Source: Nitrospiraceae bacterium
GTDB taxonomy: Bacteria; Nitrospirota; Nitrospiria; Nitrospirales; Nitrospiraceae
Direction: 5' to 3'
Assembly (NCBI GenBank): GCA_050246315.1
Contig: JBFWWG010000007.1
Span: forward strand, 96,001-160,000
DNA length: 64,000 nt
In this document: positions 1 through 64,000 of the stretch, in pieces
Numbering within the stretch: the first letter of the stretch is position 1
Layout: the number at the start of each line of letters is the position of its first letter
Program-made: the position numbers and the translations under genes
The notes under the pieces: generated by a model
Told to the model about the DNA's origin: nothing
What the model saw: the letters and a program-made list of their open reading frames with translations, nothing else
Database searches by the model: none

Positions 1-258
1 AACATCATTGTTGGTGTAGAAGATAAGCCGGGCGCCGGCGAGATCGCGCCGGTCACGGTCCAGCGTCTGTGTATCCATTTTGCCGTCCTCAGCTAGGCGG
101 CGCCGTAGACTTTCGATCCCTTTTGCACGGCACTGAACTGACTGAGGCCGGGGCAGGTTTGAGGCAGCTAGCAACGCCTTCTCCAAGATGAAGCGGACCG
201 TTTCAGCAAAGGCTTCATAGGTCCCAAAATACTTCTTTTCGTAGTCGTTAAGGTTCAC
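1..258 (-). CDS. RelA/SpoT-like nucleotidyltransferase domain protein (N-terminal 86 aa; runs off the window)
   Basis: Manual translation from GTG at 258: MNLNDYEKKYFGTYEAF...QCRAKGIESLRRRL...RRDLAGARLIFYTNNDV. The RxKxxxS and DLAGxR motifs are typical of the RelA_SpoT domain. Not in the ORF track. Confidence 0.7.
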   Translation of the reverse strand, partial: MNLNDYEKKYFGTYEAFAETVRFILEKALLAASNLPRPQSVQCRAKGIESLRRRLAEDGKMDTQTLDRDRRDLAGARLIFYTNNDV

Positions 259-644
259 GACACTCAGATTTCGCTTCGAAGTTCATTCAGCACAATCACC
301 GACGACCGGAGGAGCGTGCGTACGTCTGAAGCTAACACGGCGCACCTTGGTGGCTTGAGCGCCGTATAGAGTCACGTCCGCTTCTGGTCGATAGGGACCA
401 TCCCCGGAAGAGTCGCCGCGTGGTGTTCAATACCGCATAACTATAAGTCTGCTGCAGCCTCCCCGTGCAGCCTAGCACGGTGCCCTCTACTACTCCTCCC
501 CGCTCAGGCGAAGCGGCCATGTAGGCTCCCACTGCGCGTGTCCAACGAGGCCCTGCGTTCCTTCTCACCCGCCCCCCCGTGGCGCCGATACGCCACGTTT
601 CCCGCAGGGCGCGCGTTGCACGAGCCGACTCCAAATATAACGTT

Positions 645-1065
645 CCTTCCAAGCTTGCTCGTCGTCTCGTTCTACCGGAAGGACACTCGTGCTGGTCCCA
701 CTGCGGCCATCGAATGACTCTAATGTGCTCCTTCCAAGCTTGCTCACTGATATTCTTTCAGCAGGTAACTGGTAGGGTCTGAACTGCGCGCATCGAGGGA
801 GCACATTCCGATCGTGCGGCCTCTGCGAGCATAGACCCTACCAGTTACCTCGCCCCTTCTCCGCGGACTCTGGTAGCAAGGGATCGGCATGAGTGTCCTT
901 CCACTTCCTCTTCCTGCGCGTTCTGCGAGCACGGAAGGCAGACCGACCGCCAGACTTACCCTTTCACTACTTCAGTCGGGTGAGCTGGCTCATGCCCTCC
1001 TATTGCGCGCATCGAGGGAGCACATTCCGATCGTGCGGCCTCTGCGAGCACGGGAGGGCATGAGC
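645..1065. repeat. Array of hairpin repeats with a conserved core and variable stems
   Basis: Identical 47-bp core at 785-831 and 1004-1050, closed by different perfect inverted repeats (763-780/833-850, 18 bp; 988-1000/1053-1065, 13 bp). A shorter unit lies at 910-937, and CCTTCCAAGCTTGCTC occurs at 645 and 730. Confidence 0.85.
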
Positions 1066-1084
1066 CTGATCACCCTCCCCTTTC

Positions 1085-1483
1085 TCACCCACCTCCCATC
1101 ACCGGGCTTCCATGATGGTGGATCATCAACCACTCATCCCCCACGCGCTCAAATAAGTTGGTCGCCAGAATCTTGGTCTGCACGGTGGCATCGTCCTGCT
1201 TGGTCGTCAGGTTCTCCGTGCAAATTACCCAGGCCACATCGCCGGCGACCTGGACCTCGACATCGGTCAATTCGAACTTCATGTCGAAGGTGTGGTTGAA
1301 AATCAGCACCCAAGAATCCCGCACCGCCGGCCAGCCTGAACGGAGTCCCCATCCGGGATGGATGCAGGTGACATAGTCTTGCTGGAGCCAGATCTTGTCC
1401 ATCTGCGTGATATCGAGGCTCTCGAAGGCTTCGTAAAACGCCTGGTTGACGCGCGCCACTTCTTCAATCCGTTGTTCAATCAT
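1085..1483 (-). CDS. SnoaL/NTF2-like domain protein
   Basis: N-terminal 'NQAFYEAFESLD', 'CIHPGW..L.GW..VRDSW' and C-terminal 'W.MIHHHGSP'. Confidence 0.85.
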   Translation of the reverse strand: MIEQRIEEVARVNQAFYEAFESLDITQMDKIWLQQDYVTCIHPGWGLRSGWPAVRDSWVLIFNHTFDMKFELTDVEVQVAGDVAWVICTENLTTKQDDATVQTKILATNLFERVGDEWLMIHHHGSPVMGGG

Positions 1484-1740
1484 GAGGGCTCCTCGGTGAC
1501 CGGCATTGTTCGCGAACGCTGCTGCCGCAACCGCAAGTCGATCCGCTAGGTCTAATGATCAATGGACGGTTTCGTCACGAACCTTCGTGAGCAATGCGGG
1601 CTTGAAAGATCCCATGATACCGCAGACTTGCGCGGCGTGGCGAGGCACAAAGCGAGCGCCCGGCAGGCAGCGCGCCGTTCGACCGATGCAGGACGAGTTG
1701 TCAACGCTCGATGAGAGGAGAAACCAGACCGGAAGGAAAT

Positions 1741-2028
1741 CTACCGTGAGGACTTGGCTTGCGATGGCTTCTGCTTGATCGAGGGCTGATCTCGCACCGG
1801 TTGAAGAGCGCCGGGAGCACTATCCATGCGCAAGGCACGGATCATCGCCTGGCGCGACGCAAAGGACCTGCCGGCCAGCGGCCCCTTCTCACAGAGGTAC
1901 CCAGTCTTCACCCGATGGCAATCATGACGGTCCACCGGGCGGCTTTTCGCCCAGAGACTGTTCGGCAGGCCCACAACCAGGACTACCCCTGCGATGACCC
2001 CTGCCATGAAGGTTGTTCTCTTGTTCAT
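1741..2028 (-). CDS. Small exported hypothetical protein
   Basis: AGGAGG RBS before MNKRTTF; signal-peptide-like hydrophobic stretch; two Cys. Confidence 0.6.
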   Translation of the reverse strand: MNKRTTFMAGVIAGVVLVVGLPNSLWAKSRPVDRHDCHRVKTGYLCEKGPLAGRSFASRQAMIRALRMDSAPGALQPVRDQPSIKQKPSQAKSSR

Positions 2029-2130
2029 ACGTCCTCCTGCGCGTGCTGCCATGGGAGGAAGTATAGCAGGCGGACCATACCTGGCCCGGCCAGAGACCGT
2101 CGGTGGAATGAAGTAGGAGACGGCGGGAGG

Positions 2131-3072
2131 TTACCCGGAAGGTTCCTTGGTCTGATAGCCCACGAGCCACACGCCGGCCAGGATCAGGACGATCCCCAGA
2201 GCTTCCCTCGGCCCTACTGCTTCGCCCAGAATCAGGGCGGATAGGAGCAGTGCAGAGACAGGGATGAGGTTCACGAAAACTCCAGCACGTGAGGGACCGA
2301 CTCCCTGAACCCCATAGAGCCAGGCCTGCTGACCGAGCGCCGTGGCAAAGACAATGAGGTAGCCGAGCGCCACCCATCCGCCAGTGGAGACCGTCGTCCA
2401 GCCCTCCTGCATCACCTTCTGGTCGGACCACAACAGCGGGATCTGCAGGACAATCGAGATGAGCAGCGTGGTCCAATTGATCGTGAGCGGCGACAGGCGG
2501 TCCATGACCGATCCGCTGCCGATGGTATAGAGCGCCCAACTGACCAATCCGAGGAGCACCAATGTTCCGCCCAACCAGGGATTATCGCCCGCGGCGCTCT
2601 CTCCACCCCCACCCGACACGAGCGCCACCCCGGCAAAGGACAGGGCGCTGCCGGCCACAACCTTTCGAAAGGGCACGTCTTTGATGAGCAGGGAGGACAA
2701 CAGCGCCGTAATGGCCGGGCTTGCTCCGATAATCACTCCCGCCGCCGCCGCACCAATGTAGCGCAGGCCGAAGAGGGTCAGCAGGTGATTGCCCAAGACG
2801 GCGAGACCCAACAGCGCAAGCAGCCACCGGTCCCGACCCACGAGCCGAATCGATCGGCCCTCCTGCAACCACCAGAGCGGAATCAGGATGGCCAGCGCAC
2901 CGATTCCCCGCAGCACCGACACCTCAACGGCAGAGAACGACGCCAACGCATATTTCTGCCCGACGATCGACCCGCCCCAGAGCACCGCGGCCAGAGTCAA
3001 CGAACCGTAGGCGATCGCCACCGAAGGAGAGGCCATACCGCTGGGGATAACAGCGTCATGACGACCCGTCAA
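2131..3072 (-). CDS. DMT/EamA family transporter
   Basis: About 10 hydrophobic segments in two EamA-like repeats (LWGGS..., GPSRAGVFVNLIPVSA). Confidence 0.9.
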   Translation of the reverse strand: MTGRHDAVIPSGMASPSVAIAYGSLTLAAVLWGGSIVGQKYALASFSAVEVSVLRGIGALAILIPLWWLQEGRSIRLVGRDRWLLALLGLAVLGNHLLTLFGLRYIGAAAAGVIIGASPAITALLSSLLIKDVPFRKVVAGSALSFAGVALVSGGGGESAAGDNPWLGGTLVLLGLVSWALYTIGSGSVMDRLSPLTINWTTLLISIVLQIPLLWSDQKVMQEGWTTVSTGGWVALGYLIVFATALGQQAWLYGVQGVGPSRAGVFVNLIPVSALLLSALILGEAVGPREALGIVLILAGVWLVGYQTKEPSG

Positions 3073-3125
3073 GGATTATTTCCGGCCGATTGTAGATTCG
3101 ACTACCGTGGCGGCAGGCCTGGGCG

Positions 3126-3779
3126 CTACGACGCGCCGAATTCCGGCTTCACCATCAATATGCCGTCTCTGATGGTCACCAGCACCGCGCTGACGAGCGG
3201 ATCGTCCGCGACTAGACGGTTCAGATCCTGGATAGTCCTGGTCCGATCGTCAGGAGGAGGTTGCAGAAGCACATCGCCCGACCAGAGCACATTGTCGATC
3301 AGGATCGCTCCCGTCGGCGCGATCAGCTCCAGGGCTCGCTGATAATACTGGATGTAATTCTGCTTGTCGGCATCGATGAAGATGAGATCGAACGGCCCCC
3401 GGACCTCCCGCAAGGTCTCCAGCGCAGGCCCTTCCCGGATCGTGATCTTCCTGCCGTGCCCGCTCTTCGCGAAATAGCGCCGTGCCACGAGGATCGGCTC
3501 GAGGTCGATCTCGCAGGTAAGCAGCTCGCCATCTGAGGGCAACGCCTCCGCCATTGAAAGGGCGCTATAGCCGGTGAACATGCCGATCTCCAGCACCCGC
3601 CTGGCCCTGACCAGCTTGACCATCATCTTGAGAAAGGCGGCCTCCAACGGTCCGACCAGCATTCTGGCCAATTCCATCGTGCGTTCCGTCTCTTCCCGCA
3701 GCTCGCGACAAACGGCCGACTCGCCCATAGAATGTTGTTCCGCATAGGCTTCGATCTCGGGACGCACCAACTCTTCCAT
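3126..3779 (-). CDS. O-methyltransferase (caffeoyl-CoA OMT / Methyltransf_3 family)
   Basis: VLEIGMFTGYS, FDLIFIDADK and IDNVLWSG motifs. Confidence 0.92.
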   Translation of the reverse strand: MEELVRPEIEAYAEQHSMGESAVCRELREETERTMELARMLVGPLEAAFLKMMVKLVRARRVLEIGMFTGYSALSMAEALPSDGELLTCEIDLEPILVARRYFAKSGHGRKITIREGPALETLREVRGPFDLIFIDADKQNYIQYYQRALELIAPTGAILIDNVLWSGDVLLQPPPDDRTRTIQDLNRLVADDPLVSAVLVTIRDGILMVKPEFGAS

Positions 3780-3866
3780 TTCAGACCTCCCCTGTGAAAC
3801 ACTTTCCTCACACCCTGGCGGGCGCTGTGCTCAAACTGTTCGCCATCATGCCGGAGGAGGTCGATC

Positions 3867-5417
3867 GTGGCAACACTCAGGACCCTTGATCCGTTACGCA
3901 CGCAGCTTCATACAATCCAACAGATCAACAGCGCGGCCTCGCTCTTATCCTGGGATATGGAAACCTACATGCCAGCCGGAGGCGGCGCGGCTCGGGCCGA
4001 TCACATCGCCACCCTGCAAGGACTGGCGCACGATCGCCTGGTGTCCTCCGATATCGAACGGTTGCTGGGCCAATGGCTGGATCTCCAGACCGGCAACCTC
4101 CAAGCACGCCCTGCAGATCCCTGGGATGAATCGGCCAAGGCGCTGCTTCGGGAGGTCTGGCGGGATTACAGCCGGGCCAAGAAACTCCCGTCCGATTTTG
4201 TCGTCAGGCTCGGCCGCGAATGTTCCCTGGCTCAGCAGGTATGGGTAGAGGCGCGCACCAAGAACGACTTCAAGCGATTCCTCCCCAACCTCACCACCAT
4301 CCTCGCATTGAAAAAGGAAGAGGCAGCCTATCTGGGCTACGCCCATTCCCCGTATGACGCCCTGCTCGATCATTACGAGCCCGGTGCCACCGCGAGCCAA
4401 CTCGTTCCCCTGTTCGAGGAATTGAAGGCGCGACTGGTCCCCTTGCTCAAGGCCGTGCTGGCCAGCCCGGTTTCGATTGACGATCACTGTCTGCATGAGC
4501 GCTATGACCCGGTGCGCCAGATGGAATTCGGCCGGGTGGTCTTAACGGCGATGGGATACGACTTTGAGCGCGGCCGTCTGGACTTGTCCGCCCATCCCTT
4601 TACGACATCGTTCCATCCGACCGACGTACGAGTCACCACCAGGGTCTCTGAACGGGACCTCGCATCCTGCCTGTTCAGTTGCATCCACGAGGGGGGGCAT
4701 GGGTTGTACGACCAGGGCCTGGACCCGGCTCACTATGGCACCCCGCTCGGCGACACAATCTCGCTCGGCATCCACGAGAGCCAGTCCCGTCTCTGGGAGA
4801 ACTGTGTCGGCCGATCCCGTCCGTTTTGGCGAGGCTTTTATCCGCTGCTGCAACAGAGCTTCCCGGAGCAACTGAGCAGGGTGCCGCTTGATCGCTTCTA
4901 TGCCGCGATCAATAAAGTGCAACCCTCGCTGATCCGGGTGGAGGCTGACGAGTTAACCTACAATTTGCACATCATGTTGCGCTTTGAGGTTGAACAGGAA
5001 TTGATTGAGGAGCGGCTCAGGGTCGAAGAGCTGCCGGAGAGCTGGCGCGAGAAAATGCGAACCTACCTCAATGTGGTTCCGGAGACCGATGCGGAAGGGG
5101 TCTTGCAGGACATCCATTGGTCGATGGGTGCATTCGGCTATTTTCCCACCTACACACTCGGCAACCTCTATTCGGTGCAGTTCTTCAATCAGGCCAAGCA
5201 GGAACTGATCGGGCTGGAGCAAGAGATCGAGGCTGGCCGGCTCACGGGACTTCGCCAGTGGCTCGGCCAGAAAATTCATCAATGGGGACGCATGTTCACC
5301 GCCGATCACTTAGTCCAGCGCGTCACGGGCCGGTCGCTGACTCCAAGCCCCTGGCTGTCCTACGTGGAGCAGAAATACGGCGAGTTATATCAGTTAGAGG
5401 GAAGATCGAAGTGTTGA
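3867..5417 (+). CDS. Carboxypeptidase M32 (Taq-type)
   Basis: HPF, HEGGH (HEXXH), HESQ, IRVEADE, QDIHW and YFPTY motifs. Confidence 0.95.
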   Translation: MATLRTLDPLRTQLHTIQQINSAASLLSWDMETYMPAGGGAARADHIATLQGLAHDRLVSSDIERLLGQWLDLQTGNLQARPADPWDESAKALLREVWRDYSRAKKLPSDFVVRLGRECSLAQQVWVEARTKNDFKRFLPNLTTILALKKEEAAYLGYAHSPYDALLDHYEPGATASQLVPLFEELKARLVPLLKAVLASPVSIDDHCLHERYDPVRQMEFGRVVLTAMGYDFERGRLDLSAHPFTTSFHPTDVRVTTRVSERDLASCLFSCIHEGGHGLYDQGLDPAHYGTPLGDTISLGIHESQSRLWENCVGRSRPFWRGFYPLLQQSFPEQLSRVPLDRFYAAINKVQPSLIRVEADELTYNLHIMLRFEVEQELIEERLRVEELPESWREKMRTYLNVVPETDAEGVLQDIHWSMGAFGYFPTYTLGNLYSVQFFNQAKQELIGLEQEIEAGRLTGLRQWLGQKIHQWGRMFTADHLVQRVTGRSLTPSPWLSYVEQKYGELYQLEGRSKC

Positions 5418-5455
5418 GTGCTGAGTGCTGAGTCTCAGTCCTCAGCCTTTTTTAA
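5412..5455. terminator. Heptamer-repeat hairpin between convergent genes
   Basis: GTGCTGA repeats followed by the inverted CTCAG units and a T-run. Confidence 0.5.
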
Positions 5456-6015
5456 TAGCCCATCAATTGGTTGAGCTTTGCCAGCGTGGTCGGGGAGAGC
5501 ATGAATTCTTCCTTGACCTCAATCCGATGTGGAACGAGCAGCGTCGTGTGGAAGACAATATCCCGAATGAAGATCTTGTTCTCTGGATTTTCAGGGGTGG
5601 TAAGTTCCACATCCTCTACGGACTTGATGATCTGGCTCGTATCCTGGGGACCGTAGTGCCCAATGACCGCCTGAATTAGGTCAACCACCTTGTGGTGCGT
5701 CTCGTTCGATTCGGCCTCTTTAGTCAGCAACGGAACGACCTCGTCCACCACCTGCTCGGTCACGGAAAAGTTCTCGACTCGCTCTTTTCGCCGAAGCGAC
5801 ATGAGATCGTTGTCGAGGTCCTTGCTGAACGCGCCGTAGGCAAATCGGAAATATTCGAAATGCAGGGCCCTGATCCCTTTGCTGAACAATTGCAACTCGC
5901 AGAGGAAACAGAGTTGCTGCAGCTTCACGTCGTTCAGCAACCCATGTGGCTCGGCCACATGCAGCACATACAGCAGCAGCGCCCGATCGATGGTCATATG
6001 GCTACTCTGCCTCAT
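5452..6015 (-). CDS. Panacea/SocA (DUF4065)-like protein
   Basis: 'VKLQQLCFLCE' and 'FEYFRFAYGAFSKDL' resemble the KLxKLxY and F..w.yGP.s..l motifs of the family. Confidence 0.55.
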   Translation of the reverse strand: MRQSSHMTIDRALLLYVLHVAEPHGLLNDVKLQQLCFLCELQLFSKGIRALHFEYFRFAYGAFSKDLDNDLMSLRRKERVENFSVTEQVVDEVVPLLTKEAESNETHHKVVDLIQAVIGHYGPQDTSQIIKSVEDVELTTPENPENKIFIRDIVFHTTLLVPHRIEVKEEFMLSPTTLAKLNQLMGY

Positions 6016-6093
6016 GCCGTACGTCCCCTCTCTAAGAGCCGATCCTGCCCACGCGTCGCAGGCTCGGCGGGCGATTCGGTTGGAAAGGGGTGC

Positions 6094-6122
6094 ACTATAG
6101 TGGCGGGCTTGAGGCCCGTCAA
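6094..6122 (-). promoter_or_regulatory. Sigma70-type promoter for the 5452..6015 gene
   Basis: TTGACG-17 bp-TATAGT on the minus strand. Confidence 0.65.
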
Positions 6123-6219
6123 CCTATTCCGTGGTAGAAAGAGCGCGTTCGGGTCTTTTTGATTCCCACCGTCTAGCCTCTTGACCAGATCACCCGTTTC
6201 GTTCTTAAATATCTGAATC

Positions 6220-6669
6220 ATGCCGAATCGAGCGACCATCGGAAAGCCCGTCAAGGAAATGGAGGACCTGCGCCATCATCTGTCCAAGCACAATCTGAAG
6301 CTCACCCGACAACGCGAGTTAATCCTCATCGAGTTTCTGAAGAAGGAACACATCACGGCAGAAGAGATGTACCACCAGCTCGCGAAGAAAGACCCTCATC
6401 TCGGCCTGGCCACCATTTATCGTACCCTCAACCTCTTCTGTGAAGTGGGGTTCGCCCAGGCTCGACATTTCGGGTCGCAAACACAGTACGACAACGTATC
6501 GCACAAGGGTCACCACGATCACCTCATCTGCACCGGATGCGGCAAGATCGTCGAATTCGAAAACGAGGACATCGAGCGTCTGCAGGAAGAAGTGGCCGGT
6601 GGACACGGCTTTGTCATCAAAACCCACAAGCTCGAACTCTACGGTCTCTGCTCCCAGTGCCGGAATTAA
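6220..6669 (+). CDS. fur: Ferric uptake regulator (Fur family)
   Basis: LKLTRQR, GLATIYRTL, HHDHLICTGCG and LYGLCSQC motifs; lies directly upstream of an iron ABC transporter. Confidence 0.93.
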   Translation: MPNRATIGKPVKEMEDLRHHLSKHNLKLTRQRELILIEFLKKEHITAEEMYHQLAKKDPHLGLATIYRTLNLFCEVGFAQARHFGSQTQYDNVSHKGHHDHLICTGCGKIVEFENEDIERLQEEVAGGHGFVIKTHKLELYGLCSQCRN

Positions 6670-6702
6670 CCTACCGCCTGGCCCATCACGAACAAGAATA
6701 GG

Positions 6703-7785
6703 TTGAAGATGATGAATCGATTCAACAGCCCGTCGGGGCCGGCTCCCAACCGACCACCCCACTCGCGATGGATGCCGCTGGTCGTCTGTTTATGCAGCGT
6801 GATCTTGATCCTGGCGTCGTCACCCGTGGCACAGGCGGCGGACAAGGACAAGCTGGTCGTGTACTCGGGGAGGAGCGAGCGCCTCATCAAACCCGTGTTG
6901 GATGCATTTCAAAGCAAGACGGGGATTCAGATCGAACTGCTGTCTTCCGGAACAACGGAACTCGTCAACCGCCTGCAGGTTGAAGGGGATCGTACGCCAG
7001 CCGATGTGTTGATCACCAACGATGCTGGCAGCCTCGAACGGGCCAGGGAACTGGGGTTGCTCCAGCCGCTCAAGCTTCACGACATCGACCGGGCGATTCC
7101 CGTCCAATATCGAGCCGCTGATCAGAGCTGGATCGGACTTTCCGGCCGGTTTTGGGTCATCGTCTACAACAAGAACCTCGTGAAGCCTGAGGAGATCGTC
7201 TCGCTTTTCGATCTGGCCAAGCCGAGCTGGAAGGACAAGATCGGGATTCCTAACGCCGGCAGCGAATACCTCCAAGCGGGAGTTTCAGTCATTAAAGAAA
7301 CCTATGGTGATCAGCGGACCAAAGAGTTTCTGAGCGGTCTGAAGCAGAACGCAGGGTCCAGAGTCTACGGGAAAAGCTCGCAGATTGTGGAAGCGGTCGC
7401 CAAAGGCGAGGTGGCGGTTGGCATCGTCAACCACTACTATATCTATCGCCATCTGGGGGCGAACCCTTCTGCGCCGATCGCCGCCATCATGCCGGACCAA
7501 CAGGCCGGCGGGATGGGCGCGATTTTGAACGTCGCCGGTATTGGCGTGACCAAGGCCAGTCATCGATTGGACAGCGCGCGTGCGCTTGCAGAATTTCTCG
7601 TCGGCCAATCCGGTCAACAGCTCTTCGCCGAACTTAATAAAGAATATCCCCTCCATCCGGACGTCAAGGCCGACCCTGCGCTCATCGAGCGAACTTCCTT
7701 CCGAGCGGCCCCCGTTCCTCTCGCCAAGCTCGCGGAACTCAGGGACCCGACGATGGCCCTGATTGAGGATGTTGGGCTTCGGTAG
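6703..7785 (+). CDS. fbpA: Fe(III) ABC transporter substrate-binding protein (FbpA/FutA family)
   Basis: Signal peptide; LVVYSGR, ADVLITNDAG, NHYY and EYP motifs. Confidence 0.9.
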   Translation: MKMMNRFNSPSGPAPNRPPHSRWMPLVVCLCSVILILASSPVAQAADKDKLVVYSGRSERLIKPVLDAFQSKTGIQIELLSSGTTELVNRLQVEGDRTPADVLITNDAGSLERARELGLLQPLKLHDIDRAIPVQYRAADQSWIGLSGRFWVIVYNKNLVKPEEIVSLFDLAKPSWKDKIGIPNAGSEYLQAGVSVIKETYGDQRTKEFLSGLKQNAGSRVYGKSSQIVEAVAKGEVAVGIVNHYYIYRHLGANPSAPIAAIMPDQQAGGMGAILNVAGIGVTKASHRLDSARALAEFLVGQSGQQLFAELNKEYPLHPDVKADPALIERTSFRAAPVPLAKLAELRDPTMALIEDVGLR

Positions 7786-7800
7786 TCGCGTTCAGCCCCC

Positions 7801-9390
7801 ATGACCGCGACAGTTCTCCGTCATCACCTGCTGTCGCCCCTTCAATTACTCGTCCTCCTGATTGCTGGCACCCTCTGCCTTCCATTGGGGTATGTGCTGG
7901 TGCAGGCGGCGACCACAGATCCGGCCTTGTGGAGCCGCTTGTGGCGGACCAGGTTACCTGAGTTGCTGGTCAACACCGCCTCGCTCGCTGTGACGGTATC
8001 CGGAGTCACGCTGCTCCTCGGCCTGTCCCTTGCCTGGCTTGTCACACGATATGAATTTCCGGGACGGACGATCTGGGAATGGGCCCTCATTCTGCCGCTG
8101 GCGATGCCGACCTTTGTACTGGCCTACGTCTATGCTCACCTGCTTTCAACCGGCGGCCCGGTGGACCGGCTTTGGCAGGTGGTGGCGGGACCCGATCATC
8201 ACGTGTTTGCCCCGCAAAGCTTGACCGGGGTGACGCTCGTGATGGCGCTCGATACATTCCCCTTCGTCTACGTGCTCTGTCGCGCGGCCCTCCTCAACAT
8301 GAATCTCTCCTTCGAGGAGGTGGCGCGTGCCTGTGGCGTCGGTCGCTGGCCGACCTTCCTACGGGTCACCGTGCCGCTCCTCCGTCCGGCGATCTTTGCC
8401 GGTCTCTCGCTGGTGGTGCTCTACGTGGTCTCGGACTTCGGCGCAGTATCAATGTTGCGCTACCAGACACTGACCTACGCGGTCTACCAGCAGATGACGG
8501 GACGATACGATTATGCTGCAGCCAGCGTATTGAGTCTGCTGCTGGTCCTCTTTGCGCTGGTGTTTCTCCTCACCGAACGGTGGTTCAGGCGTCGCAGTCG
8601 GTTCTACCAAACCGCGGGACGGTTCCGACAAGCACCCAGACAATATCCCGGCCTGGGACAGCGACTCGGTATGACGCTGTATGTCGGAGTGATCTTCGCG
8701 CTCTCCTTCGGTATTCCGGCCTGGCTGTTGCTCATCTGGAGTGCCGGTGCGTTTCAGGAAGGTGTGCTCGACGCTCGCTTCTTCGACTTTACCTGGAACA
8801 GTGTCAGCCTTTCGGCGACAGCCGCGACCGGCGCGGTCCTGCTGGGAGCGCCGGTCGCTTATCTCAGCACCCGCCGACCAGGCTGGCTGAACCACTTCTG
8901 CCTACATGCCTCCTACGCGGGCTACGTGCTCCCTGGCCCGGTGGCCGCCCTGGCGCTGCTGGTCATCGTGCTGGCGTTGGCACCAGCCTGGTACGGGTCG
9001 GCAGCGGTGCTCATCCTTGCCTACATCCTGCATTTCCTCCCGGTCGGATTGCAGTCGCTGGAGCCCGCGATTCAACAAGTCACCCCCAATCTGGAGGAAG
9101 CGGCCCGCAGCCTCGGCAGTACCCTATGGGACACCATGCGACGCGTGACGCTCCCGCTCATCCGCAACGGATTCTTCGGGGCTTGGATTTTGATGTTCCT
9201 CCAATGTATGAAGGAACTGCCGGCCACGCTCTTGCTGCGCCCGGTGGGGTTCGATACCCTGGCCGTGCGGGTCTGGTTGGAGGCCAGCGAGGAACTCTAC
9301 ACGTTGGCCGCTGCGCCGGCCTTGTTGATCGTCTTATTCAGCCTGCCGGCCCTCGCGCTCCTGGTGGCACGGGACTGGCGGGCGGGGTGA
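7801..9390 (+). CDS. fbpB: Fe(III) ABC transporter permease
   Basis: Two EAA-type motifs (EEVARACG, EEAARSLG) and KELPATLLLRP. Confidence 0.92.
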   Translation: MTATVLRHHLLSPLQLLVLLIAGTLCLPLGYVLVQAATTDPALWSRLWRTRLPELLVNTASLAVTVSGVTLLLGLSLAWLVTRYEFPGRTIWEWALILPLAMPTFVLAYVYAHLLSTGGPVDRLWQVVAGPDHHVFAPQSLTGVTLVMALDTFPFVYVLCRAALLNMNLSFEEVARACGVGRWPTFLRVTVPLLRPAIFAGLSLVVLYVVSDFGAVSMLRYQTLTYAVYQQMTGRYDYAAASVLSLLLVLFALVFLLTERWFRRRSRFYQTAGRFRQAPRQYPGLGQRLGMTLYVGVIFALSFGIPAWLLLIWSAGAFQEGVLDARFFDFTWNSVSLSATAATGAVLLGAPVAYLSTRRPGWLNHFCLHASYAGYVLPGPVAALALLVIVLALAPAWYGSAAVLILAYILHFLPVGLQSLEPAIQQVTPNLEEAARSLGSTLWDTMRRVTLPLIRNGFFGAWILMFLQCMKELPATLLLRPVGFDTLAVRVWLEASEELYTLAAAPALLIVLFSLPALALLVARDWRAG

Positions 9391-9399
9391 TTTCCTAAC

Positions 9400-10605
9400 A
9401 TGCAACAGCCTCCCACGATCTCCGTCTCCGACACGCCCTCGCCGCGAAGCCATGTGGCCGAGCAGCCGAGCAAAGCGGGACTATCCACCGATCACGCTCC
9501 GGTCTTGGAACTCCGCCGCATTTCTTGCGCCTATCAATCCAACAGGTCGGCCATCACGGACATTTCCCTGACAGTGGGAAGCGGAGAAATCGTCTGCCTG
9601 TTAGGGCCGTCCGGGTGCGGAAAGACAACAACATTGCGGGCGATCGCAGGATTCGAACCGGTCGTGGCTGGAGAGATCTATCTCGCCGGCAACCTCATGT
9701 CCTCCCCATCCGTCCAAGTGCCGACCGAAGCGCGCAGTGTCGGGATGGTATTTCAAGAGTATGCGCTGTTCCCGCATCTCCGTGTCGCGGATAACATTAC
9801 CTTCGGGCTGACCAAGCTGCCCGCCGCCCAGCGTCAAGCCCGTGTGACTGCCATGCTTGAATTGACGGGTCTGGTCGGGTTGGAGCATCGCTACCCGCAC
9901 GAACTCTCCGGCGGACAACAGCAACGAGTGGCGCTGGCTCGCGCCCTGGCCCATCATCCCGTCGTCCTGCTGCTCGACGAACCGTTCAGCAACCTGGACC
10001 CGGACATGGCCTCCAAGATGCGCCGCGAGTTGCACATCCTACTGAAACGGACCAATATCACCACCATTCTCGTGACACACGATCATGAGGCCGCGTTCGC
10101 CATCGCCGACCGCATTGCGGTCTTGAACGAAGGGCGTCTGGAGCAACTCGACACGCCGGAAATGATCTACCACCTTCCGGCGACTCGCTTCGTAGCCGAC
10201 TTTGTCGGCCATGCCGACTTTGTCCCGGGCGTCGTACAGGATGGTCGGGTGACGACGGATCTGGGTGACTTCCCCAACCACGGGAAGTTTCCTCCCGGTA
10301 CGCCGCTGGTCGTCATGATCCGGCCTGACGACATTCGCCTCTCCCCGGACCCGCAAGGGCGTGCCCGTATCCTTTCGCGTCAATTTAGGGGATCGGAGAA
10401 TCTGTACAACATTCAGTTGCCCTCAGGCCGATTCATCCACAGCATCGAGTCTTCGACCGCGATTTATCCACCGGGCACATCCGTGACCATAAGGATCGAG
10501 GCAGCGCACACGGTGCTCTTCAAGCAACAGGCGGGTCCGGCATCTGCGTCAACCGATGCGCCACAACCGCCTGCATCCGGTATGATCGATGGAGGCCCTT
10601 GTTGA
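9400..10605 (+). CDS. fbpC: Fe(III) ABC transporter ATP-binding protein
   Basis: GPSGCGKT, LSGGQQQR and LLLDEP; C-terminal TOBE-like domain. Confidence 0.92.
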   Translation: MQQPPTISVSDTPSPRSHVAEQPSKAGLSTDHAPVLELRRISCAYQSNRSAITDISLTVGSGEIVCLLGPSGCGKTTTLRAIAGFEPVVAGEIYLAGNLMSSPSVQVPTEARSVGMVFQEYALFPHLRVADNITFGLTKLPAAQRQARVTAMLELTGLVGLEHRYPHELSGGQQQRVALARALAHHPVVLLLDEPFSNLDPDMASKMRRELHILLKRTNITTILVTHDHEAAFAIADRIAVLNEGRLEQLDTPEMIYHLPATRFVADFVGHADFVPGVVQDGRVTTDLGDFPNHGKFPPGTPLVVMIRPDDIRLSPDPQGRARILSRQFRGSENLYNIQLPSGRFIHSIESSTAIYPPGTSVTIRIEAAHTVLFKQQAGPASASTDAPQPPASGMIDGGPC

Positions 10606-10741
10606 AATTCTTGGCGGTAGACATGAGTCTGGTCCTTTTTCTTGAATGTGAATTTTGAGGATCGGTCATTTCTGCTTCTTGAGTCACTTTCGAATCATCC
10701 ATCGCTCGCTCCAATAGGCGGCCGGAGCCGATAAGATCGTA

Positions 10742-10784
10742 TTGACGGAGGCGTCACACCTGTGGTATTGAAAACCGTTATCAA
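10742..10784 (+). promoter_or_regulatory. exbB promoter with overlapping Fur-box-like palindrome
   Basis: TTGACG at 10742; TGAAAAC-C-GTTATCA (7-1-7 inverted repeat) at 10769-10783 overlaps the -10 region. Confidence 0.65.
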
Positions 10785-10863
10785 CTACAGAAGTAGACTT
10801 ATGCCACGCTACGAGTCGTGTGTTTTATCATGATGGCGGTTTTGCGAATCGAGGGTACAGGCT

Positions 10864-11289
10864 ATGGAAGTCCTGAAAGAAACGGTGGATTACGGTGTGA
10901 TCGGGTTGCTCCTCGCGCTCAGTCTCTGGTGCGTAGCGGTTGCGGTGGAGCGGTGGTTGTTCTATCGCCAGGTTGACCTCGCCCAGTTTCCCAATCGGCA
11001 GGTTTTTGAGATCGCGCTCACCAAGCGCTTGGTGGTGATCGGCACGGTCGCGGCCAACGCACCGTATATCGGGCTCCTGGGAACGGTGTTGGGCATTATG
11101 TTGACCTTTCACACGATGGGGACCTCAAAAACGATCGCCGTCAGCGCCATCATGATCGGCCTGAGCTTGGCTCTCAAAGCCACCGCTGTCGGCCTGCTGG
11201 TCGCAATCCCCTGCGTCGTAATGAACAATGTGCTGAGACGGAAGGTCAGTGAGCTACTCACCCTTTATCAGGTCCAGCATGGATCGTGA
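10864..11289 (+). CDS. exbB: TonB system energizer ExbB (short form)
   Basis: APYIGLLGTVLGIM and ALKATAVGLLVAIP motifs. Confidence 0.93.
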   Translation: MEVLKETVDYGVIGLLLALSLWCVAVAVERWLFYRQVDLAQFPNRQVFEIALTKRLVVIGTVAANAPYIGLLGTVLGIMLTFHTMGTSKTIAVSAIMIGLSLALKATAVGLLVAIPCVVMNNVLRRKVSELLTLYQVQHGS

Positions 11290-11656
11290 GTTGAACCAAA
11301 TAAACGTGATCCCGCTCGTCGATGTGATGTTGGTTCTGCTGGTCATCGTGCTTACGACCGCAACCTTCATCACGACGGGGCAAATCCCGGTCGATCTGGC
11401 CAAGGCCAAAGAAGCGGGAGACAAGCAAGATGTCCCGTTGATCGTGACATTGACGGCGGACGGAGGTCTGTATTTCAACGATCAACCGGTTCAGCAGGAG
11501 GGTGGACTCAAGATTGCGATGAATACTCATCCTCGAGAATCGCTCGTCGTCGTACGGGCTGATCGTGTAACCATCCTGGACAGATTCGTGACCGTGGTGG
11601 ATGAAATCCGCGGCCTGGGGTTCCGTCAAGTCAGCCTTGAGGTCGTCAAGTCATGA
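11279..11656 (+). CDS. exbD: Biopolymer transporter ExbD
   Basis: INVIPLVDVMLVLL and VRAD motifs; the ATG overlaps the end of exbB. Confidence 0.93.
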   Translation: MDRELNQINVIPLVDVMLVLLVIVLTTATFITTGQIPVDLAKAKEAGDKQDVPLIVTLTADGGLYFNDQPVQQEGGLKIAMNTHPRESLVVVRADRVTILDRFVTVVDEIRGLGFRQVSLEVVKS

Positions 11657-12813
11657 ATTCGATGAGTCTGGCTCCTCGCGCCGGGGCGCTCCGACATACC
11701 CATGGCTGGACCGCCTCCGTGCTGGTCCATTGCTTGGCTCTCGGAGCCGCATTCGCCATGGTTACAAATCTGAAGCCGGAGCCTCCTTTGGAGATCTTCC
11801 ATTGGGAGGTTTCCACCGTGCAACCACCTGCGCCTCAGTCAGCGTCGGAACCGACCCCGCCCGCTCAAACATCGCAGCCGCCTGCTCCGAAGCAACCTCC
11901 TATGCAACCTGTACGGCATCAACCAGTCACTCAGCCCATTTCCCATGTTGTCAAAACGATTCAACCAGTCCAGCAGATTGTGAAGCAACAAAGTACAACG
12001 GCTATGCAATCCCTAACCCCGGTCACGACCTCCACGCCTCAGTCGGTTGCCCCGGCCAGCCAGGAGGTTCAGGCCGTTGAGCGAACACAAGAACTGGTGG
12101 AAATGGAGTCGGCGGAAACTGTTCCACTGGCGACTCACAGCACCGCGGAGGTCAAGGAATCTGCGGAGGTGAAAGAAGTGCCGGTGGTATCGGCACAATC
12201 CGCAAACGCCGTTGCCAACGAAGTGGTATCCGAATCCGTGACCTCGGCGGTCCCGAACCGTCCTGTGGTTTCCCAACAGGTTGTCGAGGCGCCTGTCCCG
12301 CAGGCAATCGAAGCGCCGCCTGTGAGCACATCCACGGTCACGGAGGTCGCCCAGGCTGCTCCGGTCGTCCAACAGCAGGCAGCGGTCTCGGAGGTCGCTC
12401 AGGTTGCCCCGGTCGTCCAACAGCAGGCCCCTTTCGTACAGGAGGCCAAGCTGGTCCCCCAGTCGGCGGGAGAGCCAACGGAAACCAGACAGGTTCCTGT
12501 GCGTTCCACCCCGACGACCAAGGCGGATTATGGGTGGCTTGTGGAGACCCTGTGGGGTCGCGTTGAGGAGTTGAAAAATTATCCTCACATGGCTCGTCTG
12601 AACCGATGGGAAGGCAAGGTCGTCTTGCGCGCCGTCATCAAAGATGATGGAGAACTGCTTTCGGTCGATGTCGTTTCAAGCTCCGGCCATGCCATTTTGG
12701 ACAAGGATGCCGTCGAGATCCTCCGAAAGGCATCACCGCTACACCTGAAGCATCCGCTCGGGAAGCCTCAGGTCATGGTTCAGGTGCCGATCAGCTATTC
12801 GCTGCGTCGCTAA
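11653..12813 (+). CDS. tonB: Energy transducer TonB (long linker)
   Basis: N-terminal TM helix with SxxxH; C-terminal YP..AR...EGKV...SSG..ILD domain. Confidence 0.9.
   Translation: MNSMSLAPRAGALRHTHGWTASVLVHCLALGAAFAMVTNLKPEPPLEIFHWEVSTVQPPAPQSASEPTPPAQTSQPPAPKQPPMQPVRHQPVTQPISHVVKTIQPVQQIVKQQSTTAMQSLTPVTTSTPQSVAPASQEVQAVERTQELVEMESAETVPLATHSTAEVKESAEVKEVPVVSAQSANAVANEVVSESVTSAVPNRPVVSQQVVEAPVPQAIEAPPVSTSTVTEVAQAAPVVQQQAAVSEVAQVAPVVQQQAPFVQEAKLVPQSAGEPTETRQVPVRSTPTTKADYGWLVETLWGRVEELKNYPHMARLNRWEGKVVLRAVIKDDGELLSVDVVSSSGHAILDKDAVEILRKASPLHLKHPLGKPQVMVQVPISYSLRR
12341..12428 (+). repeat. In-frame tandem duplication (48-bp period) in the TonB linker
   Basis: EVAQAAPVVQQQA / EVAQVAPVVQQQA, near-identical at the DNA level. 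Confidence 0.85.
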
Positions 12814-12971
12814 GCGCAGGCCACGATGCCGGTGCAGGAGGAGCGATCGCATCGTGCACAGTAGAAGATTGGCATTGTGACTCAAGAGTAAGAGGGTACC
12901 GCGGTCCGGGATTTCGGAGATCGCCATTCATCATCCATCATCTTGCAGCCAGTTCTGACGCGGAGGGTAAC

Positions 12972-13421
12972 GTGAAAGAGAGACAGTCTGTTCGGGCGCT
13001 GTTGATTCCAGGACTCATCCTCGCACTCGTTTGCAGTGTCACTGGGGCTGCGTTTGGTCAAGCGAAGCATGACAAAGCCTTTACTGCCACTGTGACCGAC
13101 GCACAGGGGATTGAAAGTGAGGTCAAGAATGTCCATTTCTACTGGGAGGAGAAGGTCAGCGAAACAGCGTTCGTCCCTCACGAATTGAGACACGTTCCCG
13201 TCAAGCGCGGCACGGCGACCGTCAACGTCAAATTCGACACGATCAAACAGATCGATATTAAGCCCGCCTCCGACAGCGGACTCCCGATGCTACTCATCAC
13301 CCTGAGCAACGGCAAGACCGGCGAATTTGCCTTGGCCATCGATGGGAAGTTCAAAGGGGAGTCCGACTTTGGTGAAGTAGAATTGCCTGCAGGCGGCCTC
13401 AGGAAGGTGGTCTTCAAGTGA
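12972..13421 (+). CDS. Exported hypothetical protein
   Basis: GGAGG RBS, signal peptide ending AFG|Q and a beta-rich mature part; lies between tonB and the receptor. Confidence 0.8.
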   Translation: MKERQSVRALLIPGLILALVCSVTGAAFGQAKHDKAFTATVTDAQGIESEVKNVHFYWEEKVSETAFVPHELRHVPVKRGTATVNVKFDTIKQIDIKPASDSGLPMLLITLSNGKTGEFALAIDGKFKGESDFGEVELPAGGLRKVVFK

Positions 13422-13536
13422 AGCCCCGCTTCACAAAGGGACGCCTGGGCGCCCCGAACCGTGTGGACGTCACGGCGAGCTACCCGTACTCGCTTTTTGT
13501 AGAGCTCACTCTCAGCCGTTAGACACTTTCAGGAGG

Positions 13537-15939
13537 ATGAAAACGATGTGTGAAGGGTTATCATGTAAATGGCTATTGAGAATAGGAACTAATTTTAATA
13601 TCAAGCCATGGACACGATTCGCCGCTTGGTACGTGCTCACGTTCTCATGCGTACTGATTGCACCCGCCTTCGCGCAATCGCCTTCGACGACGGAGCAGCC
13701 TGAGGAGACTTCGAAAAACGAGGCGGTTGGCTCCAAGGAGGAGGCGGTCCAGGTAAAAGAGGAGGCAGTCCAAGCAAAGGAAGAGGAAGCGCCCATCAAG
13801 ATTCCACTGACGGAAGTCATCGGCACCTCCCCTGAGGCATTGGAACATATTCCGGGCTCCGGTCGCGTCATCACGAAGGAGAGAATTGAGCAGAATCATC
13901 GTTTCTCCATCAATGAAACCCTGCGCGAGGTCCCCGGCGTCAATGTGCGGGACGAGGAGGGATTGGGAATTCGGCCGAACATCGGAATCCGCGGCCTCGA
14001 CCCGACCCGCAGCCGCAAAGTGCATATCATGGAAGACGGCGTACCGATCATGCTGATGCCCTACGCCGATCCCTCGGCCTATTATTTTCCTCCGATCTTT
14101 CGCTTCGATCGCATTGAAGTCCTGAAAGGCAGCGGCCAATTGCTCTTCGGACCGCAAAATATCGGCGGGGTGATGAACCTCATCACGCGCATGCCGCCCC
14201 CTACGCCAGAAGGGAATATTCAGTTCTGGGGCGGCAACCTCAACTATATCAACACCCATTTTGACTACGGAGGCACGTGGGGCAAGAGCGGATACTTGGT
14301 CGACTATACGCATTATCAAAGTGATGTGCCGCGCTTTACGAACACGCGGGCGAAGATCGACGACCTGACCTTCAAAACAGTGCAAGAGTTGAGCGATCGC
14401 ACTCAAATCCTGGCCAAGTTCAACTACTATCGAGAGGAATCCAGCATTGGCTACCAAGGCCTCACCGAAAGCATGTATGCACAGAATCCCCGCACGACTC
14501 CGTTCACGAACGACAATCTGGAGTTCCAGCGCATCGGCGCCCATGTCGCGGTCAATCACATGTTTACGGCCAATCTAACCTCGACCACTAATTTCTTCGG
14601 CCACTACATTGATCGGCCTTGGCAAAGGCAGTTCCAACAGGGCGTCGATGTCAACGGGAACCCTGTGGGCCCCGTCGTGCTCAGCAACAACATACCGGCC
14701 TCCTCCTATGCCGTCGTCCCGGCGGACGGTCGGTTTACCAACGCGCGGGAGTACTGGGTCTGGGGCGTCGAGCCGCGGTTCCATTATGTCCATCGGCTGT
14801 TCGGTATCAGCGCGGAGGCGGATTTCGGCGCACGGTACATGTACGAACAGGGCGACCGGATTCAGTACCGGAATCTCGCCTCCGGCGCGGGCGCCAATTT
14901 CAGTTGCTTCACCCCCCCGCCAGGCTCGACGACGTGCTTGGGGGAAAGCAATTTCCGTACGACGAACGCCTATGCCCTGTTTTTCCAAGAGCGGTTGATC
15001 ATGGGCAAATTCACCATTACTCCGGGAGTGCGGCTCGAGTACTTCAAATATACTGCGGACAACCGGTTGGCCAACAACGGCAACGGCAACTTCGGCGAAA
15101 CCGAATTCTTCGAGGCGTTGCCGGGCATCGGCGCCACATACTCCCTGAACAAGAACCATATGTTCTTTGCTGGAGCCCATCGCGGCATGTCCCCGCCATT
15201 GATCTCCGATGCGGTCACAGGGACCGGTGCCGTGGTGGACCTTGAACCCGAGTTGAGCTGGACTTACGAAATCGGCGCCAGGGGTACGCCGACTTACTGG
15301 GCCGGTTATGAACTGACCTTTTTCGAGTTGGACTTCCAAAACCAAATCGTTTCCCAGTCGGTTGCAGGGGGCGCCGGCGCGACGCAGACTAGTGCTGGCC
15401 ACACTCGACATCGCGGGATCGAATTCGCCACCAAATTGGACCTCTTGGACGCCGTGACTCGCCAAAACAATGATCAGGATCTCCTCTTCGACGTCAACTT
15501 TACCTGGGTCGCGGATGCGGAATTCAGAGGGACGCGGAACAGCTCCATCACGGGTTCCGCCCTGCTCCCCGGTGAACCCACCACGGTCAGCGTGACGGGC
15601 AACCGGCTGCCCTACGCTCCCGAGTATATGTTGACGGCCGGATTGGGCTACACCCACCGACCGTTTGGATTCAATGCCAGGCTGGAAACTCAATGTCTCA
15701 GCGACATGTACGCGGACGACCGGAACACCGTCACCCCCACGCCCAACGGACAGCGTGGGTTGATCAGCGGATGGTGCGTGCTGAACGCTGCCATCAACCA
15801 GTATGTCAAACCGATTAAGACGACATTTTTCTTTGTCGGCAAGAACATGCTGGGTCAAGACTTCATCGTGGATCGGACCCGAGGGATTTATTCGGGAATG
15901 CCGGCGCTCTGGCAGGCCGGAGCCAAATGGACGTTCTGA
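13537..15939 (+). CDS. TonB-dependent receptor, FecA-like
   Basis: Plug motifs (LREVPGVNVRDEEGLGIRPNIGIRG, RIEVLKGSG..LFGPQNIGGV.N) and a C-terminal Phe. The start may be 13546. Confidence 0.93.
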   Translation: MKTMCEGLSCKWLLRIGTNFNIKPWTRFAAWYVLTFSCVLIAPAFAQSPSTTEQPEETSKNEAVGSKEEAVQVKEEAVQAKEEEAPIKIPLTEVIGTSPEALEHIPGSGRVITKERIEQNHRFSINETLREVPGVNVRDEEGLGIRPNIGIRGLDPTRSRKVHIMEDGVPIMLMPYADPSAYYFPPIFRFDRIEVLKGSGQLLFGPQNIGGVMNLITRMPPPTPEGNIQFWGGNLNYINTHFDYGGTWGKSGYLVDYTHYQSDVPRFTNTRAKIDDLTFKTVQELSDRTQILAKFNYYREESSIGYQGLTESMYAQNPRTTPFTNDNLEFQRIGAHVAVNHMFTANLTSTTNFFGHYIDRPWQRQFQQGVDVNGNPVGPVVLSNNIPASSYAVVPADGRFTNAREYWVWGVEPRFHYVHRLFGISAEADFGARYMYEQGDRIQYRNLASGAGANFSCFTPPPGSTTCLGESNFRTTNAYALFFQERLIMGKFTITPGVRLEYFKYTADNRLANNGNGNFGETEFFEALPGIGATYSLNKNHMFFAGAHRGMSPPLISDAVTGTGAVVDLEPELSWTYEIGARGTPTYWAGYELTFFELDFQNQIVSQSVAGGAGATQTSAGHTRHRGIEFATKLDLLDAVTRQNNDQDLLFDVNFTWVADAEFRGTRNSSITGSALLPGEPTTVSVTGNRLPYAPEYMLTAGLGYTHRPFGFNARLETQCLSDMYADDRNTVTPTPNGQRGLISGWCVLNAAINQYVKPIKTTFFFVGKNMLGQDFIVDRTRGIYSGMPALWQAGAKWTF

Positions 15940-15989
15940 GCGGAATCGGCAAGTCGAACCATGAGCTTCGGACAAATAAAGGACTGAAC

Positions 15990-16175
15990 ATGATGACCCA
16001 ACGGGCCGTCAGAGACAGCCACCAGACCGACGACAGCGAGGATGTGCGTTGCGACTGCGGCCAGCTTGTGGCCCGATGGGTGGGCGACGACATCCAGATC
16101 AAATGCAAGCGGTGCCGGCGTCTTGTGCGGATCGCGGTGCCGAGATCCCGATCCTCCCCATCGGGCAAGTCCTGA
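15990..16175 (+). CDS. Com-family (phage Mu Com-like) zinc-ribbon protein
   Basis: RCDCGQLVA...IQIKCKRCRRLV matches the Com pattern RC..C.kLl......IeIkCpRC; AAAGGA RBS. Confidence 0.7.
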   Translation: MMTQRAVRDSHQTDDSEDVRCDCGQLVARWVGDDIQIKCKRCRRLVRIAVPRSRSSPSGKS

Positions 16176-16243
16176 CCGTCGGGAGACGAGGCGAGCTTCC
16201 TCGAACGGTCAACATTCGACACGAGGCCAGAGGTTTCAAACCC

Positions 16244-16282
16244 AGAGCCCACGATCGCGTGATGCGATCGTGGGCTTTTTTG
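16244..16282 (+). terminator. Intrinsic terminator in the leader of the HD-GYP gene
   Basis: Perfect 13-bp stem AGCCCACGATCGC/GCGATCGTGGGCT with a 5-nt loop and a T-run. Confidence 0.85.
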
Positions 16283-16306
16283 TCATGCGAGATCACGGAG
16301 AGGGAC

Positions 16307-17011
16307 ATGCCCATGTCACAGTACACCCCTGGATTCCCCATCGGAAGGGGCAACCTGCTCAGCATCTTGGAAGACTTGAAAGCACTCGATTTTGGGCCTC
16401 CCTCGTGCGCCATTCACTGGGCCGCGATCTCGCGTGTGGTCCGGGAGCTGGCCGCCCTGATCGATCGCATCTCTCCGCGACATCAAGGACACGGTCGCCG
16501 CACAGCCGACTTCGCTCACCGTCTCGGTTTGACTTTGGGTCTTCCATGGGACGAGCTCCGAGATCTGGCGCTGGCCTCACACCTCCACGATATCGGCCTC
16601 TTGGCGCTTCCGCCCGACCTCGTCAAAGAACATCGCGAACTCTCTCCGCAGGAATTCGTCCGCTACCAAAACCATCCTCGTTCCGGGGCCGAGCTCCTGG
16701 AGTCGATTTCTTTCCTCAAGCGCCCGGCGCTCTGGATCGCTCACCATCATGAGCGGTGGGACGGCTGTGGCTATCCCTACGGGTTGCGCGGCGAATACAT
16801 CCCGTTGGGTGCCAGGATACTGGCCATTGCAGACACCTTTGATCTGTATCTGCACCAAGCTGGCCACGCTCCCGAATCAAACATCCTGGCGGCCACGTCC
16901 CTGTTGCGGGTCGTAGCCGGTTCGCAACTGGACCCTGAGCTTGTCGAGCAGTTTCTCCAAATTGTCTCCTCACTTACATTTTCTGATCCCACACTTTTGG
17001 GATCTCATTGA
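16307..17011 (+). CDS. Stand-alone HD-GYP domain phosphodiesterase
   Basis: LHDIG and HHERWDGCGYP.GL.GE.IPLGARILAIADTFD; RBS before the ATG at 16307. Confidence 0.88.
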   Translation: MPMSQYTPGFPIGRGNLLSILEDLKALDFGPPSCAIHWAAISRVVRELAALIDRISPRHQGHGRRTADFAHRLGLTLGLPWDELRDLALASHLHDIGLLALPPDLVKEHRELSPQEFVRYQNHPRSGAELLESISFLKRPALWIAHHHERWDGCGYPYGLRGEYIPLGARILAIADTFDLYLHQAGHAPESNILAATSLLRVVAGSQLDPELVEQFLQIVSSLTFSDPTLLGSH

Positions 17012-17147
17012 AGATACGGCCCGGGAACATGGACATGATCGACAGCGGTTCGACAGCTTCATTCAATTTATTCGGCCACGAAGGATTCACCTACCCGGCA
17101 TGCACGGGTATAGGTGACGTCGGCTATCACCGAGGGAGGGGACTTCC

Positions 17148-18908
17148 ATGCTGTATCATTCGCCCACGCATTTGACATCAGGACCGTCCAATTGGGCCCG
17201 CTCGACTCTGTCCGGATTGCTCCTTGTTCTCCTTCTGACCGGCTGCGGTTCCGACTCCGACAACGCCAGCTCGACCGGTCAGACCAACCCCGCTCCAACC
17301 GGTACGGCAGGCGCCGAGGAAGATGTGGGCGAACGGCTGTTCGTGGAGACTCGGTTCGCCCGCGCTTTCAAGCTCTTTCTGGACGGGGGAGGGAAAGTCA
17401 ACGACCCGCTTCCTACAGGTGACCCGGTGATGAACGAAACACAGACCACCGGCCAGCCGCTGCCCGGCCCATTCGCAGGGATGTCCATGAACTGCCGCGC
17501 CTGCCACCTGGTGGACGAACAGGTCGGCGTCGCCGGAGGCGGCATGCGGACCTATGCGGATTTTGCGAGGCGGAGCCCCGTTCCGCAGGCGTCTGACGGC
17601 CATGTCACGAGTCCGAGACATGCTCCGCCGCTCGTCGGCGCCTCGGTGGATCGACCGGTTGGGACCCTATTTCACCTAGACGGAGAGTTCGCAACCATGG
17701 AAGATCTGGTTGCAGGCACCTTCACGGACCGCAATTTCGGATGGATGCCGGGGCAGAAAGCCGAGGCCATCCAACAACTGGCTCGGGTGATTCGCGAGGA
17801 CGACGGCAAGGGCAATCTCGCGCAGGAGTTTGACGGGCAATCCTATCGCATGCTACTTGCGGGGACCGACCCCGCCATCCCTGAAGATTTTCGGCTGCCA
17901 TCCGACTTCCGCATCAATGTGGACTCGAGCACGGATGAGGAGGTCTTCAATGCCGTGGTGCGGCTCGTCAGCGCCTATGTCACAGGACTCGAATTTTCCC
18001 AAGAGGACGAAGACGGCGTTCCGATCCGTTCGCCATTCGATATCTTTCTGGAGGTCAACAATCTTCCGCCGCAGCCTGACCAGAATGAACTCCCGCTCGA
18101 CTATAGCCGCCGGCTCCGCGGGCTGGTGGCTGGGCTCCAGAATCCAATATTCGTTCAGGCCAACCCCAATCGATCTGATGGCAAGTTCCAATTTCACGAC
18201 CAACCATTCCAGTTCGGTGCCAAGGAACTGGAGGGCTTGAAAATCTTTCTGAGTGAACCTCAGACGGCCACGGCATCACCGGAAGAATTGGCCCAGGGTA
18301 AAATCGGCAACTGCGTTCGCTGTCACGCCGCCCCTCATTTCACCGATTTCAAACTCCACAACACCGGCGTCAACCAAAAGGAATACGACGACCTGCACGG
18401 TGCAGGTCAATTTGCGCAGCTTGCGATACCATCTCTCTCGGCCAGGAAGGCCGCTCCGCAGCAATATCTGCCGGCAACCCATGAGCATCCCACCTATCAG
18501 GGGCCGTTCCGCTCTCCGCCATCGGCTTCGAATCCGGCACTGACGGACCTCGGCCTCTGGAACATCTTCGCCAACCCCGACATGCCCAATCCGCAAGCGA
18601 CGATCCGGGCGATCCTCTGTGAGGATCAGCCTTCTCCCTGCCCTTCGGACGACGTCCTGCTCCCGTTGACAATTGCTCGCTTCAAGACTCTCAGCCTCCG
18701 CGACCTCGGCCACTCGGCCCCCTATATGCACAACGGGCAACTCGACACTCTGGACGATATTGTGACCGCCTATCGGAACTCGTCCAACGCCGCGCGTGGC
18801 GGCACCCTCCGGAACCATGATCCGCTCCTTCTTGGGATTGCATTGACCGCAAGTGATGTCTCCCCGTTGGTCGCATTTCTTCATTCGCTCAATGAGGACT
18901 ACCAGTGA
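17148..18908 (+). CDS. Diheme cytochrome c peroxidase/MauG-family lipoprotein
   Basis: Lipobox LLTGC; two CxxCH motifs (CRACH, CVRCH); FKT.SLRDL..SAPYMHNG. Confidence 0.85.
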   Translation: MLYHSPTHLTSGPSNWARSTLSGLLLVLLLTGCGSDSDNASSTGQTNPAPTGTAGAEEDVGERLFVETRFARAFKLFLDGGGKVNDPLPTGDPVMNETQTTGQPLPGPFAGMSMNCRACHLVDEQVGVAGGGMRTYADFARRSPVPQASDGHVTSPRHAPPLVGASVDRPVGTLFHLDGEFATMEDLVAGTFTDRNFGWMPGQKAEAIQQLARVIREDDGKGNLAQEFDGQSYRMLLAGTDPAIPEDFRLPSDFRINVDSSTDEEVFNAVVRLVSAYVTGLEFSQEDEDGVPIRSPFDIFLEVNNLPPQPDQNELPLDYSRRLRGLVAGLQNPIFVQANPNRSDGKFQFHDQPFQFGAKELEGLKIFLSEPQTATASPEELAQGKIGNCVRCHAAPHFTDFKLHNTGVNQKEYDDLHGAGQFAQLAIPSLSARKAAPQQYLPATHEHPTYQGPFRSPPSASNPALTDLGLWNIFANPDMPNPQATIRAILCEDQPSPCPSDDVLLPLTIARFKTLSLRDLGHSAPYMHNGQLDTLDDIVTAYRNSSNAARGGTLRNHDPLLLGIALTASDVSPLVAFLHSLNEDYQ

Positions 18909-19051
18909 CCCACGCAAGTCAGTTCTCAGAACCACCGAGACCCGCATGGAACGGGCCACGAGGAGGCGGAGTTGTACCCCTCCGCCTCCTGGGCAGGGGG
19001 CTCCACCCCTCCTGCGGGTCCCCTGCCCACCATATTCAGGAGTGATCAAGC

Positions 19052-19651
19052 ATGGAAGAGTATCGCCGACAAGCTGATCAATCCCTGTCGCCCATCTTGG
19101 AAGGGACTGCGGTGCGGAAAGCGCCCCTTGAGTCCCCTCCTCAGCGAACACATGTTTGGCGTAGGAGGTTCGACGACTTGCACCCTCAGTCCCCGGAATG
19201 GACAGCGTGGCGAGATGAATCGTACACCGGACGGAAACTCCAACACCCGGCCTCCCGGTCTACGATGCATTTGCCAGGCAACGTTTCGCCTCAGGGCCTT
19301 GCCCCGACGACGTTGCGAGAGCGCATTCGGGTATTCATGATCGACAACCTCCATCGGGGGTTGACCTTGAAGGATCTGTCTGTATTTCTCGGATACTCGG
19401 AGAAATACTGCTCCGAATTGTTTCTAAAGATCATGGGAGAGCCGTTCTCGCGTTGGCGAGAACGGCTCCGAGTCCATGAAGCGAGACGCTTGTTGGCAAC
19501 CACTGCGACGTCGATGACGGACATCGCGGAATCGCTGGGCTTCTCGGATCAATTTTCGTTCAGCCACTTCTTCAAGAAAGCGGTCGGCTGTTCACCGCGA
19601 ATGTTCCGGACTCGATCGGTCAATCCGGCTCATCCACGAAGCTCCTGCTGA
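19052..19651 (+). CDS. AraC-family regulator (HTH only, short N-terminus)
   Basis: IAESLGFSDQFSFSHFFKKAVGCSP. The start is uncertain. Confidence 0.8.
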   Translation: MEEYRRQADQSLSPILEGTAVRKAPLESPPQRTHVWRRRFDDLHPQSPEWTAWRDESYTGRKLQHPASRSTMHLPGNVSPQGLAPTTLRERIRVFMIDNLHRGLTLKDLSVFLGYSEKYCSELFLKIMGEPFSRWRERLRVHEARRLLATTATSMTDIAESLGFSDQFSFSHFFKKAVGCSPRMFRTRSVNPAHPRSSC

Positions 19652-19825
19652 CTATCGCCAGAAACGGGAGTTACACCTCATGCCCTCACGAGGTGAGGTA
19701 ATGCTCCCTCGTCCGGCGCCCGGTAGAGACATGAAGGACCCGGCCACTCATTGCGAGGCGGCGCCGGCTCCGTGTACGAACCGCTCGCCTGGCCAGTCGC
19801 CGGTTCTCATTCCGCTCTTCCTCGT

Positions 19826-20203
19826 ATGGCAGGTGATTGGCTGGTGATCGTTTTCTTACTCTTTGCACCCTGAATCAACCATGGGACAAGACGGTGCTCG
19901 CGATCAGGTCCCCAACCGCACTCCGCCCATGACTACGCGGTCACCCGGCGCCACGCATTCGTCGCTTCCACAGGAACCGGACGGCTCGGTCAATTGATAA
20001 TCCCGCCGGGGATCGGGGAAAAGAGGGCCGAGCCTTCCCGGTCCGCACCGACCGATGTGGATGCCTCGTTTCGCCAGGTACCAGACCGTCTGCGCATGGC
20101 CAAGGTCGCCCATGCGAACGACAGTGCCGAAACGGTTTCGGCGCAAGTCGAGATGACCACTATCTGCGCCCCGTTCGAAGGAACGGCACTCACGTTCGTG
20201 TAA
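19826..20203 (+). pseudogene. Degenerate copy of the HlyD/MacA-type adaptor gene
   Basis: HDYAVTRRHAFVASTGTGRL and ICAPFEGT align with SGYVVAQRQASVASKGTGRL and IRAPFDGT of 20826..22085; in-frame TGA at 19871; truncated. Confidence 0.7.
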
Positions 20204-20271
20204 ATGGGCGAGACTAGTCGGGCGGGGGAGATGCCTCCTCGTAGCGCAGTGAGGCGTACAGGAAGATCCCT

Positions 20272-20829
20272 ATGGCAAGAATGCCGCAACCAGAGATCGA
20301 CTCAGACCGCACCCTGTCTTCGACAACCGAATGGCGTCGCCAGGTTCCGCCATGGGCTGCCAAGCTTGCTCACGTCAGCTCGGAGAAGGAACTGCTGGAG
20401 GCCGTCGCAGACCTCTGCAACTTCCGCCATGACGTGCCGTTCTGGGATGACGACACGGATCCGGAAGCCTCTCTCGCGGCGCGCATGGCAGCCTTCATTC
20501 ACGAGAACCTCCATAAGGGCTTGACCCTGAAGGTCCTCGCTCAATTCCTTGGGTATTCGGAAAAATACTGTTCTGAGCTCTTTCGCGACATCATGGGTGA
20601 ATCCTTTTCCTCTCATGTGAAGCGGCAGCGGCTCATCCATGCGACACGACTACTCAGCTCGACCGACAAGGGAATGGCGGAGATTGCCCGTGCTATTGGA
20701 TTTAGCGACCAATTCGCCTTCAGTCATTTCTTCAAGCGGGCGACAGGACTCTCACCCATCCAAATACGGACCCATGACAACGCAGGTTCTCGACAACGAA
20801 TGAGGAATCGCCGAACGGTGACACCATGA
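20272..20829 (+). CDS. AraC-family regulator (paralog of 19052..19651)
   Basis: NLHKGLTLK.L..FLGYSEKYCSELF is shared with the upstream copy; IGFSDQFAFSHFFK. Confidence 0.85.
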   Translation: MARMPQPEIDSDRTLSSTTEWRRQVPPWAAKLAHVSSEKELLEAVADLCNFRHDVPFWDDDTDPEASLAARMAAFIHENLHKGLTLKVLAQFLGYSEKYCSELFRDIMGESFSSHVKRQRLIHATRLLSSTDKGMAEIARAIGFSDQFAFSHFFKRATGLSPIQIRTHDNAGSRQRMRNRRTVTP

Positions 20830-22085
20830 CGGGAACGCCGATCCGCGACGCCGATGTGTCGGTCTTGACGTTGCCCCGAGATGAACCTCCTCATGGCCAT
20901 CGCACCTGCCGGACGCGCCTCGTCTGGACCATTGGGGTGCTCGCTGTCTGTTTGTGCATGATACTCCTGTACTGGTATGCGCCCTTCTTGTCCGCACGGC
21001 CGGAAGTGAGCACGGCACCGGTTCGGACTGTTGGCGGACAGGCGTCAAGCGCCCCGTTGATTGCCAGCGGCTATGTGGTGGCACAACGACAAGCATCGGT
21101 GGCATCCAAGGGTACCGGCCGTTTGGAATACCTTGGTGTGACGATAGGCAGTCGAGTCAGAACCGGAGATGTGGTCGCACGAGTCCAGCAAGACGATATC
21201 CGAGCGCTTCATCAGCAGGCTCGCGCACGTCTCGACGTGGCCAAGGCGGCCCTGATCAACGCCCAAGCCGAACGGCGTGACGCCCGGCAAAACTTTGCCC
21301 GGGCCGAGGCTCTGCTTCCAAACCAATACATCTCCCAGGCCGAAGTCGATATGGCTCAAAATCGCCTGCACCGTGCGGAGGCAGCGGTTCGCTCGTCCGA
21401 GGCAGCCATCACGGCTGCGGAGGCCGACGTCCAGACCGCCGATGTCATGCTGGAGAACACCGTGATCCGGGCCCCCTTTGACGGGACGGTTCTGAAGAAG
21501 TTCGCCGAGATCGGCGAGGTGGTTGCCCCTATGGCCAGCTCGGCTGGTTCACGGGGGGCCGTCGTTCTCATCGCGGATACGGCCTCCCTGGCCGTGGAAA
21601 CAGAAATTTCTGAAGCCTTGATCGCTCAAATCTCACCGAACCAACAAGCCGACATCGTTCTGGACGCGTTTCCCAACATACATTATCCGGCCGTCGTTGA
21701 GCAGGTTGTGCCCACCGCCGACCGCTCCAAAGGGACGGTCCTGGCCAAAGTGCGATTCAACAAGCTCGACGATCGAGTGCTGCCCGAAATGAGCGCGAAG
21801 GTCTCGTTTTCTCCCGCAGGCTCATCAGCGGATCCCGAGCCGGTGCGGATGTTTGTCCCCTCATCCTCGCTCGTGAGGACGAACGGCCAAACAGTACTTT
21901 ACGTACTCGAGGACGAAACTGCTCGCGAGGTTCCGGTTGAGGTGGTGGCCGAACAGGGGAGCGACAGTGAGATTCGCGGCTCGCTCGCATCGCCCGCCAC
22001 CGTCATTCTTGCCCCGCCCCGGTCGCTCACATCCGGATCCCGCGTTCGTTTCCACCCCGGCCACCAGGAGATAGCCCCACGATGA
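20826..22085 (+). CDS. Efflux periplasmic adaptor (HlyD/MacA family)
   Basis: TM anchor, lipoyl halves, coiled coil, IRAPFDG and LPEMSAKV. Confidence 0.9.
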   Translation: MTGTPIRDADVSVLTLPRDEPPHGHRTCRTRLVWTIGVLAVCLCMILLYWYAPFLSARPEVSTAPVRTVGGQASSAPLIASGYVVAQRQASVASKGTGRLEYLGVTIGSRVRTGDVVARVQQDDIRALHQQARARLDVAKAALINAQAERRDARQNFARAEALLPNQYISQAEVDMAQNRLHRAEAAVRSSEAAITAAEADVQTADVMLENTVIRAPFDGTVLKKFAEIGEVVAPMASSAGSRGAVVLIADTASLAVETEISEALIAQISPNQQADIVLDAFPNIHYPAVVEQVVPTADRSKGTVLAKVRFNKLDDRVLPEMSAKVSFSPAGSSADPEPVRMFVPSSSLVRTNGQTVLYVLEDETAREVPVEVVAEQGSDSEIRGSLASPATVILAPPRSLTSGSRVRFHPGHQEIAPR

Positions 22086-22750
22086 GTCAATCCGTCATCG
22101 AGTTCCACCGCGTCAATAAGTCTTACCGTCGAGGAGAACAGGAAGTGCCGGTGTTGCGCGATTTCAACCTGTCGATCCCCCCCACACAGTTTCTCGCCAT
22201 TATGGGACCATCTGGCTCGGGAAAGACCACGATCTTGAATCTGATCGCCGGGTTGGACCGTCCAAGCCAGGGCGTCATCCACGCCGCCGGCCTTACGGTC
22301 TCCGAACAACGGGAAACAGAATTGGCTCGATGGCGAGCACGGCATATCGGGTTCGTCTTTCAATTCTACAATCTCATTCCGGTTCTCACCGCGGCGGAAA
22401 ACGTCGAACTGCCGCTCCTGCTCAGCACCCTGACCAAACGAGAGCGGGCCAAACATGTGCAGGCGGCGCTCGGGCTGGTTGGTCTGAGCGATCGCGCGCA
22501 CCACTATCCGCGCCAGTTGTCCGGCGGTCAGGAACAACGGGTCGGGATCGCGCGCGCCATTGTGAGCGATCCCACCATTCTGCTGGCCGATGAGCCGACC
22601 GGCAACCTCGATCGGGATGCGGCCGACGCCGTCATGGGTCTCCTGACCCGCCTGCATCGGGACCTCAAGAAAACGATCCTGATGGTGACTCATGATCCGC
22701 GCGCCGCCGAGCACGCGCACAGCATCCTCCAACTGGACAAAAGCAGGTGA
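22082..22750 (+). CDS. ABC transporter ATP-binding protein (LolD/MacB type)
   Basis: GPSGSGKT, LSGGQEQR and LADEPTGNLD. Confidence 0.93.
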   Translation: MSQSVIEFHRVNKSYRRGEQEVPVLRDFNLSIPPTQFLAIMGPSGSGKTTILNLIAGLDRPSQGVIHAAGLTVSEQRETELARWRARHIGFVFQFYNLIPVLTAAENVELPLLLSTLTKRERAKHVQAALGLVGLSDRAHHYPRQLSGGQEQRVGIARAIVSDPTILLADEPTGNLDRDAADAVMGLLTRLHRDLKKTILMVTHDPRAAEHAHSILQLDKSR

Positions 22751-22758
22751 ATTAACGA

Positions 22759-23928
22759 ATGACGCTGAGTACATTCATATTGCGCAATGCAAGACGGCAT
22801 CCCCTTCGAGTGGCGCTGACCGCCTTGGGGATCGCCACCGTTATTCTCGCGTTCAATCTCGTCGTCACCACGGTTCGCGCCTGGTACGCAGGCGTCGAGG
22901 CTTCCGTCCCGAACAGACTGATTACCCGCCACGCCGCGTCGCTCTCGATCCACCTGCCGCTGGCCTATCGGAATCGTATTGCTTCGCTCGACGGCGTGAC
23001 CGGCGTCACCTTCGCCAATTGGTTTGGAGGCGTCTATCGGGACGCCAAGGGCTTTTTCCCCCAATTCGCCGTCGACCCCGGTTCGTTTCTCGATCTCCAC
23101 GAAGAAGTGCGGATCACGACAGACGAGCGACAGGCGTTCCTCGCCGACCGCCGAGGCTGCTTGGTCGGTCGCCGGCTTGCTGCGCAATACGGGTGGAAGA
23201 CCGGCGATGTCATTACGCTCAAAGGTACGCTGTATCCGGGCGACTGGGATTTTGTCGTCCGAGGCATCTACCACGGGGCCGATTCCGGAGCCGATGAAAC
23301 CTGGATGTTGATCCGCTGGGACTATATGAATGAGCGACGACGACAAGTGGATCCCGACCGCTCCAACACGGTGGGCTGGTACATCATTCGCGTAGCCGAT
23401 CCGATTCAAGCCGGTAATATTTCGAGATCGGTGGATGCAGAGTTCGCCAACTCCATGGCGGAGACCAGGACGGAAACCGAACAGGCTTTCCAGATGGGCT
23501 TTGTCGCAATGTCGGGGGCTATCATCGGCGCCTTGAAAGTTCTCGCCATTGTCCTCAACGGCATCACTCTCCTCGTTTTGGCCAACACCCTCGTGATGGC
23601 AGTGCGCGAGCGGACGAAGGAACTCGCCGTGATGCGGACCTTGGGATTCCGCTCATCACACCTGATTGCGCTCGTCACGGGGGAAGCCCTGGTGATAGCC
23701 GGACTGGGAGCGGGGTTGGGGATCCTCCTCACGATCCCCGCGAATCATCTCTACGCGGTACTGGTCGAGTCCAAGCTCGGTAATTTCTTTCAACACATGT
23801 ACCTGTATCCCACCACTCTGTTGTTGAGCGCAGTGGTGACGTTCGGTATCGCCGTCGGCGCATCGGTCGTGCCCGTTGCCGTGGTGTTGCGCGCGAAGGT
23901 AGCGCAGGGCCTTCGTCATGTCGGGTAG
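22759..23928 (+). CDS. ABC transporter permease (MacB/FtsX family)
   Basis: RN..R...R..LT start, periplasmic domain and VRERTKELAVMRTLGF. Confidence 0.9.
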   Translation: MTLSTFILRNARRHPLRVALTALGIATVILAFNLVVTTVRAWYAGVEASVPNRLITRHAASLSIHLPLAYRNRIASLDGVTGVTFANWFGGVYRDAKGFFPQFAVDPGSFLDLHEEVRITTDERQAFLADRRGCLVGRRLAAQYGWKTGDVITLKGTLYPGDWDFVVRGIYHGADSGADETWMLIRWDYMNERRRQVDPDRSNTVGWYIIRVADPIQAGNISRSVDAEFANSMAETRTETEQAFQMGFVAMSGAIIGALKVLAIVLNGITLLVLANTLVMAVRERTKELAVMRTLGFRSSHLIALVTGEALVIAGLGAGLGILLTIPANHLYAVLVESKLGNFFQHMYLYPTTLLLSAVVTFGIAVGASVVPVAVVLRAKVAQGLRHVG

Positions 23929-24043
23929 TCGGTCCTGCCATGTTGGTTCCGTTTTCTTGTTCGGTCATGAACGCACATCGCTTCCCGCTCGAAGCACAAT
24001 GCAAGCGAGGGTTGTTCTAGAAGTCATTTCGAAACCCTATGAC

Positions 24044-24122
24044 CGTACCTCGACGAGCTCAGCACGAATGCAGGAATATCCTCTTTTCATGAACAGATCC
24101 GCTTGCCCTGAGCCGGTCGAAG
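24044..24122. repeat. REP-like inverted pair
   Basis: TCGACGAGCTCAG (24050-24062) and CTGAGCCGGTCGA (24108-24120), 11/13 complementary. Confidence 0.5.
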
Positions 24123-24191
24123 CCTGCGGGGAGTGCATCGAACCGAGTGAACGGAAGGTTTTGAAATGACTCCTAGTCCAAAAGTCCACCG

Positions 24192-25202
24192 ATGAGAACA
24201 TTGCTCCTGACAATTGTGATGCTCGTACTCAGGTGGAATCGCGCGGACGCCCGGTCGCCACAGGAAATCGCCGATAGGCAACCCGGCGGGATTGAACCCG
24301 ACGAGATCAAGCTCTTCGTCGAAATGCCGGCAAGTGCCCGTGTGGTGCTCGCCGGAACAGTCGCCTAGGTCCGTGAGTTATCGCGTCAGACCATGCTGTG
24401 CCGGGTCTCGCAAGGGTTCAGTAGGAGAATCGGTCTCATGTCCTTGGACGACATCGGACGGGTCTGCATCAGCGTTCGTCGGGAGTTCCGGTTGAGCGAT
24501 AGCCAAGTGCGCAAGATTCAGTCGCCCTTCGAGACCGCTCTGCGGAACCTGTTGCGGCTCGGGAAGGAAATCGATCTCGGTCGTGGGGAGGCCGACCGAC
24601 TGGTGATGCGACCGGATATGGACCCGCAGGTGATCCGCGCACAACGTCAGAAGACCGGCAAAAACCGAAGGACGATGGTTCAGCAGGCACCTCGATGTCT
24701 CCGAGAAGCTCGCCGATCAGGCGACGGAGGAGCAGCGCAGCAACCTCGTCGCTCTCGAGAAACAGGCTCCGCAGACCCCATGGACGAGAGGCAGGACAAG
24801 GCAGGCCGCCACTGGGATGGCCGGCGCCGGTCATGGCTATAATCCGAATCACCTCGGCTTCGAGTCTTTTCTCGCTCAGATCGGTCGACTCGGCCTCACG
24901 GCGGAACACATCGCGGCCCTGGTGCACGTCACAAACGAGACACGAAAATGGTCTTGATGAAACAGGCCATGCTCAAGGGCGCGGAATTAGCGCTCATGAA
25001 CCTGCTTCGGCCGCAGACGAACACGACGGTGCCGCAGGAAATGTTCGCCCCGGCCGCTCAAGAGGTCGAGCGGATTAGGAGTCGAATGACTTGCGCGAAC
25101 GTATTGGGTTATTTCAACGCGCGGCAGATTCCCACTCCGCCGGAGCAACAGCACGTGCATGCGACGGACACCCTGAAGAATAGCCGCCAGGGTGGCCTAT
25201 GA
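24192..25202 (+). pseudogene. Two-domain Spy/CpxP (LTXXQ)-like periplasmic protein, disrupted
   Basis: Signal-like start at 24192, in-frame TAG at 24366, +1 shift near 24690 and -1 shift near 24948. The rebuilt protein has LSDSQ, TEEQR, LGLTAEH and PTPPEQ. Its final TGA overlaps the next ATG. Confidence 0.6.
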
Positions 25203-26371
25203 GCCTCCTATGGACCTACAGTCTCCGCAACCTGTGGGTGCGCGGGAGTACGACCGCACTCACCGTCGCCGGATTGGCTCTGGTCAGCCTGGTGCTCCTG
25301 GCCGTACTCATGTTGGGCAACGGCCTCAACGCCGCGCTCATCGAGAGCGGCTCGCCCGACAATGTCCTGCTGTTGCGAAAGGGCGCGACGACCGAGATCG
25401 CGAGCGGCATCTATCGCGACCAGGTGCACATCATCCGTACGCTTCCAGGCATTGCCCAGACTGCGGAGGGAGGACCACTCGCCATTCCAGAATTGGTAGT
25501 TCTGATCAGTCTCGCCAAACAGGGGACCGCAACCCCGGCTAACGTCGTGGTTCGCGGAACGCAGCCGGAGGCGTTCACCCTACGCTCCCAGTCCCGCCTG
25601 ACTCAGGGACGCCAGTGGCGACCGGGCACCACGGAGCTCGTCATTGGAAATCAGATCGCACAACGCTTCCTGCCGAAGGGCATCGGTTCGTCTCTTCGGA
25701 TCGGAAAGCGAGAATGGCTCGTCGTCGGTATTCTGGACGCACAGGGAACGGCCTTCGACACCGAAATCTGGGGCGATGTCGATCAACTCATGGCAACCTA
25801 CGGGCGCGACTCCTACAGCTCGCTGACACTTCGTCTTTCCCGCCCGGACGCCTTCCAGCAGATTGGAGAGGCCATTGGGGCCGATCCCCGACTGATGCTT
25901 CAGGTGAAACGCGAACGCGAGTACTACCGAGAGAAATCCCTGACCATGGCCATGTTTATTCGCTTCCTCGGGCTGACGTTCACGTTCATCTTCGCCTTGG
26001 GGGCGATTCTCGGAGGGACGATGACGATGTATGGCTCCGTGGCCGCCAGAACTCGGGAAATCGGGATGCTCCGCGCGCTGGGCTTCAGCCGCTACAGAAT
26101 TCTCGCTACGTTCTTGTTCGAGTCTCTTTTGCTCGGTGGACTGGCCGGATCACTCGCCATCGCGGGAGGTTTGGGTTTACAGTTCGTCACGCTCTCGACC
26201 ATGAACTGGAGTACATTCTCAGAGCTGACATTTCGCCTGACGTTGACTCCAGCATCGATCGTCATCACCCTGTGTTTCGCGATCGCCATTGGCATGCTGG
26301 GAGGAATCCCGCCAGCCCTAAGAGCCGCCCGCGTCATGGTGACCGCCGCGCTGCACGCACCGGGCCGGTAA
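25199..26371 (+). CDS. ABC transporter permease (MacB/FtsX family), second subunit
   Basis: YSLRNL..R..T..LT and TMYGSVAARTREIGMLRALGF. Confidence 0.9.
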   Translation: MSLLWTYSLRNLWVRGSTTALTVAGLALVSLVLLAVLMLGNGLNAALIESGSPDNVLLLRKGATTEIASGIYRDQVHIIRTLPGIAQTAEGGPLAIPELVVLISLAKQGTATPANVVVRGTQPEAFTLRSQSRLTQGRQWRPGTTELVIGNQIAQRFLPKGIGSSLRIGKREWLVVGILDAQGTAFDTEIWGDVDQLMATYGRDSYSSLTLRLSRPDAFQQIGEAIGADPRLMLQVKREREYYREKSLTMAMFIRFLGLTFTFIFALGAILGGTMTMYGSVAARTREIGMLRALGFSRYRILATFLFESLLLGGLAGSLAIAGGLGLQFVTLSTMNWSTFSELTFRLTLTPASIVITLCFAIAIGMLGGIPPALRAARVMVTAALHAPGR

Positions 26372-26469
26372 GCGTGTCATCCCGTATTCCGGTATCACTT
26401 ACCTGGAAAGAAAACATATCGATCAGGCGATCGAACATGTACACATCATTGAAAGTCGCTATAGGATTT

Positions 26470-26484
26470 TGACGATCGTTCTCA
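26470..26484. promoter_or_regulatory. Fur-box-like palindrome (weaker)
   Basis: TGACGAT-C-GTTCTCA in an AT-rich patch upstream of the chelatase-like gene. Confidence 0.45.
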
Positions 26485-26531
26485 TGTCATGAACCCATAC
26501 CTCCATCGTCTATGATCCATCGGAATAGCCC

Positions 26532-26665
26532 GCAGGCTGTTCAACCGCCCGACATGCTCACCTACCCGCTCCCGGCATACTGGTCTCACCTGCCCACCTT
26601 TCGATCGCTTTGCAATCGATCTTCCGAGACGCACCATTTCAAGGGCGCGGCCGAAGCGAGCAGGA
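26532..26665 (+). repeat. Degenerate MITE-like element
   Basis: GCAGGCTGTTCAACCGCCCGACATGCTCACC resembles the left end of the 59110 element. Confidence 0.45.
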
Positions 26666-26937
26666 TGTCGGCCTACCGGCACTCGTCATTCGTATGGGAA
26701 TGTCCGGTCATGGCGACCTGTCTGATTCAGCGTCGGTCGATTGGCGGTTGACGATTGTGGCATGCCGGTCAACCCAATGGGCTAGAACAAAGCCGGTGGA
26801 CTTTCTCAGCATCCTGGCTGGTCGGTTCCGCTCTATCACTCGCTCAGGGACATACCAGGCCTCCAACGAGGCATGAGTCCGGGCATTGCTGAATTGGGGC
26901 GACTTTTCACATCGCACGTGGCGCGAGGAGGTACCGT

Positions 26938-27861
26938 ATGCGTGGCATTTGTGCCGCTCTCGTTCTTTCCCTTCTGGCAGTTCCATACGATAGCCCGGCG
27001 GCGGACAGTTCGGTGGGCACCACCAAAATCGGCGTGTTGCTGGTCAACCATGGCTCACGCTCGGAGACATGGCGGAACGGCCTCTTGCAGTTGGAAGCGA
27101 ACGTCGCCCCGACTATCCTGAAGCAGCCGCGGGTGAGTGGGGTCAAGACGGCGTTCATGGAGTATACGGAGCCGTCCATCGCGACCCGCCTCAAGGAATT
27201 CGACCGGGATCACTACACGGACATCATTCTGATTCCCGTATTCCTGACCGTCAGCCCCCATACGTTCGACGACATTCCGACCATTGTCGGATTGAAGGAG
27301 GACCCGCATTCCATGCAGCAACTCAAAATCGAGAACATCCAACGCTACACTCCCCGCGCAAAGGTCCACATCACGCCGCCCCTTGATTTTACCGACTTAC
27401 TGCAACACAACTTGCTCCGTCGCGTATCAGCGCTCTCGAAGAACCCGGCCCAGGAAGGGATCGTCCTCATCGGCTATGGCGACGAGACGTACGACAGGGA
27501 ATGGGTCGAGTTGTTCAACAAGACAGCGGATTTTATCCGACAGCGGACGGGAATTAGCGCTTATGCCTATGGCTGGTGCGGCCATATCGCGGACTATAAA
27601 CCCGAGGAAACGACCGTGGCCATCAATACCGTTCTCAAGTCGGCGCGGACAGCCTTGGTGATTCCCGTCCTTGTCGCACACGACGAGACGTTCCAGATCA
27701 AAATTATCGGCACCGGGATTGCCCGGGTACCCGACAACCGGGAGCGTGTGGTGTACAAGCCGGATTCCATTCTTCCAGACCCTCGCTTGGAGGAATGGGT
27801 GATCACCATCGCACAGCAGTACGCCCACAAGATTCAACCCCGGCTGTCGCGGGCACAGTAA
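26938..27861 (+). CDS. Exported CbiX/SirB-family chelatase-like protein
   Basis: Signal peptide; GVLLVNHGSR, AFMEYTEPSI and IPVFLTVSPH (both class II chelatase His positions present). Confidence 0.8.
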   Translation: MRGICAALVLSLLAVPYDSPAADSSVGTTKIGVLLVNHGSRSETWRNGLLQLEANVAPTILKQPRVSGVKTAFMEYTEPSIATRLKEFDRDHYTDIILIPVFLTVSPHTFDDIPTIVGLKEDPHSMQQLKIENIQRYTPRAKVHITPPLDFTDLLQHNLLRRVSALSKNPAQEGIVLIGYGDETYDREWVELFNKTADFIRQRTGISAYAYGWCGHIADYKPEETTVAINTVLKSARTALVIPVLVAHDETFQIKIIGTGIARVPDNRERVVYKPDSILPDPRLEEWVITIAQQYAHKIQPRLSRAQ

Positions 27862-28457
27862 TGATGACCTCGGCAAAACAACGCATCGCTTGGCCGGAAT
27901 CCGACAGGCTCACGCGATGGAATCTTGTGGCTCATCGCGACATCGGATATGCCTGTGCCTCGTTGATTCTTGCCTATTGCCTGTCCGGCATCGCGCTGAA
28001 CCATATCGGCGACTGGAATCCCGACTTCGTCATTTCCAAGCGCATGGTGTTGCTGCCACGTCCGTACACGAAGGAAGAGATCACGCGTGAACATCTGGCT
28101 GAATTCGGCCGGATGGTCGACGAGAACGACTACAAGGTGTACGACTTTCCAACCTCCGACCAGGTCAAGATCTATTATGACAATGCGTCACTCCATCTTC
28201 ACTTGGGCACAGGGCAAGGCACCTACGAGAAAGTCTCGCGAAGACCAGTCCTGTATGAGGCCAATGTCCTGCACCTCAATCGCCTCAAAGGCTGGAAGTG
28301 GGCGTCGGACGTGTTTGCGCTGATCCTCATCGTCTTGAGCGTGACCGGACTCTTTGTCCTGCGCGGGAAGTATGGGCTCGCCCGCCGGGGAAAATGGCTC
28401 GTGGCCGCCGGCATGCTGCCTCCCCTGCTGGCGCTCCTCCTTTTCGAGCTAAAATAA
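27861..28457 (+). CDS. PepSY-associated TM helix protein
   Basis: HRDIGY.....ILAYCLSGIALNH and LHLN...WKW.SDVFA..LI...TGL; TAATG coupling to the upstream gene. Confidence 0.8.
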   Translation: MMTSAKQRIAWPESDRLTRWNLVAHRDIGYACASLILAYCLSGIALNHIGDWNPDFVISKRMVLLPRPYTKEEITREHLAEFGRMVDENDYKVYDFPTSDQVKIYYDNASLHLHLGTGQGTYEKVSRRPVLYEANVLHLNRLKGWKWASDVFALILIVLSVTGLFVLRGKYGLARRGKWLVAAGMLPPLLALLLFELK

Positions 28458-29111
28458 TCGGTCAGGGAATGGCGGGTCGGCACACGCTGGCTTGCCAACT
28501 TCGTAGGCGCCGGTCGAGTACGATCACCACTCTCCTTGCAGACCACGCTTCGACAATGCGGCCTGTGTTTGTCCGGAGTTCTCGTGTCTGCAGGCAGCAA
28601 GCTGCCCAGACACAGAACCCCGTTATCGGTGAACCACACCATGATACCGACCTGCCGGCAACATGTAGGAGTATAGCCCAATGCTGGGCTTCATTGGGCC
28701 TCCGCCGCCGCATTCGATTACCTGGATGCGGAGGGGCACTTTGCTGCGACTTCGCATCCTGGCCAGAGACCCGTTGCAGGCTGAGAACAATGGATGCCCG
28801 GAGGCGGATCGGCGATTGCAGTAGAAGCGTTTAGGACTACTTCGGTTTAGAACCTGAGGATTGCCTTATGCCCGTCGTTCGCGGGAGAAGGGGAGAGCTT
28901 TCCGCGAGGACACGGGGTGATCGAAGAACACCTGAAGCGGGCCGCCCCACAGCATGGATCACAGCTCTTCCACGATTCTGAAACAGAGTATGACTGGGAC
29001 CGGATGGCGGTGCACCTCGCTGCAACGACGACCGTCGCCATCCAGTCCCCTCACTCGTACGTCTCCCCTGTCTGTGAGGCAACACCGGCACTTCCAGAAG
29101 GAGGTCTTCCC

Positions 29112-29420
29112 ATGCAAAGCACGGATACACGCGCGGCGGTGGCCGCCTTGCTGATGCTCACCCTGCTGATAAGCGGTTGCGTGGAGGGAAGCGGGACAGG
29201 AACCCGCATTAGCCAAGACGACGTCGGAAACGCATCCTCGCACCCCCAGCCGCCCTTCGCCGGCGAGGCCGAAGTGGTCACCGGCACGAGTACACCGCAC
29301 AAACAGAAGAATACGCCGATAGAGATCGAACGGATCAGCGACAAGCAACTGGAGCAGAGCGGCGCCATACATCTCGACCAGGTGCTCCAGGACGTGCCGG
29401 GCCTTCAGCAGCGACGGTAG
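29112..29420 (+). CDS. Small lipoprotein containing only a TonB box and the N-terminal part of a plug domain
   Basis: AAGGAGGT RBS and lipobox LISGC; EVVTGTSTPHKQKNTPIEIERI...LEQSGA..LDQVLQDVPG parallels the receptor at 33076. Confidence 0.7.
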   Translation: MQSTDTRAAVAALLMLTLLISGCVEGSGTGTRISQDDVGNASSHPQPPFAGEAEVVTGTSTPHKQKNTPIEIERISDKQLEQSGAIHLDQVLQDVPGLQQRR

Positions 29421-29762
29421 GGAACACCGGAAACTCCAACCGGCACAATCTGCGGCCGGTATCGAACTTCATCCTGGACCATCGAGTACGCCTAGGTGAC
29501 CGGCGTGGTCATCGATTTAGACGCCGTGGTATCGGATCGAGGGCGGACGTGCTCGCTCTTGGCAGTCCTTTTCCGTACGTGACCTCTTCGAGATTCCTCC
29601 CACCTTCCGTTCATACCTATCCCCCCCGGAACGTTCGAGCCCGCCCCTTGTGCGGTCGTCCTTCGCGCTTCCCCTCCTTCACAGCCCATTTCCGGCCAAT
29701 GAGCATGCGCAAACCGGAAATTGAACATTCTTTCTTCCTGCTCGATTCGATATAAGCGTGGA

Positions 29763-29777
29763 TGAGAATAGTTCTCA
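29763..29777. promoter_or_regulatory. Fur-box-like palindrome upstream of the second tonB
   Basis: TGAGAAT-A-GTTCTCA, just downstream of TATAAG (29751). Confidence 0.7.
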
Positions 29778-29807
29778 CTATCGATATAGACCCGTTCTGG
29801 ACCTGTC

Positions 29808-31067
29808 ATGCCGCACGTGCTTCGAATCACAACCGCGCGATCCGTTCAAGGCTGGACGCTCTCCCTACTCGCCCATGGACTCATCATCAGCACCGCGATA
29901 ACGCTGTTGCGCAACGCACCACAGCCGGTCCTACACGAACCCTTTACGTGGAACGTCAAGCTAGTCGGGCCACCGCCTGCACCGGCCTTTCCGGCGGCGA
30001 TTCCATCTCCTTCGCCTTCCCCACAGACAACGACGGCTCAACCGTCATCGACAACGGCACGGCCAACCGAAACAACGTCGGTCGTCCGCACCATCCAACA
30101 GACTCAACCAATTCATCAAGCGGTCAGGCAAACGTTGACTGTCCCGAAGCCGACGATGCAAGAGGTCGTGCCTGCCACACGGATGACGCCCCAGCGCATC
30201 ACCGAGACACAACCTGCACAGCCGATTCCCGAGCGGCTTCAACAAGAAGTCAGCGCAGCGAAACCTCTGGTTCAGGAGGCCGGTCCCATCCGTCAATCCT
30301 TCCAGCAGACCCAACAGACGGTCATTCAGACCTCGTCCTTCGATGGGACAAGCCGGCACGAGATCGCAGTTGAAGCACGATCGACTCCTGCTGCGACACC
30401 CGAATTCGAAGCGGCCGTCTCCAGCACCGCCGGCCTCGTCACCAGAACACCTGTCTCCACGGAAGGTCCCGAATCGACGATCCACCGAGAGCCGACCCAG
30501 TCACATTCGTCCATTGTGACACATGCATCACCCTCCGGTACTGCGGCAGTCGTCTCCCGTGAGCCAAGTCAATCAATCGCTCATCACCCTGTCGCCTCGC
30601 CATCGCCCCCTGTAAACGAGATCGCGCCACACGCCGTCGAGCTGCAGCGCGTGTCGCCATCTGCCAGAGAGACGGAGCCCAGTTCCGAGATCAACGAAGA
30701 GGACCGACTTCTCGCTGCTGCGTCCGTGCATGCACCGGCACTGGAGTTGCCGTTGCGAGGCACACCCGGGACTAAATCCAGTTACGGTTGGCTTGCGCAG
30801 GAATTGTGGGATCGTGTCGAGCGTCTCAAACGTTATCCGCGCCTGGCACGCTTGAATGGCTGGGAAGGAAAAGTCGTCATTCGAGCGGTCATCGACGAAC
30901 AGGGTCGACTGGTTCACCAAGCGATCGAAGAAAGTTCCGGGTATGAAGCGCTCGATGAACATGCATTGGAGTTGATGAAACAAGTCTGCCCCGTGGCGCT
31001 CCGGCATCCGCTGGGGCAGCCGCAGGTGGCCGTCCATGTGCCCATTCACTATCGGATCGAACAATGA
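29808..31067 (+). CDS. tonB: Energy transducer TonB, second copy
   Basis: GWTLSLLAH TM helix; C-terminal YPRLARLNGWEGKVVIRAVI...SSGYEALD. Confidence 0.9.
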   Translation: MPHVLRITTARSVQGWTLSLLAHGLIISTAITLLRNAPQPVLHEPFTWNVKLVGPPPAPAFPAAIPSPSPSPQTTTAQPSSTTARPTETTSVVRTIQQTQPIHQAVRQTLTVPKPTMQEVVPATRMTPQRITETQPAQPIPERLQQEVSAAKPLVQEAGPIRQSFQQTQQTVIQTSSFDGTSRHEIAVEARSTPAATPEFEAAVSSTAGLVTRTPVSTEGPESTIHREPTQSHSSIVTHASPSGTAAVVSREPSQSIAHHPVASPSPPVNEIAPHAVELQRVSPSARETEPSSEINEEDRLLAAASVHAPALELPLRGTPGTKSSYGWLAQELWDRVERLKRYPRLARLNGWEGKVVIRAVIDEQGRLVHQAIEESSGYEALDEHALELMKQVCPVALRHPLGQPQVAVHVPIHYRIEQ

Positions 31068-31155
31068 GGCAGACGGCTGAGGTTGAGGCCGAGGCCTACC
31101 GAGAGAGTGATCGGCCTGACCTTCAACCTGGCTTTCCTCACAAAGGAGATTTCAC

Positions 31156-32868
31156 ATGAAGACGTCTATCCGTGCATATCTACTGGCGTTCTTGGCCATG
31201 CTTGCCTGGTCTGCCCCCCTGTCGGCGACTGAATCCAAGACCGGATTCCTCGTGATCGCTCAGGACCGTGGCTTCGTCGGCAATCAGGAGTTGCTCGATC
31301 TCATACAGGAGTTCAAGAAGGACTATCCCGCCGCTCTGGCCTTGATCGGGCGCGACTACACCGGCATTGAAGGCGAGTATGCCGTCTACCTGACGCGGGC
31401 CGTGCAGGAACTGAAACAAACCGGCGTGACGGACATTGTCGCGATCCCTTTGTTTCTCTCCTCCGCAGATCCGGTTCTGAAACGGACCGTGCCGACAGTG
31501 CCGGCCTACACCGCCGGCCTCCCGGTGCGTTGGGCCCCCGCGATGGCCCAGAGCTACCTAACAGGCCAGGTGATCCTGGATCGGGTTGAGACGCTGAGCC
31601 AACAGGTCCGAGCCGCGGAATCAGGTGGCCACGGGCACTCCGAGCGCCTCATTCTTCTCGGCATCGGCGCCGTCGATGCCGCAAGCGAGAAAGCTTTAAA
31701 GGCGGACCTTGATCGCCTCCTCGCTTACGTCCAACGGTACAAAGGTTTCGAAAGCGCCGAGGCGGTCGTCTACTACGATCGCGAAGCCGATGGGGCGGAA
31801 CAAAGGAACCGCGAAATCAAGGCCCACGTCCTCTCGCGCGTGGCCAGACAAGGCCGCACCCTGATCGTGCCCGCCTTCATTGGCCCCAAATTCGACCAGT
31901 CGATGGCCATGACCGCATGGTTGGGCAAACAGTTCGCCGGCCTCAATGTCGCCTACCAACCTGCCGAGTTGATGCCGCATCCCAACGTCTCGCTCTGGCT
32001 CAAAAAGACCGCCAACCAGTTCGTGGCGGTCCGGCCGGATGAGATCGGCGTGGTGGTTATGCCGCACGGCTCTATGCAGCCCTGGAACGACGCTGTCGAG
32101 CGGATCATCGAGCCGCTGAAAGTCAGGTACCGGATTGAGATGGCCTACGGCATGGGCGATCCGGACATCATCCAAACGGCGGTGACGAAACTGGAACGTC
32201 AAGGCATCAAGCGGATCGTGTTCGTCCGCATGTATGAGTTGGTTCACCACATGAAACCCCTCACCGATTACATCCTCGGCCTGGCGGACGCTCCCGGCTT
32301 CTCCGGCCATGGCGAGGGACACGGACACGACGTTCCGGCGCAGGTTCGCAGTGCGGCGCTTTTCTCCGCGTTCGGCGGCTATACGGAAAATTTTCCTCCT
32401 ATCGCGCAGGTGCTATGCGACCGCATCACAGAGATCAGTAAAGATCCGGCCAAGGAGACGGTGGTGTTTCTGGCCCATGGTTCGAATACGGACGAGGACA
32501 ATGACCACTGGCTCTCGGTGATTCGAACCAATATCGACTGGGTCAAGAAGGACTCTCGCTGCGCGTCCTTCAAGGCCATAAAGCCGGCGACGGTGCGAGA
32601 AGATTGGCCGGAAAAGCGCGAGAAGGCGGTTGCCGATGTCAGAAAGATGATCGAGGAGGACGCCAAGACCGGGCGCGTGCTGGTGATCGCGAACCGCATG
32701 TACGGGTCCGGTCCCTACAAGAAGATGCTCAATGGGCTGGAGTACGTATTGAACGAAAAAGGCTTCGCCAGCTCGGCCCTCACCAAGTGGCTTGAGGAAG
32801 GCATCGAGCGAACCGTCACGGCTTTGACGACCCCGACAACCAATACTGACCGCCTCGCCCAGCGGTAG
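31156..32868 (+). CDS. Exported tandem CbiX-like chelatase-domain protein
   Basis: Signal peptide; repeated chelatase-like subdomains (GFLVIAQD/VAIPLFLS, LILLGIG, VVVMPHGS, VFLAHGS) and His-rich linkers. Confidence 0.7.
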   Translation: MKTSIRAYLLAFLAMLAWSAPLSATESKTGFLVIAQDRGFVGNQELLDLIQEFKKDYPAALALIGRDYTGIEGEYAVYLTRAVQELKQTGVTDIVAIPLFLSSADPVLKRTVPTVPAYTAGLPVRWAPAMAQSYLTGQVILDRVETLSQQVRAAESGGHGHSERLILLGIGAVDAASEKALKADLDRLLAYVQRYKGFESAEAVVYYDREADGAEQRNREIKAHVLSRVARQGRTLIVPAFIGPKFDQSMAMTAWLGKQFAGLNVAYQPAELMPHPNVSLWLKKTANQFVAVRPDEIGVVVMPHGSMQPWNDAVERIIEPLKVRYRIEMAYGMGDPDIIQTAVTKLERQGIKRIVFVRMYELVHHMKPLTDYILGLADAPGFSGHGEGHGHDVPAQVRSAALFSAFGGYTENFPPIAQVLCDRITEISKDPAKETVVFLAHGSNTDEDNDHWLSVIRTNIDWVKKDSRCASFKAIKPATVREDWPEKREKAVADVRKMIEEDAKTGRVLVIANRMYGSGPYKKMLNGLEYVLNEKGFASSALTKWLEEGIERTVTALTTPTTNTDRLAQR

Positions 32869-33075
32869 ATAGCTTCGCACCTGCCCGCGGCGCCTCGCAG
32901 GGACAGATATCTCCACATGTCCCGCCCTGGCTTCTGGCTCCCCTCGCCCTCCGGGGAGCCAGAAGATAGGGGCGCCGCCTCCCTCCACAACTTCTTGGTT
33001 GAGACCTGTTCATTCCTTCCGTCACGCCAAGGACCGAACCCAACGGCCCGCACTACATCGAATGAAAGGATCGCG

Positions 33076-35133
33076 ATGCTCACGAAATCGAATGGCATTC
33101 CGTCATACGCCGTGGTAGTCGTCGCCTTGTTGCTGGCTGAGTGCTGGCAGGGAGGCTTCTTCCCCGCGAGAGCCGCTGAAGACGCCACTGTCCAAGAGGA
33201 GCGAGCGGAGACAAAAGCGGAGAAACCGCGCAGCGAACCGCCTCCGTCGGGCAAGGACGTTCACGTGGCGGATGTCGTTATCACCGGCACATGGACGCCC
33301 CACGCCCAGAAGGATTCTCCGGTCGAGACTGAGCGCATTACCGGCGCGATGCTTGAGCAGGCGGGTGCTACGAACGTGCGGCAGGTGCTCCAGGATGTCC
33401 CGGCCATCGACGCGCAACGCGCGCCTAACGGGTTCCAGACCTTCCAGATCCAGGGTCTCTCCAGCATCCACACGCTATTTCTCGTGAACAGCCAGGAGCT
33501 GATCGGGACGATCGAGGGCGCCACCTTTACGAGAGACCTGCTGGCCTCCCCGGAAATCGAGGCCATGGAAATCGTCAAGGGCGCCGCCGCGGTCCAATAC
33601 GGAAGCGATGCGATCGGCGGAGTCATCAACATCCGAACCAGGAGAGGCACGAAGCCGGCCGGCGGGCTGGTCTTTGGTCAATACGGACGATTCAATACCG
33701 TGACGACCTTCGGCGCCCCGGAGTTCCGCACCGCCGACGGGAAGTTCGGCGGCTACGTCTCAGCCGGATACAGCGGTTCCGACGGCTTCGACTTGAACCA
33801 AGCCACCGCCCAGACCGACGGCGAACCTCAGTTTGCCACCAAGACGGCGAGCGGCAATTTCGATTATCGGCTCTCGAACAGGGTCACGCTGTCCTTTTAC
33901 ACCCGCTATTCGGCTGACGACCGGAAGTCCAAGCAGAACGCCCTTCCACCCTCCATCCCCAGCATCCGGCAGGTCCAAGGCAACAACGACCGGTCCCAAA
34001 ATATTTTGCGCTTGGATTGGAATCCCGACGCCGTTTCGACCTTCACGCTGTGGGGGCACTACCAAAACTTTCTAAATGAATCGAGTACGTTCCGATTGGA
34101 CAATAACCAGTTGCTGCGGAGGTCGAGCTTCACGCAGGAGCTCTGGGAGCCGCAATTCCAATACAGCAGACAGATCGGCGGGCGTCACTTGCTTACGCTC
34201 GGCGGAGAAGACGACATTCGCAAACAGCGCGGTCAATCCCTTCGCGGCGGCAAGACCGAGTTAAACGAAGCGGCCGGATGGGGGCAAGATGAAATCGAAG
34301 TGCTGCCTTGGATGGATATCCTCTTGGGCGGCCGCTATACGTCCAACAGCGAGTACGGCGGGTTTTTCTCGCCCCAGACCACGTTGCTCCTCAAGCCCGG
34401 GAACTTCCGCGGCCGCTTCACCTACACCCGCGGGTTCCGCAGTCCCACGTTGACCGATATCTCGGCCTTTTTCGTCGAGGGCGGCGGAGTCGGCGTCGTC
34501 GGCAACCCGAACCTGGAACCTGAGAAATCGACGAGCTATACCACAAACATCGAGTATTACTTCGAGCGAGCCAAGATTGGCGCCAGCGCCTTCCGTCACG
34601 AGGTCAGCAATCTCATCCAATACGTTCCGGGAACCTGCACGGCCGCCGATGCGGCCGCCCTAGGCGTGCCGTCGACCTTCTGCTTCTCGCCCAGCAACGT
34701 CTCCAGCACCAGAAGCCAAGGGTTCGAACTTGAGGCGGGCGTCAGACCGTGGAACTGGCTCTACATCGAAACCGGGTACATGTACCTCGACTCGCGAAAC
34801 CTGGACAACGGCTCGTTTCTCTTCCAACGCTCGCCGAATACGTGGAAAACGCGCATGCGGATCGAGCGGGAACGGTGGAACTTCACAGGCCGGCTCCGCT
34901 ACAACTCCTCGTTCGGATTCTCCGACCTGAATCGAAACAACGTGGTGGACCCCAACGAAAAGGCTCCGTCCAACATCCAGCTCGATCTTCGGTTAGCCAT
35001 CCAGATTAGGAAGGATGTGGAGCTGTACGGGGGCGTGGACAATGTGACCCAATCCCGGATGAACGTCAGTGCCGGCCAGGTCCCGCTTCCGGGAGTAGCT
35101 CTCTACTACGTCGGCATGCGGATGACGCTATAA
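33076..35133 (+). CDS. TonB-dependent receptor (BtuB/CirA-like)
   Basis: DVVITGT TonB box, EIVKGAAAVQYGSDAIGGVINI and GNPNLEPEKS; RBS before the ATG at 33076. Confidence 0.92.
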   Translation: MLTKSNGIPSYAVVVVALLLAECWQGGFFPARAAEDATVQEERAETKAEKPRSEPPPSGKDVHVADVVITGTWTPHAQKDSPVETERITGAMLEQAGATNVRQVLQDVPAIDAQRAPNGFQTFQIQGLSSIHTLFLVNSQELIGTIEGATFTRDLLASPEIEAMEIVKGAAAVQYGSDAIGGVINIRTRRGTKPAGGLVFGQYGRFNTVTTFGAPEFRTADGKFGGYVSAGYSGSDGFDLNQATAQTDGEPQFATKTASGNFDYRLSNRVTLSFYTRYSADDRKSKQNALPPSIPSIRQVQGNNDRSQNILRLDWNPDAVSTFTLWGHYQNFLNESSTFRLDNNQLLRRSSFTQELWEPQFQYSRQIGGRHLLTLGGEDDIRKQRGQSLRGGKTELNEAAGWGQDEIEVLPWMDILLGGRYTSNSEYGGFFSPQTTLLLKPGNFRGRFTYTRGFRSPTLTDISAFFVEGGGVGVVGNPNLEPEKSTSYTTNIEYYFERAKIGASAFRHEVSNLIQYVPGTCTAADAAALGVPSTFCFSPSNVSSTRSQGFELEAGVRPWNWLYIETGYMYLDSRNLDNGSFLFQRSPNTWKTRMRIERERWNFTGRLRYNSSFGFSDLNRNNVVDPNEKAPSNIQLDLRLAIQIRKDVELYGGVDNVTQSRMNVSAGQVPLPGVALYYVGMRMTL

Positions 35134-35243
35134 GGCGGCGCCGGTGGGACCGGCCTCGCCTCCAGCGACCCTCAGGGACCCGAAAGCGCGCTTCCGGGTC
35201 CCCGGCGCACCTGCCCCTGCTTCCCTCGCGGAGCATGGTCTCC

Positions 35244-35723
35244 TCATGAGCCCTCTTTATGGAGTTGTTCAGCCAAGTAACGCTCAAGTCCGATCTGCTT
35301 GACCGTCTCGAGTTGTGTTTCGAACCAATCGACATGCTCCTCGGAATCAATCACCATATGTTCGAGTAGGTGCCGGGTCGTGAAATCTCCGACCTTGGCA
35401 CAATGGGCAATCGCCTCCCGCAGGAGTTGAACATCGTCCTGCTCGAATTTGAGATCGGCTTTGAACAGGTCCGCGACGGTCGCCCCGGATGTGACATGCT
35501 CCATTCGTTCGACGTTCGGCGTTCCATCAAGATAGATAATGTGATCGATCAAGCCCGAGGCATGACCGACCTCTTCCGTGGCCGTTTCTTTCAAATGGTG
35601 TTCCAACCGCTCGTACCCCCAGTTACCGCACAAGGCCGCATGCAGTAGGTATTGATGAACGGCCGTCAGCTCCGCCGTGAGAATGGTGTTCAGTCGATCA
35701 ATGACGCCTTCTTTCGCTTTCAT
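35244..35723 (-). CDS. bfr: Bacterioferritin subunit lacking the heme-ligand Met
   Basis: ELTAVHQY and EEVGHA (Val at the Met52 position); GGAGG-like RBS before MKAKEG. Confidence 0.9.
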   Translation of the reverse strand: MKAKEGVIDRLNTILTAELTAVHQYLLHAALCGNWGYERLEHHLKETATEEVGHASGLIDHIIYLDGTPNVERMEHVTSGATVADLFKADLKFEQDDVQLLREAIAHCAKVGDFTTRHLLEHMVIDSEEHVDWFETQLETVKQIGLERYLAEQLHKEGS

Positions 35724-35751
35724 TTCCGGTCCTCCGATCGTGCGGGGTTCG

Positions 35752-36228
35752 TTACCCATCCTTCTTGATTTGTTCGGCCAAATAATTCTCCAGGCCGATC
35801 TGCTTGATGGTCTCCATCTGCGTCTCGATCCAGTCGATGTGGGCATCCACATCTTTGGCCATGTCTTCGAGCATGTGCCTGGTCGTAAAATCGCCGACTT
35901 TGGCGCAATGCACCACGCCGTCGCTCAGTAACTTGAGCATGTCCTGTTCGGCCTTCAAGTCCAGCTTGAACTGCTCGGGGACCCCCTCTCCGACATTGAC
36001 CGTATTCAGACGCTGGACGTTCGGCACCCCTTCTAAATAGAGGATGTGCTCGATCAACTCTTCGGCGTCCTTCATCTCGTCGATGCTCCGCTCGCGCACT
36101 TTATGATGGAGCCGTTCGTATCCCCAGTTCTCACACATCTTGGCATGCACAAAATATTGGTTGATCGCGGTGAGATCCGCCGTCAATACTTTGTTAAGAA
36201 TATCGATCACCCCTTCTTTCGCTTTCAT
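35752..36228 (-). CDS. bfr: Bacterioferritin subunit with heme Met but degenerate ferroxidase centre
   Basis: DLTAINQYFVH, IDEMKDA and DVDAHIDW. Confidence 0.92.
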   Translation of the reverse strand: MKAKEGVIDILNKVLTADLTAINQYFVHAKMCENWGYERLHHKVRERSIDEMKDAEELIEHILYLEGVPNVQRLNTVNVGEGVPEQFKLDLKAEQDMLKLLSDGVVHCAKVGDFTTRHMLEDMAKDVDAHIDWIETQMETIKQIGLENYLAEQIKKDG

Positions 36229-36283
36229 ATGATCAGCCTCCTTTTTTTATGATGAGAACTGCGACGGGAATCCTGACGCCGCT

Positions 36284-36356
36284 ATTATCGATGGAACGGA
36301 TGGACAGGTCAATAGCAATTGTAGGTAGAACTTACTATAACTGAAAATTGTTCTCA
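36284..36356 (-). promoter_or_regulatory. bfr promoter with upstream Fur-box-like palindrome
   Basis: TTGACC-17 bp-GATAAT (36312-36284); TGAAAAT-T-GTTCTCA at 36342-36356. Confidence 0.65.
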
Positions 36357-36469
36357 AGATCATGCGATTCGAAATGAGAACACGGGACGCACTCAGGCCG
36401 TCCGTCGAGCGACCCGGCGCGCAAGAAGTATGAGGGTGGACGATGGAAAAGGGAGAGGCTCGGAATGGT

Positions 36470-38803
36470 CTAGCTGGCTTCCTTATACCCGCACTCGGCG
36501 TTGACGCAACGCACGGTGGTGGCGTCCTTGCCGACTTTTTCGACGAGAAAGGGAGCGCTGCAACTCGGACACGCCTTCTGAACCGGACGGTCCCAGAGAG
36601 CGTACTCGCATTTGGGATAGCGCGAGCAGGCGTAGAAGACTCGGCCCTTGCGCGTTCGCTTCTGGACAAAATCGCCGTCGCATCCGGGAGCGGGGCATTT
36701 GACTCCGACCGAAAGCGCCCGCGTGGTCTTGCATCCCGGATAGCCGGAACAGGCCAGGAATTTCCCGAAGCGCCCGCTCTTGATGAGCATCGGGCTACCG
36801 CACTTTTCACATTGCTCGCCGGTGGTGACCTCTTCCTTGGGAACAATCTTAATCGTTCCGTCCGGCAAGCGCTCAAAATTCTGGGTGTTTTTGCAAGGCG
36901 GATCTTCATTGTAACCGGGACAAGCCAGAAACTTCCCATTACGTCCCCATTTGATGATCATCATCCGCCCGCAGCGATCGCACGGAATGTTCGTGGGCGG
37001 CTCGACGATATCTTTGGGACCGGGAATCTGCTCCGCGATCTGCATGTCACGCGTAAATGGATTGTAGAAGTCTCGAACCGCGTCCACCCATCCCTTGTTG
37101 CCTTCCTCGACCTCGTCCAGCTCTTGCTCCATTTGAGACGTGAAATCCACGTTGAGCAGCTCCGGAAAGCCTTTCTCCAGAAAATCATTCACCGTCCGGC
37201 CGGTCTCAGTCGGGATGAATCGTCCTTCCACCTTTTCCACATACTTGCGGTCTTGAATCGTGGAGATGATGGCGGCATAGGTTGAAGGCCGACCGATTCC
37301 CTTCTCTTCAAGCTCACGGATCAGCAGTGCCTCGTTGTACCGCGGAGGCGGCTGGGTGAAATGCTGCTTGGGGAGTACTCCGCTCTCAGCACCGTCGCGG
37401 GACACCAACCTGAGCTGCTCACCCTCCTCCAGCCGAGGGAGGTTGCCGTCCGGCGTGTCCTCCGTTTCTTCGCCGCTCTTTTGATTTTGAGGCGGCGCGT
37501 CCGAATCTCTTCCTTCCAGATACACTGCCGTGTGGCCGGGGAACTTCACGACGGTGCCGGTGGCCCGGAAGATGTAGTCGTCCGACACCTCTACAGGCGC
37601 CGTATCCACGCGGGTGACATCCAAAATTGCGGGTGTCATCTGCGAGGCGACGAATCGATTCCAGATCAGCTTGTAGAGCTGGTAGACGTCCGGCTCCAGG
37701 TACTGCCTGATAGACTCGGGATCGCGAACGGCGGAGGTGGGACGGATGGCTTCGTGAGCTTCCTGCGCGGCCTTTTGCGTCTTATACACGTTCGGCGTCG
37801 CCGGCAAATATTCGGGACCGAACCGCTCCCTGATGAGTTCCCGGGCCGCCTCCAATGCTTCCTGGGCGATCCTCGTCGAATCCGTCCTCATATACGTGAT
37901 CAGCCCGACCGGCCCTTCCGCTCCGATTTCGATACCTTCGTACAGTTGTTGGGCCAGCGCCATGGTCTTCTTCGGCGTGAACCGCAACTTACGGGCCGCT
38001 TCCTGCTGGAGCCGGCTGGTAATGAATGGGGCGACCGGATTCCGCCTCTTCTCCTTTCGTTCGATGGAACGGACGACGAAGGACTTTCCCTGTACCGCGG
38101 CAACCACGCGCTCGGCCTCCGGTGCCGAGGAGATCGACGCCTCCTGTCCGTTGATCGAGTGCAACTTGGCGTCGAACGCCGGAGGATTGGCCCCCTGGAG
38201 CGTCGCCGTGATGGACCAGTATTCTTCCGGTCTGAAGGCTTCCCGCTCCTTCTCCCGATCGCAAATAAGCTTGACCGCGACGGATTGGACCCGCCCCATA
38301 CTGAGCCCACGCCGGACCTTCTTCCACAATAGCTGGCTCCCTTGATACCCCACGATCCGATCAAGCACACGGCGAGCCTGCTGGGCGTTCACCAGCTTCA
38401 TGTCGATCTGTCCGGGTGATTGAAGCGCCCGCTTGATCGCCGACTCCGTGATCTCGTTGAACAGCACACGGAAGATCCGCTCGTTGTTCTTCTTCTTGGA
38501 TTTGCCGCTGATTTCCTGTGCGATATGCCAGGCGATCGCCTCCCCTTCCCGATCGGGGTCCGGTGCCAGATACACCTTGTCCACCTGCTCCGCCTTCTTC
38601 TTGATGTCGGACAGAACCTTCGCCTTGCCCTTAATCGTGACGTAGTGCGGGGCAAACTCACGCTCGATATCCACGCCAAGCTTGCTGGTCGGAAGATCCT
38701 TGACGTGACCGACCGAGGCCATGACTGTATACCCCCGCCCCAGGTATTTGTTGATGGTCTTGGCCTTTGCAGGAGACTCAACGATGATTAATGACTTGGC
38801 CAT
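36470..38803 (-). CDS. topA: DNA topoisomerase I
   Basis: IVESPAKAKTI, DPDREGE, GLITYMRTDS and C-terminal zinc ribbons. Confidence 0.97.
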   Translation of the reverse strand: MAKSLIIVESPAKAKTINKYLGRGYTVMASVGHVKDLPTSKLGVDIEREFAPHYVTIKGKAKVLSDIKKKAEQVDKVYLAPDPDREGEAIAWHIAQEISGKSKKKNNERIFRVLFNEITESAIKRALQSPGQIDMKLVNAQQARRVLDRIVGYQGSQLLWKKVRRGLSMGRVQSVAVKLICDREKEREAFRPEEYWSITATLQGANPPAFDAKLHSINGQEASISSAPEAERVVAAVQGKSFVVRSIERKEKRRNPVAPFITSRLQQEAARKLRFTPKKTMALAQQLYEGIEIGAEGPVGLITYMRTDSTRIAQEALEAARELIRERFGPEYLPATPNVYKTQKAAQEAHEAIRPTSAVRDPESIRQYLEPDVYQLYKLIWNRFVASQMTPAILDVTRVDTAPVEVSDDYIFRATGTVVKFPGHTAVYLEGRDSDAPPQNQKSGEETEDTPDGNLPRLEEGEQLRLVSRDGAESGVLPKQHFTQPPPRYNEALLIRELEEKGIGRPSTYAAIISTIQDRKYVEKVEGRFIPTETGRTVNDFLEKGFPELLNVDFTSQMEQELDEVEEGNKGWVDAVRDFYNPFTRDMQIAEQIPGPKDIVEPPTNIPCDRCGRMMIIKWGRNGKFLACPGYNEDPPCKNTQNFERLPDGTIKIVPKEEVTTGEQCEKCGSPMLIKSGRFGKFLACSGYPGCKTTRALSVGVKCPAPGCDGDFVQKRTRKGRVFYACSRYPKCEYALWDRPVQKACPSCSAPFLVEKVGKDATTVRCVNAECGYKEAS

Positions 38804-38933
38804 GCCTATCCTTCATGATCGGCGACGGGCGCTCCGGCCGTCACGGCGACTCTGTCCTTCTCTTCTACTCCATCTTCCATGGTTCTCTCAACTATTCCAG
38901 TGCCATGGACCGGGCCACCGCACAAGCTGCTGA

Positions 38934-40055
38934 TTATAACCGAAGAATAAATTGTCCGGGTAATTGTTCAACGAGGCCCTTCATCTCGAGGGAGAGGAGC
39001 GCGGCCGAAACCGCGGCCGGACCTAGTTGGATGCGGAGCGTGAGTTCATCAATATGCACCGGGTCCGCGGACAACGCCGCGATCACCCGCGATTCATCCG
39101 CCGACAACGGAGAGACCGCCTTTGCCGGCGCGTCGCGTCGCACGGCGAGCCGCCGGCGCATCTGCTCGTCCAACTGAGGGAGCAACTCCTCGATCACGTC
39201 CTGTGCCGTCTCGACGAGCTTGGCGCCATCCTTGATCAGGCGGTGCGGGCCGCGACTGGTCTCGGCTCGAACCGATCCAGGAAGCGCAAATACCTCGCGG
39301 CCTTGTTCTCCAGCCAACCGTGCCGTGATCAACGAGCCGCTGTCCAGCGCAGCCTCCGTCACGAGGACGCCCAAGGAGAGGCCGCTGATGATACGATTCC
39401 GTCGAGGAAAATGGTAGCTGTGCGGAGGAGCGCCCATCGCCAGCTCCGACAGGACCGCCCCCTGCATTTCGATTTGCCGGCGCAACTTCTCATGCTCGGG
39501 CGGATAGGTGTGGTCGATCCCGCAACCTAACACCGCGATCGTGCGCCCTCCGGCTGCCAGCGCTCCACGATGAGCCGCCGCATCGATTCCACGAGCCAAT
39601 CCGCTGACGATGGTGAATCCTGCTTGCGCCAAGGTACGGCTGAGTTCCTCCGTAACTGCGCGGCCCTGCGGGGTGGACCGTCGCGATCCGACAATAGCCA
39701 CTGCATGAACATCGGAAGGGTCCAACCTCCCGGCAACATAGAGCAACGGAGGAGGGTCAGCGATATGGTTGAGTCGCCCCGGGTACTCCGCCTCAAAACA
39801 GGACACCACTGCGACCTGGCTTTGATGAATCAGGCTGATTTCCTGCTCAATCTGTGCCGAGGTCTTGAGATCCACTCCACGGACAATGGCTTCGGCAAGC
39901 TCCTGGTTGCATCCGCGCCTCCGCAATTCTGCGATCGGAGATCGGAGGACGGCTTCAGGCGAGCCGCAGGCTTCGGCCAGTTTCGCCAAGGTCGCTGGTC
40001 CCACACGCTCGATGGCCCGCAAGGTGAGCCAAGCCCGCAACGACTCATCGTTCAC
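38934..40055 (-). CDS. dprA: DNA-processing protein DprA
   Basis: VAIVGSR, IVSGLARGID, FPRRNRIISG and SGSLITA. Confidence 0.95.
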   Translation of the reverse strand: MNDESLRAWLTLRAIERVGPATLAKLAEACGSPEAVLRSPIAELRRRGCNQELAEAIVRGVDLKTSAQIEQEISLIHQSQVAVVSCFEAEYPGRLNHIADPPPLLYVAGRLDPSDVHAVAIVGSRRSTPQGRAVTEELSRTLAQAGFTIVSGLARGIDAAAHRGALAAGGRTIAVLGCGIDHTYPPEHEKLRRQIEMQGAVLSELAMGAPPHSYHFPRRNRIISGLSLGVLVTEAALDSGSLITARLAGEQGREVFALPGSVRAETSRGPHRLIKDGAKLVETAQDVIEELLPQLDEQMRRRLAVRRDAPAKAVSPLSADESRVIAALSADPVHIDELTLRIQLGPAAVSAALLSLEMKGLVEQLPGQFILRL

Positions 40056-40129
40056 GGCCGAACCTTCGGAGGAGGCGGTGCGGGAACCTGAGCACCTTTC
40101 CGCCCAGCAAAGCCGCCGTGAGAGGCCCC

Positions 40130-41638
40130 TTAGAGCGTCGCGATGTCGAACTGCTCGATGTGCAGGCTGGCATCAGGAGTGACGATGATTTTGCACGAAG
40201 AGACCCGCTCGACTTCTTCCAACCCTTGCCTCTCTTGATCCTGCAGAACATCGGTGACAGCCGGATTAGCGCCAACGACAATGCGCTGGTGGTCCTGCGA
40301 ACGCCCGAGCTTGCGCATTTCCTTGAAAATCTCATAGGCAACGGAGGTCGGCGACTTTGTATAGCCGCGCCCGTCGCAGTAATGGCAGGGCTCCGACATC
40401 GCGCGCAACAGATCCTCACGGACCCGCTCGCGAGAAATTTCGATCAATCCCAGATCGGAGATCCGGGAAATTCTCGTTCTGGCCTTGTCCGCAGACATCG
40501 CGTCAACCAGCGCGTGATACACCTTGTCTCGATTGCGCTCCCGCTCCATGTCGATGAAATCGACGATGATGATGCCACCGATGCCCCGCAACCGCACCTG
40601 ATACGCGATTTCCTTGGCAGCTTCCAGGTTGTTCCGAAGAATCGTCTCCTCCTGATCCCGCTTGCCGACAAACCGGCCGGTATTGACGTCGATCACGGTC
40701 ATGGCTTCCGTATGGTCGATGACGATATGGCCTCCCGATTTCAGCCACACCTTCCGGCTCAGCGCTCGCGCGATTTCCTGTTCGATGCCGAGGTGTTCAA
40801 ACAGCGGATCCTGTTTCTCGTATGACTGAATCCGGGAGGTCAATTCCGGAAGGAAGCGGGTGACGAAATCCCGGATGGCTTCGTATTCCGTCCGGGCGTC
40901 GATCAACAGGCGATCCACCTTCTTCGAGAACATGTCTCGGACAACCCGAAAACTCAAGGACAGGTCCGAATGTATGATCGCAGGGGTCGGCGACTGATCG
41001 CGTTTAGTCAAAATATCCTGCCACAACACATGAAGAAACTCGACATCGGCCCGCAGGTCGTCTTCCTTCACTCCCTCGCTCACCGTCCGCACGATGTAGC
41101 CGCATCCCGGCTTCCGCAGATGTTTCATCATCTCCTTGAGCCGTACACGCTCCTCGTCCTTGGCGATACGACGCGACACGCCGATGTGCTCCACGTTCGG
41201 CATAAACACCAGATACCTCCCGGGAAGCGACACATACCCGGTGACACGCGGCCCCTTGGTGCCAATGGGGCCCTTTGAAATCTGGACCATGATATCCTGC
41301 CCTTCGTCCAGGAGCTGTTCGATCGGCTTCACTCCCTGTCGCTTGGGACGCGGCACCTCCGGCGCCTGATCGTCATCCTCGCTGTCGAACAGCGTATCTC
41401 CGGGCCCCGCATCGCTGCAGACATCCGAAGCATGCATAAACGCCGATTTGTCCAGCCCGAGGTCGATGAACGCCGCCTGCATCCCCGGCAGCACCTTCGC
41501 GACCCGCCCCTTGTAAATGTTCCCGACAAAATCCTTGTGCTTGGCCCGATCGTTAAAGAGATCAGTCACCACACCGTTATCCAGCACCGCGACGCGCGTT
41601 TCCTCCCGCGCCACATTAATGGCAATCTCCAATCCCAT
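40130..41638 (-). CDS. rng: Ribonuclease G (Rne/Rng family)
   Basis: GNIYKGRV..VLPGMQAAF, DVNTG and GGIIIVDFIDM; 502 aa without a long C-terminal tail. Confidence 0.93.
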   Translation of the reverse strand: MGLEIAINVAREETRVAVLDNGVVTDLFNDRAKHKDFVGNIYKGRVAKVLPGMQAAFIDLGLDKSAFMHASDVCSDAGPGDTLFDSEDDDQAPEVPRPKRQGVKPIEQLLDEGQDIMVQISKGPIGTKGPRVTGYVSLPGRYLVFMPNVEHIGVSRRIAKDEERVRLKEMMKHLRKPGCGYIVRTVSEGVKEDDLRADVEFLHVLWQDILTKRDQSPTPAIIHSDLSLSFRVVRDMFSKKVDRLLIDARTEYEAIRDFVTRFLPELTSRIQSYEKQDPLFEHLGIEQEIARALSRKVWLKSGGHIVIDHTEAMTVIDVNTGRFVGKRDQEETILRNNLEAAKEIAYQVRLRGIGGIIIVDFIDMERERNRDKVYHALVDAMSADKARTRISRISDLGLIEISRERVREDLLRAMSEPCHYCDGRGYTKSPTSVAYEIFKEMRKLGRSQDHQRIVVGANPAVTDVLQDQERQGLEEVERVSSCKIIVTPDASLHIEQFDIATL

Positions 41639-41883
41639 AGGTCACGCTCCTCACTAAAGTTTGATGGGCGTCGAGAACCTGCACCCCAGACGGTGCGCTA
41701 TCGACAGGCCATCGAAACACACAAGTCCTGCCATCGCTTCTCGGCCGCACAAGCCGCTCGAATGGAACTTGGAGGCCGCTGCGGTCCGTTGGAGCCACGC
41801 AGCCTCCATTGTAAAGGCTACCGATGCAAAAAGTCCTAACCCGCATGATTCACGAAGCTTCGTGCGATTCCAACCCATGCGGG

Positions 41884-43005
41884 CTAATAGAACAGCGCCA
41901 GCCGGCGTCGTTTCACGTTCAATAACAAGCCCAACGCCGCTAGCGTGGTCACCGTCGCGCTGCCGCCGTAACTGACCAGTGGAAGCGGAATCCCCACGAT
42001 CGGGAACATGCCTGCGGTCATACCGATATTGACAACCATGCAGAAGCACAGCATGGCGACAACCCCAGCCGCCAGGAGCGAGCCCAACAGATCCTTCGCG
42101 CGGAGCGCGATCTCCACCGACAGCAAAATCAAGATCAAGAACAGCGCAAGCAGGACGACGACCCCCGCGAATCCCCATTCCTCCGCAAAGACTGCAAATA
42201 CGAAATCGGTGTGCCCTTCCGGCAGAAATTTGAGCTGGCTTTGGGTCCCGCCGTACAGACCTTTGCCCAACAGCTCTCCTGACCCAATCGCGATCTTGGA
42301 TTGCAAGGCATGATACCCCTTTCCGCCCGGATCGTAGGCCGGATCGACGAACGTCATGATCCGCTGCCGCTGATAGTCGTGCAACGAATTCCACATCACC
42401 TCCCAGGCGAACGGGAAGAGCATGAGCGAAAACAGCAAAATGATCCCGAGCGCCTTGGAACGCATGCCGACCACGAGGAGCATGGCCGCATAGACGGCGA
42501 GGAAACTCAGCCCGCTTCCCAGATCCGGTTGCTTGAGGATCAGCAAGAGCCCGGGAAGCATGATGGCGCCAGGAATCAGCACCCGCTGCATCCAGCCGCT
42601 GCGGGGCGCTGCGGCATAATAGCTCGCCAGCACTAAAATGAGGACCAGCTTTGCGAACTCCGAGGGCTGAAAGGCGAACGGACCGATCGGAATCCAGCGC
42701 TGCGCCCCCCGGCTGCTTTTGCCCATGAACAGGACCACAACGAGCAAGACCAGCACGATCGCATACAGCACATACGAGAGGCGCGCAATCTTGTGATAAT
42801 CGATCGACAGCATCATCATGAATGCGACGGCCCCGAGCCCGATCCAGATGATTTGTTTGAGATAGATCGGCAAACCAGCCCCAGGCTGGATGTAGGTCAC
42901 GCTGTAGATCGACAACACCCCGATGGCGAGCACGGCACCGATCACGCCGACGAATTGCCAGTCGAAAGGATCGAACCGCCGTTCGTCGATCATGCGGGAT
43001 ATCAT
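41884..43005 (-). CDS. rodA: Rod shape-determining protein RodA
   Basis: GAQRW, FQPSEFAK, QPDLG, LPEGHTDF and LVSYGGS. Confidence 0.95.
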   Translation of the reverse strand: MISRMIDERRFDPFDWQFVGVIGAVLAIGVLSIYSVTYIQPGAGLPIYLKQIIWIGLGAVAFMMMLSIDYHKIARLSYVLYAIVLVLLVVVLFMGKSSRGAQRWIPIGPFAFQPSEFAKLVLILVLASYYAAAPRSGWMQRVLIPGAIMLPGLLLILKQPDLGSGLSFLAVYAAMLLVVGMRSKALGIILLFSLMLFPFAWEVMWNSLHDYQRQRIMTFVDPAYDPGGKGYHALQSKIAIGSGELLGKGLYGGTQSQLKFLPEGHTDFVFAVFAEEWGFAGVVVLLALFLILILLSVEIALRAKDLLGSLLAAGVVAMLCFCMVVNIGMTAGMFPIVGIPLPLVSYGGSATVTTLAALGLLLNVKRRRLALFY

Positions 43006-44891
43006 AAACGAGGCCCCGACGTCTGCGCGCTCCTCTGTTCCTGGGGCGGCACGCCTCCTCCGATCACGACCGGAGCCTTTGGCGCCATGGTGAAGAACGC
43101 TTCGATCAACTCCTTGGCCAGGGGCGCGGCAGCCGAGCCTCCATGGCCCATATGCTCGGCCAGAACCGCGACGGCTATTTTGGGAGACTCCGCCGGCGCA
43201 TAGGACACGAACCAAGCGTGGTCTCGGAATTTCTTGGGAATGTCTTTCTCAGGTCCTGTGCGGAGCGCGGTTGTCTGGGCGGTTCCGGTCTTCCCCGCGA
43301 TGTTCACGAGCGAGGACTTGGCGCGCGTCGCCGTTCCCCGACTGACGACATCGGTCAGGCCCTTCTGAATCGCCTGCAGCGTCTCCGCCTTCACGGCTAA
43401 GGTTTCTTTGGCCGGGGTCGGCATCTCCTGCAATCGCCCAGTGGTCCGATCGAGAACGGCTTGAATCAACCGAGGTCGATACAGAATACCGTTATTGGCG
43501 ACCGCCCCCACCACACTCGCCATCTGAAGAGGGGTGACCGTCACGTATCCCTGCCCGATGGCCACCGAGATCGTTTCGCCGGGATACCAGGGCTCACCCC
43601 TCACCCGCTCCTTCCAGGCGGTAGATGGCACGATTCCGACCCGCTCCGATGGCAGTTCGATGCCGGTTTCCCGCCCCAAGCCGAACATGCGAGCGAACTG
43701 GGCAATGGTGTCAATTCCCATCCGCTGTCCCACCGTATAGAAATACACGTCGCACGAATGCACGATGGCCTCATGCAAATCGACCGATCCATGCCCGCCC
43801 GCTTTCCAATCACGGAAGAGCCGTTTTCCGAACTGGTACCCCCCGTTGCAGAACACGGGCGTGGCAGCCGACACCGTGCGGCTTTCGAGCGCCGCCGCGG
43901 CCATCACAATCTTAAAGGTCGATCCTGGAGGATACTGCCCTTGAATAGCCCGGTTGGTCAGCGGCCGGCGCTCGTTCTGGACGATCTCTTCCCACTGCTT
44001 GGCCGTCAATTCACGCGACATGAGGTTCGGGTCAAACGCCGGACGGCTGGCCAGCGCCAAGACTTCTCCGCTTGTCGGATCGAGCGCCACGATCGCCCCG
44101 TCTTCTTCGCCCAAGAGCTGCTCAGCCAGTTTTTGCAATCGAGCATCGATCGTCAAATAGAGATCATCGCCCGAATGCGGCTTGTCCACAAACACCGTCC
44201 GTTTCGCATGGCCCAGCGCATCGACCTCGACACTCTTTTCGCCAGATCGCCCCCGGAGCAGCCGATCGAATGTTTTTTCGACCCCGTACTGTCCGATCAA
44301 GCTCCCTTGATGCAGATCGTCCGCATCTTCCCGCTCCAACTGTTCCGCCGACACCTCCCCCACATAGCCGATCAAGTGTCCCCCCACGACTCCTTCGGGG
44401 TAGTTCCGCTGTGATTCCACCTGGATCATCACTCCCGGCAGTTGCAGCCGGTGCGATTCGACCAACGTGGCCTCTCTGAGAGTAAGACGATCCTTGACCT
44501 TGCGGGGAAGCAGCTTGGGTCCCTTGACGGACAGCTTCTTTTCAATCACCTGCGGCTCAAGGCCGATCAACAGACTTAATCGCGCGGCCAACTCGACCCG
44601 GTCCTTGACATCCTCAAGCGTGACGTACAGGGTGAAGCTGGGAACGTTATTGGCCAACAGGACTCCGTTGCGGTCATAGATGAGGCCGCGAGCCGGTTCG
44701 AGCAGCACGGTTCGGGTTCGATTGTTCTCTGAGAGGTCGCGGTAATAGACCCCGTCGCGCACTTGGAGATACCACAGGCGGACCCCGAGCAGGACCACGA
44801 CCAACAACAGCCCTATGCGCAGGATCATCAGCCGCCGCTGAATTTCACCCAATTCCGCGTCGGACGTACCGTAACCCATGGTGAGTCCCAT
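43002..44891 (-). CDS. mrdA: Penicillin-binding protein 2
   Basis: RGLIYDRNG, PGSTFK, SCDVYFY and KTGTAQ. Confidence 0.95.
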   Translation of the reverse strand: MGLTMGYGTSDAELGEIQRRLMILRIGLLLVVVLLGVRLWYLQVRDGVYYRDLSENNRTRTVLLEPARGLIYDRNGVLLANNVPSFTLYVTLEDVKDRVELAARLSLLIGLEPQVIEKKLSVKGPKLLPRKVKDRLTLREATLVESHRLQLPGVMIQVESQRNYPEGVVGGHLIGYVGEVSAEQLEREDADDLHQGSLIGQYGVEKTFDRLLRGRSGEKSVEVDALGHAKRTVFVDKPHSGDDLYLTIDARLQKLAEQLLGEEDGAIVALDPTSGEVLALASRPAFDPNLMSRELTAKQWEEIVQNERRPLTNRAIQGQYPPGSTFKIVMAAAALESRTVSAATPVFCNGGYQFGKRLFRDWKAGGHGSVDLHEAIVHSCDVYFYTVGQRMGIDTIAQFARMFGLGRETGIELPSERVGIVPSTAWKERVRGEPWYPGETISVAIGQGYVTVTPLQMASVVGAVANNGILYRPRLIQAVLDRTTGRLQEMPTPAKETLAVKAETLQAIQKGLTDVVSRGTATRAKSSLVNIAGKTGTAQTTALRTGPEKDIPKKFRDHAWFVSYAPAESPKIAVAVLAEHMGHGGSAAAPLAKELIEAFFTMAPKAPVVIGGGVPPQEQRSAQTSGPRL

Positions 44892-44918
44892 CTCTGCCGA
44901 GAGTCGGCAGGGGATGCA

Positions 44919-45428
44919 TCAATCCTCTCTGAACACTGAAGAACGGAGTGGGTAATACCGGGCCGCGATCCGCCGAACGCCCCAAAACACCGCGACGGCC
45001 AAGATCGCGTCCAACAAGGCTTGGGGCAACAAGAGCGTCGGCACAGCGAGAAACGCATCCCCGAGCGCATGCCCACGGGCCAAATACAGAAACGCCAGCC
45101 CGCTCAGCGAGGACAGCACCACCACCGCGAGCGCTACGACGATCGATGACACCTGAACCACCTGTTGGCCGATCAAGCCGGCCACAATACCCAGGAGACC
45201 TTTCGTCACGAGATTGGGGAACGCGACGCCCGCTGAAAAGAGATCCTGGATGAATCCAAGGAGGACGCCCATCAACGCCCCTTCGAGCTCATCCGTCAAC
45301 AATCCGATCAGGCAGACCGCCACCAGGATCACATCTGGCTCGACCAATGTCGTACCGGTGCGCCCCAGCGCGGTAGTCTGAAGCGGCACCAGGAGGAAAC
45401 AGAGACAAAGGTACACCCAGAATTTCAT
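44919..45428 (-). CDS. mreD: Rod shape-determining protein MreD
   Basis: Hydrophobic protein with G...G...D motif, positioned between mreC and mrdA. Confidence 0.8.
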   Translation of the reverse strand: MKFWVYLCLCFLLVPLQTTALGRTGTTLVEPDVILVAVCLIGLLTDELEGALMGVLLGFIQDLFSAGVAFPNLVTKGLLGIVAGLIGQQVVQVSSIVVALAVVVLSSLSGLAFLYLARGHALGDAFLAVPTLLLPQALLDAILAVAVFWGVRRIAARYYPLRSSVFRED

Positions 45429-46312
45429 GGAGTCGTCTTAGGCGCTTTCTTGGGAGCAAGTTGGAAGGTGTCGGCCTCCGGTGCATCGGGCAACTTGGTA
45501 ATGACGAGGACTTCCTCCAGTTTCGCGAATTCGGCCGCGGGCTCCACCTCCGCCACCTGGAAGCCCTCACCTTCCTCCTTTTCGATCTTCGTCACCACTC
45601 CGACAGGCAACCCGCGCGGGAATCCTCCGACCAATCCGGAGGTCACAATCCAATCTCCGGTTCGAACGCCCGAGAGCAAGGGGATGTATTTCATTCGTAT
45701 CGAGTGTTGCGACGTGCCTTCGACGATCCCTTCATCCCGCGTCCGCTGCAACAACGCGGCCAACGCGTTGTTGGGGTCTGTCAGCAGCAGCACAACGGCC
45801 GTGGAACCCGTCGTCTTCACCACTCGACCGACGACACCGCCGGGCGTCATCACTCCCATCTCCGGCTGGATACCTTCCGATTCTCCCTTGTCCACCAACA
45901 CCGCTTGATACCAGTTGGTGGCATCCTTCCCGATAACTCGGGCCGCCACGGTGTCGAAGCCGACCCGTTCCTTGAATTCCAGGAGGCTGGCCAGCCGTTG
46001 GCCCGACCCCGCCGCTTCCCGCAATTGATTGTTCTGCTCGCGCAACAGCGCCGTTTCGCGCTCCAATCGACGATTCTCCTCATAGACATACCGGAGCGCC
46101 ACGTAGCCGTCCCAGAGATCCGTCACGGCGGTCGTCAGGGAGGACCAGGCTTCCAGCGGCCAGGCCAACACATGGCCAAGCGGCCCGCCGAATTGCAGCA
46201 AAATCCCTTGGGTCTGGGCCGGGAGCAGAAGGAGAAGGAACAGCAGGAGGGTGACAAGCCCCAGGAGCCAACGCCTGGAACCGTATGTCAGACGCACCAT
46301 TGCCATCCGCAT
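45425..46312 (-). CDS. mreC: Rod shape-determining protein MreC
   Basis: TM helix plus coiled coil; DKG...G, GVVGRV and TSGL.G.FP.GLPVG. Confidence 0.93.
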   Translation of the reverse strand: MRMAMVRLTYGSRRWLLGLVTLLLFLLLLLPAQTQGILLQFGGPLGHVLAWPLEAWSSLTTAVTDLWDGYVALRYVYEENRRLERETALLREQNNQLREAAGSGQRLASLLEFKERVGFDTVAARVIGKDATNWYQAVLVDKGESEGIQPEMGVMTPGGVVGRVVKTTGSTAVVLLLTDPNNALAALLQRTRDEGIVEGTSQHSIRMKYIPLLSGVRTGDWIVTSGLVGGFPRGLPVGVVTKIEKEEGEGFQVAEVEPAAEFAKLEEVLVITKLPDAPEADTFQLAPKKAPKTTP

Positions 46313-46326
46313 TCCGGATGGAACCG

Positions 46327-47388
<1,062 letters not shown>

Positions 47389-47717
47389 TTATGTGACGAC
47401 CCTGGTCGGTTGTGATCGGTATATGGCTTCCGCCCAGCCCACAATATTCATGACCGTTCGTGACGAAACCGTCGAGACGCCACACGTTGGACCCATTGCC
47501 TCGACCCCTTGCACACAGGAACGCAAGGGGTACCTCGTCGCAATGGGCACCCCCACGCGGAGCCGCGACGAAAGGGGGCAGACTTGCAACAGTATGTCGA
47601 CCGACCGACTGGCGAGCCTGACCGCTTCAATGCGGGACTCGGAATCCAAGCCTGTCGCAGCGGCGTATCGGTAGTTGCAGTAGAAGCGGTCATGAATTAA
47701 ATGTGAGTTAGCTCGTT

Positions 47718-48197
47718 TCATCGACTGTCAGGCATGTCGAGCTGATCAGCGTCCACAACTTGTGTTTGGGCCAGAATATCTCCGAACCGGAGCCCGCGGT
47801 CGTTTCCGAGGACGAGCAGACCTTCAAAGCTCAGGACGGCGAGTAGGAGCACCCAACCGACATACGAAACCTGATAAAGTAGAAAGGCCAGCGCCACCGG
47901 AAGATTCCGGACGATCGATTCGCCAAACGACACGGCCTCCCGCCGCCGCGGGCTCCACGTCTGAAGGCCCATCAGCCGCTTGCCGAGACTTCGTCCCCCC
48001 GACAACCCATCAGCCGCCAACAGGTAGGCCAGCCCCACCAGAAAGCCAACCGATGGAACCGCTTGGTCGATCGTGGCCGCTATCAAGAGGTCTGCGCTTC
48101 GAGCCAACCCACGGTTGACGACGTGAGCTTTAGGATAGATTTCGGTCAGCAGGTGGCTTCGCGCCCGTTCTTCCTGGAGGACTCCATCACCTTGCAA
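47718..48197 (-). CDS. RDD family membrane protein
   Basis: R.LA...D, SLGKRLMGL, RN and RFGDILAQT. Confidence 0.8.
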   Translation of the reverse strand: MQGDGVLQEERARSHLLTEIYPKAHVVNRGLARSADLLIAATIDQAVPSVGFLVGLAYLLAADGLSGGRSLGKRLMGLQTWSPRRREAVSFGESIVRNLPVALAFLLYQVSYVGWVLLLAVLSFEGLLVLGNDRGLRFGDILAQTQVVDADQLDMPDSR

Positions 48198-48377
48198 CTC
48201 GACGGGCAGTATAACAAATCCCCCCGATCATCACAAATGAACGACTGGATTTTTCAGGTCGATTCCCCAGGGGTGGGAACCTTCCCTCCCGAACAACGCA
48301 CTGTCCAGGCACACCTTGCTTGACCGGACGAAGATCAGTAAAATGAAATTTTGGAGCCCATCAGGAGACATGAAGCG

Positions 48378-49073
48378 ATGATCAAACTGCTCCGCGAAGT
48401 AAGTCACGATCACCCCTGGATTCTCAAGACCATCATGGGTGTGCTGGCGGTGGCGTTCATCATCACCATGGGCTGGTGGGGATTCAGCGAGCAGACCTCC
48501 ACCGAGATTGCCATGGTTGGCGACCAGAAGATCCCGATCGACGAATTTCGCAGGGGATACGAAAATGCCTATCGCTTCTACCGCGACAACCTCCAAGGGG
48601 AGGTCAAGGAGGAGACCATCAAACAGATGGTGCTCGACCAACTGATCGACACACGACTATGGCTCCAGGTCGCGCGCGAGTTGAACCTGGCAGTGACGCC
48701 CGATGACTTGCGCGACTATATCATCAACCGGACTGATTTCCAGCGGGAAGGAAAGTTTGATCCCGACCTATACCGGAGAATCTTGGCCGCCAATCGGTTG
48801 ACTCCTGCGATTTTTGAAACGATGCAGACCACTGAACTGCTGGCCAATAAGGCCCGCGCGTTGGTCCGAGACTCCGTGGCGCTCACACCGGAAGAAATCA
48901 GCGAGGCCCGGTCTTTAGCCGCCAGACAACCTCAGAGCGAGGCCGGCAAAGGGTCCAACAAGGACACCATCTTCCAGGATTTCCTCTTTCAGAAGCAGCA
49001 GCGTGCCATGGTTGCGTACGGGCAGGCATTGAAGACGAGAATTCCGGTGAAGATTCACAAAGAACTGCTCTAG
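48378..49073 (+). CDS. SurA N-terminal domain / PpiD-like chaperone
   Basis: N-terminal TM helix, VLDQLID..L and FQREGKFD..LY; no PPIase domain. Confidence 0.85.
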   Translation: MIKLLREVSHDHPWILKTIMGVLAVAFIITMGWWGFSEQTSTEIAMVGDQKIPIDEFRRGYENAYRFYRDNLQGEVKEETIKQMVLDQLIDTRLWLQVARELNLAVTPDDLRDYIINRTDFQREGKFDPDLYRRILAANRLTPAIFETMQTTELLANKARALVRDSVALTPEEISEARSLAARQPQSEAGKGSNKDTIFQDFLFQKQQRAMVAYGQALKTRIPVKIHKELL

Positions 49074-49090
49074 CTCACCCTTCCCCCCTG

Positions 49091-50134
49091 TCACAAGAGC
49101 AACATCGCGTCGCCATAGCTATAGAATCGATACCGCTCCTCAACCGCCACCCGATAGGCTCGGCGGAGATCGTCGAACCCGCAGAAGGCCGCGACAAGCA
49201 TCAACAACGTGGTACGGGGCAGGTGAAAGTTTGTCAGGAGTGCATCGACTACCCGGAAGCGATATCCCGGGGTGATGAAGAGGTTGGTGCTTCCTGAGAT
49301 CGAAGCCAGCGTCCCCTCCTCATTCGCCGCCGATTCGAGGGTCCGGATCACTGTTGTCCCGACAGCCACCACCCGCCCACCACGGCGTTTTGTGTCGCTA
49401 ACGGACTGGACTGTCTGTTCGGGAACGAAGTAGGCCTCGGCCTCCATCGTATGACCTTCAATGTGTTCGGCGCTGACGGGCGTGAAGGTTCCGAGCCCGA
49501 CGTGCAGCGTCACCGTTGCCCAGCCGATTCCGGCCGCCCTCAGGCGGTCGATCAGCTCTTCGGTAAAGTGTAGGCCAGCGGTCGGAGCCGCGATCGCACC
49601 CTCTGCTTGAGCGAACACGGTTTGATACCAACGGCGATCATCGGTACAGGGAGGACGCTTGATATACGGCGGCAACGGAACCTCGCCGGAGGTCTCGAGG
49701 AGGCGTGCCGGCGGCACTGGTGAAGCTACCTCAATCACGGCGCGCTCGTCGCGCCGCTCGGCAACGACCGCTCGCATTCCTCCGGTCAATTCAAGAACCT
49801 GCCCGACTCTGACCCGGCCCTTTAACAGCACCTCCCACCGGGAGGGTCCGATTGGGCGCACGTACAGCAGTTCCACACGACCACCGGTCTCGAGTTTTCG
49901 CCCATGGAGACGGGCCGGCAACACCTTGGTATCATTCGCCACGACCAGATCGCCGGCTCGCAAGAGAGCGGGGAGATCCGACACTTGACGGTGCGCGAGT
50001 TCCGATCGGTCCTTCGATCCGCAACCGACCCCTGCGCGTCGGAGCACCAGGAGACGCGCATCGTGCCTTGGTTCGACCGGCTGGGACGCGATCAGCAGTG
50101 GATCAAACGGTACATCAAACTCGGAGAGCAGCAT
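49091..50134 (-). CDS. queA: S-adenosylmethionine:tRNA ribosyltransferase-isomerase
   Basis: PLPPYI, AAPTAGLHF, TNFHLP and RFYSYGDAM. Confidence 0.97.
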   Translation of the reverse strand: MLLSEFDVPFDPLLIASQPVEPRHDARLLVLRRAGVGCGSKDRSELAHRQVSDLPALLRAGDLVVANDTKVLPARLHGRKLETGGRVELLYVRPIGPSRWEVLLKGRVRVGQVLELTGGMRAVVAERRDERAVIEVASPVPPARLLETSGEVPLPPYIKRPPCTDDRRWYQTVFAQAEGAIAAPTAGLHFTEELIDRLRAAGIGWATVTLHVGLGTFTPVSAEHIEGHTMEAEAYFVPEQTVQSVSDTKRRGGRVVAVGTTVIRTLESAANEEGTLASISGSTNLFITPGYRFRVVDALLTNFHLPRTTLLMLVAAFCGFDDLRRAYRVAVEERYRFYSYGDAMLLL

Positions 50135-51366
50135 TACGATGGGCGCTGTGGAGATAGGTCAACCTGGTCAATTCGCAGGAGGCTCGTGCCGGGATAATAA
50201 TAAGATAGGATCGTGCCGAATGAATATCCGAGTTCGGCCATTTCCTTGGCGCCCCATTGGCACAGGCCGACGCCATGCCCGGCCCCGAATCCATTAAAGA
50301 CCACATCGGATCCGACCGATTCGATCTCGAATCGAGCGCTGGGCAGGATCGAATAGCCCACGATCTTCCGGAGATCTTCTCCCCGGAGCAGCAGCTCTCC
50401 TCCTGAATGGAGGATCCTAATACGAGTCACCCGTCCTGCCCGGCTGAAGCCGAAAGGCGTCACCGTCGCGACAACGCCGACTCCGATCCCTTGTTGCCGA
50501 AGCGCCCGTTCGAGCTTGTCGATTGGAACGGCAACGCGCCAGCGGTAATAGGGAGACTTCAGATCAAATGGGCAGTCGACTCCCCTTAGATAGGGAAGAT
50601 CGATCGCCCATACGTTCAGCGCATCTTCCGTAGGTCCAGCGGCGGTCGAGGAGAAGGCCGCATAGATCGGCCTCCCCTGAAATCCGATCACGAGCCCCTT
50701 GGTCTCTTCTACCGCACGCAGTATCCGCTCATCGACTCCCTGCCGGCCTTGATACACCTGATCTTGGACCCCTGCGACCACATCGTAGTCTCGGCCCGCG
50801 CTCATGGTCCGCTGGTAGAGCGCGTAGGTCCTGGCCGCCACCGCCTGGGCCTTCAGGACTTCAGGGTGCCATCCGGCACTGACCTCGCCGGGCACCACTC
50901 CCTTCGTATAGTCTTCTAAATCCACCTCGTTGACGACCATCAACTGACGACCATGTTGAATGACCTGAAGACCGCCAGACAGGGTCCACTTCGTGAGGGT
51001 CCCGACCCCGGCATTACCGTCCAGAGACGGCTTCCCAGCGCCGGCCGTCGTTTGGACCAGCCCGATGACAAGCCCGGTGCGTCCGCCATGCATCGTCAGC
51101 CGATCCGACGACGATGCGGCTCCGGACAGCAGCAGACCCGCACTCCCTGGAGTGACGATCAGAGGAGACGGCAGGTGTCGCTCCCGGCCGTCGGTACCCG
51201 AGACCAGGACGGTTCCGTCGGTTTGTACCTCAACCTGATTGGCCTCAGCCGCCAACAAGACCCGGATGGCGACCCCCGTACCGGCCTCTGCGGTCGGCGG
51301 CATCCCGGCCGCCATAATGGCAAGTAGCCAGACACCCAGGAGCATTCTGGAGATGAGGGGCTTCAT
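50134..51366 (-). CDS. SpoIID/LytB domain protein
   Basis: LEDY..GVV.GE, LKAQAVAARTYA and GHGVGLCQWGA. Confidence 0.93.
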   Translation of the reverse strand: MKPLISRMLLGVWLLAIMAAGMPPTAEAGTGVAIRVLLAAEANQVEVQTDGTVLVSGTDGRERHLPSPLIVTPGSAGLLLSGAASSSDRLTMHGGRTGLVIGLVQTTAGAGKPSLDGNAGVGTLTKWTLSGGLQVIQHGRQLMVVNEVDLEDYTKGVVPGEVSAGWHPEVLKAQAVAARTYALYQRTMSAGRDYDVVAGVQDQVYQGRQGVDERILRAVEETKGLVIGFQGRPIYAAFSSTAAGPTEDALNVWAIDLPYLRGVDCPFDLKSPYYRWRVAVPIDKLERALRQQGIGVGVVATVTPFGFSRAGRVTRIRILHSGGELLLRGEDLRKIVGYSILPSARFEIESVGSDVVFNGFGAGHGVGLCQWGAKEMAELGYSFGTILSYYYPGTSLLRIDQVDLSPQRPS

Positions 51367-51617
51367 CGCTTGAACAGGGTGGAGAGGACAAACCATAAGA
51401 GACTCAGGACCACGCTGACGAGCAGGCCGGTTGTGAGCGGAGCGTAGAACGTGAAGGTCTCTCGCTTGATATAAAGATCGCCCGGCAGCCTTCCGAACCA
51501 TCCGCCCGAGTCGCCGAGACCCGGCAGTTTCCCGACCAGCACAAGCAGGCCGCCCAAGGCAGCCAGCAGCATGCCCGCGACCATGAGCATCCTTCCCACC
51601 CAGCCGAACTCATCCAT
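51363..51617 (-). CDS. DUF2905 family small membrane protein
   Basis: GRLPGD.......FY.P motif between two TM helices. Confidence 0.85.
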   Translation of the reverse strand: MDEFGWVGRMLMVAGMLLAALGGLLVLVGKLPGLGDSGGWFGRLPGDLYIKRETFTFYAPLTTGLLVSVVLSLLWFVLSTLFKR

Positions 51618-51621
51618 GGTG

Positions 51622-52635
51622 TTACCGGATCAGCAATTCCGCAATCTGAACGGCGTTAAGCGCGGCACCCTTTCTCAAATTATCCGCCACCACCCACAGA
51701 TTGAGCCCATGCGCCGTCGATTCGTCTTCTCGGATGCGGCCGACATAGACGTCGTCCTTGCCCGCCACATCGAGTGGCATCGGATAAAGTTTATGGGTGG
51801 GATCATCATAGACTTGAATACCTGGCGCCGATGCCAGCAGCGCCCGCGCGTCGTTGGCGGTCAGTTTCCGCTCGGTCTCGATATTCACGGACTCCGAATG
51901 CCCAACGTAGACCGGTACACGCACTGTGGTCGCCGTAACCCGGATCGCCTGGTCCCTCATAATTTTTCTGGTCTCGTGCACCATCTTCATCTCTTCCTTC
52001 GTGTATCCGGTCGGCAGAAAATCATCGATCTGCGGCAGGCAGTTGAACGCGATCTGGTACGGATACACCTTCGGCTCCGGCTCCTTGAAACTGAGCAACG
52101 CCTTGCATTCCGCCAGCAACTCGTCCATAGCGTCCTTCCCGGTACCCGAGACGGACTGAAACGTGGTCACCACGATGCGCGTGATCTTTGCCGCGTCATG
52201 CAGCGGTTTCAGGGCGACCACCATTTGGATCGTCGAGCAGTTCGGGTTGGCGATGATGCCCTGGTGGCGAGCGGCGTCCGCCGAATTCACTTCCGGCACG
52301 ACCAGCGGAACCGTCGACTCCATGCGCCAAGCCGCACTGTTGTCGATCACCAGGGCTCCAGCTTTGACCGCGATCGGAGCGTACTCGCGGCTCACGTCAC
52401 TGCCAGCGGAAAAGAGGGCGATATCCACCCCGGCAAACGACGCCTTCGTGAGTTCCTGCACCGGCACATCCGTTCCGCAGAATCCGACTGTCCCTCCGGC
52501 AGAGCGGCTTGAAGCCAACGGCACGAGCCGCTCCACCGGGAATGCGCGTTCTTCGAGGATTTCGATCATTTCCGCACCGACCGCGCCGGTGGCACCGACG
52601 ACTGCGACGGTATAGGCGGGTTTAGTTTTCAACAT
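51622..52635 (-). CDS. asd: Aspartate-semialdehyde dehydrogenase
   Basis: VVGATGAVG, ANPNCST and DNLRKGAALNAVQIAE. Confidence 0.97.
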   Translation of the reverse strand: MLKTKPAYTVAVVGATGAVGAEMIEILEERAFPVERLVPLASSRSAGGTVGFCGTDVPVQELTKASFAGVDIALFSAGSDVSREYAPIAVKAGALVIDNSAAWRMESTVPLVVPEVNSADAARHQGIIANPNCSTIQMVVALKPLHDAAKITRIVVTTFQSVSGTGKDAMDELLAECKALLSFKEPEPKVYPYQIAFNCLPQIDDFLPTGYTKEEMKMVHETRKIMRDQAIRVTATTVRVPVYVGHSESVNIETERKLTANDARALLASAPGIQVYDDPTHKLYPMPLDVAGKDDVYVGRIREDESTAHGLNLWVVADNLRKGAALNAVQIAELLIR

Positions 52636-52675
52636 GGTCTCGTCCTTCCTGAGCGGGATCGGTGAACGCCTGCCG

Positions 52676-53896
52676 CTACGCACTCACCTTGCGTATTCGA
52701 TGGTTGAACGTATCCGCAATATAGACCTGGCCCGCTCGGTCGACGGCAACCCCAAAGGGATAATTCAAGCTGGCATCGGAGGCCGCTCCTCCGTCCCCGC
52801 CGAATTGTGCCCGTCCTGTTCCGACAACGCGGGTGATGATCTTCTTACGCCGGTCCCAGCGACGCAGCAGATGACTATCCGAATCGGTAATCAGTAGGTG
52901 CCCTTCCCGGTCCAAGGCAATCCCGTACGGCCGCGAGAGACTCGTAGACCACTCGTGGGGCACTCCTTGGTAGCGATACTCGCTGCCGTCGCCGGCGACC
53001 GTGCGAATCATGCCGGTCGCAGAGTCCACTGCCCTGATGCGGCCATTGAACGTATCGGCCACATAGAGTGTCCCATCATCGCCCCAGGCGAGTCCACTGG
53101 GCCCGGCCAGCCCCGCCTCAACCGCCGGCATGCCGTCGCCGGTATAGCCGGCCTCTCCGGTCCCGGCCACCGTGACGATGATACCCGTGGCCAGATCGAT
53201 CCGGCGGACGCGATTGTTGCTCTGATCCGCGACATACAACCCGCCGCAGCCGTCGAGCGCCAGAGCGGCCGGCTCGTTCAAGGCCGCCTTGGCTGCGAGG
53301 CCACCCTCGCCGGAAAATCGACGTTGGCCGGTTCCCGCGATCGTGGTGATGATCCCGGTTTTCGGATCGACGCGCCGCACCCGATGGTTCATAGTATCCG
53401 CAACAAACAACGTCCCATCCGCATCGACCGCCACCGCGGAGGGGAAGTTCAGGCGCGCCTTCATAGCCGGGCCTCCGTCCCCGGCGAAATGTGCGCTGCC
53501 GTCCTGAGCCTTGCCGACTACGAATCGGACGGTACCTCCGAGATCCGCCAATTGCGCGAAGCGTCCCTCGGTTTGCGGCGCCGGATCGGCCAGGAGGTCC
53601 TCCGCGCCGCCGTCCATCGCCTCCGAGACGTGATCGGTTCCGGCAGGCGAGCCTGGCTCATCGGACTCCAAGTGTCCGGCCACGGTGGTGATGACGCCGG
53701 TCGCGGCATCGACTTTCCGAATGAGGTGATTTTCCGCGTCTGCAATATAGAGGTGTCCGCGATCATCGACGGCCACCTGTTTGGGCTCATTGAGGCGTGC
53801 GAGCACCGCAGGACCGCCATCCCCCGAACAGCCAGGTTCCCCTATGCCTGCAATGGTAGTGATGATGCCTGATTCAAGAGAGACTGAGCTGCTCAT
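52676..53896 (-). CDS. NHL-repeat beta-propeller protein
   Basis: Repeated GDGGPA..A.LN.P..VAVD..G.LYIAD..NH.IR units; no signal peptide. Confidence 0.9.
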   Translation of the reverse strand: MSSSVSLESGIITTIAGIGEPGCSGDGGPAVLARLNEPKQVAVDDRGHLYIADAENHLIRKVDAATGVITTVAGHLESDEPGSPAGTDHVSEAMDGGAEDLLADPAPQTEGRFAQLADLGGTVRFVVGKAQDGSAHFAGDGGPAMKARLNFPSAVAVDADGTLFVADTMNHRVRRVDPKTGIITTIAGTGQRRFSGEGGLAAKAALNEPAALALDGCGGLYVADQSNNRVRRIDLATGIIVTVAGTGEAGYTGDGMPAVEAGLAGPSGLAWGDDGTLYVADTFNGRIRAVDSATGMIRTVAGDGSEYRYQGVPHEWSTSLSRPYGIALDREGHLLITDSDSHLLRRWDRRKKIITRVVGTGRAQFGGDGGAASDASLNYPFGVAVDRAGQVYIADTFNHRIRKVSA

Positions 53897-53986
53897 CGCC
53901 TCACCGATAACCTCTACATATCGGGCTATTGAAACACCGTGTTGGATTCACGAAAACCCACCATCGTAGATGACATCCGAAAGGCC

Positions 53987-54113
53987 GCAGGATGGTCAAA
54001 AAGACCGTCCAGCGCGGCCGCAGCGAGCGAAGAGGAGAGGCCGTACGTTTTTCGGTACGTCGAGCCTCTGAGCGTCGCGAGAACAATGCTGGCGGCCTTT
54101 TTCAACATCCTGC
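53987..54113. mobile_element. MITE-like element with terminal inverted repeats
   Basis: GCAGGATGGTCAAAAAG...CTTTTTCAACATCCTGC followed by TAG; related copy at 59110. Confidence 0.75.
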
Positions 54114-55178
54114 TAGATTGCGGATGATCGCGTCGGTCATCTCCCCGGTCCCCACCAGCCGAGTTCCCGAACTGTGGATGTCCTTGGTCCGGTAGCCAAG
54201 GTCCAGCGTCCGCACGATGGCTGTTTCGATGGCGGCGCCTTCCTTCTCCAATTGGAGGCTGTAAGACAGCAGCATGGCCGCGGAAGCAATGGTCGCGATG
54301 GGATTGGCCACGCCTTTCCCAGCGATATCCGGGGCGCTCCCGTGAATCGGCTCGTACAGCCCCACCTGGGCTCCGATGCTCGCGGACGGCAACATGCCGA
54401 TCGAGCCGGTGAGCATCGCCGCCTCATCGCTGAGGATATCCCCGAACATATTGTTGCAGAGCAGCACGTCGAACTGTTTGGGGTTTCGCACCAACTGCAT
54501 GGCACAGTTATCCACGTAGATGTGATTCAACTCGACGTCCGGATAGCTCTTGTGGAGCTCGGTCACGACACGACGCCACAACTCCGACGATTCCAACACA
54601 TTGGCTTTATCCACAGAGGTTACTTTGCGCCGGCGTTTGCGCGCCGCTTCGAAGGCCACCTTGGCAATCCGTCTGATCTCCTCGGAGGTATATACTTCCG
54701 TGTTCACGCCTCGTTCGACCCCTCCGATCTTTTCGATGCCCTTCGGCTTTCCGAAATAGATGCCCCCGATGAGTTCGCGAACCACCAGGATATCGATCCC
54801 TTCGATGATCTCTCTCTTGAGCGTCGAGGCATCCGCCAGGGCCGCGTAAAGTTTGGCCGGCCTCAGGTTGGCGTACAGGCCCAGCGCTTCTCTCAACCCA
54901 AGCAAGGCCCGCTCCGGCCGCAGGCTGTAATCCAGGCCCTCCCACTTCGGCCCGCCGACCGCCCCCAACAGCACCGCATCGCTCTGCTTGGCGAGATTGA
55001 GGGTGTCCTGCGGCAACGGAACACCGATCTTATCAATGGCCTGCCCACCGACATCGGCCGAAACAAAATCAAAGGTATGACCATGTCGTTCGGCCACCAC
55101 CTTGAGCACCCTGACCGCTTCGGGAACCACCTCCCGACCCACGCCGTCACCAGCCAACACAGCAATTTTTGCCTTCAT
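54102..55178 (-). CDS. leuB: 3-isopropylmalate dehydrogenase
   Basis: [14 protein letters not shown] and [12 protein letters not shown]. Confidence 0.97.
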
Positions 55179-55243
55179 GCGAGACTCCTGCCGTCCTCAC
55201 ACCCTGTTGCCCTACGCTCCTCCGCCTGACCGCACCCGAACCA

Positions 55244-55606
55244 TTACTCGCAGATTTCCTCATCCTCCGGCTTCCAAGCCGGATCCACCAGACAGAGGAA
55301 CTCAATGTCTTCAGTTCCCGTATTTGACAGGCTTTGCGTCGCCTGCGGCGGGACATACACAATGCTCCCCTCGCACACCGGCTGATTCTCCCGGTCGATC
55401 GAAAACTCACCTCTCCCGGCCAGGAAATAGTAGACCTCCGAGGATGCCAGCCGGTGCCACTTCGATCGCTTTCCAGGGGCGAGACGTCCGTGCGCCAGGC
55501 TGTACCCGAGCTTCAGGTCCTGCTTGCCGGGATGGATCAGTTCCCGAAGTCTCGTGTGGTCTCCGGCCAAAAATTCCAGACAGTCCGAAAGCTGAACGGT
55601 CACCAT
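55244..55606 (-). CDS. Cupin domain protein
   Basis: H.L..SEVYY...G.G and VYVPP...Q...N.G. Confidence 0.85.
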   Translation of the reverse strand: MVTVQLSDCLEFLAGDHTRLRELIHPGKQDLKLGYSLAHGRLAPGKRSKWHRLASSEVYYFLAGRGEFSIDRENQPVCEGSIVYVPPQATQSLSNTGTEDIEFLCLVDPAWKPEDEEICE

Positions 55607-55651
55607 GCCGACACCCTTAAAATGAGAATCACTCTACCTGTCGCTTCTTCA

Positions 55652-57205
55652 TCAAATCAAGCTGACCCGCTGCAGGCCGGCCGCGTCCTTGCTGGCCCAA
55701 TAGGCCAGTTTATTGAGCGCATTGAGATAGGCGCGGCCGGACGCCACAATGATATCCGTATCCGACCCATGGCCGGAAACCACACGTCCGCTCTCTTCCA
55801 AACGAACCGACACTTCCCCCAGCGCATCGGTGCCGCCGGTAATCGCCTTGACCGCATACATCAACAGCTTGGCCTTGGTCCCGGTCATGGCCGCCATCGT
55901 CCGGAAGACCGCATCCACCGGCCCATCGCCATGGCCCGTCTGCCGGACCATCTGCCCGTCGAGATTCAGCTCGATCGTCGCCGTCGGCTTGTGACTCGTG
56001 CCGCTCTCCACATGCAACGATTGGAGCGTCACCCGCTCGGCGATTTTGCCTAGCTCGTCGGAGACGATGCTCTCCAGATCTTCCTCATAGATGTCCTTTT
56101 TCTGATCAGCCAGTTGTTTGAACCGTTCGAACGCCTGATTGAGCTCCTCGTCGGACAGCCGATAGCCCAATTCTTCGAGCCGTTGTCGGAAGGCATGCCG
56201 GCCGGAGAGTTTCCCCATGACCATCTTGCTGTCCACCAGTCCAACCGATTCCGGCCTCATGATCTCGTAGGTCGTCTTCTCCTTCAGCAGTCCGTCCTGG
56301 TGAATGCCGGAGGCATGGGCGAAGGCGTTGGCGCCGACGATCGCCTTATTGGGCTGGACAACCATACCGGTAATCTTGCTGACCAACCGACTGGCCTTCA
56401 GAATTTCCTCGGTGTTGACCTTGGTATCGGCGCCGTAGAACGCCCGTCTCGTGCGCAACCCCATCGCGATCTCTTCGAGTGACGTATTGCCGGCCCGCTC
56501 GCCGATGCCGTTGATGGTGCACTCGACCTGGCCCGCCCCTTCCAGGATCGCCGCCAACGAATTCGCCACCGCTAACCCGAGGTCGTTATGGCAATGGACG
56601 GAGATCACGGCCCGACCACTGTTCGACACCTTCTCGCGAATCCCACGGATGAGCGCGCCGAACTCCCACGGAACCGCATAGCCTACCGTGTCGGGGATAT
56701 TGACCGTGCCTGCGCCGGCGGCGATGACGGCCTCAATCACTTCATACAGATAATCGGGGTCCGACCGGCTCGCGTCCATCGGCGAAAACTCCACATCCTC
56801 CACGTATCCTCTCGCGCGCTGAACCATCTCGACCGCCCGTTTCTTGGCCTCCTCGCGGGTCATTCGGAACTGATGCTTGAGATGGATGTCGGAGGTGGAG
56901 AGAAACGTGTGAATCCTCACCTTGTGAGCCCCCTTCAAGGCTTCCCAGGCACGATCGATGTCTTCCGGACGGGCCCGAGCCAGGCTGCAAATGGTCGGAC
57001 CTTCCACCTCGTTGGCGATTCGGCGGATCGCCTCGAAATCCCCGGGAGAACTGTAGGCGAATCCCGCCTCGATCACATCCACGCCCAGACGGGCCAGTTG
57101 CTTGGCGACCATGACCTTCTCTTCGACGTTCATGCTTGCGCCGGGCGACTGTTCGCCGTCCCGCAACGTGGTATCAAAAATCCGGATCATCCGCAGGCTG
57201 TCCAT
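55652..57205 (-). CDS. leuA: 2-isopropylmalate synthase
   Basis: [23 protein letters not shown] and a C-terminal regulatory domain. Confidence 0.97.
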
Positions 57206-57319
57206 GGCGCACCCTCCATTCCTCGCTTGTCGTGAGCCGCCGGCGATTCAGGCGCAGCCTCTCTTCATTGGCGCCGGCGGAGAAACACCTCAAGGAGTTC
57301 TTCCCAATTGAGCCTCCAA

Positions 57320-57572
57320 AACAAAAAAGCCTTCATCCCCTATCCAGGGACGAAGGCTTTCGCGCTCCGTGGTACCACCCTGATTCGATGTCGAGCCGGC
57401 TGATCCCGGCCCTTCATCCTTCATTGTCGCCCGTGTCGTGGGCCACCCGGAATCTGCTACTGGGCTTCACAGATTCGGCTCAGAGGCGAGTTCTGCGCGC
57501 GACCGGCTGGTTTGCACCGTCCACCAGCTCTCTCGGTTCGGCCGCTATCGCGTACTACTCCTCGTCAACGCC
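57320..57572 (-). promoter_or_regulatory. T-box riboswitch (Leu specifier) upstream of leuA
   Basis: Minus strand: AGTA and GAGAG/GGTGCAA stem I motifs, GAA-CUC specifier (57490-57488), AGGGTGGTACCACGG (57381-57367), then a terminator AAAGCCTTCGTCCC...GGGATGAAGGCTTTTTT. Confidence 0.92.
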
Positions 57573-57573
57573 G

Positions 57574-58374
57574 TTACTCTTTATTTTCCAACACAGGCGT
57601 CTCAACCCTCGTTCCCCGCTTGCTCGCTGTTTTCGTCAGCAAGGCCACCATGCGGGCCAACGGACCTGAGATGGCATATCCGGCGAACGTAACAAATAGC
57701 ATAACCTGAGGCCAGGCCACGATCAACATCAGTGCGAGAATGCCCCACACGAGATAGGTGAAGTGCTGCCCTCGTCGGAACTTGAGATCCTTGAAGCTTC
57801 GATACTTGAGCGTACTGACCATCAACGAGGCGAGGCCGAGCGTGATGATCATGATCAAGACCGGCTTGACCTCGGACCCCATCTTCGTGATGTGCAGATC
57901 GAAAATGACCAGCGACGCGATGACGCCCGCCGCAGCCGGAATCGCCAACCCCGTAAAGTACTTGCTGTCCGCGGCGGCGACCGTGGCATTGAACCTGGCC
58001 AGCCGCACGGCCCCCATCGCCACGTATGCAAACATGACCGCGACGCCGAACATCCCGTGATCGCTCAAGGCGAAGGAATAGATCAACAGGCCAGGCGCCA
58101 CCCCGAACGACACGACATCGGACAGCGAATCGAACTCGACGCCGAACTGTCCGGTGCTGTTCGTCAGCCTGGCCAGCTTGCCGTCCAGCATATCGAAAAT
58201 CATGGCGACGAGGATCGCGATCGCCGCGGCCAAATGGTTGCCTTTGAAGACCGAGAGGATGGCGAACACGCCGCAGAACAAATTGCCGGTCGTACACAGG
58301 TTGGGAATAAGATACATGGCCTGTCGTTTTCGATTGCCCTTGGCAAAGGCGCCGCGCATACCATTCGGTTTCAT
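57574..58374 (-). CDS. pssA: CDP-diacylglycerol--serine O-phosphatidyltransferase
   Basis: D.LDG..AR......FG...DSL.D..SFG.AP and RLARFN. Confidence 0.95.
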   Translation of the reverse strand: MKPNGMRGAFAKGNRKRQAMYLIPNLCTTGNLFCGVFAILSVFKGNHLAAAIAILVAMIFDMLDGKLARLTNSTGQFGVEFDSLSDVVSFGVAPGLLIYSFALSDHGMFGVAVMFAYVAMGAVRLARFNATVAAADSKYFTGLAIPAAAGVIASLVIFDLHITKMGSEVKPVLIMIITLGLASLMVSTLKYRSFKDLKFRRGQHFTYLVWGILALMLIVAWPQVMLFVTFAGYAISGPLARMVALLTKTASKRGTRVETPVLENKE

Positions 58375-59021
58375 CGGAGTTCCCCCACGATCGTTTCACC
58401 GCCCTTCACGCGATCCCCGATGGACACCCGGATCGTGCTCGTCTCCGGCAGATAGAGATCCATACGCGATCCGAACCGGATCAACCCGTATCGCTCCCCC
58501 GTCGCGACCTGCACGCCTGACGTGAGCCAGCAGACAATCCGCCGCGCAATCAGTCCGGCCACCTGGACGCATAGGACCTTGACACCCTCGGCCGTCTTGA
58601 GACAGAGGGCATTCTGCTCATTTTGGATGGTCGCTTCCGGTTTATTGGCGGCCACAAACTTGCCTGGTTGATATACCACGTCTTCAACCACGCCGGCGCA
58701 GGGAATCCGGTTCACATGCACGTCGAACACGTTCAAAAAGATGCTCACCCGTGTGCTGGAGTCCTTGAGATAGCGCGGCTCGAACTCCCGGTCGATCGCG
58801 ATCACCTTCCCGTCGCCCGGCGCCACCACGATCCCGCCCTGCATCGGGACCCGTCTGGCCGGATTCCTGAAGAACCAAGCTGTAAAGAGCGTGAGGATGC
58901 CAAAGAGACATGTCGGGATTGTCCAACCGGCCACCCAGGCCCCGCCCGTCAGGACCGCCGCTCCGGCCACAAACGGCATCCCCTCCCGGACGATTGGTAT
59001 TCCGACCGCGCGATCAGCCAT
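58371..59021 (-). CDS. psd: Phosphatidylserine decarboxylase
   Basis: FFRNP.R, DVHVNR, AGLIARRI and RFGSR. Confidence 0.95.
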   Translation of the reverse strand: MADRAVGIPIVREGMPFVAGAAVLTGGAWVAGWTIPTCLFGILTLFTAWFFRNPARRVPMQGGIVVAPGDGKVIAIDREFEPRYLKDSSTRVSIFLNVFDVHVNRIPCAGVVEDVVYQPGKFVAANKPEATIQNEQNALCLKTAEGVKVLCVQVAGLIARRIVCWLTSGVQVATGERYGLIRFGSRMDLYLPETSTIRVSIGDRVKGGETIVGELR

Positions 59022-59109
59022 ACTGCGCCTGCTAGTCCGTTAAATGCCCTTATTGGACTCTCGAAACCACAGAACCCTACCCTATCGCAGATGGAATCGA
59101 AATAGGCCT

Positions 59110-59294
59110 CAGGACGTTCAAAAAGGCCGACATTCTCACCCCCCCAACCCCGGTGCGCCGGGACGCACCTTCTCTGGGGCAAAGCCACAGTGACTGAAGG
59201 GGCGAGGCGTACTCTGTCCTGTACGCTGAGCCCCTAAGCGACACGATAACCCGCCAGGCGGGTACCCCGGCTGGCGGACATTTTGAACATCCTG

Positions 59295-59295
<1 letters not shown>
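59110..59295. mobile_element. MITE-like element, longer variant
   Basis: CAGGACGTTCAAAAAGGCCG...CGGACATTTTGAACATCCTGC followed by TAG; interior similar to 53987-54113. Confidence 0.7.
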
Positions 59296-60913
<1,618 letters not shown>

Positions 60914-60920
60914 ATTCTAT

Positions 60921-61004
60921 AGTGCTGAGTGCTAAGTGCTCAGTCCCGACTCCTGAGTCTGAGGATCGTTGCGCCTCAGCACCGAGCACTCATCGCTCAG
61001 CACT
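60921..61004. repeat. Heptamer (AGTGCTG/CTCAGCA) inverted tandem array
   Basis: Forward heptamers followed by complementary heptamers between ilvB and ilvN; same unit as at 5412. Confidence 0.75.
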
Positions 61005-61008
61005 TCCT

Positions 61009-62784
61009 TTACGCGGTCAGCACCGTATCCTTGTCTTCCGGCAGAGCCTTCCCCGCCGCTTCCTGCTTCTGCTTGAGCTCGGGCGAATCGCTCAAGAGCA
61101 TTTCGTGGTTGCATCCGCCCGCGGGAATCATCGGGTAACAATTCTCGAACGGATAGGTCGGCACGTCCAGGATCACCGGCTTATCAATGTCGATCGCCTC
61201 GCGGATCGCCCCGTCCAACTCGGAGACCTTCGCGGCCCGAAGCCCCACGGCCCCATAGGCTTCAGCCAACTTCACGAAGTCCGGCGAAGTGCCGAGATCA
61301 CTACAGGCATACCGCCCTTCGTAGAAGAGGTCCTGCCACTGCCGGACCATCCCATGAAATCCATTGTTGATGACGACGATCTTGACCGGCAGCTTATGCG
61401 CTACCGCCGTGGCCAACTCTTGGGTATTCATCTGGACACTGCCGTCTCCGGCCACGCAGAGCACCAGCCGGTCTCGAAAGGCCGCTTGCGCGCCCATCGC
61501 CGCCGGGAATCCGAAACCCATCGTACCCAAGCCACCGGAGGTCAGCCACCGATTGGGGTTCGCCAACTTGAAGTATTGGGCGGTCCACATCTGATGTTGC
61601 CCTACGTCCGTCGAGACGATCGGATCTCGATCCTTGGTCAGCTCATAGAGCCGCTTGATCACATGCTGCGGCTTGATCTTCCCGTTTTGGTCCTGCTCAT
61701 AGGTCAAGGGATGCGCCTGCTGCCATTCCTTGATCTGATCCCACCAGGGCTTGCGCAGGTCCTTTTGCTCGCCGTTGACCGTCGCCCGAAGGATCTGATT
61801 GAGTTCCTGCAGCACGCGCTTACAGTCGCCCACGATCGGAATATCGACGTGAATGTTCTTGCGAATCGAGGTCGGATCGATATCGATATGAATGATCTTG
61901 GCGAAGGGACAGAATTCCGACACCTTGCCCGTGACCCGATCGTCAAACCGAGCGCCCACGGCGATGACGAGATCGGAATAGTGCATGGCCATGTTGGCCC
62001 AGTAGGTGCCATGCATGCCCAACATGCCCATCGAAAGAGGATGCTCTCCCGGAAACACGCCGAGCCCCATCAAGGTCATATCGACCGGAATCTGCGTCAG
62101 CTCCGCCAGTTCGAGCAACTCTTTGGAGGCTCCCGAATAGGTTGCGCCGCCGCCGACGTACAGAACCGGCTTTTTGGCCTTCATGATAGCGTCGGCTGCC
62201 TGCTTGATCTGCCACTTGTTGCCGTCATAGGTCGGGTTATAACCGCGGATCGCCACGGACGACGGGTAGTGGAATTCGGCCTTGTTCATGGACACGTCTT
62301 TGGGAATGTCCACGAGCACAGGGCCTGGCCTACCGGTCGTGGCAATATAAAACGCTTCCTTAATCGTCACGGCCAAATCGTTCACGTCCTTCACGAGAAA
62401 ATTGTACTTGGTACAGGGCCGGCTGAGCCCCACATTGTCGGCTTCTTGGAAGGCATCGTTACCGATCAAACTGGTCGGCACCTGCCCACTGAAACAAACC
62501 AAGGGCACCGAATCCATGTAGGCATCCGCCAGGGCCGTGATCACGTTCGTCATGCCTGGCCCGGATGTCACGAGCGCCACGCCTGCCCGCCCGGTCGCCT
62601 TGGCATAGCCCTCGGCCATGTGTCCAGCTCCCTGCTCGTGCCGAGTCAAGATGACCTCAACGTCCTTCTGCTGGTGCAGCATGTCGAAAATCTTCAGTAC
62701 GACGCCGCCGGGAAGGGCAAAGATGGTCTTCACCCCCTCGCGCTTGAGTGATTCGATGAAAATCTCCGCTCCTGTGAGCTTCAT
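61009..62784 (-). CDS. ilvB: Acetolactate synthase large subunit
   Basis: RHEQGA, TSGPG, DVGQHQMW, SGGLGTMG and GDGS. Confidence 0.97.
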   Translation of the reverse strand: MKLTGAEIFIESLKREGVKTIFALPGGVVLKIFDMLHQQKDVEVILTRHEQGAGHMAEGYAKATGRAGVALVTSGPGMTNVITALADAYMDSVPLVCFSGQVPTSLIGNDAFQEADNVGLSRPCTKYNFLVKDVNDLAVTIKEAFYIATTGRPGPVLVDIPKDVSMNKAEFHYPSSVAIRGYNPTYDGNKWQIKQAADAIMKAKKPVLYVGGGATYSGASKELLELAELTQIPVDMTLMGLGVFPGEHPLSMGMLGMHGTYWANMAMHYSDLVIAVGARFDDRVTGKVSEFCPFAKIIHIDIDPTSIRKNIHVDIPIVGDCKRVLQELNQILRATVNGEQKDLRKPWWDQIKEWQQAHPLTYEQDQNGKIKPQHVIKRLYELTKDRDPIVSTDVGQHQMWTAQYFKLANPNRWLTSGGLGTMGFGFPAAMGAQAAFRDRLVLCVAGDGSVQMNTQELATAVAHKLPVKIVVINNGFHGMVRQWQDLFYEGRYACSDLGTSPDFVKLAEAYGAVGLRAAKVSELDGAIREAIDIDKPVILDVPTYPFENCYPMIPAGGCNHEMLLSDSPELKQKQEAAGKALPEDKDTVLTA

Positions 62785-63000
62785 GTATAAATCCTCCCCC
62801 TCAAGTGAAACAGCCGGGATAGAGCTTCACGGCTCTCCCACAAGTGAGTGACAGACTGTCGAATTCTTATTGGAAAATAGGAGTTTAAGGGGTGGGATCT
62901 TATCACTCGTTCAGGACCCTGGTCAATACCAGGACCTTCGCCCTCCCCTGAGCCGACTTCCTTCCTCCCGGTACAGCGTCATGGTACAGTGCATTCCGCC

Positions 63001-63324
63001 ATGGCCTCCGAAAAGAAAGAACTGCTGATCTTCAGCCGCACGGGATGTCACCTCTGCGACGTGGTGGAAAAGATGGCTCGTCGTTTACAGAATGACCTTC
63101 ACCTGGAGATCTCCAAGCGCAATGTCGAGGAAGATGCCGCCCTCCTTCGGCGCTATGGCGACCGGATTCCGGTGGTGGTGCTGGATCGGGTTGAAGTTTG
63201 TAGTGGACCGATCACTCAACCGGCGCTGCGAGCAGCCATCGCGCAGGCCGGGAAGAAGGCGCGTTGGAGAAAGCCTATAAGCCGGATTCTGTCCCGCCTG
63301 AGTGAAGCACTCAGCCGGGGATGA
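63001..63324 (+). CDS. Glutaredoxin-like protein (DUF836)
   Basis: R.GCHLCD and YG.RIPV. Confidence 0.8.
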   Translation: MASEKKELLIFSRTGCHLCDVVEKMARRLQNDLHLEISKRNVEEDAALLRRYGDRIPVVVLDRVEVCSGPITQPALRAAIAQAGKKARWRKPISRILSRLSEALSRG

Positions 63325-63670
63325 TCATTTCTCTGGGATGCGGGTTGCCCCGCACCTCAAGCGACCTACCCGAGGACCTCGGCCGGGCCAGCCTTGCGGC
63401 ACTCAAGGTGCCTCGTCCCCCTATTTGGCCTTGCTCCGGGCGACGCTTACCGTGCCGTTGATGTCGCCACCAACGCGGTGAGCTCTTACCTCACCGTTTC
63501 ACCCTTACCTGATCTGTACGAACGATCGCACAGCCATCGGCGGTTTGATTTCTGTGGCGCCGGTGTCGGATCGCTCCGCCTGGGTGTTACCCAGCGCCCT
63601 GCCCCTGGAGTCCGGACTTTCCTCCGGTGAGCTTGCGCTCCCCAGCGATCACCCGGCTTTCTTCAACGCG
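63261..63670 (-). ncRNA. rnpB: RNase P RNA (bacterial type A)
   Basis: Minus strand: GAGGAAAGTCCGGACTCC, GGTAAGGGTGAAACGGTG and ACAGAATCCGGCTTA; complementary 5' and 3' ends; TATACT upstream. Confidence 0.96.
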
Positions 63671-63737
63671 TGGCATAGTATACGAGTGATGAAGGAGACG
63701 CTGCAAACAACGGCGGCCCGAGACCGCCGGCGTCTAT

Positions 63738-64000
63738 TTAGAATCGCGGCAACTTGAAAAATGACGCTTCGGCCTTATTCTGGATCTCGTTCAGCTCCTC
63801 CTCTGGAAGCCTCGCCAAGACCGGTGCCAGTCGTTTGAGTTCTTCGACCGTCATGGTGCAGGCCTCACATCGCCCCATATAGACCGTACCATCATCGCTG
63901 GCCGAGAGGATCCATTTGCCGTCGGGACTGAACTCCACGGAGTTTACCCCTTCACTGTGCCGACGCAACACAGCAAGCTGTTTGGTTGTCGTCGCATCCC
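63738..64000 (-). CDS. WD40-repeat protein, C-terminal end (partial)
   Basis: DATTTKQLAVLRRHSEGVNSVEFSPDGKWILSASDDGTV; the frame is open to the window edge. Confidence 0.85.
   Translation of the reverse strand, partial: DATTTKQLAVLRRHSEGVNSVEFSPDGKWILSASDDGTVYMGRCEACTMTVEELKRLAPVLARLPEEELNEIQNKAEASFFKLPRF

Follow-up and report, generated by a model that had tools for sequence, protein, structure and literature searches.

A Com-like zinc-ribbon protein and a conserved RNA hairpin as a candidate protein-operated RNA switch in iron-acquisition clusters of Nitrospirales

Gene order at the locus and the small zinc-ribbon protein

The window analyzed here is a 64,000-nt stretch of contig JBFWWG010000007.1 from a Nitrospiraceae bacterium. 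It carries a cluster of iron-uptake genes in which a very small gene, encoding a protein with four cysteines, is located between a TonB-dependent receptor gene and a gene for a stand-alone HD-GYP protein. The features of the cluster are as follows.

10864-11289, plus strand: exbB (Pfam MotA_ExbB, 2.6e-26)
11249-11656, plus strand: exbD (Pfam ExbD, 1.3e-22)
11653-12813, plus strand: tonB (Pfam TonB_C, 2e-16)
13537-15939, plus strand: TonB-dependent receptor gene (Pfam Plug, 4.3e-19; TonB_dep_Rec_b-barrel, 1.6e-39)
15990-16175, plus strand: gene of the 61-aa Com-like zinc-ribbon protein P0001 (ATG at 15990, stop at 16175)
16176-16306, plus strand: 131-nt leader between the small gene and the HD-GYP gene
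16225-16249, plus strand: candidate sensor RNA element, from the sequence (model R1, 40.5 bits at 16221-16253)
16244-16281, plus strand: intrinsic terminator from the scan, left arm AGAGCCCACGATCGC, then six T
16297-16304, plus strand: Shine-Dalgarno sequence GGAGAGGG, preceding the HD-GYP ATG
16307 or 16313 (ATG) to 17011 (stop), plus strand: stand-alone HD-GYP gene (Pfam HD_5, 4.1e-35; HD, 1.3e-12)
17148-18908, plus strand: gene of a 586-aa protein with a MauG/MbnH-like di-haem C-terminal part (NCBIfam)
19052-19651, plus strand: AraC-type regulator gene 1 (Pfam HTH_18, 2.3e-22)
20272-20829, plus strand: AraC-type regulator gene 2 (Pfam HTH_18, 2.2e-21)

The exbB-exbD-tonB genes (10864-12813) are likely the start of the transcription unit, and a Fur-box-like sequence at 10764-10782 agrees at 14 of 19 positions with the Fur consensus. 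The receptor is matched by NCBIfam siderophore-receptor models with scores under their cut-offs, and its stop codon is separated from the small gene by 50 nt. For the HD-GYP gene, the second ATG (16313) is aligned with the start used in a relative of the same genus; the translated product, a predicted c-di-GMP phosphodiesterase, displays the HD and HHERWDGCGYP signatures. The 586-aa protein found no family in Pfam, and its NCBIfam matches (MbnH-family, 1.3e-14; MauG, 2.4e-9) are confined to residues 510-583, both under cut-off. Its gene, named as that of a peroxidase in the original prediction, is a possible further target of read-through. In other species the AraC gene type is located after HD-GYP, or directly after the small gene and the motif (L080, L039, L062); L080 is the cultured relative N. 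moscoviensis, in which the gene order is the same as here. The original prediction had placed a 61-aa CxC...CxxC reading frame directly 3' of the receptor gene and had seen no phage genes nearby, and both observations hold: the annotated region from 9400 to 24000 contains iron-uptake, regulator and transporter genes only, and the neighbors, which are TonB-system, receptor, HD-GYP, AraC and ABC-export genes, show neither a phage setting nor a modification gene of the mom type downstream.

The cysteines of the small protein are arranged as C21-x-C23 and C39-x-x-C42 in the translation. All four are invariant in its family, which is characterized by the signature RCxCGxLxA[RK]...KCKRC[RK]R, and the first knuckle, CxC, is one residue shorter than that of Mu Com. 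The AlphaFold model consists of a three-stranded core (pLDDT 83-89) with low-confidence ends. That this is a domesticated Com protein, as was originally proposed, is borne out at the level of homology. An alignment of the 81-sequence family with Mu Com by hhalign reached a probability of 93.2% (E 3e-7) over 31 columns and Com residues 3-35, and BLASTP of P0001 against Com gave E 5e-5 at 37% identity. The phage families phrog_6417 (translational regulator) and phrog_13819 (gpCom) matched 18/20 and 12/20 family members, respectively, and relatives carry the source annotation 'FluMu protein Com'. Matches to Pfam PF10122 (Zn_ribbon_Com) were weaker: P0001 scored 19 bits (E 9.5e-4), under the 22.9-bit cut-off, and 7/20 relatives matched at E<=0.1, none of them reported over the curated cut-off. 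The family search of the genome itself gave 18.3 bits. No NCBIfam family was found with the small protein, the best sequence match of the family profile in the PDB (E 0.028) is not meaningful, and Foldseek of the model against the PDB gave nothing at E<=0.001 beyond generic zinc-ribbon-like rows at weaker values. In a tblastn search of 50,697 phage records, ten records were returned, all with E>=3, and in the best of them the match lies close to a genome end of a Mu-like Pseudomonas phage. Judged by these sequence comparisons, the 61-aa protein is a chromosomal, non-phage and divergent member of the Com zinc-finger family.

The RNA element and the terminator in the leader

The candidate sensor element is a short hairpin with an internal loop. 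Its outer helix is formed by GGC (16225-27) and GCC (16247-49), the internal loop places CAGA (16228-31) opposite CAGA (16243-46), and the inner helix pairs GGUU (16232-35) with AACC (16239-42) around the loop UCA. Two CCAGAG direct repeats flanking a palindrome had been described here, and they were found at 16227-16232 and 16242-16247, around GGTTTCAAACC at 16232-16242. The pairing is conserved among relatives: 198/198 cells are paired in alignment A3 and 99.0% of 506 cells (87 distinct rows) in alignment A4, compared with at most 56.9% in slid controls, where it should be noted that A3 was selected to suit a single pairing register and A4 was obtained by fitting to the model, and both therefore lean towards the structure. 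Compensatory changes on both sides occur at 3 (A3) and 4 (A4) of the 6 pairs, G-U pairs occur as well, and the outer helix pairs vary as GC, AU and GU. A rigid 3+4+hairpin+4+3 scan missed the GGAC-type copies, in which pairing is one position off register, and these were recovered by the model alignment. Protein and boxes also vary together: ARW/RCRR proteins go with CNGAGCC boxes in 53/58 cases, and AK/RCKR proteins with CCGNG[TC]C or a variant in 17/18. A scan of 12500-19500 against Rfam 15 at E<=1 returned only an unrelated weak match to ar7 (18949-19086).

The target of Mu Com provides a point of reference. SELEX with the Com zinc finger yielded GAG(N)2CC / CC(N)2-3GAG motifs, mostly bipartite, in which GA is crucial and the boxes flank a variable stem of 3-4 nt that is always closed by a C-G pair (PMC6483171). 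The element described here resembles this published target, with two CC-A-GAG boxes around a variable 3-4-bp stem and an essentially invariant G-C closing pair of the inner stem (GC in 33/33 rows of A3 and 86/87 of A4), whereas the spacing in many copies is CC-N1-GAG instead of the N2-3 of the SELEX motif (PMC6483171).

The terminator overlaps this element. It has a perfect 13-bp stem (A16246-C16258 with G16264-T16276), a 5-nt loop and a T-run reaching to 16281, and is extended to 16 pairs (16244-16278) in the scan. The first bases of its left arm belong to the 3' CAGA box, and the arm takes in the GCC of the outer helix, in accordance with the overlap described earlier between the second repeat and the arm of a perfect 13-bp terminator. 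The scan returned 6 terminator-like sites against 6.0 expected, a count meaningless alone, and the site at 16244-16278 is by far the longest of the six. No sigma-70-like promoter was found by the scan on the plus strand between 15990 and 16307. The distance from the T-run to the first HD-GYP ATG is 25 nt, as had been estimated for the 131-nt leader, which leaves no room for a separate HD-GYP promoter after the terminator; the presence of such a promoter is what the original prediction had named as speaking against it. With 25 nt between U-run and ATG and no promoter-like site, the HD-GYP gene depends on read-through.

Folding placed the full terminator in the minimum free energy (MFE) structure (-33.7 kcal/mol). 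When the sensor structure was forced (-24.1 kcal/mol), the terminator stem was cut to 9 bp and detached by 3 nt from the U-run, so that the full terminator is better by ~9.6 kcal/mol. The leader has the features of an attenuator: a G+C-rich hairpin and a U-run between co-oriented genes, with no promoter following, and a competing fold, also conserved, that uses some of the terminator's own bases. Parts of the stretch are present in 17 RNA runs as contigs, a form uninformative on termination versus read-through. The receptor, small and HD-GYP genes are covered by 100%-identical contigs in four RNA runs, none of the RNA contigs listed bridges 16218-16457, and one 37-kb contig with 171 differences originates from a relative or from DNA.

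Distribution and expression platforms in Nitrospirota

Among the genomes searched, the small gene is confined to Nitrospirota. The original prediction had proposed to look for a conserved repeat and terminator after non-phage Com homologs, and such an arrangement is common: by a simple pattern, repeat, hairpin and terminator were found 9-95 nt downstream of the small gene in 64/83 gene instances, and in 46/54 terminator-class instances the terminator stem measures 9 bp or more and its left arm reaches into the motif, with its start 4-7 nt inside it. In 61 relatives, 42/51 model hits are located within 5 kb of the small gene and on its strand. The other 9/51 are kilobases away or unlinked, which shows that the presence of the gene in cis is no requirement for the motif. 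In 80 oriented loci, 99/99 hits lie on the strand of the small gene.

Gene and motif also occur in the same genomes. In the order sample the motif is present in 29/43 genomes with the gene and 1/18 without it, and in the phylum sample (151 genomes) the gene is present in 34/35 motif genomes, the motif being found in 1/111 gene-less genomes; since both features belong to one lineage and the genomes are kin, this co-occurrence is weaker than the raw counts. The two cases of a motif without a detected gene involve a frameshifted copy, which is the situation in the order-sample exception, or a nearby contig end. In the genome studied here, searches by pattern and models found the window copy and a divergent copy of the ribosome-binding-site (RBS) class after a paralog on contig C5. 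A further match in this genome, at E ~1, was unconvincing.

The element is joined to three platforms: it overlaps a terminator, lies just before an RBS, or is located in Fur-box leaders far from the small gene. The genes flanking it are always of the iron regulon, including HD-GYP, TonB receptors, AraC regulators, ExbB, porin-like proteins and siderophore synthesis. The terminator form precedes HD-GYP, TonB-receptor, siderophore-synthesis and other genes, and the RBS form precedes a porin-like gene. In L038, L040, L061, L083, L046 and L072, motif and terminator are found just upstream of the small gene itself. MFE folding of RBS-class leaders gave ACCAC/GUGG or AAACC/GGUUU pairing in some of 9 sequences, not all, and a helix sequestering the Shine-Dalgarno sequence in this class is a tentative suggestion of the folding model. 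The original prediction of a terminator switch at the HD-GYP gene is partly supported, all those of its parts that are open to sequence analysis having been borne out, but its frame was too narrow, as the element is regulon-wide, uses RBS and start-overlapping platforms, and occurs in copies away from the gene.

Proposed mechanism, alternatives and comparison with known systems

The conserved pair of Com-like protein and RNA hairpin looks like a new protein-operated RNA switch. The best reading of the observed anatomy, conservation, covariation, linkage and homology is that the protein, when bound to the hairpin, would block the terminator or unmask the RBS. At the HD-GYP gene we infer, with a fair degree of probability, that the Com-like protein binds the hairpin and permits read-through under iron control, and the same probability attaches, jointly with this whole explanation, to the ~25-nt element being the RNA target of the protein. 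Without the protein, the 13-16-bp terminator would form and transcripts of the receptor and the small gene would end at 16281. Once accumulated, the protein would bind the nascent element and hold the 3' box and the GCC of the outer helix; the terminator would then be cut off from its U-run, and RNA polymerase would continue into HD-GYP and probably into the genes after it. The same protein-RNA pair would be used throughout the iron-acquisition clusters of Nitrospirales in three forms, with a terminator, with an RBS platform and ahead of the small gene. That the effect goes in the direction of read-through is derived by logic: behind the terminator the downstream genes have no space for a promoter, and termination must be relieved in some way. 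The units appear to be transcribed from Fur-box promoters, which would make the switch a second layer of the control by iron starvation, one that acts with a delay or at a threshold. It is doubtful that the Com-like protein is itself the metal sensor, with a four-cysteine site whose folding and RNA binding would require a load of iron or zinc; iron control may be supplied more simply by the upstream Fur-like boxes.

Several other explanations have to be weighed against this one. The Com-like protein may bind the element and act negatively, by stabilizing termination, blocking translation, autoregulating or stabilizing its own mRNA. The copies upstream of the small gene fit autoregulation, folding strongly favors the terminator, and the small gene's own transcript would stop there. 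However, downstream genes that have an RBS and no promoter of their own argue against negative action, the conserved boxes overlap the 5' arm of the terminator in the usual geometry of an antiterminator, and Mu Com, in the excerpt of PMC6483171, is an activator that opens an inhibitory structure; negative action seems unlikely. A riboswitch or ion sensor of small size that acts independently of any protein, the small gene being just another member of the iron regulon, appears quite improbable as an explanation of the element. Such a sensor might well be joined to several platforms, lie in 5' leaders right after Fur-box-like promoters and far from the small gene, and precede that gene in some species, but the conserved part is only ~25 nt with two helices of 3-4 bp, it matches no Rfam family, its boxes resemble the known Com target (PMC6483171), the protein and motif subtypes go together, and the motif is nearly absent from genomes in which the gene was not detected (1/18 and 1/111).

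It has also been considered that motif and terminator form a 3'-end module, either a stability element or a small RNA derived from the 3'-UTR whose CCAGAG boxes pair with other mRNAs. In the terminator class, a strong terminator closes the element in every case and a coding gene directly precedes it, and 16218 is where contigs from two metatranscriptome runs of one study end, which is at most a weak hint. RBS-class copies without a terminator and immediately before a start codon do not fit this explanation, nor do the copies in 5' leaders after promoters or the promoterless downstream genes, and covarying helix arms with fixed loop boxes are more typical of a protein site, which makes a 3'-end module very improbable. 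A DNA operator for a transcription factor such as one of the neighboring AraC proteins is hardly credible: AraC genes are frequent neighbors and the element includes a small palindrome, but its strand-specificity is strict, the flanking boxes are direct and not inverted repeats, pairing is kept through G-U pairs that are relevant in RNA only, and the overlap is with terminators and RBS regions, not with promoters. The antitermination reading given above is preferred.

Nitrospira are the main nitrite oxidizers of soils, waters and treatment plants, and the proposed mechanism gives a testable function to a small protein that is labelled 'hypothetical' or 'FluMu Com' in them. The Com family would thereby gain its first member with a defined chromosomal regulon, and for the first time control of intrinsic terminators would be proposed for a zinc-ribbon RNA-binding protein. 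In nitrifiers that form biofilms, the mechanism would link the acquisition of iron with the turnover of c-di-GMP. Genome-engineering scaffolds already make use of the Mu Com hairpin as an RNA tag, and pairs of a ~60-aa protein and a ~25-nt RNA that have diversified naturally could be useful as orthogonal sets.

A literature search at the level of titles and abstracts found no published account of a system of a Com-like protein and an RNA element, and the closest systems differ in various respects. In animals, a short conserved hairpin (IRE) occurs across iron-metabolism mRNAs and is read by one RNA-binding protein (IRP). The likeness, a hairpin spread over iron genes and one proposed RNA-binding protein, is an analogy only: there is no sequence or structural relation, and the iron dependence suggested here comes from gene context and Fur-like boxes. 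If the metal-sensor reading were true, the hairpins over iron-uptake, siderophore and c-di-GMP genes would make up a bacterial counterpart of IRP/IRE, acting mainly through transcription termination. The imperfect hairpin of ~30 nt (RAT) that is bound by BglG, SacY and LicT shares bases of its 3' part with the 5' arm of a terminator, and its binding prevents termination. The antitermination by hairpin binding proposed here would work alike, but through a zinc ribbon instead of a CAT-PRD protein and without sugar-PTS control, and the protein is not of that family.

In Pseudomonas, com-like small genes are located directly upstream of llpA bacteriocin, tailocin cargo and levansucrase genes, and their regulatory role remains to be explored according to the excerpt of PMC6240691. 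They are similar to the gene described here in being non-phage or domesticated small genes placed directly before a cargo gene, but phylum and cargo differ, and no RNA element, terminator or regulon is described in that excerpt (PMC6240691). The closest likeness in organization is to Com and mom of phage Mu: a protein of ~60 aa that starts with a C4 zinc finger, a putative one in the present case, and continues into a tail that is disordered in Com and modelled with low confidence here, its gene lying just before the gene that it regulates or is proposed to regulate, and a short hairpin with CC..GAG boxes beside an inhibitory RNA structure (PMC6483171), the hairpin being a candidate target in the present case. 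In contrast to Mu, the first knuckle is CxC and the Pfam cut-off is missed, neither a phage nor a mom gene is present, and the surrounding genes form chromosomal iron-acquisition clusters; inhibition would come mainly from a transcription terminator, where Mu has a hairpin at the start codon, and there are multiple candidate targets per genome, some of them in trans.

The small-gene locus and its leader

The sequence of 15700-17400 was read, and the anatomy in the original prediction matches base for base. The locus comprises:

Upstream of the receptor and small gene: exbB, exbD and tonB
13537-15939: TonB-dependent receptor gene, Plug and barrel domains
15990-16175: small gene, a 61-aa ORF with C-x-C and C-x-x-C pairs, starting 50 nt past the receptor gene
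16225-16249: RNA element GGC-CAGA-GGUU-UCA-AACC-CAGA-GCC, two CCAGAG boxes flanking a 4-bp hairpin, within the 131 nt after the ORF
From 16244 or 16246: terminator, 13-16-bp stem followed by a run of six T
16307 or 16313 to 17011: stand-alone HD-GYP gene (HD_5, E 4e-35) with a Shine-Dalgarno (SD) sequence ahead
Downstream of the HD-GYP gene: MauG/MbnH-like di-haem protein, two AraC regulators and an HlyD/ABC/FtsX exporter

The HD-GYP gene was expected to lack its own promoter, and the promoter scan found no sigma-70-like site between it and the small gene; the spacing from the U-run to the HD-GYP gene, 25 nt, is too short for a promoter. RNA-seq data for the locus were available as contigs only, which decide nothing on termination or read-through. 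In two metatranscriptome runs of one study, contigs over 15775-16218 both stop at 16218, 7 nt short of the element, and no loose end is listed there, possibly because the repeat disturbed assembly.

Further downstream, the 586-aa protein at 17148-18908 matches MauG/MbnH di-haem models only within its last ~75 residues; no Pfam family was assigned to it, and no match explained the N-terminal 500 residues. The order AraC, AraC, HlyD, ABC ATPase, FtsX permease at 19052-23928 is the AraC-HlyD-ABC-FtsX order of two relatives' loci (L039, L062), where the AraC gene directly follows the small gene and motif, which is not so in the window.

A Com-like protein and a conserved RNA element

The sole Pfam match of the small protein, Zn_ribbon_Com, lies below the cut-off (19 vs 22.9 bits) and is reached at E<=0.1 in 7 of 20 relatives. 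Stronger tests agree on homology: a profile of 81 family sequences aligned with the entire zinc finger of Mu Com (sequence from NC_000929) at 93.2% probability, pairwise BLASTP against Mu Com gave E 5e-5, and the PHROG families "translational regulator" and gpCom were matched by 18/20 and 12/20 members, respectively. As predicted, the small protein is, judged from sequence comparison, a relative of Com. In its AlphaFold model a three-stranded zinc ribbon forms the core (pLDDT 83-89) and the ends are floppy; structure and PDB searches with the protein or family added nothing on the relationship. At E<=0.001 the family has 748 protein clusters, named, where a name is given, "hypothetical" or "FluMu protein Com", and its invariant signature is RCxCGxLxA[RK]...KCKRC[RK]R. 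The best tblastn matches in phage records (E about 3, non-significant) fall in unannotated DNA near the genome ends of Mu-like Pseudomonas phages, where com sits in Mu.

Among 61 genomes from the window's order, 43 carry the small gene; order-level gene and motif tallies include one genome flagged unpublished (G009), on which alone no claim hangs. A scan of species-representative genomes gave 402 stretches encoding it, and the best 80, N. moscoviensis and N. lenta among them, are titled nearly all as Nitrospira, Nitrospiraceae, Nitrospirales, Nitrospirota or Ca. Manganitrophaceae. Of 151 genomes sampled evenly across the phylum, 40 carry it; these represent four families, and 37 of them belong to the window's order. 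The window's own genome carries a second paralog, of the AK subtype (contig C5:165302-165484). A divergent element, CTAGAG-GAC...GTC-CCAGCAG, lies in the 70 nt that follow, ahead of an SD and the gene of a signal-peptide protein that begins with a coiled coil.

Conservation of repeat, hairpin and terminator after non-phage Com homologs was confirmed. The same arrangement recurs across genera in the DNA 3' of each small gene, and a simple pattern places the motif 9-95 nt past the gene in 64 of 83 instances. Those without a match are sequence variants (family f2/genus g35 and Manganitrophaceae), a contig end, a degenerate 5' box (L061) or an overlap with an AraC gene. In the terminator class, where motif and terminator overlap, a terminator stem of 9 bp or more begins 4-7 nt inside the motif in 46/54 instances. 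The inner helix varies (GGUU/AACC, GACU/AGUC, GGAC/GUCC, GGC/GCC, GGAU/AUCC, GAC/GUC) while the loop boxes are unchanged; outer-helix pairs are GC, AU and GU. In an alignment of 33 sequences, picked for one pairing register, which favours structure, 198/198 cells are paired, with both-sided changes at 3/6 pairs. Among 114 model matches (87 distinct), an alignment fitted to the motif model and thus also leaning towards structure, 99.0% of cells are paired, with both-sided changes at 4/6; sliding the partner columns gave at most 56.9%. No Rfam family matched the element. These alignments show the element to be a conserved, structured RNA. In Ca. Manganitrophaceae (L047, L092, L096), a variant element, GGCTAGCGG / GGCTCGCGG ... 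CCCCACGCC, which our motif models miss, comes after the small gene, then a terminator and exbB.

Linkage, downstream genes and iron context

Among 51 motif-model matches in the 61 relatives, 22 follow a small gene within 400 nt and 16 at a distance of 0.4-5 kb; 4 are upstream of one and 9 unlinked, several of these last in fragmented assemblies. The motif is on the small gene's strand in 99/99 matches (80 oriented loci), and protein subtypes track motif subtypes. Gene-bearing genomes carry the motif far more often than gene-less ones (29/43 vs 1/18 in the order, 27/30 vs 0/7 in the window's family), and in the phylum sample 34/35 motif genomes carry the gene and 1/111 gene-less genomes the motif, counts that overstate independence because the sampled genomes are related and both gene and motif are lineage-limited. 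The phylum-sample exception has its motif 1.7 kb from a contig start; that of the order has a frameshifted small-gene copy 3.4 kb upstream of the motif. This copy (L107, about 834-1024, complete genome) is a pseudogene or carries a sequencing error: it is split over two frames, the motif being intact.

The first gene past small gene and motif at 80 loci, proportions biased because these are the loci closest to the query, encodes HD-GYP (32), a TonB-dependent receptor (12), AraC (9), ExbB (2), an STN-domain protein (1) or a weak porin match (1), and 23 have no Pfam family, 18 of them 470-550-aa ORFs of the same group as the porin match. In the RBS class there is no terminator, and the motif lies 20-45 nt ahead of an SD and porin-like gene; at AraC loci it adjoins the start codon. 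Model-found copies not behind a small gene stand ahead of an HD-GYP gene farther along the same operon (3.3-3.5 kb downstream), directly upstream of the small gene itself or, unlinked, in leaders of genes for siderophore synthesis, multicopper oxidase, cytochrome c and HD-GYP, two directly behind Fur-box-like sequences.

The neighbourhoods are iron-acquisition clusters throughout. Scored against a 19-base consensus, Fur-like boxes occur within 250 nt upstream of 24/81 small genes, every RBS-class one included, vs 72/1776 background windows. A Fur-box-like sequence, GATATTAATAATCGTTCTC (15/19), nearly identical between loci, lies ~100 nt upstream of the Cys core in RBS-class loci L086, L093, L094, L100, L101, L038, L040 and L083; a weaker sequence (14/19), overlapping a possible -10 region, precedes exbB in the window (10764-10782). 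ApbE (flavin transferase) and FMN_bind-domain genes beside the porin-like operon (L093 2635-3832, 6278-6943; L086 2799-3980; L038 2135-3349) hint that the regulon includes an iron reductase of the periplasm or membrane that depends on flavin.

Proposed switch and comparison with Com

The minimum-energy fold of 16221-16290 is the full terminator (-33.7 kcal/mol); holding the element's two helices leaves a 9-bp stem, 3 nt off the U-run (-24.1 kcal/mol). Since the element is transcribed before the terminator, the small protein, a product of the same transcript, would presumably capture the boxes on nascent RNA, and the terminator could then not complete. RAT-binding antiterminators likewise prevent terminator completion. 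We infer the binding, the direction of effect (antitermination by the small protein) and the physiological signal. In the RBS class, by analogy, the SD may be freed as by Mu Com; folds are only suggestive of such release. Iron control probably enters at the promoter, to which the RNA switch would add a second layer.

Literature searches found no account of this protein and element in Nitrospirota. A review places com-like genes ahead of Pseudomonas bacteriocin genes and calls their role unexplored (PMC6240691). In Nowacka et al. (2019; PMC6483171), SELEX with a Com zinc finger yielded GAG(N)2CC / CC(N)2-3GAG, mostly bipartite and flanking a variable 3-4-nt stem with an invariant closing C-G pair. 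Com binding protects the GA dinucleotide, and Com presumably opens the neighbouring hairpin that inhibits translation of mom. The Nitrospirota element shares the layout of the SELEX motif, with spacing off by one residue.

Follow-up and report, generated by a model that had tools for sequence, protein, structure and literature searches.

Exported chelatase-fold proteins, a PepSY-TM protein and a TonB-dependent receptor in a two-module Nitrospira gene cluster, with a possible role in extracytoplasmic iron release from haem

Genes and operator-like sites of the cluster

The window analysed here is a stretch of 64,000 nucleotides from a Nitrospira genome, in which a scan of open reading frames (ORFs) and Pfam profiles confirmed all genes of the cluster at the positions below.

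26470 to 26484, unstranded: weak Fur-like box TGACGATCGTTCTCA, three mismatches away from TGAGAATNATTCTCA, roughly 450 nt ahead of the CbiX307 gene
26938 to 27861, forward strand: CbiX307, SirB/CbiX-type class II chelatase-fold protein of 307 aa, predicted to be exported (PF01903, 54.5 bits; cut-off 22 bits)
27861 to 28457, forward strand: half-size PepSY_TM_like_2 membrane protein of 198 aa (PF16357, 54.2 bits)
29112 to 29420, forward strand: apparent remnant of a TonB-dependent receptor N-terminus (Plug positions 2 to 36 of 107, 18.8 bits, short of the 23.9-bit cut-off)
29763 to 29777, unstranded: Fur-like 7-1-7 palindrome TGAGAATAGTTCTCA, 31 nt 5' of the TonB start
29808 to 31067, forward strand: TonB-family protein of 419 aa (PF03544 TonB_C, 52.9 bits; TIGR01352, 61 bits)
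31156 to 32868, forward strand: CbiX570, tandem class II chelatase-fold protein of 570 aa, predicted to be exported (PF01903, 22.7 bits, borderline)
33076 to 35133, forward strand: TonB-dependent receptor of 685 aa counted from M54 of ORF 32917 to 35133 (Plug, 64.2 bits; barrel, 137.1 bits)
35244 to 35723, reverse strand: bacterioferritin (TIGR00754, 150.9 bits), likely starting at M44 of ORF 35244 to 35852
35752 to 36228, reverse strand: second bacterioferritin/ferritin-like protein (PF00210, 118.8 bits)
36342 to 36356, unstranded: Fur-like box TGAAAATTGTTCTCA, upstream of the bacterioferritin pair

The sequence-only reading of this DNA had named two CbiX/SirB-like proteins of class II chelatase fold with signal peptides, a translationally coupled PepSY-TM gene, and a TonB gene with its receptor, all of which were borne out, the signal peptides as signal-like N-termini. 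The AlphaFold2 model of CbiX307 (pLDDT 85.3) was matched to class II chelatases (Foldseek probability 1.0), the closest solved fold being SirB (5zt8; Z 17.4, rmsd 3.6, 242 residues aligned), with Z scores of 14.9 to CbiK-P (2xvz) and 14.7 to FetB (9b86). Seven residues are invariant (H38, H108, C214, H216, H248, D249 and E250), the first two of which align with the motif histidines (HGS and GIH) of CfbA (6m25). The protein begins with the signal-like segment MRGICAALVLSLLAVPYDSPAA, and 114 of the 116 family members carry a hydrophobic 10-mer ahead of the first strand as judged by a heuristic other than SignalP (Kyte-Doolittle mean of at least 2.0), under which nine cytoplasmic proteins of the window peaked at 1.51; in Bacteroidota homologues a lipoprotein-type cysteine follows the hydrophobic stretch. 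The best NCBIfam matches of CbiX307 were to two sirohydrochlorin nickelochelatase models, which it hit at 73 and 66 bits, short of the 120-bit cut-off, and identity within the family amounts to 58-69% across phyla (alignment A2). Relative to the sister genome G002, which is 98% identical and served as the reference for codon-position differences, the CbiX307 gene differs at 15 sites spread 5/4/6 over the codon positions, with no third-position bias, a pattern of few differences that could reflect relaxed constraint in this genome. CbiX-family members here are publicly named 'sirohydrochlorin chelatase' or 'ferrochelatase', and a separate small CbiX lacking the hydrophobic N-terminal extension is encoded on contig C1 of the same genome.

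CbiX570 consists of two chelatase modules in tandem, giving four alpha/beta domains (AlphaFold2 pLDDT 83.6), and was matched by Foldseek at probability 1.0 to SirB, DR2241, HemH and CbiK-P, each covering half of the model, and by hhalign to the CbiX307 family at 97.8%. H275, H304 and H441 are invariant, a His-rich loop lies at residues 383-391, and the signal-like segment MKTSIRAYLLAFLAMLAWSAPLSA belongs to a hydrophobic 10-mer pattern detected by the same heuristic in 109 of 113 family members. Differences from G002 fall 10/1/26 over the codon positions in the CbiX570 gene and 4/3/19 in that of the receptor. The likely start of the latter, at 33076, is preceded by AAAGGA; its best NCBIfam matches all remained below cut-off (TonB-hemin 124 bits against 317, hemoglobin/transferrin 112, B12 94), such sub-threshold matches being divided among haem, B12 and catecholate types, and the nearest solved chains are CirA, BtuB and PhuR. 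The TonB-family protein has an N-terminal anchor, a long Pro/Thr/Gln-rich spacer and the TonB_C domain.

The sequence at 29112-29420 had been read as a plug-only lipoprotein, a role as a working part that was rejected. It encodes a lipobox-like LLISGC, a TonB-box-like EVVTGT and the first third of a Plug domain before a TAG stop, matches the N-terminal end of the receptor homologue in this cluster at 56% identity over 48 aa, and differs from G002 at 10 sites (2/4/4) with no signal of purifying selection. The partial Plug match, the identity to a receptor N-terminus and the codon pattern together make it look like a receptor remnant, a non-working leftover of rearrangement.

Fur-like boxes had likewise been proposed before the units. 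This stood for the TonB gene: of 17 Nitrospira-type loci, 13 carry the same motif, with at most two mismatches, in the interval separating FtsX from TonB (16 matches in total, with 0.35 expected from shuffles); before CbiX307 only the weak box was found, which could be a chance occurrence. L035 has a box comparable to that upstream of the bacterioferritin pair, placed between its bfr and topA genes.

Two modules and the conservation of the CbiX307/PepSY pair

The cluster had been taken for a single candidate uptake system; strict co-occurrence in other genomes was recovered for one pair of genes, and the cluster is made up of two separable modules rather than one unit. Module A comprises TonB, the exported tandem chelatase-fold protein CbiX570 and the outer-membrane receptor behind a Fur-like operator, while Module B comprises the exported SirB-type CbiX307 and its translationally coupled half-size PepSY-TM partner. 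The division follows from the occurrence of each without the other: G001, G016 and G040 have CbiX570 but lack the pair, and the reverse holds for L032, L035 and L068. In the present genome the pair has been relocated away from the receptor. Contigs from RNA libraries of four studies cover parts of every cluster gene, a measure of presence only.

The ATG of the PepSY_TM_like_2 gene at 27861 shares one nucleotide with the TAA stop of the CbiX307 gene (TAATG). Its product has three predicted transmembrane (TM) segments with a loop of about 100 aa between TM1 and TM2, invariant histidines at H25, H48 and H138 (over 73 and 31 sequences), and a score of just 19.9 bits against PF03929 (cut-off 28.8). 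Among 80 public loci spanning Nitrospirota, Bacteroidota and other phyla, 79 have a PepSY_TM_like_2 gene immediately 3' of the CbiX307 homologue, the one exception being at a contig end, and our literature search found no published description of this pairing. Of the 80 loci, 60 have a TonB receptor no more than 5 kb away, and HmuY-family (haemophore-type) genes are near the pair in 43 (40 plus 3 of a short type), all of them among the 63 loci outside Nitrospira; five of seven HmuY representatives scored above the Pfam cut-off, as did all three of the short-type set. The pair sits in HmuY-plus-receptor operons of other phyla. FeoB occurs within 2.5 kb of it in 3/80 loci; a Fur gene is found up to 6 kb away in 5/80, at a distance of 39 nt in both Runella records. 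When neighbours were clustered (76 loci), every family beyond the pair, the receptor and HmuY occurred in at most nine loci, and no conserved inner-membrane haem transporter was among them. The pair was found in only 2 of 41 sampled relatives. Its patchy distribution within Nitrospira, coupled with its being common to several phyla, suggests horizontal transfer.

Directly upstream of the cluster, Nitrospira-type loci conserve two AraC regulators and an HlyD-ABC-FtsX-FtsX (MacB-type) pump. As had been noted from the sequence, the window contains no cobalamin riboswitch and the ORFs scanned include no cobalamin or sirohaem synthesis gene. The genome lacks FeoB, a canonical haem oxygenase (PF01126) and any match to HmuY (PF14064), no haem-specific component having been found in it.

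Proposed iron release and rival explanations

The exported chelatase-fold proteins and the PepSY protein may free the iron of imported haem on the extracytoplasmic side. We tentatively propose, as a distinctly possible best explanation, that an iron chelate, most likely haem, would enter by a TonB-dependent route and be reduced by PepSY, and that the exported chelatase folds would remove or capture the iron. The receptor would bring in haem or another iron tetrapyrrole, and the PepSY-TM protein, probably a haem-b-binding dimer like FoxB, would move electrons across the inner membrane, thereby turning Fe(III) into Fe(II). CbiX307, which retains the His pair of CfbA/SirB, would either bind the tetrapyrrole and remove its iron as a reverse chelatase or capture the freed Fe(II), with CbiX570 as a putative periplasmic binding or shuttle protein. 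Iron would then enter through a separate inner-membrane transporter and be stored in the adjacent bacterioferritins; as the genome is without FeoB, the candidate is the FbpABC-like system at 6703-10605, 17 kb upstream of the cluster. We infer both the de-metallation and this hand-over. Precedents are described for several of these steps: FoxB is a siderophore reductase with four TM segments, two PepSY domains and two b haems (bioRxiv 10.1101/2021.01.28.428567), extracytosolic iron reduction has been linked to PF16357/PF03929 proteins (bioRxiv 10.1101/2021.01.07.425746), haem de-chelation by HmuS has been proven (PMC12583661) and IhtB is a CbiK-like putative reverse ferrochelatase (PMC12094164). 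Comparative evidence (HmuY-plus-receptor operons, FeoB/Fur neighbours) favours a metallo-tetrapyrrole and periplasmic de-metallation. Counted for the proposal were the class II fold of both proteins, the alignment of H38 and H108 with CfbA, the signal-like N-termini, the pairing, the receptor, HmuY, FeoB and Fur neighbours, the conserved palindrome, the adjacent bacterioferritins, the missing riboswitch and haem oxygenase and the RNA-library coverage; counted against it were the missing HmuY, the split sub-cut-off receptor matches, the AraC and MacB-type context, the distance of the pair from the receptor, the 5/4/6 differences of the CbiX307 gene and the occurrence of the pair in 2/41 relatives.

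It is rather unlikely, albeit in keeping with the upstream genes, that the receptor's cargo is a ferric (xeno)siderophore, which PepSY-TM reduces and whose Fe(II) is accepted through the His sites of the chelatase folds, like FpvC, while the MacB-type pump recycles the emptied chelator. AraC regulators and MacB-type pumps are typical of siderophore systems, and the pyoverdine pathway offers an analogy in FpvG (reductase), FpvC (Fe(II) acceptor) and PvdRT (pump). The His-rich loops of CbiX570 are compatible with metal binding, the genome has no HmuY, and siderophore iron release is documented for PepSY-TM proteins (10.1101/2021.01.28.428567; 10.1101/2021.01.07.425746). Against this stand the HmuY genes in 43/63 loci outside Nitrospira and the best sub-threshold receptor matches, which are to tetrapyrrole receptors; moreover, the cross-phylum conservation of the CbiX307 family and its invariant CfbA-type His pair are easier to reconcile with a constant substrate, for instance haem, than with siderophores, which vary. 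That haem or another tetrapyrrole is instead bound and shuttled intact in the periplasm, with PepSY keeping the iron reduced, we regard as decidedly unlikely. The HmuY context and the resemblance to CbiK-P and FetB, reported haem binders, would agree with it, as would the description of IhtB as a haem-binding lipoprotein (PMC12094164), but the neighbour families offer no conserved inner-membrane haem transporter, the presence of FeoB and Fur nearby argues for iron rather than haem as the cargo crossing the inner membrane, and the catalytic-type His pair is kept.

A role in taking up or handling some other metal (Co, Ni, Cu) or a B12-like corrinoid is highly improbable: no cobalamin riboswitch lies in the window or before the operons of L037, L041 and L060, the Fur-like operator is conserved, and bacterioferritin, FeoB, Fur and HmuY are neighbours. 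These outweigh the nickel and cobalt chelatases as nearest NCBIfam models for CbiX307 (themselves below cut-off), the BtuB-like sub-threshold receptor matches, the His-rich loop of CbiX570 and the copper link described for some PepSY_TM proteins (PMC13038864, PMC12914433). It is scarcely credible that ordinary cytoplasmic sirohaem/B12 chelatases, as the public names would have it, had their N-termini misread as signal peptides, since nearly all members carry the extension, with a lipoprotein-type cysteine in Bacteroidota, the pathway context is absent, the small CbiX is encoded separately and the NCBIfam equivalog cut-offs are missed.

Comparison with known systems

CbiX307 shares the class II fold, PF01903 and the N-terminal-domain His pair with SirB, CbiX-L and CfbA, the cytoplasmic chelatases of sirohaem, B12 and F430 synthesis, but differs from them in its predicted export signal, its lack of biosynthetic neighbours, its equivalog score (73 against 120 bits), the invariant C214/H216/H248/D249/E250 of its second domain and its constant pairing with a PepSY-TM gene. 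With Desulfovibrio CbiK-P and Porphyromonas IhtB/FetB it shares an exported class II fold and an association with iron or haem transport. These precedents are indeed CbiK-type, as had been stated, whereas CbiX307 belongs to Pfam CbiX, a separate branch nearer SirB, has its conserved His pair in the N-terminal domain, and pairs with a PepSY-TM protein instead of an ABC transporter. CbiK types carry the conserved His pair in the C-terminal domain. IhtB, encoded beside a TonB receptor, has been proposed as a reverse ferrochelatase (PMC12094164).

The activity proposed here, in which Fe(II) would be withdrawn from haem in the periplasm with the help of a reductant, resembles that of HmuS of the Bacteroidota hmu operon, which is described as acting after HmuY and a TonB receptor (PMC12583661; PMC10100974). 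HmuS is a large, membrane-anchored, CobN-like class I protein of proven activity, whereas CbiX307 is a small soluble class II fold whose activity is proposed. The Bacteroidota operons also recall the Hfp system of Flavobacterium psychrophilum, an aerobic haem uptake operon induced by iron scarcity, with the receptor HfpR and the HmuY-like HfpY and without HmuS (PMC9331221); chelatase-fold and PepSY genes are not reported for it, and the terms CbiX, PepSY and chelatase are absent from a supplementary file of that paper. Finally, like FoxB, FpvG and VciB, the PepSY_TM_like_2 protein is an inner-membrane PepSY-type protein that has histidines at both membrane faces (10.1101/2021.01.28.428567) and is encoded near a TonB receptor gene within an iron-regulated cluster, but it is half-size (198 aa, three predicted TM segments, one periplasmic domain), so that a dimer would be needed to form a FoxB-like four-helix haem bundle.

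Gene order in the cluster and its surroundings

The window (contig C7, positions 96001-160000) belongs to a source genome of 4.39 Mb that is 100% complete. In public sources, homologues of its proteins carry Nitrospira names, and going by these names both chelatase-like genes are present in Nitrospira lenta and Nitrospira sp. KM1. The region upstream of the gene for the 307-aa chelatase-like protein and its PepSY_TM_like_2 neighbour (the pair), taken together with the cluster that follows, looks like an iron island.

Features of the putative iron island (coordinates, strand where assigned, description)
6703-10605, upstream part: FbpABC-like ABC transporter
11653-12813, upstream part: first TonB
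13537-15939, upstream part: FecA-like receptor
17148-18908, +: MauG/MbnH-like di-haem protein, 586 aa (TIGR04039 54 bits, under the cut-off, C-terminal region)
19052-26371, +: two short AraC-type regulators and an HlyD-ABC-FtsX-FtsX (MacB-type) pump
26938-27861, +: CbiX-family protein, 307 aa (PF01903 54.5 bits, gathering cut-off 22)
27861-28457, +: PepSY_TM_like_2 protein, 198 aa (PF16357 54.2 bits)
29112-29420, +: short ORF with the start of a receptor Plug domain (the plug fragment)
29808-31067, +: TonB
31156-32868, +: 570-aa protein (PF01903 22.7 bits, borderline against 22; no single stretch passes)
33076-35133, +: TonB-dependent receptor
downstream of the receptor, -: two bacterioferritin (bfr) genes

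The ATG of the PepSY gene shares one base with the TAA of the 307-aa gene. Beyond the bacterioferritin genes lie topA, dprA, rng, rodA, pbp2, mreC and mreB, and a bacterial class A RNase P RNA (286 bits) is located at 63262-63664 on the minus strand. The MauG/MbnH-like gene neighbours the FecA-like receptor gene and a 236-aa ORF (16042-16752), and its place ahead of the AraC/MacB genes is conserved in several loci of Nitrospira type (L020, L032, L035 and L068 among the public loci with 307-aa homologues). The AraC pair and the MacB-type pump, placed directly upstream of the TonB/receptor module, are a conserved arrangement among such loci; by analogy with the export pumps PvdRT and MacAB, this pump could export the emptied chelator or porphyrin. 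A perfect 13-bp inverted repeat (CTTCTGGCTCCCC ... GGGGAGCCAGAAG) occupies 32931-32968, in the gap that separates the 570-aa stop codon from the receptor start. It has no T-run after it and might serve in RNA stability or attenuation.

As the sequence-only reading had stated, no cobalamin or sirohaem pathway genes were found among the window ORFs scanned and no cobalamin riboswitch was found in the window. The genome encodes just one other protein with a PF01903 match above the cut-off, a 170-aa CbiX protein on contig C1 which is without an N-terminal hydrophobic extension. Contigs from the RNA libraries of four studies span parts of all cluster genes, although transcription, strand and operon structure are not readable from contigs, and the zero depth of two RNA-library runs (X4 and X7) over 28322-29332, plug fragment included, is a hole that proves nothing.

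A palindrome of 7-1-7 form, TGAGAATAGTTCTCA, lies at 29763-29777, 31 nt ahead of the TonB start, and by its likeness is a candidate Fur box, with one mismatch to the local consensus and three to the E. coli-type consensus. When up to two mismatches were allowed, the motif occurred 16 times in the 275,837 nt of 17 Nitrospira-type loci, whereas 20 shuffles gave 0.35 on average and never more than 2. Of the 16 matches, 14, in 13 of the 17 loci, are situated between the FtsX and TonB genes. The proposal that Fur-like boxes precede the transcription units was upheld for TonB but not for the 307-aa gene, upstream of which only a weak box was observed; the bacterioferritin pair has a similar box ahead of it (36342-36356).

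Predicted chelatase folds and the PepSY partner

AlphaFold2 models obtained with custom alignments had mean pLDDT values of 85.3 for the 307-aa protein and 83.6 for the 570-aa protein, and in both the Rossmann-like alpha/beta domains are predicted to pair around a cleft, in agreement with the class II chelatase fold that had been ascribed to them. The best structural match of the 307-aa model is SirB (Z 17.4, rmsd 3.6 Å, 242 residues), followed by ferrochelatases (Z about 15-16), the periplasmic CbiK of Desulfovibrio (14.9), FetB/IhtB of Porphyromonas (14.7) and Paracoccus CbiX (14.2), while Foldseek returned a probability of 1.0 for both models against SirB, HemH, CbiK and DR2241. The 570-aa model consists of two chelatase modules, and each half of the model matches SirB, DR2241, HemH and CbiK-P with probability 1.0; phosphofructokinase matches topping its fold list were disregarded because their TM-scores were below 0.2. 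The two families are distant relatives of each other (hhalign 97.8%).

Throughout 37 sequences of the 307-aa family H38 and H108 do not vary and, in the family profile, align with the histidines of the HGS and GIH motifs of CfbA (6m25), which we take to be its catalytic, metal-binding pair, placed behind the first and third strands of a single domain. Additional invariant residues (C214, H216, H248, D249 and E250) are present in the second domain of this family. The N-module of the 570-aa family has lost both His positions (D37/R38 and S102/D105), its C-module retains H304 and H441 only, and a His-rich loop at 383-391 is partly conserved. Using a hydrophobicity heuristic, a signal-like segment ahead of the first strand was detected in 114 of 116 members of the 307-aa family and 109 of 113 of the 570-aa family, and in none of nine cytoplasmic control proteins from the window; the proposed signal peptides are thus corroborated in nearly all family members by a heuristic, as distinct from SignalP. 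Bacteroidota members of the 307-aa family carry a lipoprotein-type Cys.

The 307-aa protein misses the NCBIfam equivalog cut-offs of 120 (NF033198, 66.5 bits; NF002090, 73.4 bits), and these scores, the signal-like N-termini and the lack of pathway genes in the window set it apart from a cytoplasmic biosynthetic enzyme. The labels 'sirohydrochlorin chelatase' and 'cobalamin biosynthesis protein CbiX' probably misstate both the pathway and the compartment of family members. Export combined with an iron/haem transport neighbourhood is shared with CbiK-P and IhtB/FetB; the window protein matches PF01903 only and not the CbiK signature PF06180, which is also precomputed for 4 of 120 listed homologues.

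The partner protein scores 19.9 bits with PF03929 (cut-off 28.8) in addition to its PF16357 match and, as read from its sequence, comprises three hydrophobic stretches plus a single loop of roughly 100 aa. Three histidines, H25, H48 and H138, are invariant in 73 PepSY sequences, being sited at both ends of TM1 and before TM2, and are by analogy putative b-haem ligands. FoxB, which reduces ferric siderophores, is described as having four helices and two PepSY domains, with two b-haems bound via conserved His at both membrane faces (10.1101/2021.01.28.428567), and proteins matching PF16357 and PF03929 have been placed in a three-helix 'PepSY-like' group tied to extracytosolic iron reduction (10.1101/2021.01.07.425746). 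The single-chain layout of FoxB, with its four TM helices and its two PepSY domains in the periplasm, is not found in the 198-aa protein; given a chain of three segments and one loop, that layout would require a homodimer, which, we infer from the analogy, would reproduce it. Complex prediction with the mature 307-aa protein and the PepSY protein gave a score of 0.01, a value that counts neither for nor against binding.

Distribution of the pair and its arrangement in Nitrospira

Relatives of the 307-aa protein are contained in 1,460 protein clusters and encoded in at least 204 genomic stretches (204 in a scan of one genome per species, covering 185,579 species), the best 80 of which were used, with flanks, for neighbourhood counts. 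PepSY_TM_like_2 directly follows the 307-aa homologue in 79 of the 80 loci, and in the sole exception (L074) the contig stops 147 nt past the homologue. A TonB-dependent receptor is encoded within 5 kb of the pair in 60 of the 80. Co-occurrence of the genes in other genomes holds for the pair and frequently for the receptor, whereas the 570-aa gene and the pair also occur separately. According to record titles the majority of loci are from Bacteroidota, with others from Nitrospira/Nitrospiraceae, Chlorobiota, Verrucomicrobiota and Hydrogenedentota; a few odd labels (Bifidobacteriaceae, Akkermansia, Spirochaetia) look doubtful and may be binning errors. Seventeen of the 80 were assigned by synteny as Nitrospira-type. 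Family members outside Nitrospira are 58-69% identical to the window protein (family alignment A2), which has a counterpart in just 2 of 41 sampled relatives of the window's genome, and this patchy presence across several phyla suggests that the pair spread horizontally.

HmuY-family proteins, detected with a profile from a neighbour cluster, are encoded within 6 kb in 40 of the 80 loci and a shorter HmuY type in 3 further loci, giving 43, all of which belong to the 63 loci that are not Nitrospira-type. Five of seven representatives of the long cluster reached the Pfam cut-off, one scored 24.8 against 27 and one matched by its T9SS tail only, while all three short proteins were above the cut-off. 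The usual order in Bacteroidota is an HmuY-like gene (T9SS tail), the chelatase-fold gene, the PepSY gene, the receptor gene and an HmuY-like lipoprotein gene. FeoB is encoded within 2.5 kb in three loci and Fur within 6 kb in five, at a distance of 39 nt in both Runella records. Beyond the pair, receptor and HmuY, every neighbour family is restricted to at most 9 of the 76 loci entering clustering, and hence no inner-membrane haem transporter is conserved with the pair. Small genes are at times inserted between the PepSY and receptor genes (L037 11638-12123; L040 11450-11779), specifying a 161-aa CopD/DUF4149-like membrane protein or, in seven loci, a DUF6686 protein. In the Runella defluvii locus (L049), a cobalamin riboswitch (111 bits) at 19925-20128, 9 kb downstream of the pair and beyond a second receptor gene and a full-size PepSY_TM gene, heads a different operon.

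The 17 Nitrospira-type loci usually follow the order MauG-like, AraC, AraC, HlyD, ABC, FtsX, FtsX, TonB, 570-aa protein (where present), receptor, 307-aa protein, PepSY, bfr, bfr, topA. Of the 17, 12 carry the 570-aa gene, and three whose flanks are complete (L032, L035, L068) lack it. Related genomes have this gene but not the pair: in G001 it follows a group of ECF-sigma-like, anti-sigma-like and receptor genes (a reading from ORF positions only), in G016 the order is TonB, FecA-like receptor, AraC, 570-aa gene, bfr, topA, and in G040 it lies near a receptor gene. Matches at E <= 0.001 were obtained in 10 of 41 genomes, full length in five only, a tally that includes a partial match at a contig end in the unpublished genome G009; the family as a whole comprises 766 representative clusters at the same threshold, and identity among its full-length members falls as low as about 27%. 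Genome G018 has a decayed copy in the conserved place, flanked by bfr and an AraC gene and broken by internal stops (L019; G018:C20, about 9680-11370). Six variant loci (L025-L027, L029, L033, L034) have three different genes between the 570-aa gene and the pair, and encode a receptor of about 760-815 aa that is 25-32% identical to that of the window, a 247-aa protein without a Pfam match, and a 392-aa protein in which residues 238-314 form a Trans_reg_C DNA-binding domain. L022, a 9-kb contig titled Bacteroidota bacterium, shares the Nitrospira-type gene order (TonB, 570-aa gene, receptor, pair, bfr) and encodes proteins 73-83% identical to those of the window; its label probably reflects faulty binning behind the source record.

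In the window and the near-identical L018 and L020 the pair is relocated upstream of TonB, and the plug fragment sits at the resulting junction. It covers the first third of Plug only, resembles the N-termini of the cluster receptors, and shows 10 differences from the 98%-identical sister genome G002, distributed 2/4/4 over the codon positions with no third-position bias; in the receptor, 570-aa and PepSY genes the corresponding figures are 4/3/19, 10/1/26 and 0/1/5. The 307-aa gene differs at 15 sites from the sister (G002/L018), at 5/4/6 also without third-position bias, a number of sites too small to be read either way. The sequence-only reading had counted the plug fragment as a lipoprotein component of the system; we instead read it as a receptor remnant, and a functional TonB-box decoy lipoprotein was rejected because the fragment shows no sign of selection and is restricted to L018/L020. 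L028 is arranged in a similar way, and the piece of the 570-aa gene that it has between the PepSY gene and the TonB module (11875-12135, 58% identity) is a second case of rearrangement debris at this junction.

Substrate, iron route and relation to known systems

Searches of NCBIfam and PDB sequences with the receptor gave only sub-threshold matches split over haem, B12 and CirA, the best being TIGR01785 (124 bits against a cut-off of 317) with B12 and CirA models close behind, and these matches assign no substrate; its FRAP/NPNL-like motifs are not specific. The whole 100%-complete genome gave no match to HmuY (PF14064), the haemophore of Hmu-type uptake, and none to a canonical haem oxygenase. 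FeoB was rejected as the Fe(II) importer since only GTPase-domain matches of at most 47 bits were obtained in the genome, none of FeoB length with a true FeoB query. As neither haem oxygenase nor FeoB was found, the FbpABC-like system of the same island is the candidate iron importer, as had been guessed earlier.

The reading towards which we lean, tentatively and by analogy, is a haem-type de-metallation in which the receptor would import an iron tetrapyrrole, the iron would be removed in the periplasm and the PepSY protein would supply electrons. It is based on the chelatase fold with its retained His pair and very high conservation across phyla, and also on the operons that combine HmuY with a receptor, the proximity of FeoB or Fur genes, the Fur-like operator and the bacterioferritins. 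A more far-reaching proposal, possible if doubtful, is that the exported SirB-type protein and the half-size PepSY-TM protein by themselves make up a periplasmic 'reverse ferrochelatase' unit, the class II equivalent of HmuS, and that this unit spread horizontally among aerobic environmental Bacteroidota, Nitrospira, Chlorobiota and Verrucomicrobiota; electrons delivered by the membrane PepSY protein would allow the SirB-type protein to pull Fe(II) from imported haem, leaving protoporphyrin. A siderophore variant along the lines of a pyoverdine-type pathway is unlikely by our estimate, yet the AraC regulators and MacB-type pump would suit it, this combination being that of siderophore pathways of the pyoverdine kind, and against the haem reading for Nitrospira itself stand a genome without HmuY and a receptor specificity that is not readable from sequence. 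We consider haem binding without de-metallation improbable, and other metals, or an annotation artefact, more improbable still.

Exported class II chelatase-fold proteins in iron/haem contexts (CbiK-P, IhtB/FetB) and PepSY-TM reductases are already known; the exported branch of SirB type, the obligate partnership of this branch with a PepSY-TM protein of half size, and the 570-aa protein with its tandem modules appear to be undescribed. In literature outside subscription-only papers, nothing was found on exported CbiX in a TonB context (the original IhtB and CbiK-P papers also lay outside this search), on a PepSY and CbiX pairing or, under HmuY and PepSY, on the pair, and PF16357, 'periplasmic chelatase' and like terms matched only a flavinylation survey. 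That the cbiX gene of Rhodothermus marinus adjoins hmuY is mentioned in passing (PMC6987092).

How haem can give up its iron when the ring is not cleaved with oxygen became clear only recently, in gut Bacteroidota, through HmuS, and many aerobic Bacteroidota as well as this nitrite oxidiser are without HmuS. A small exported chelatase-fold protein tied to a membrane redox partner represents a concrete, testable candidate for the haem-iron step and, if true, a reverse ferrochelatase unit would explain the use of haem iron by HmuY-plus-receptor bacteria that possess neither HmuS nor haem oxygenase. Cultured carriers exist in Runella defluvii, Runella limosa and Nemorincola caseinilytica. The nitrite oxidoreductase and cytochromes of Nitrospira need much iron, and the pair suggests that, in activated sludge, these bacteria pirate haem or chelates. 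The periplasmic iron removal proposed for the pair parallels the action of HmuS, the NADH-dependent haem de-chelatase of gut Bacteroidota (PMC12583661; PMC10100974), with the difference that the activity of HmuS is proven whereas we infer that of the pair. A further parallel is IhtB, a proposed reverse ferrochelatase (PMC12094164) and likewise an exported chelatase-fold protein.
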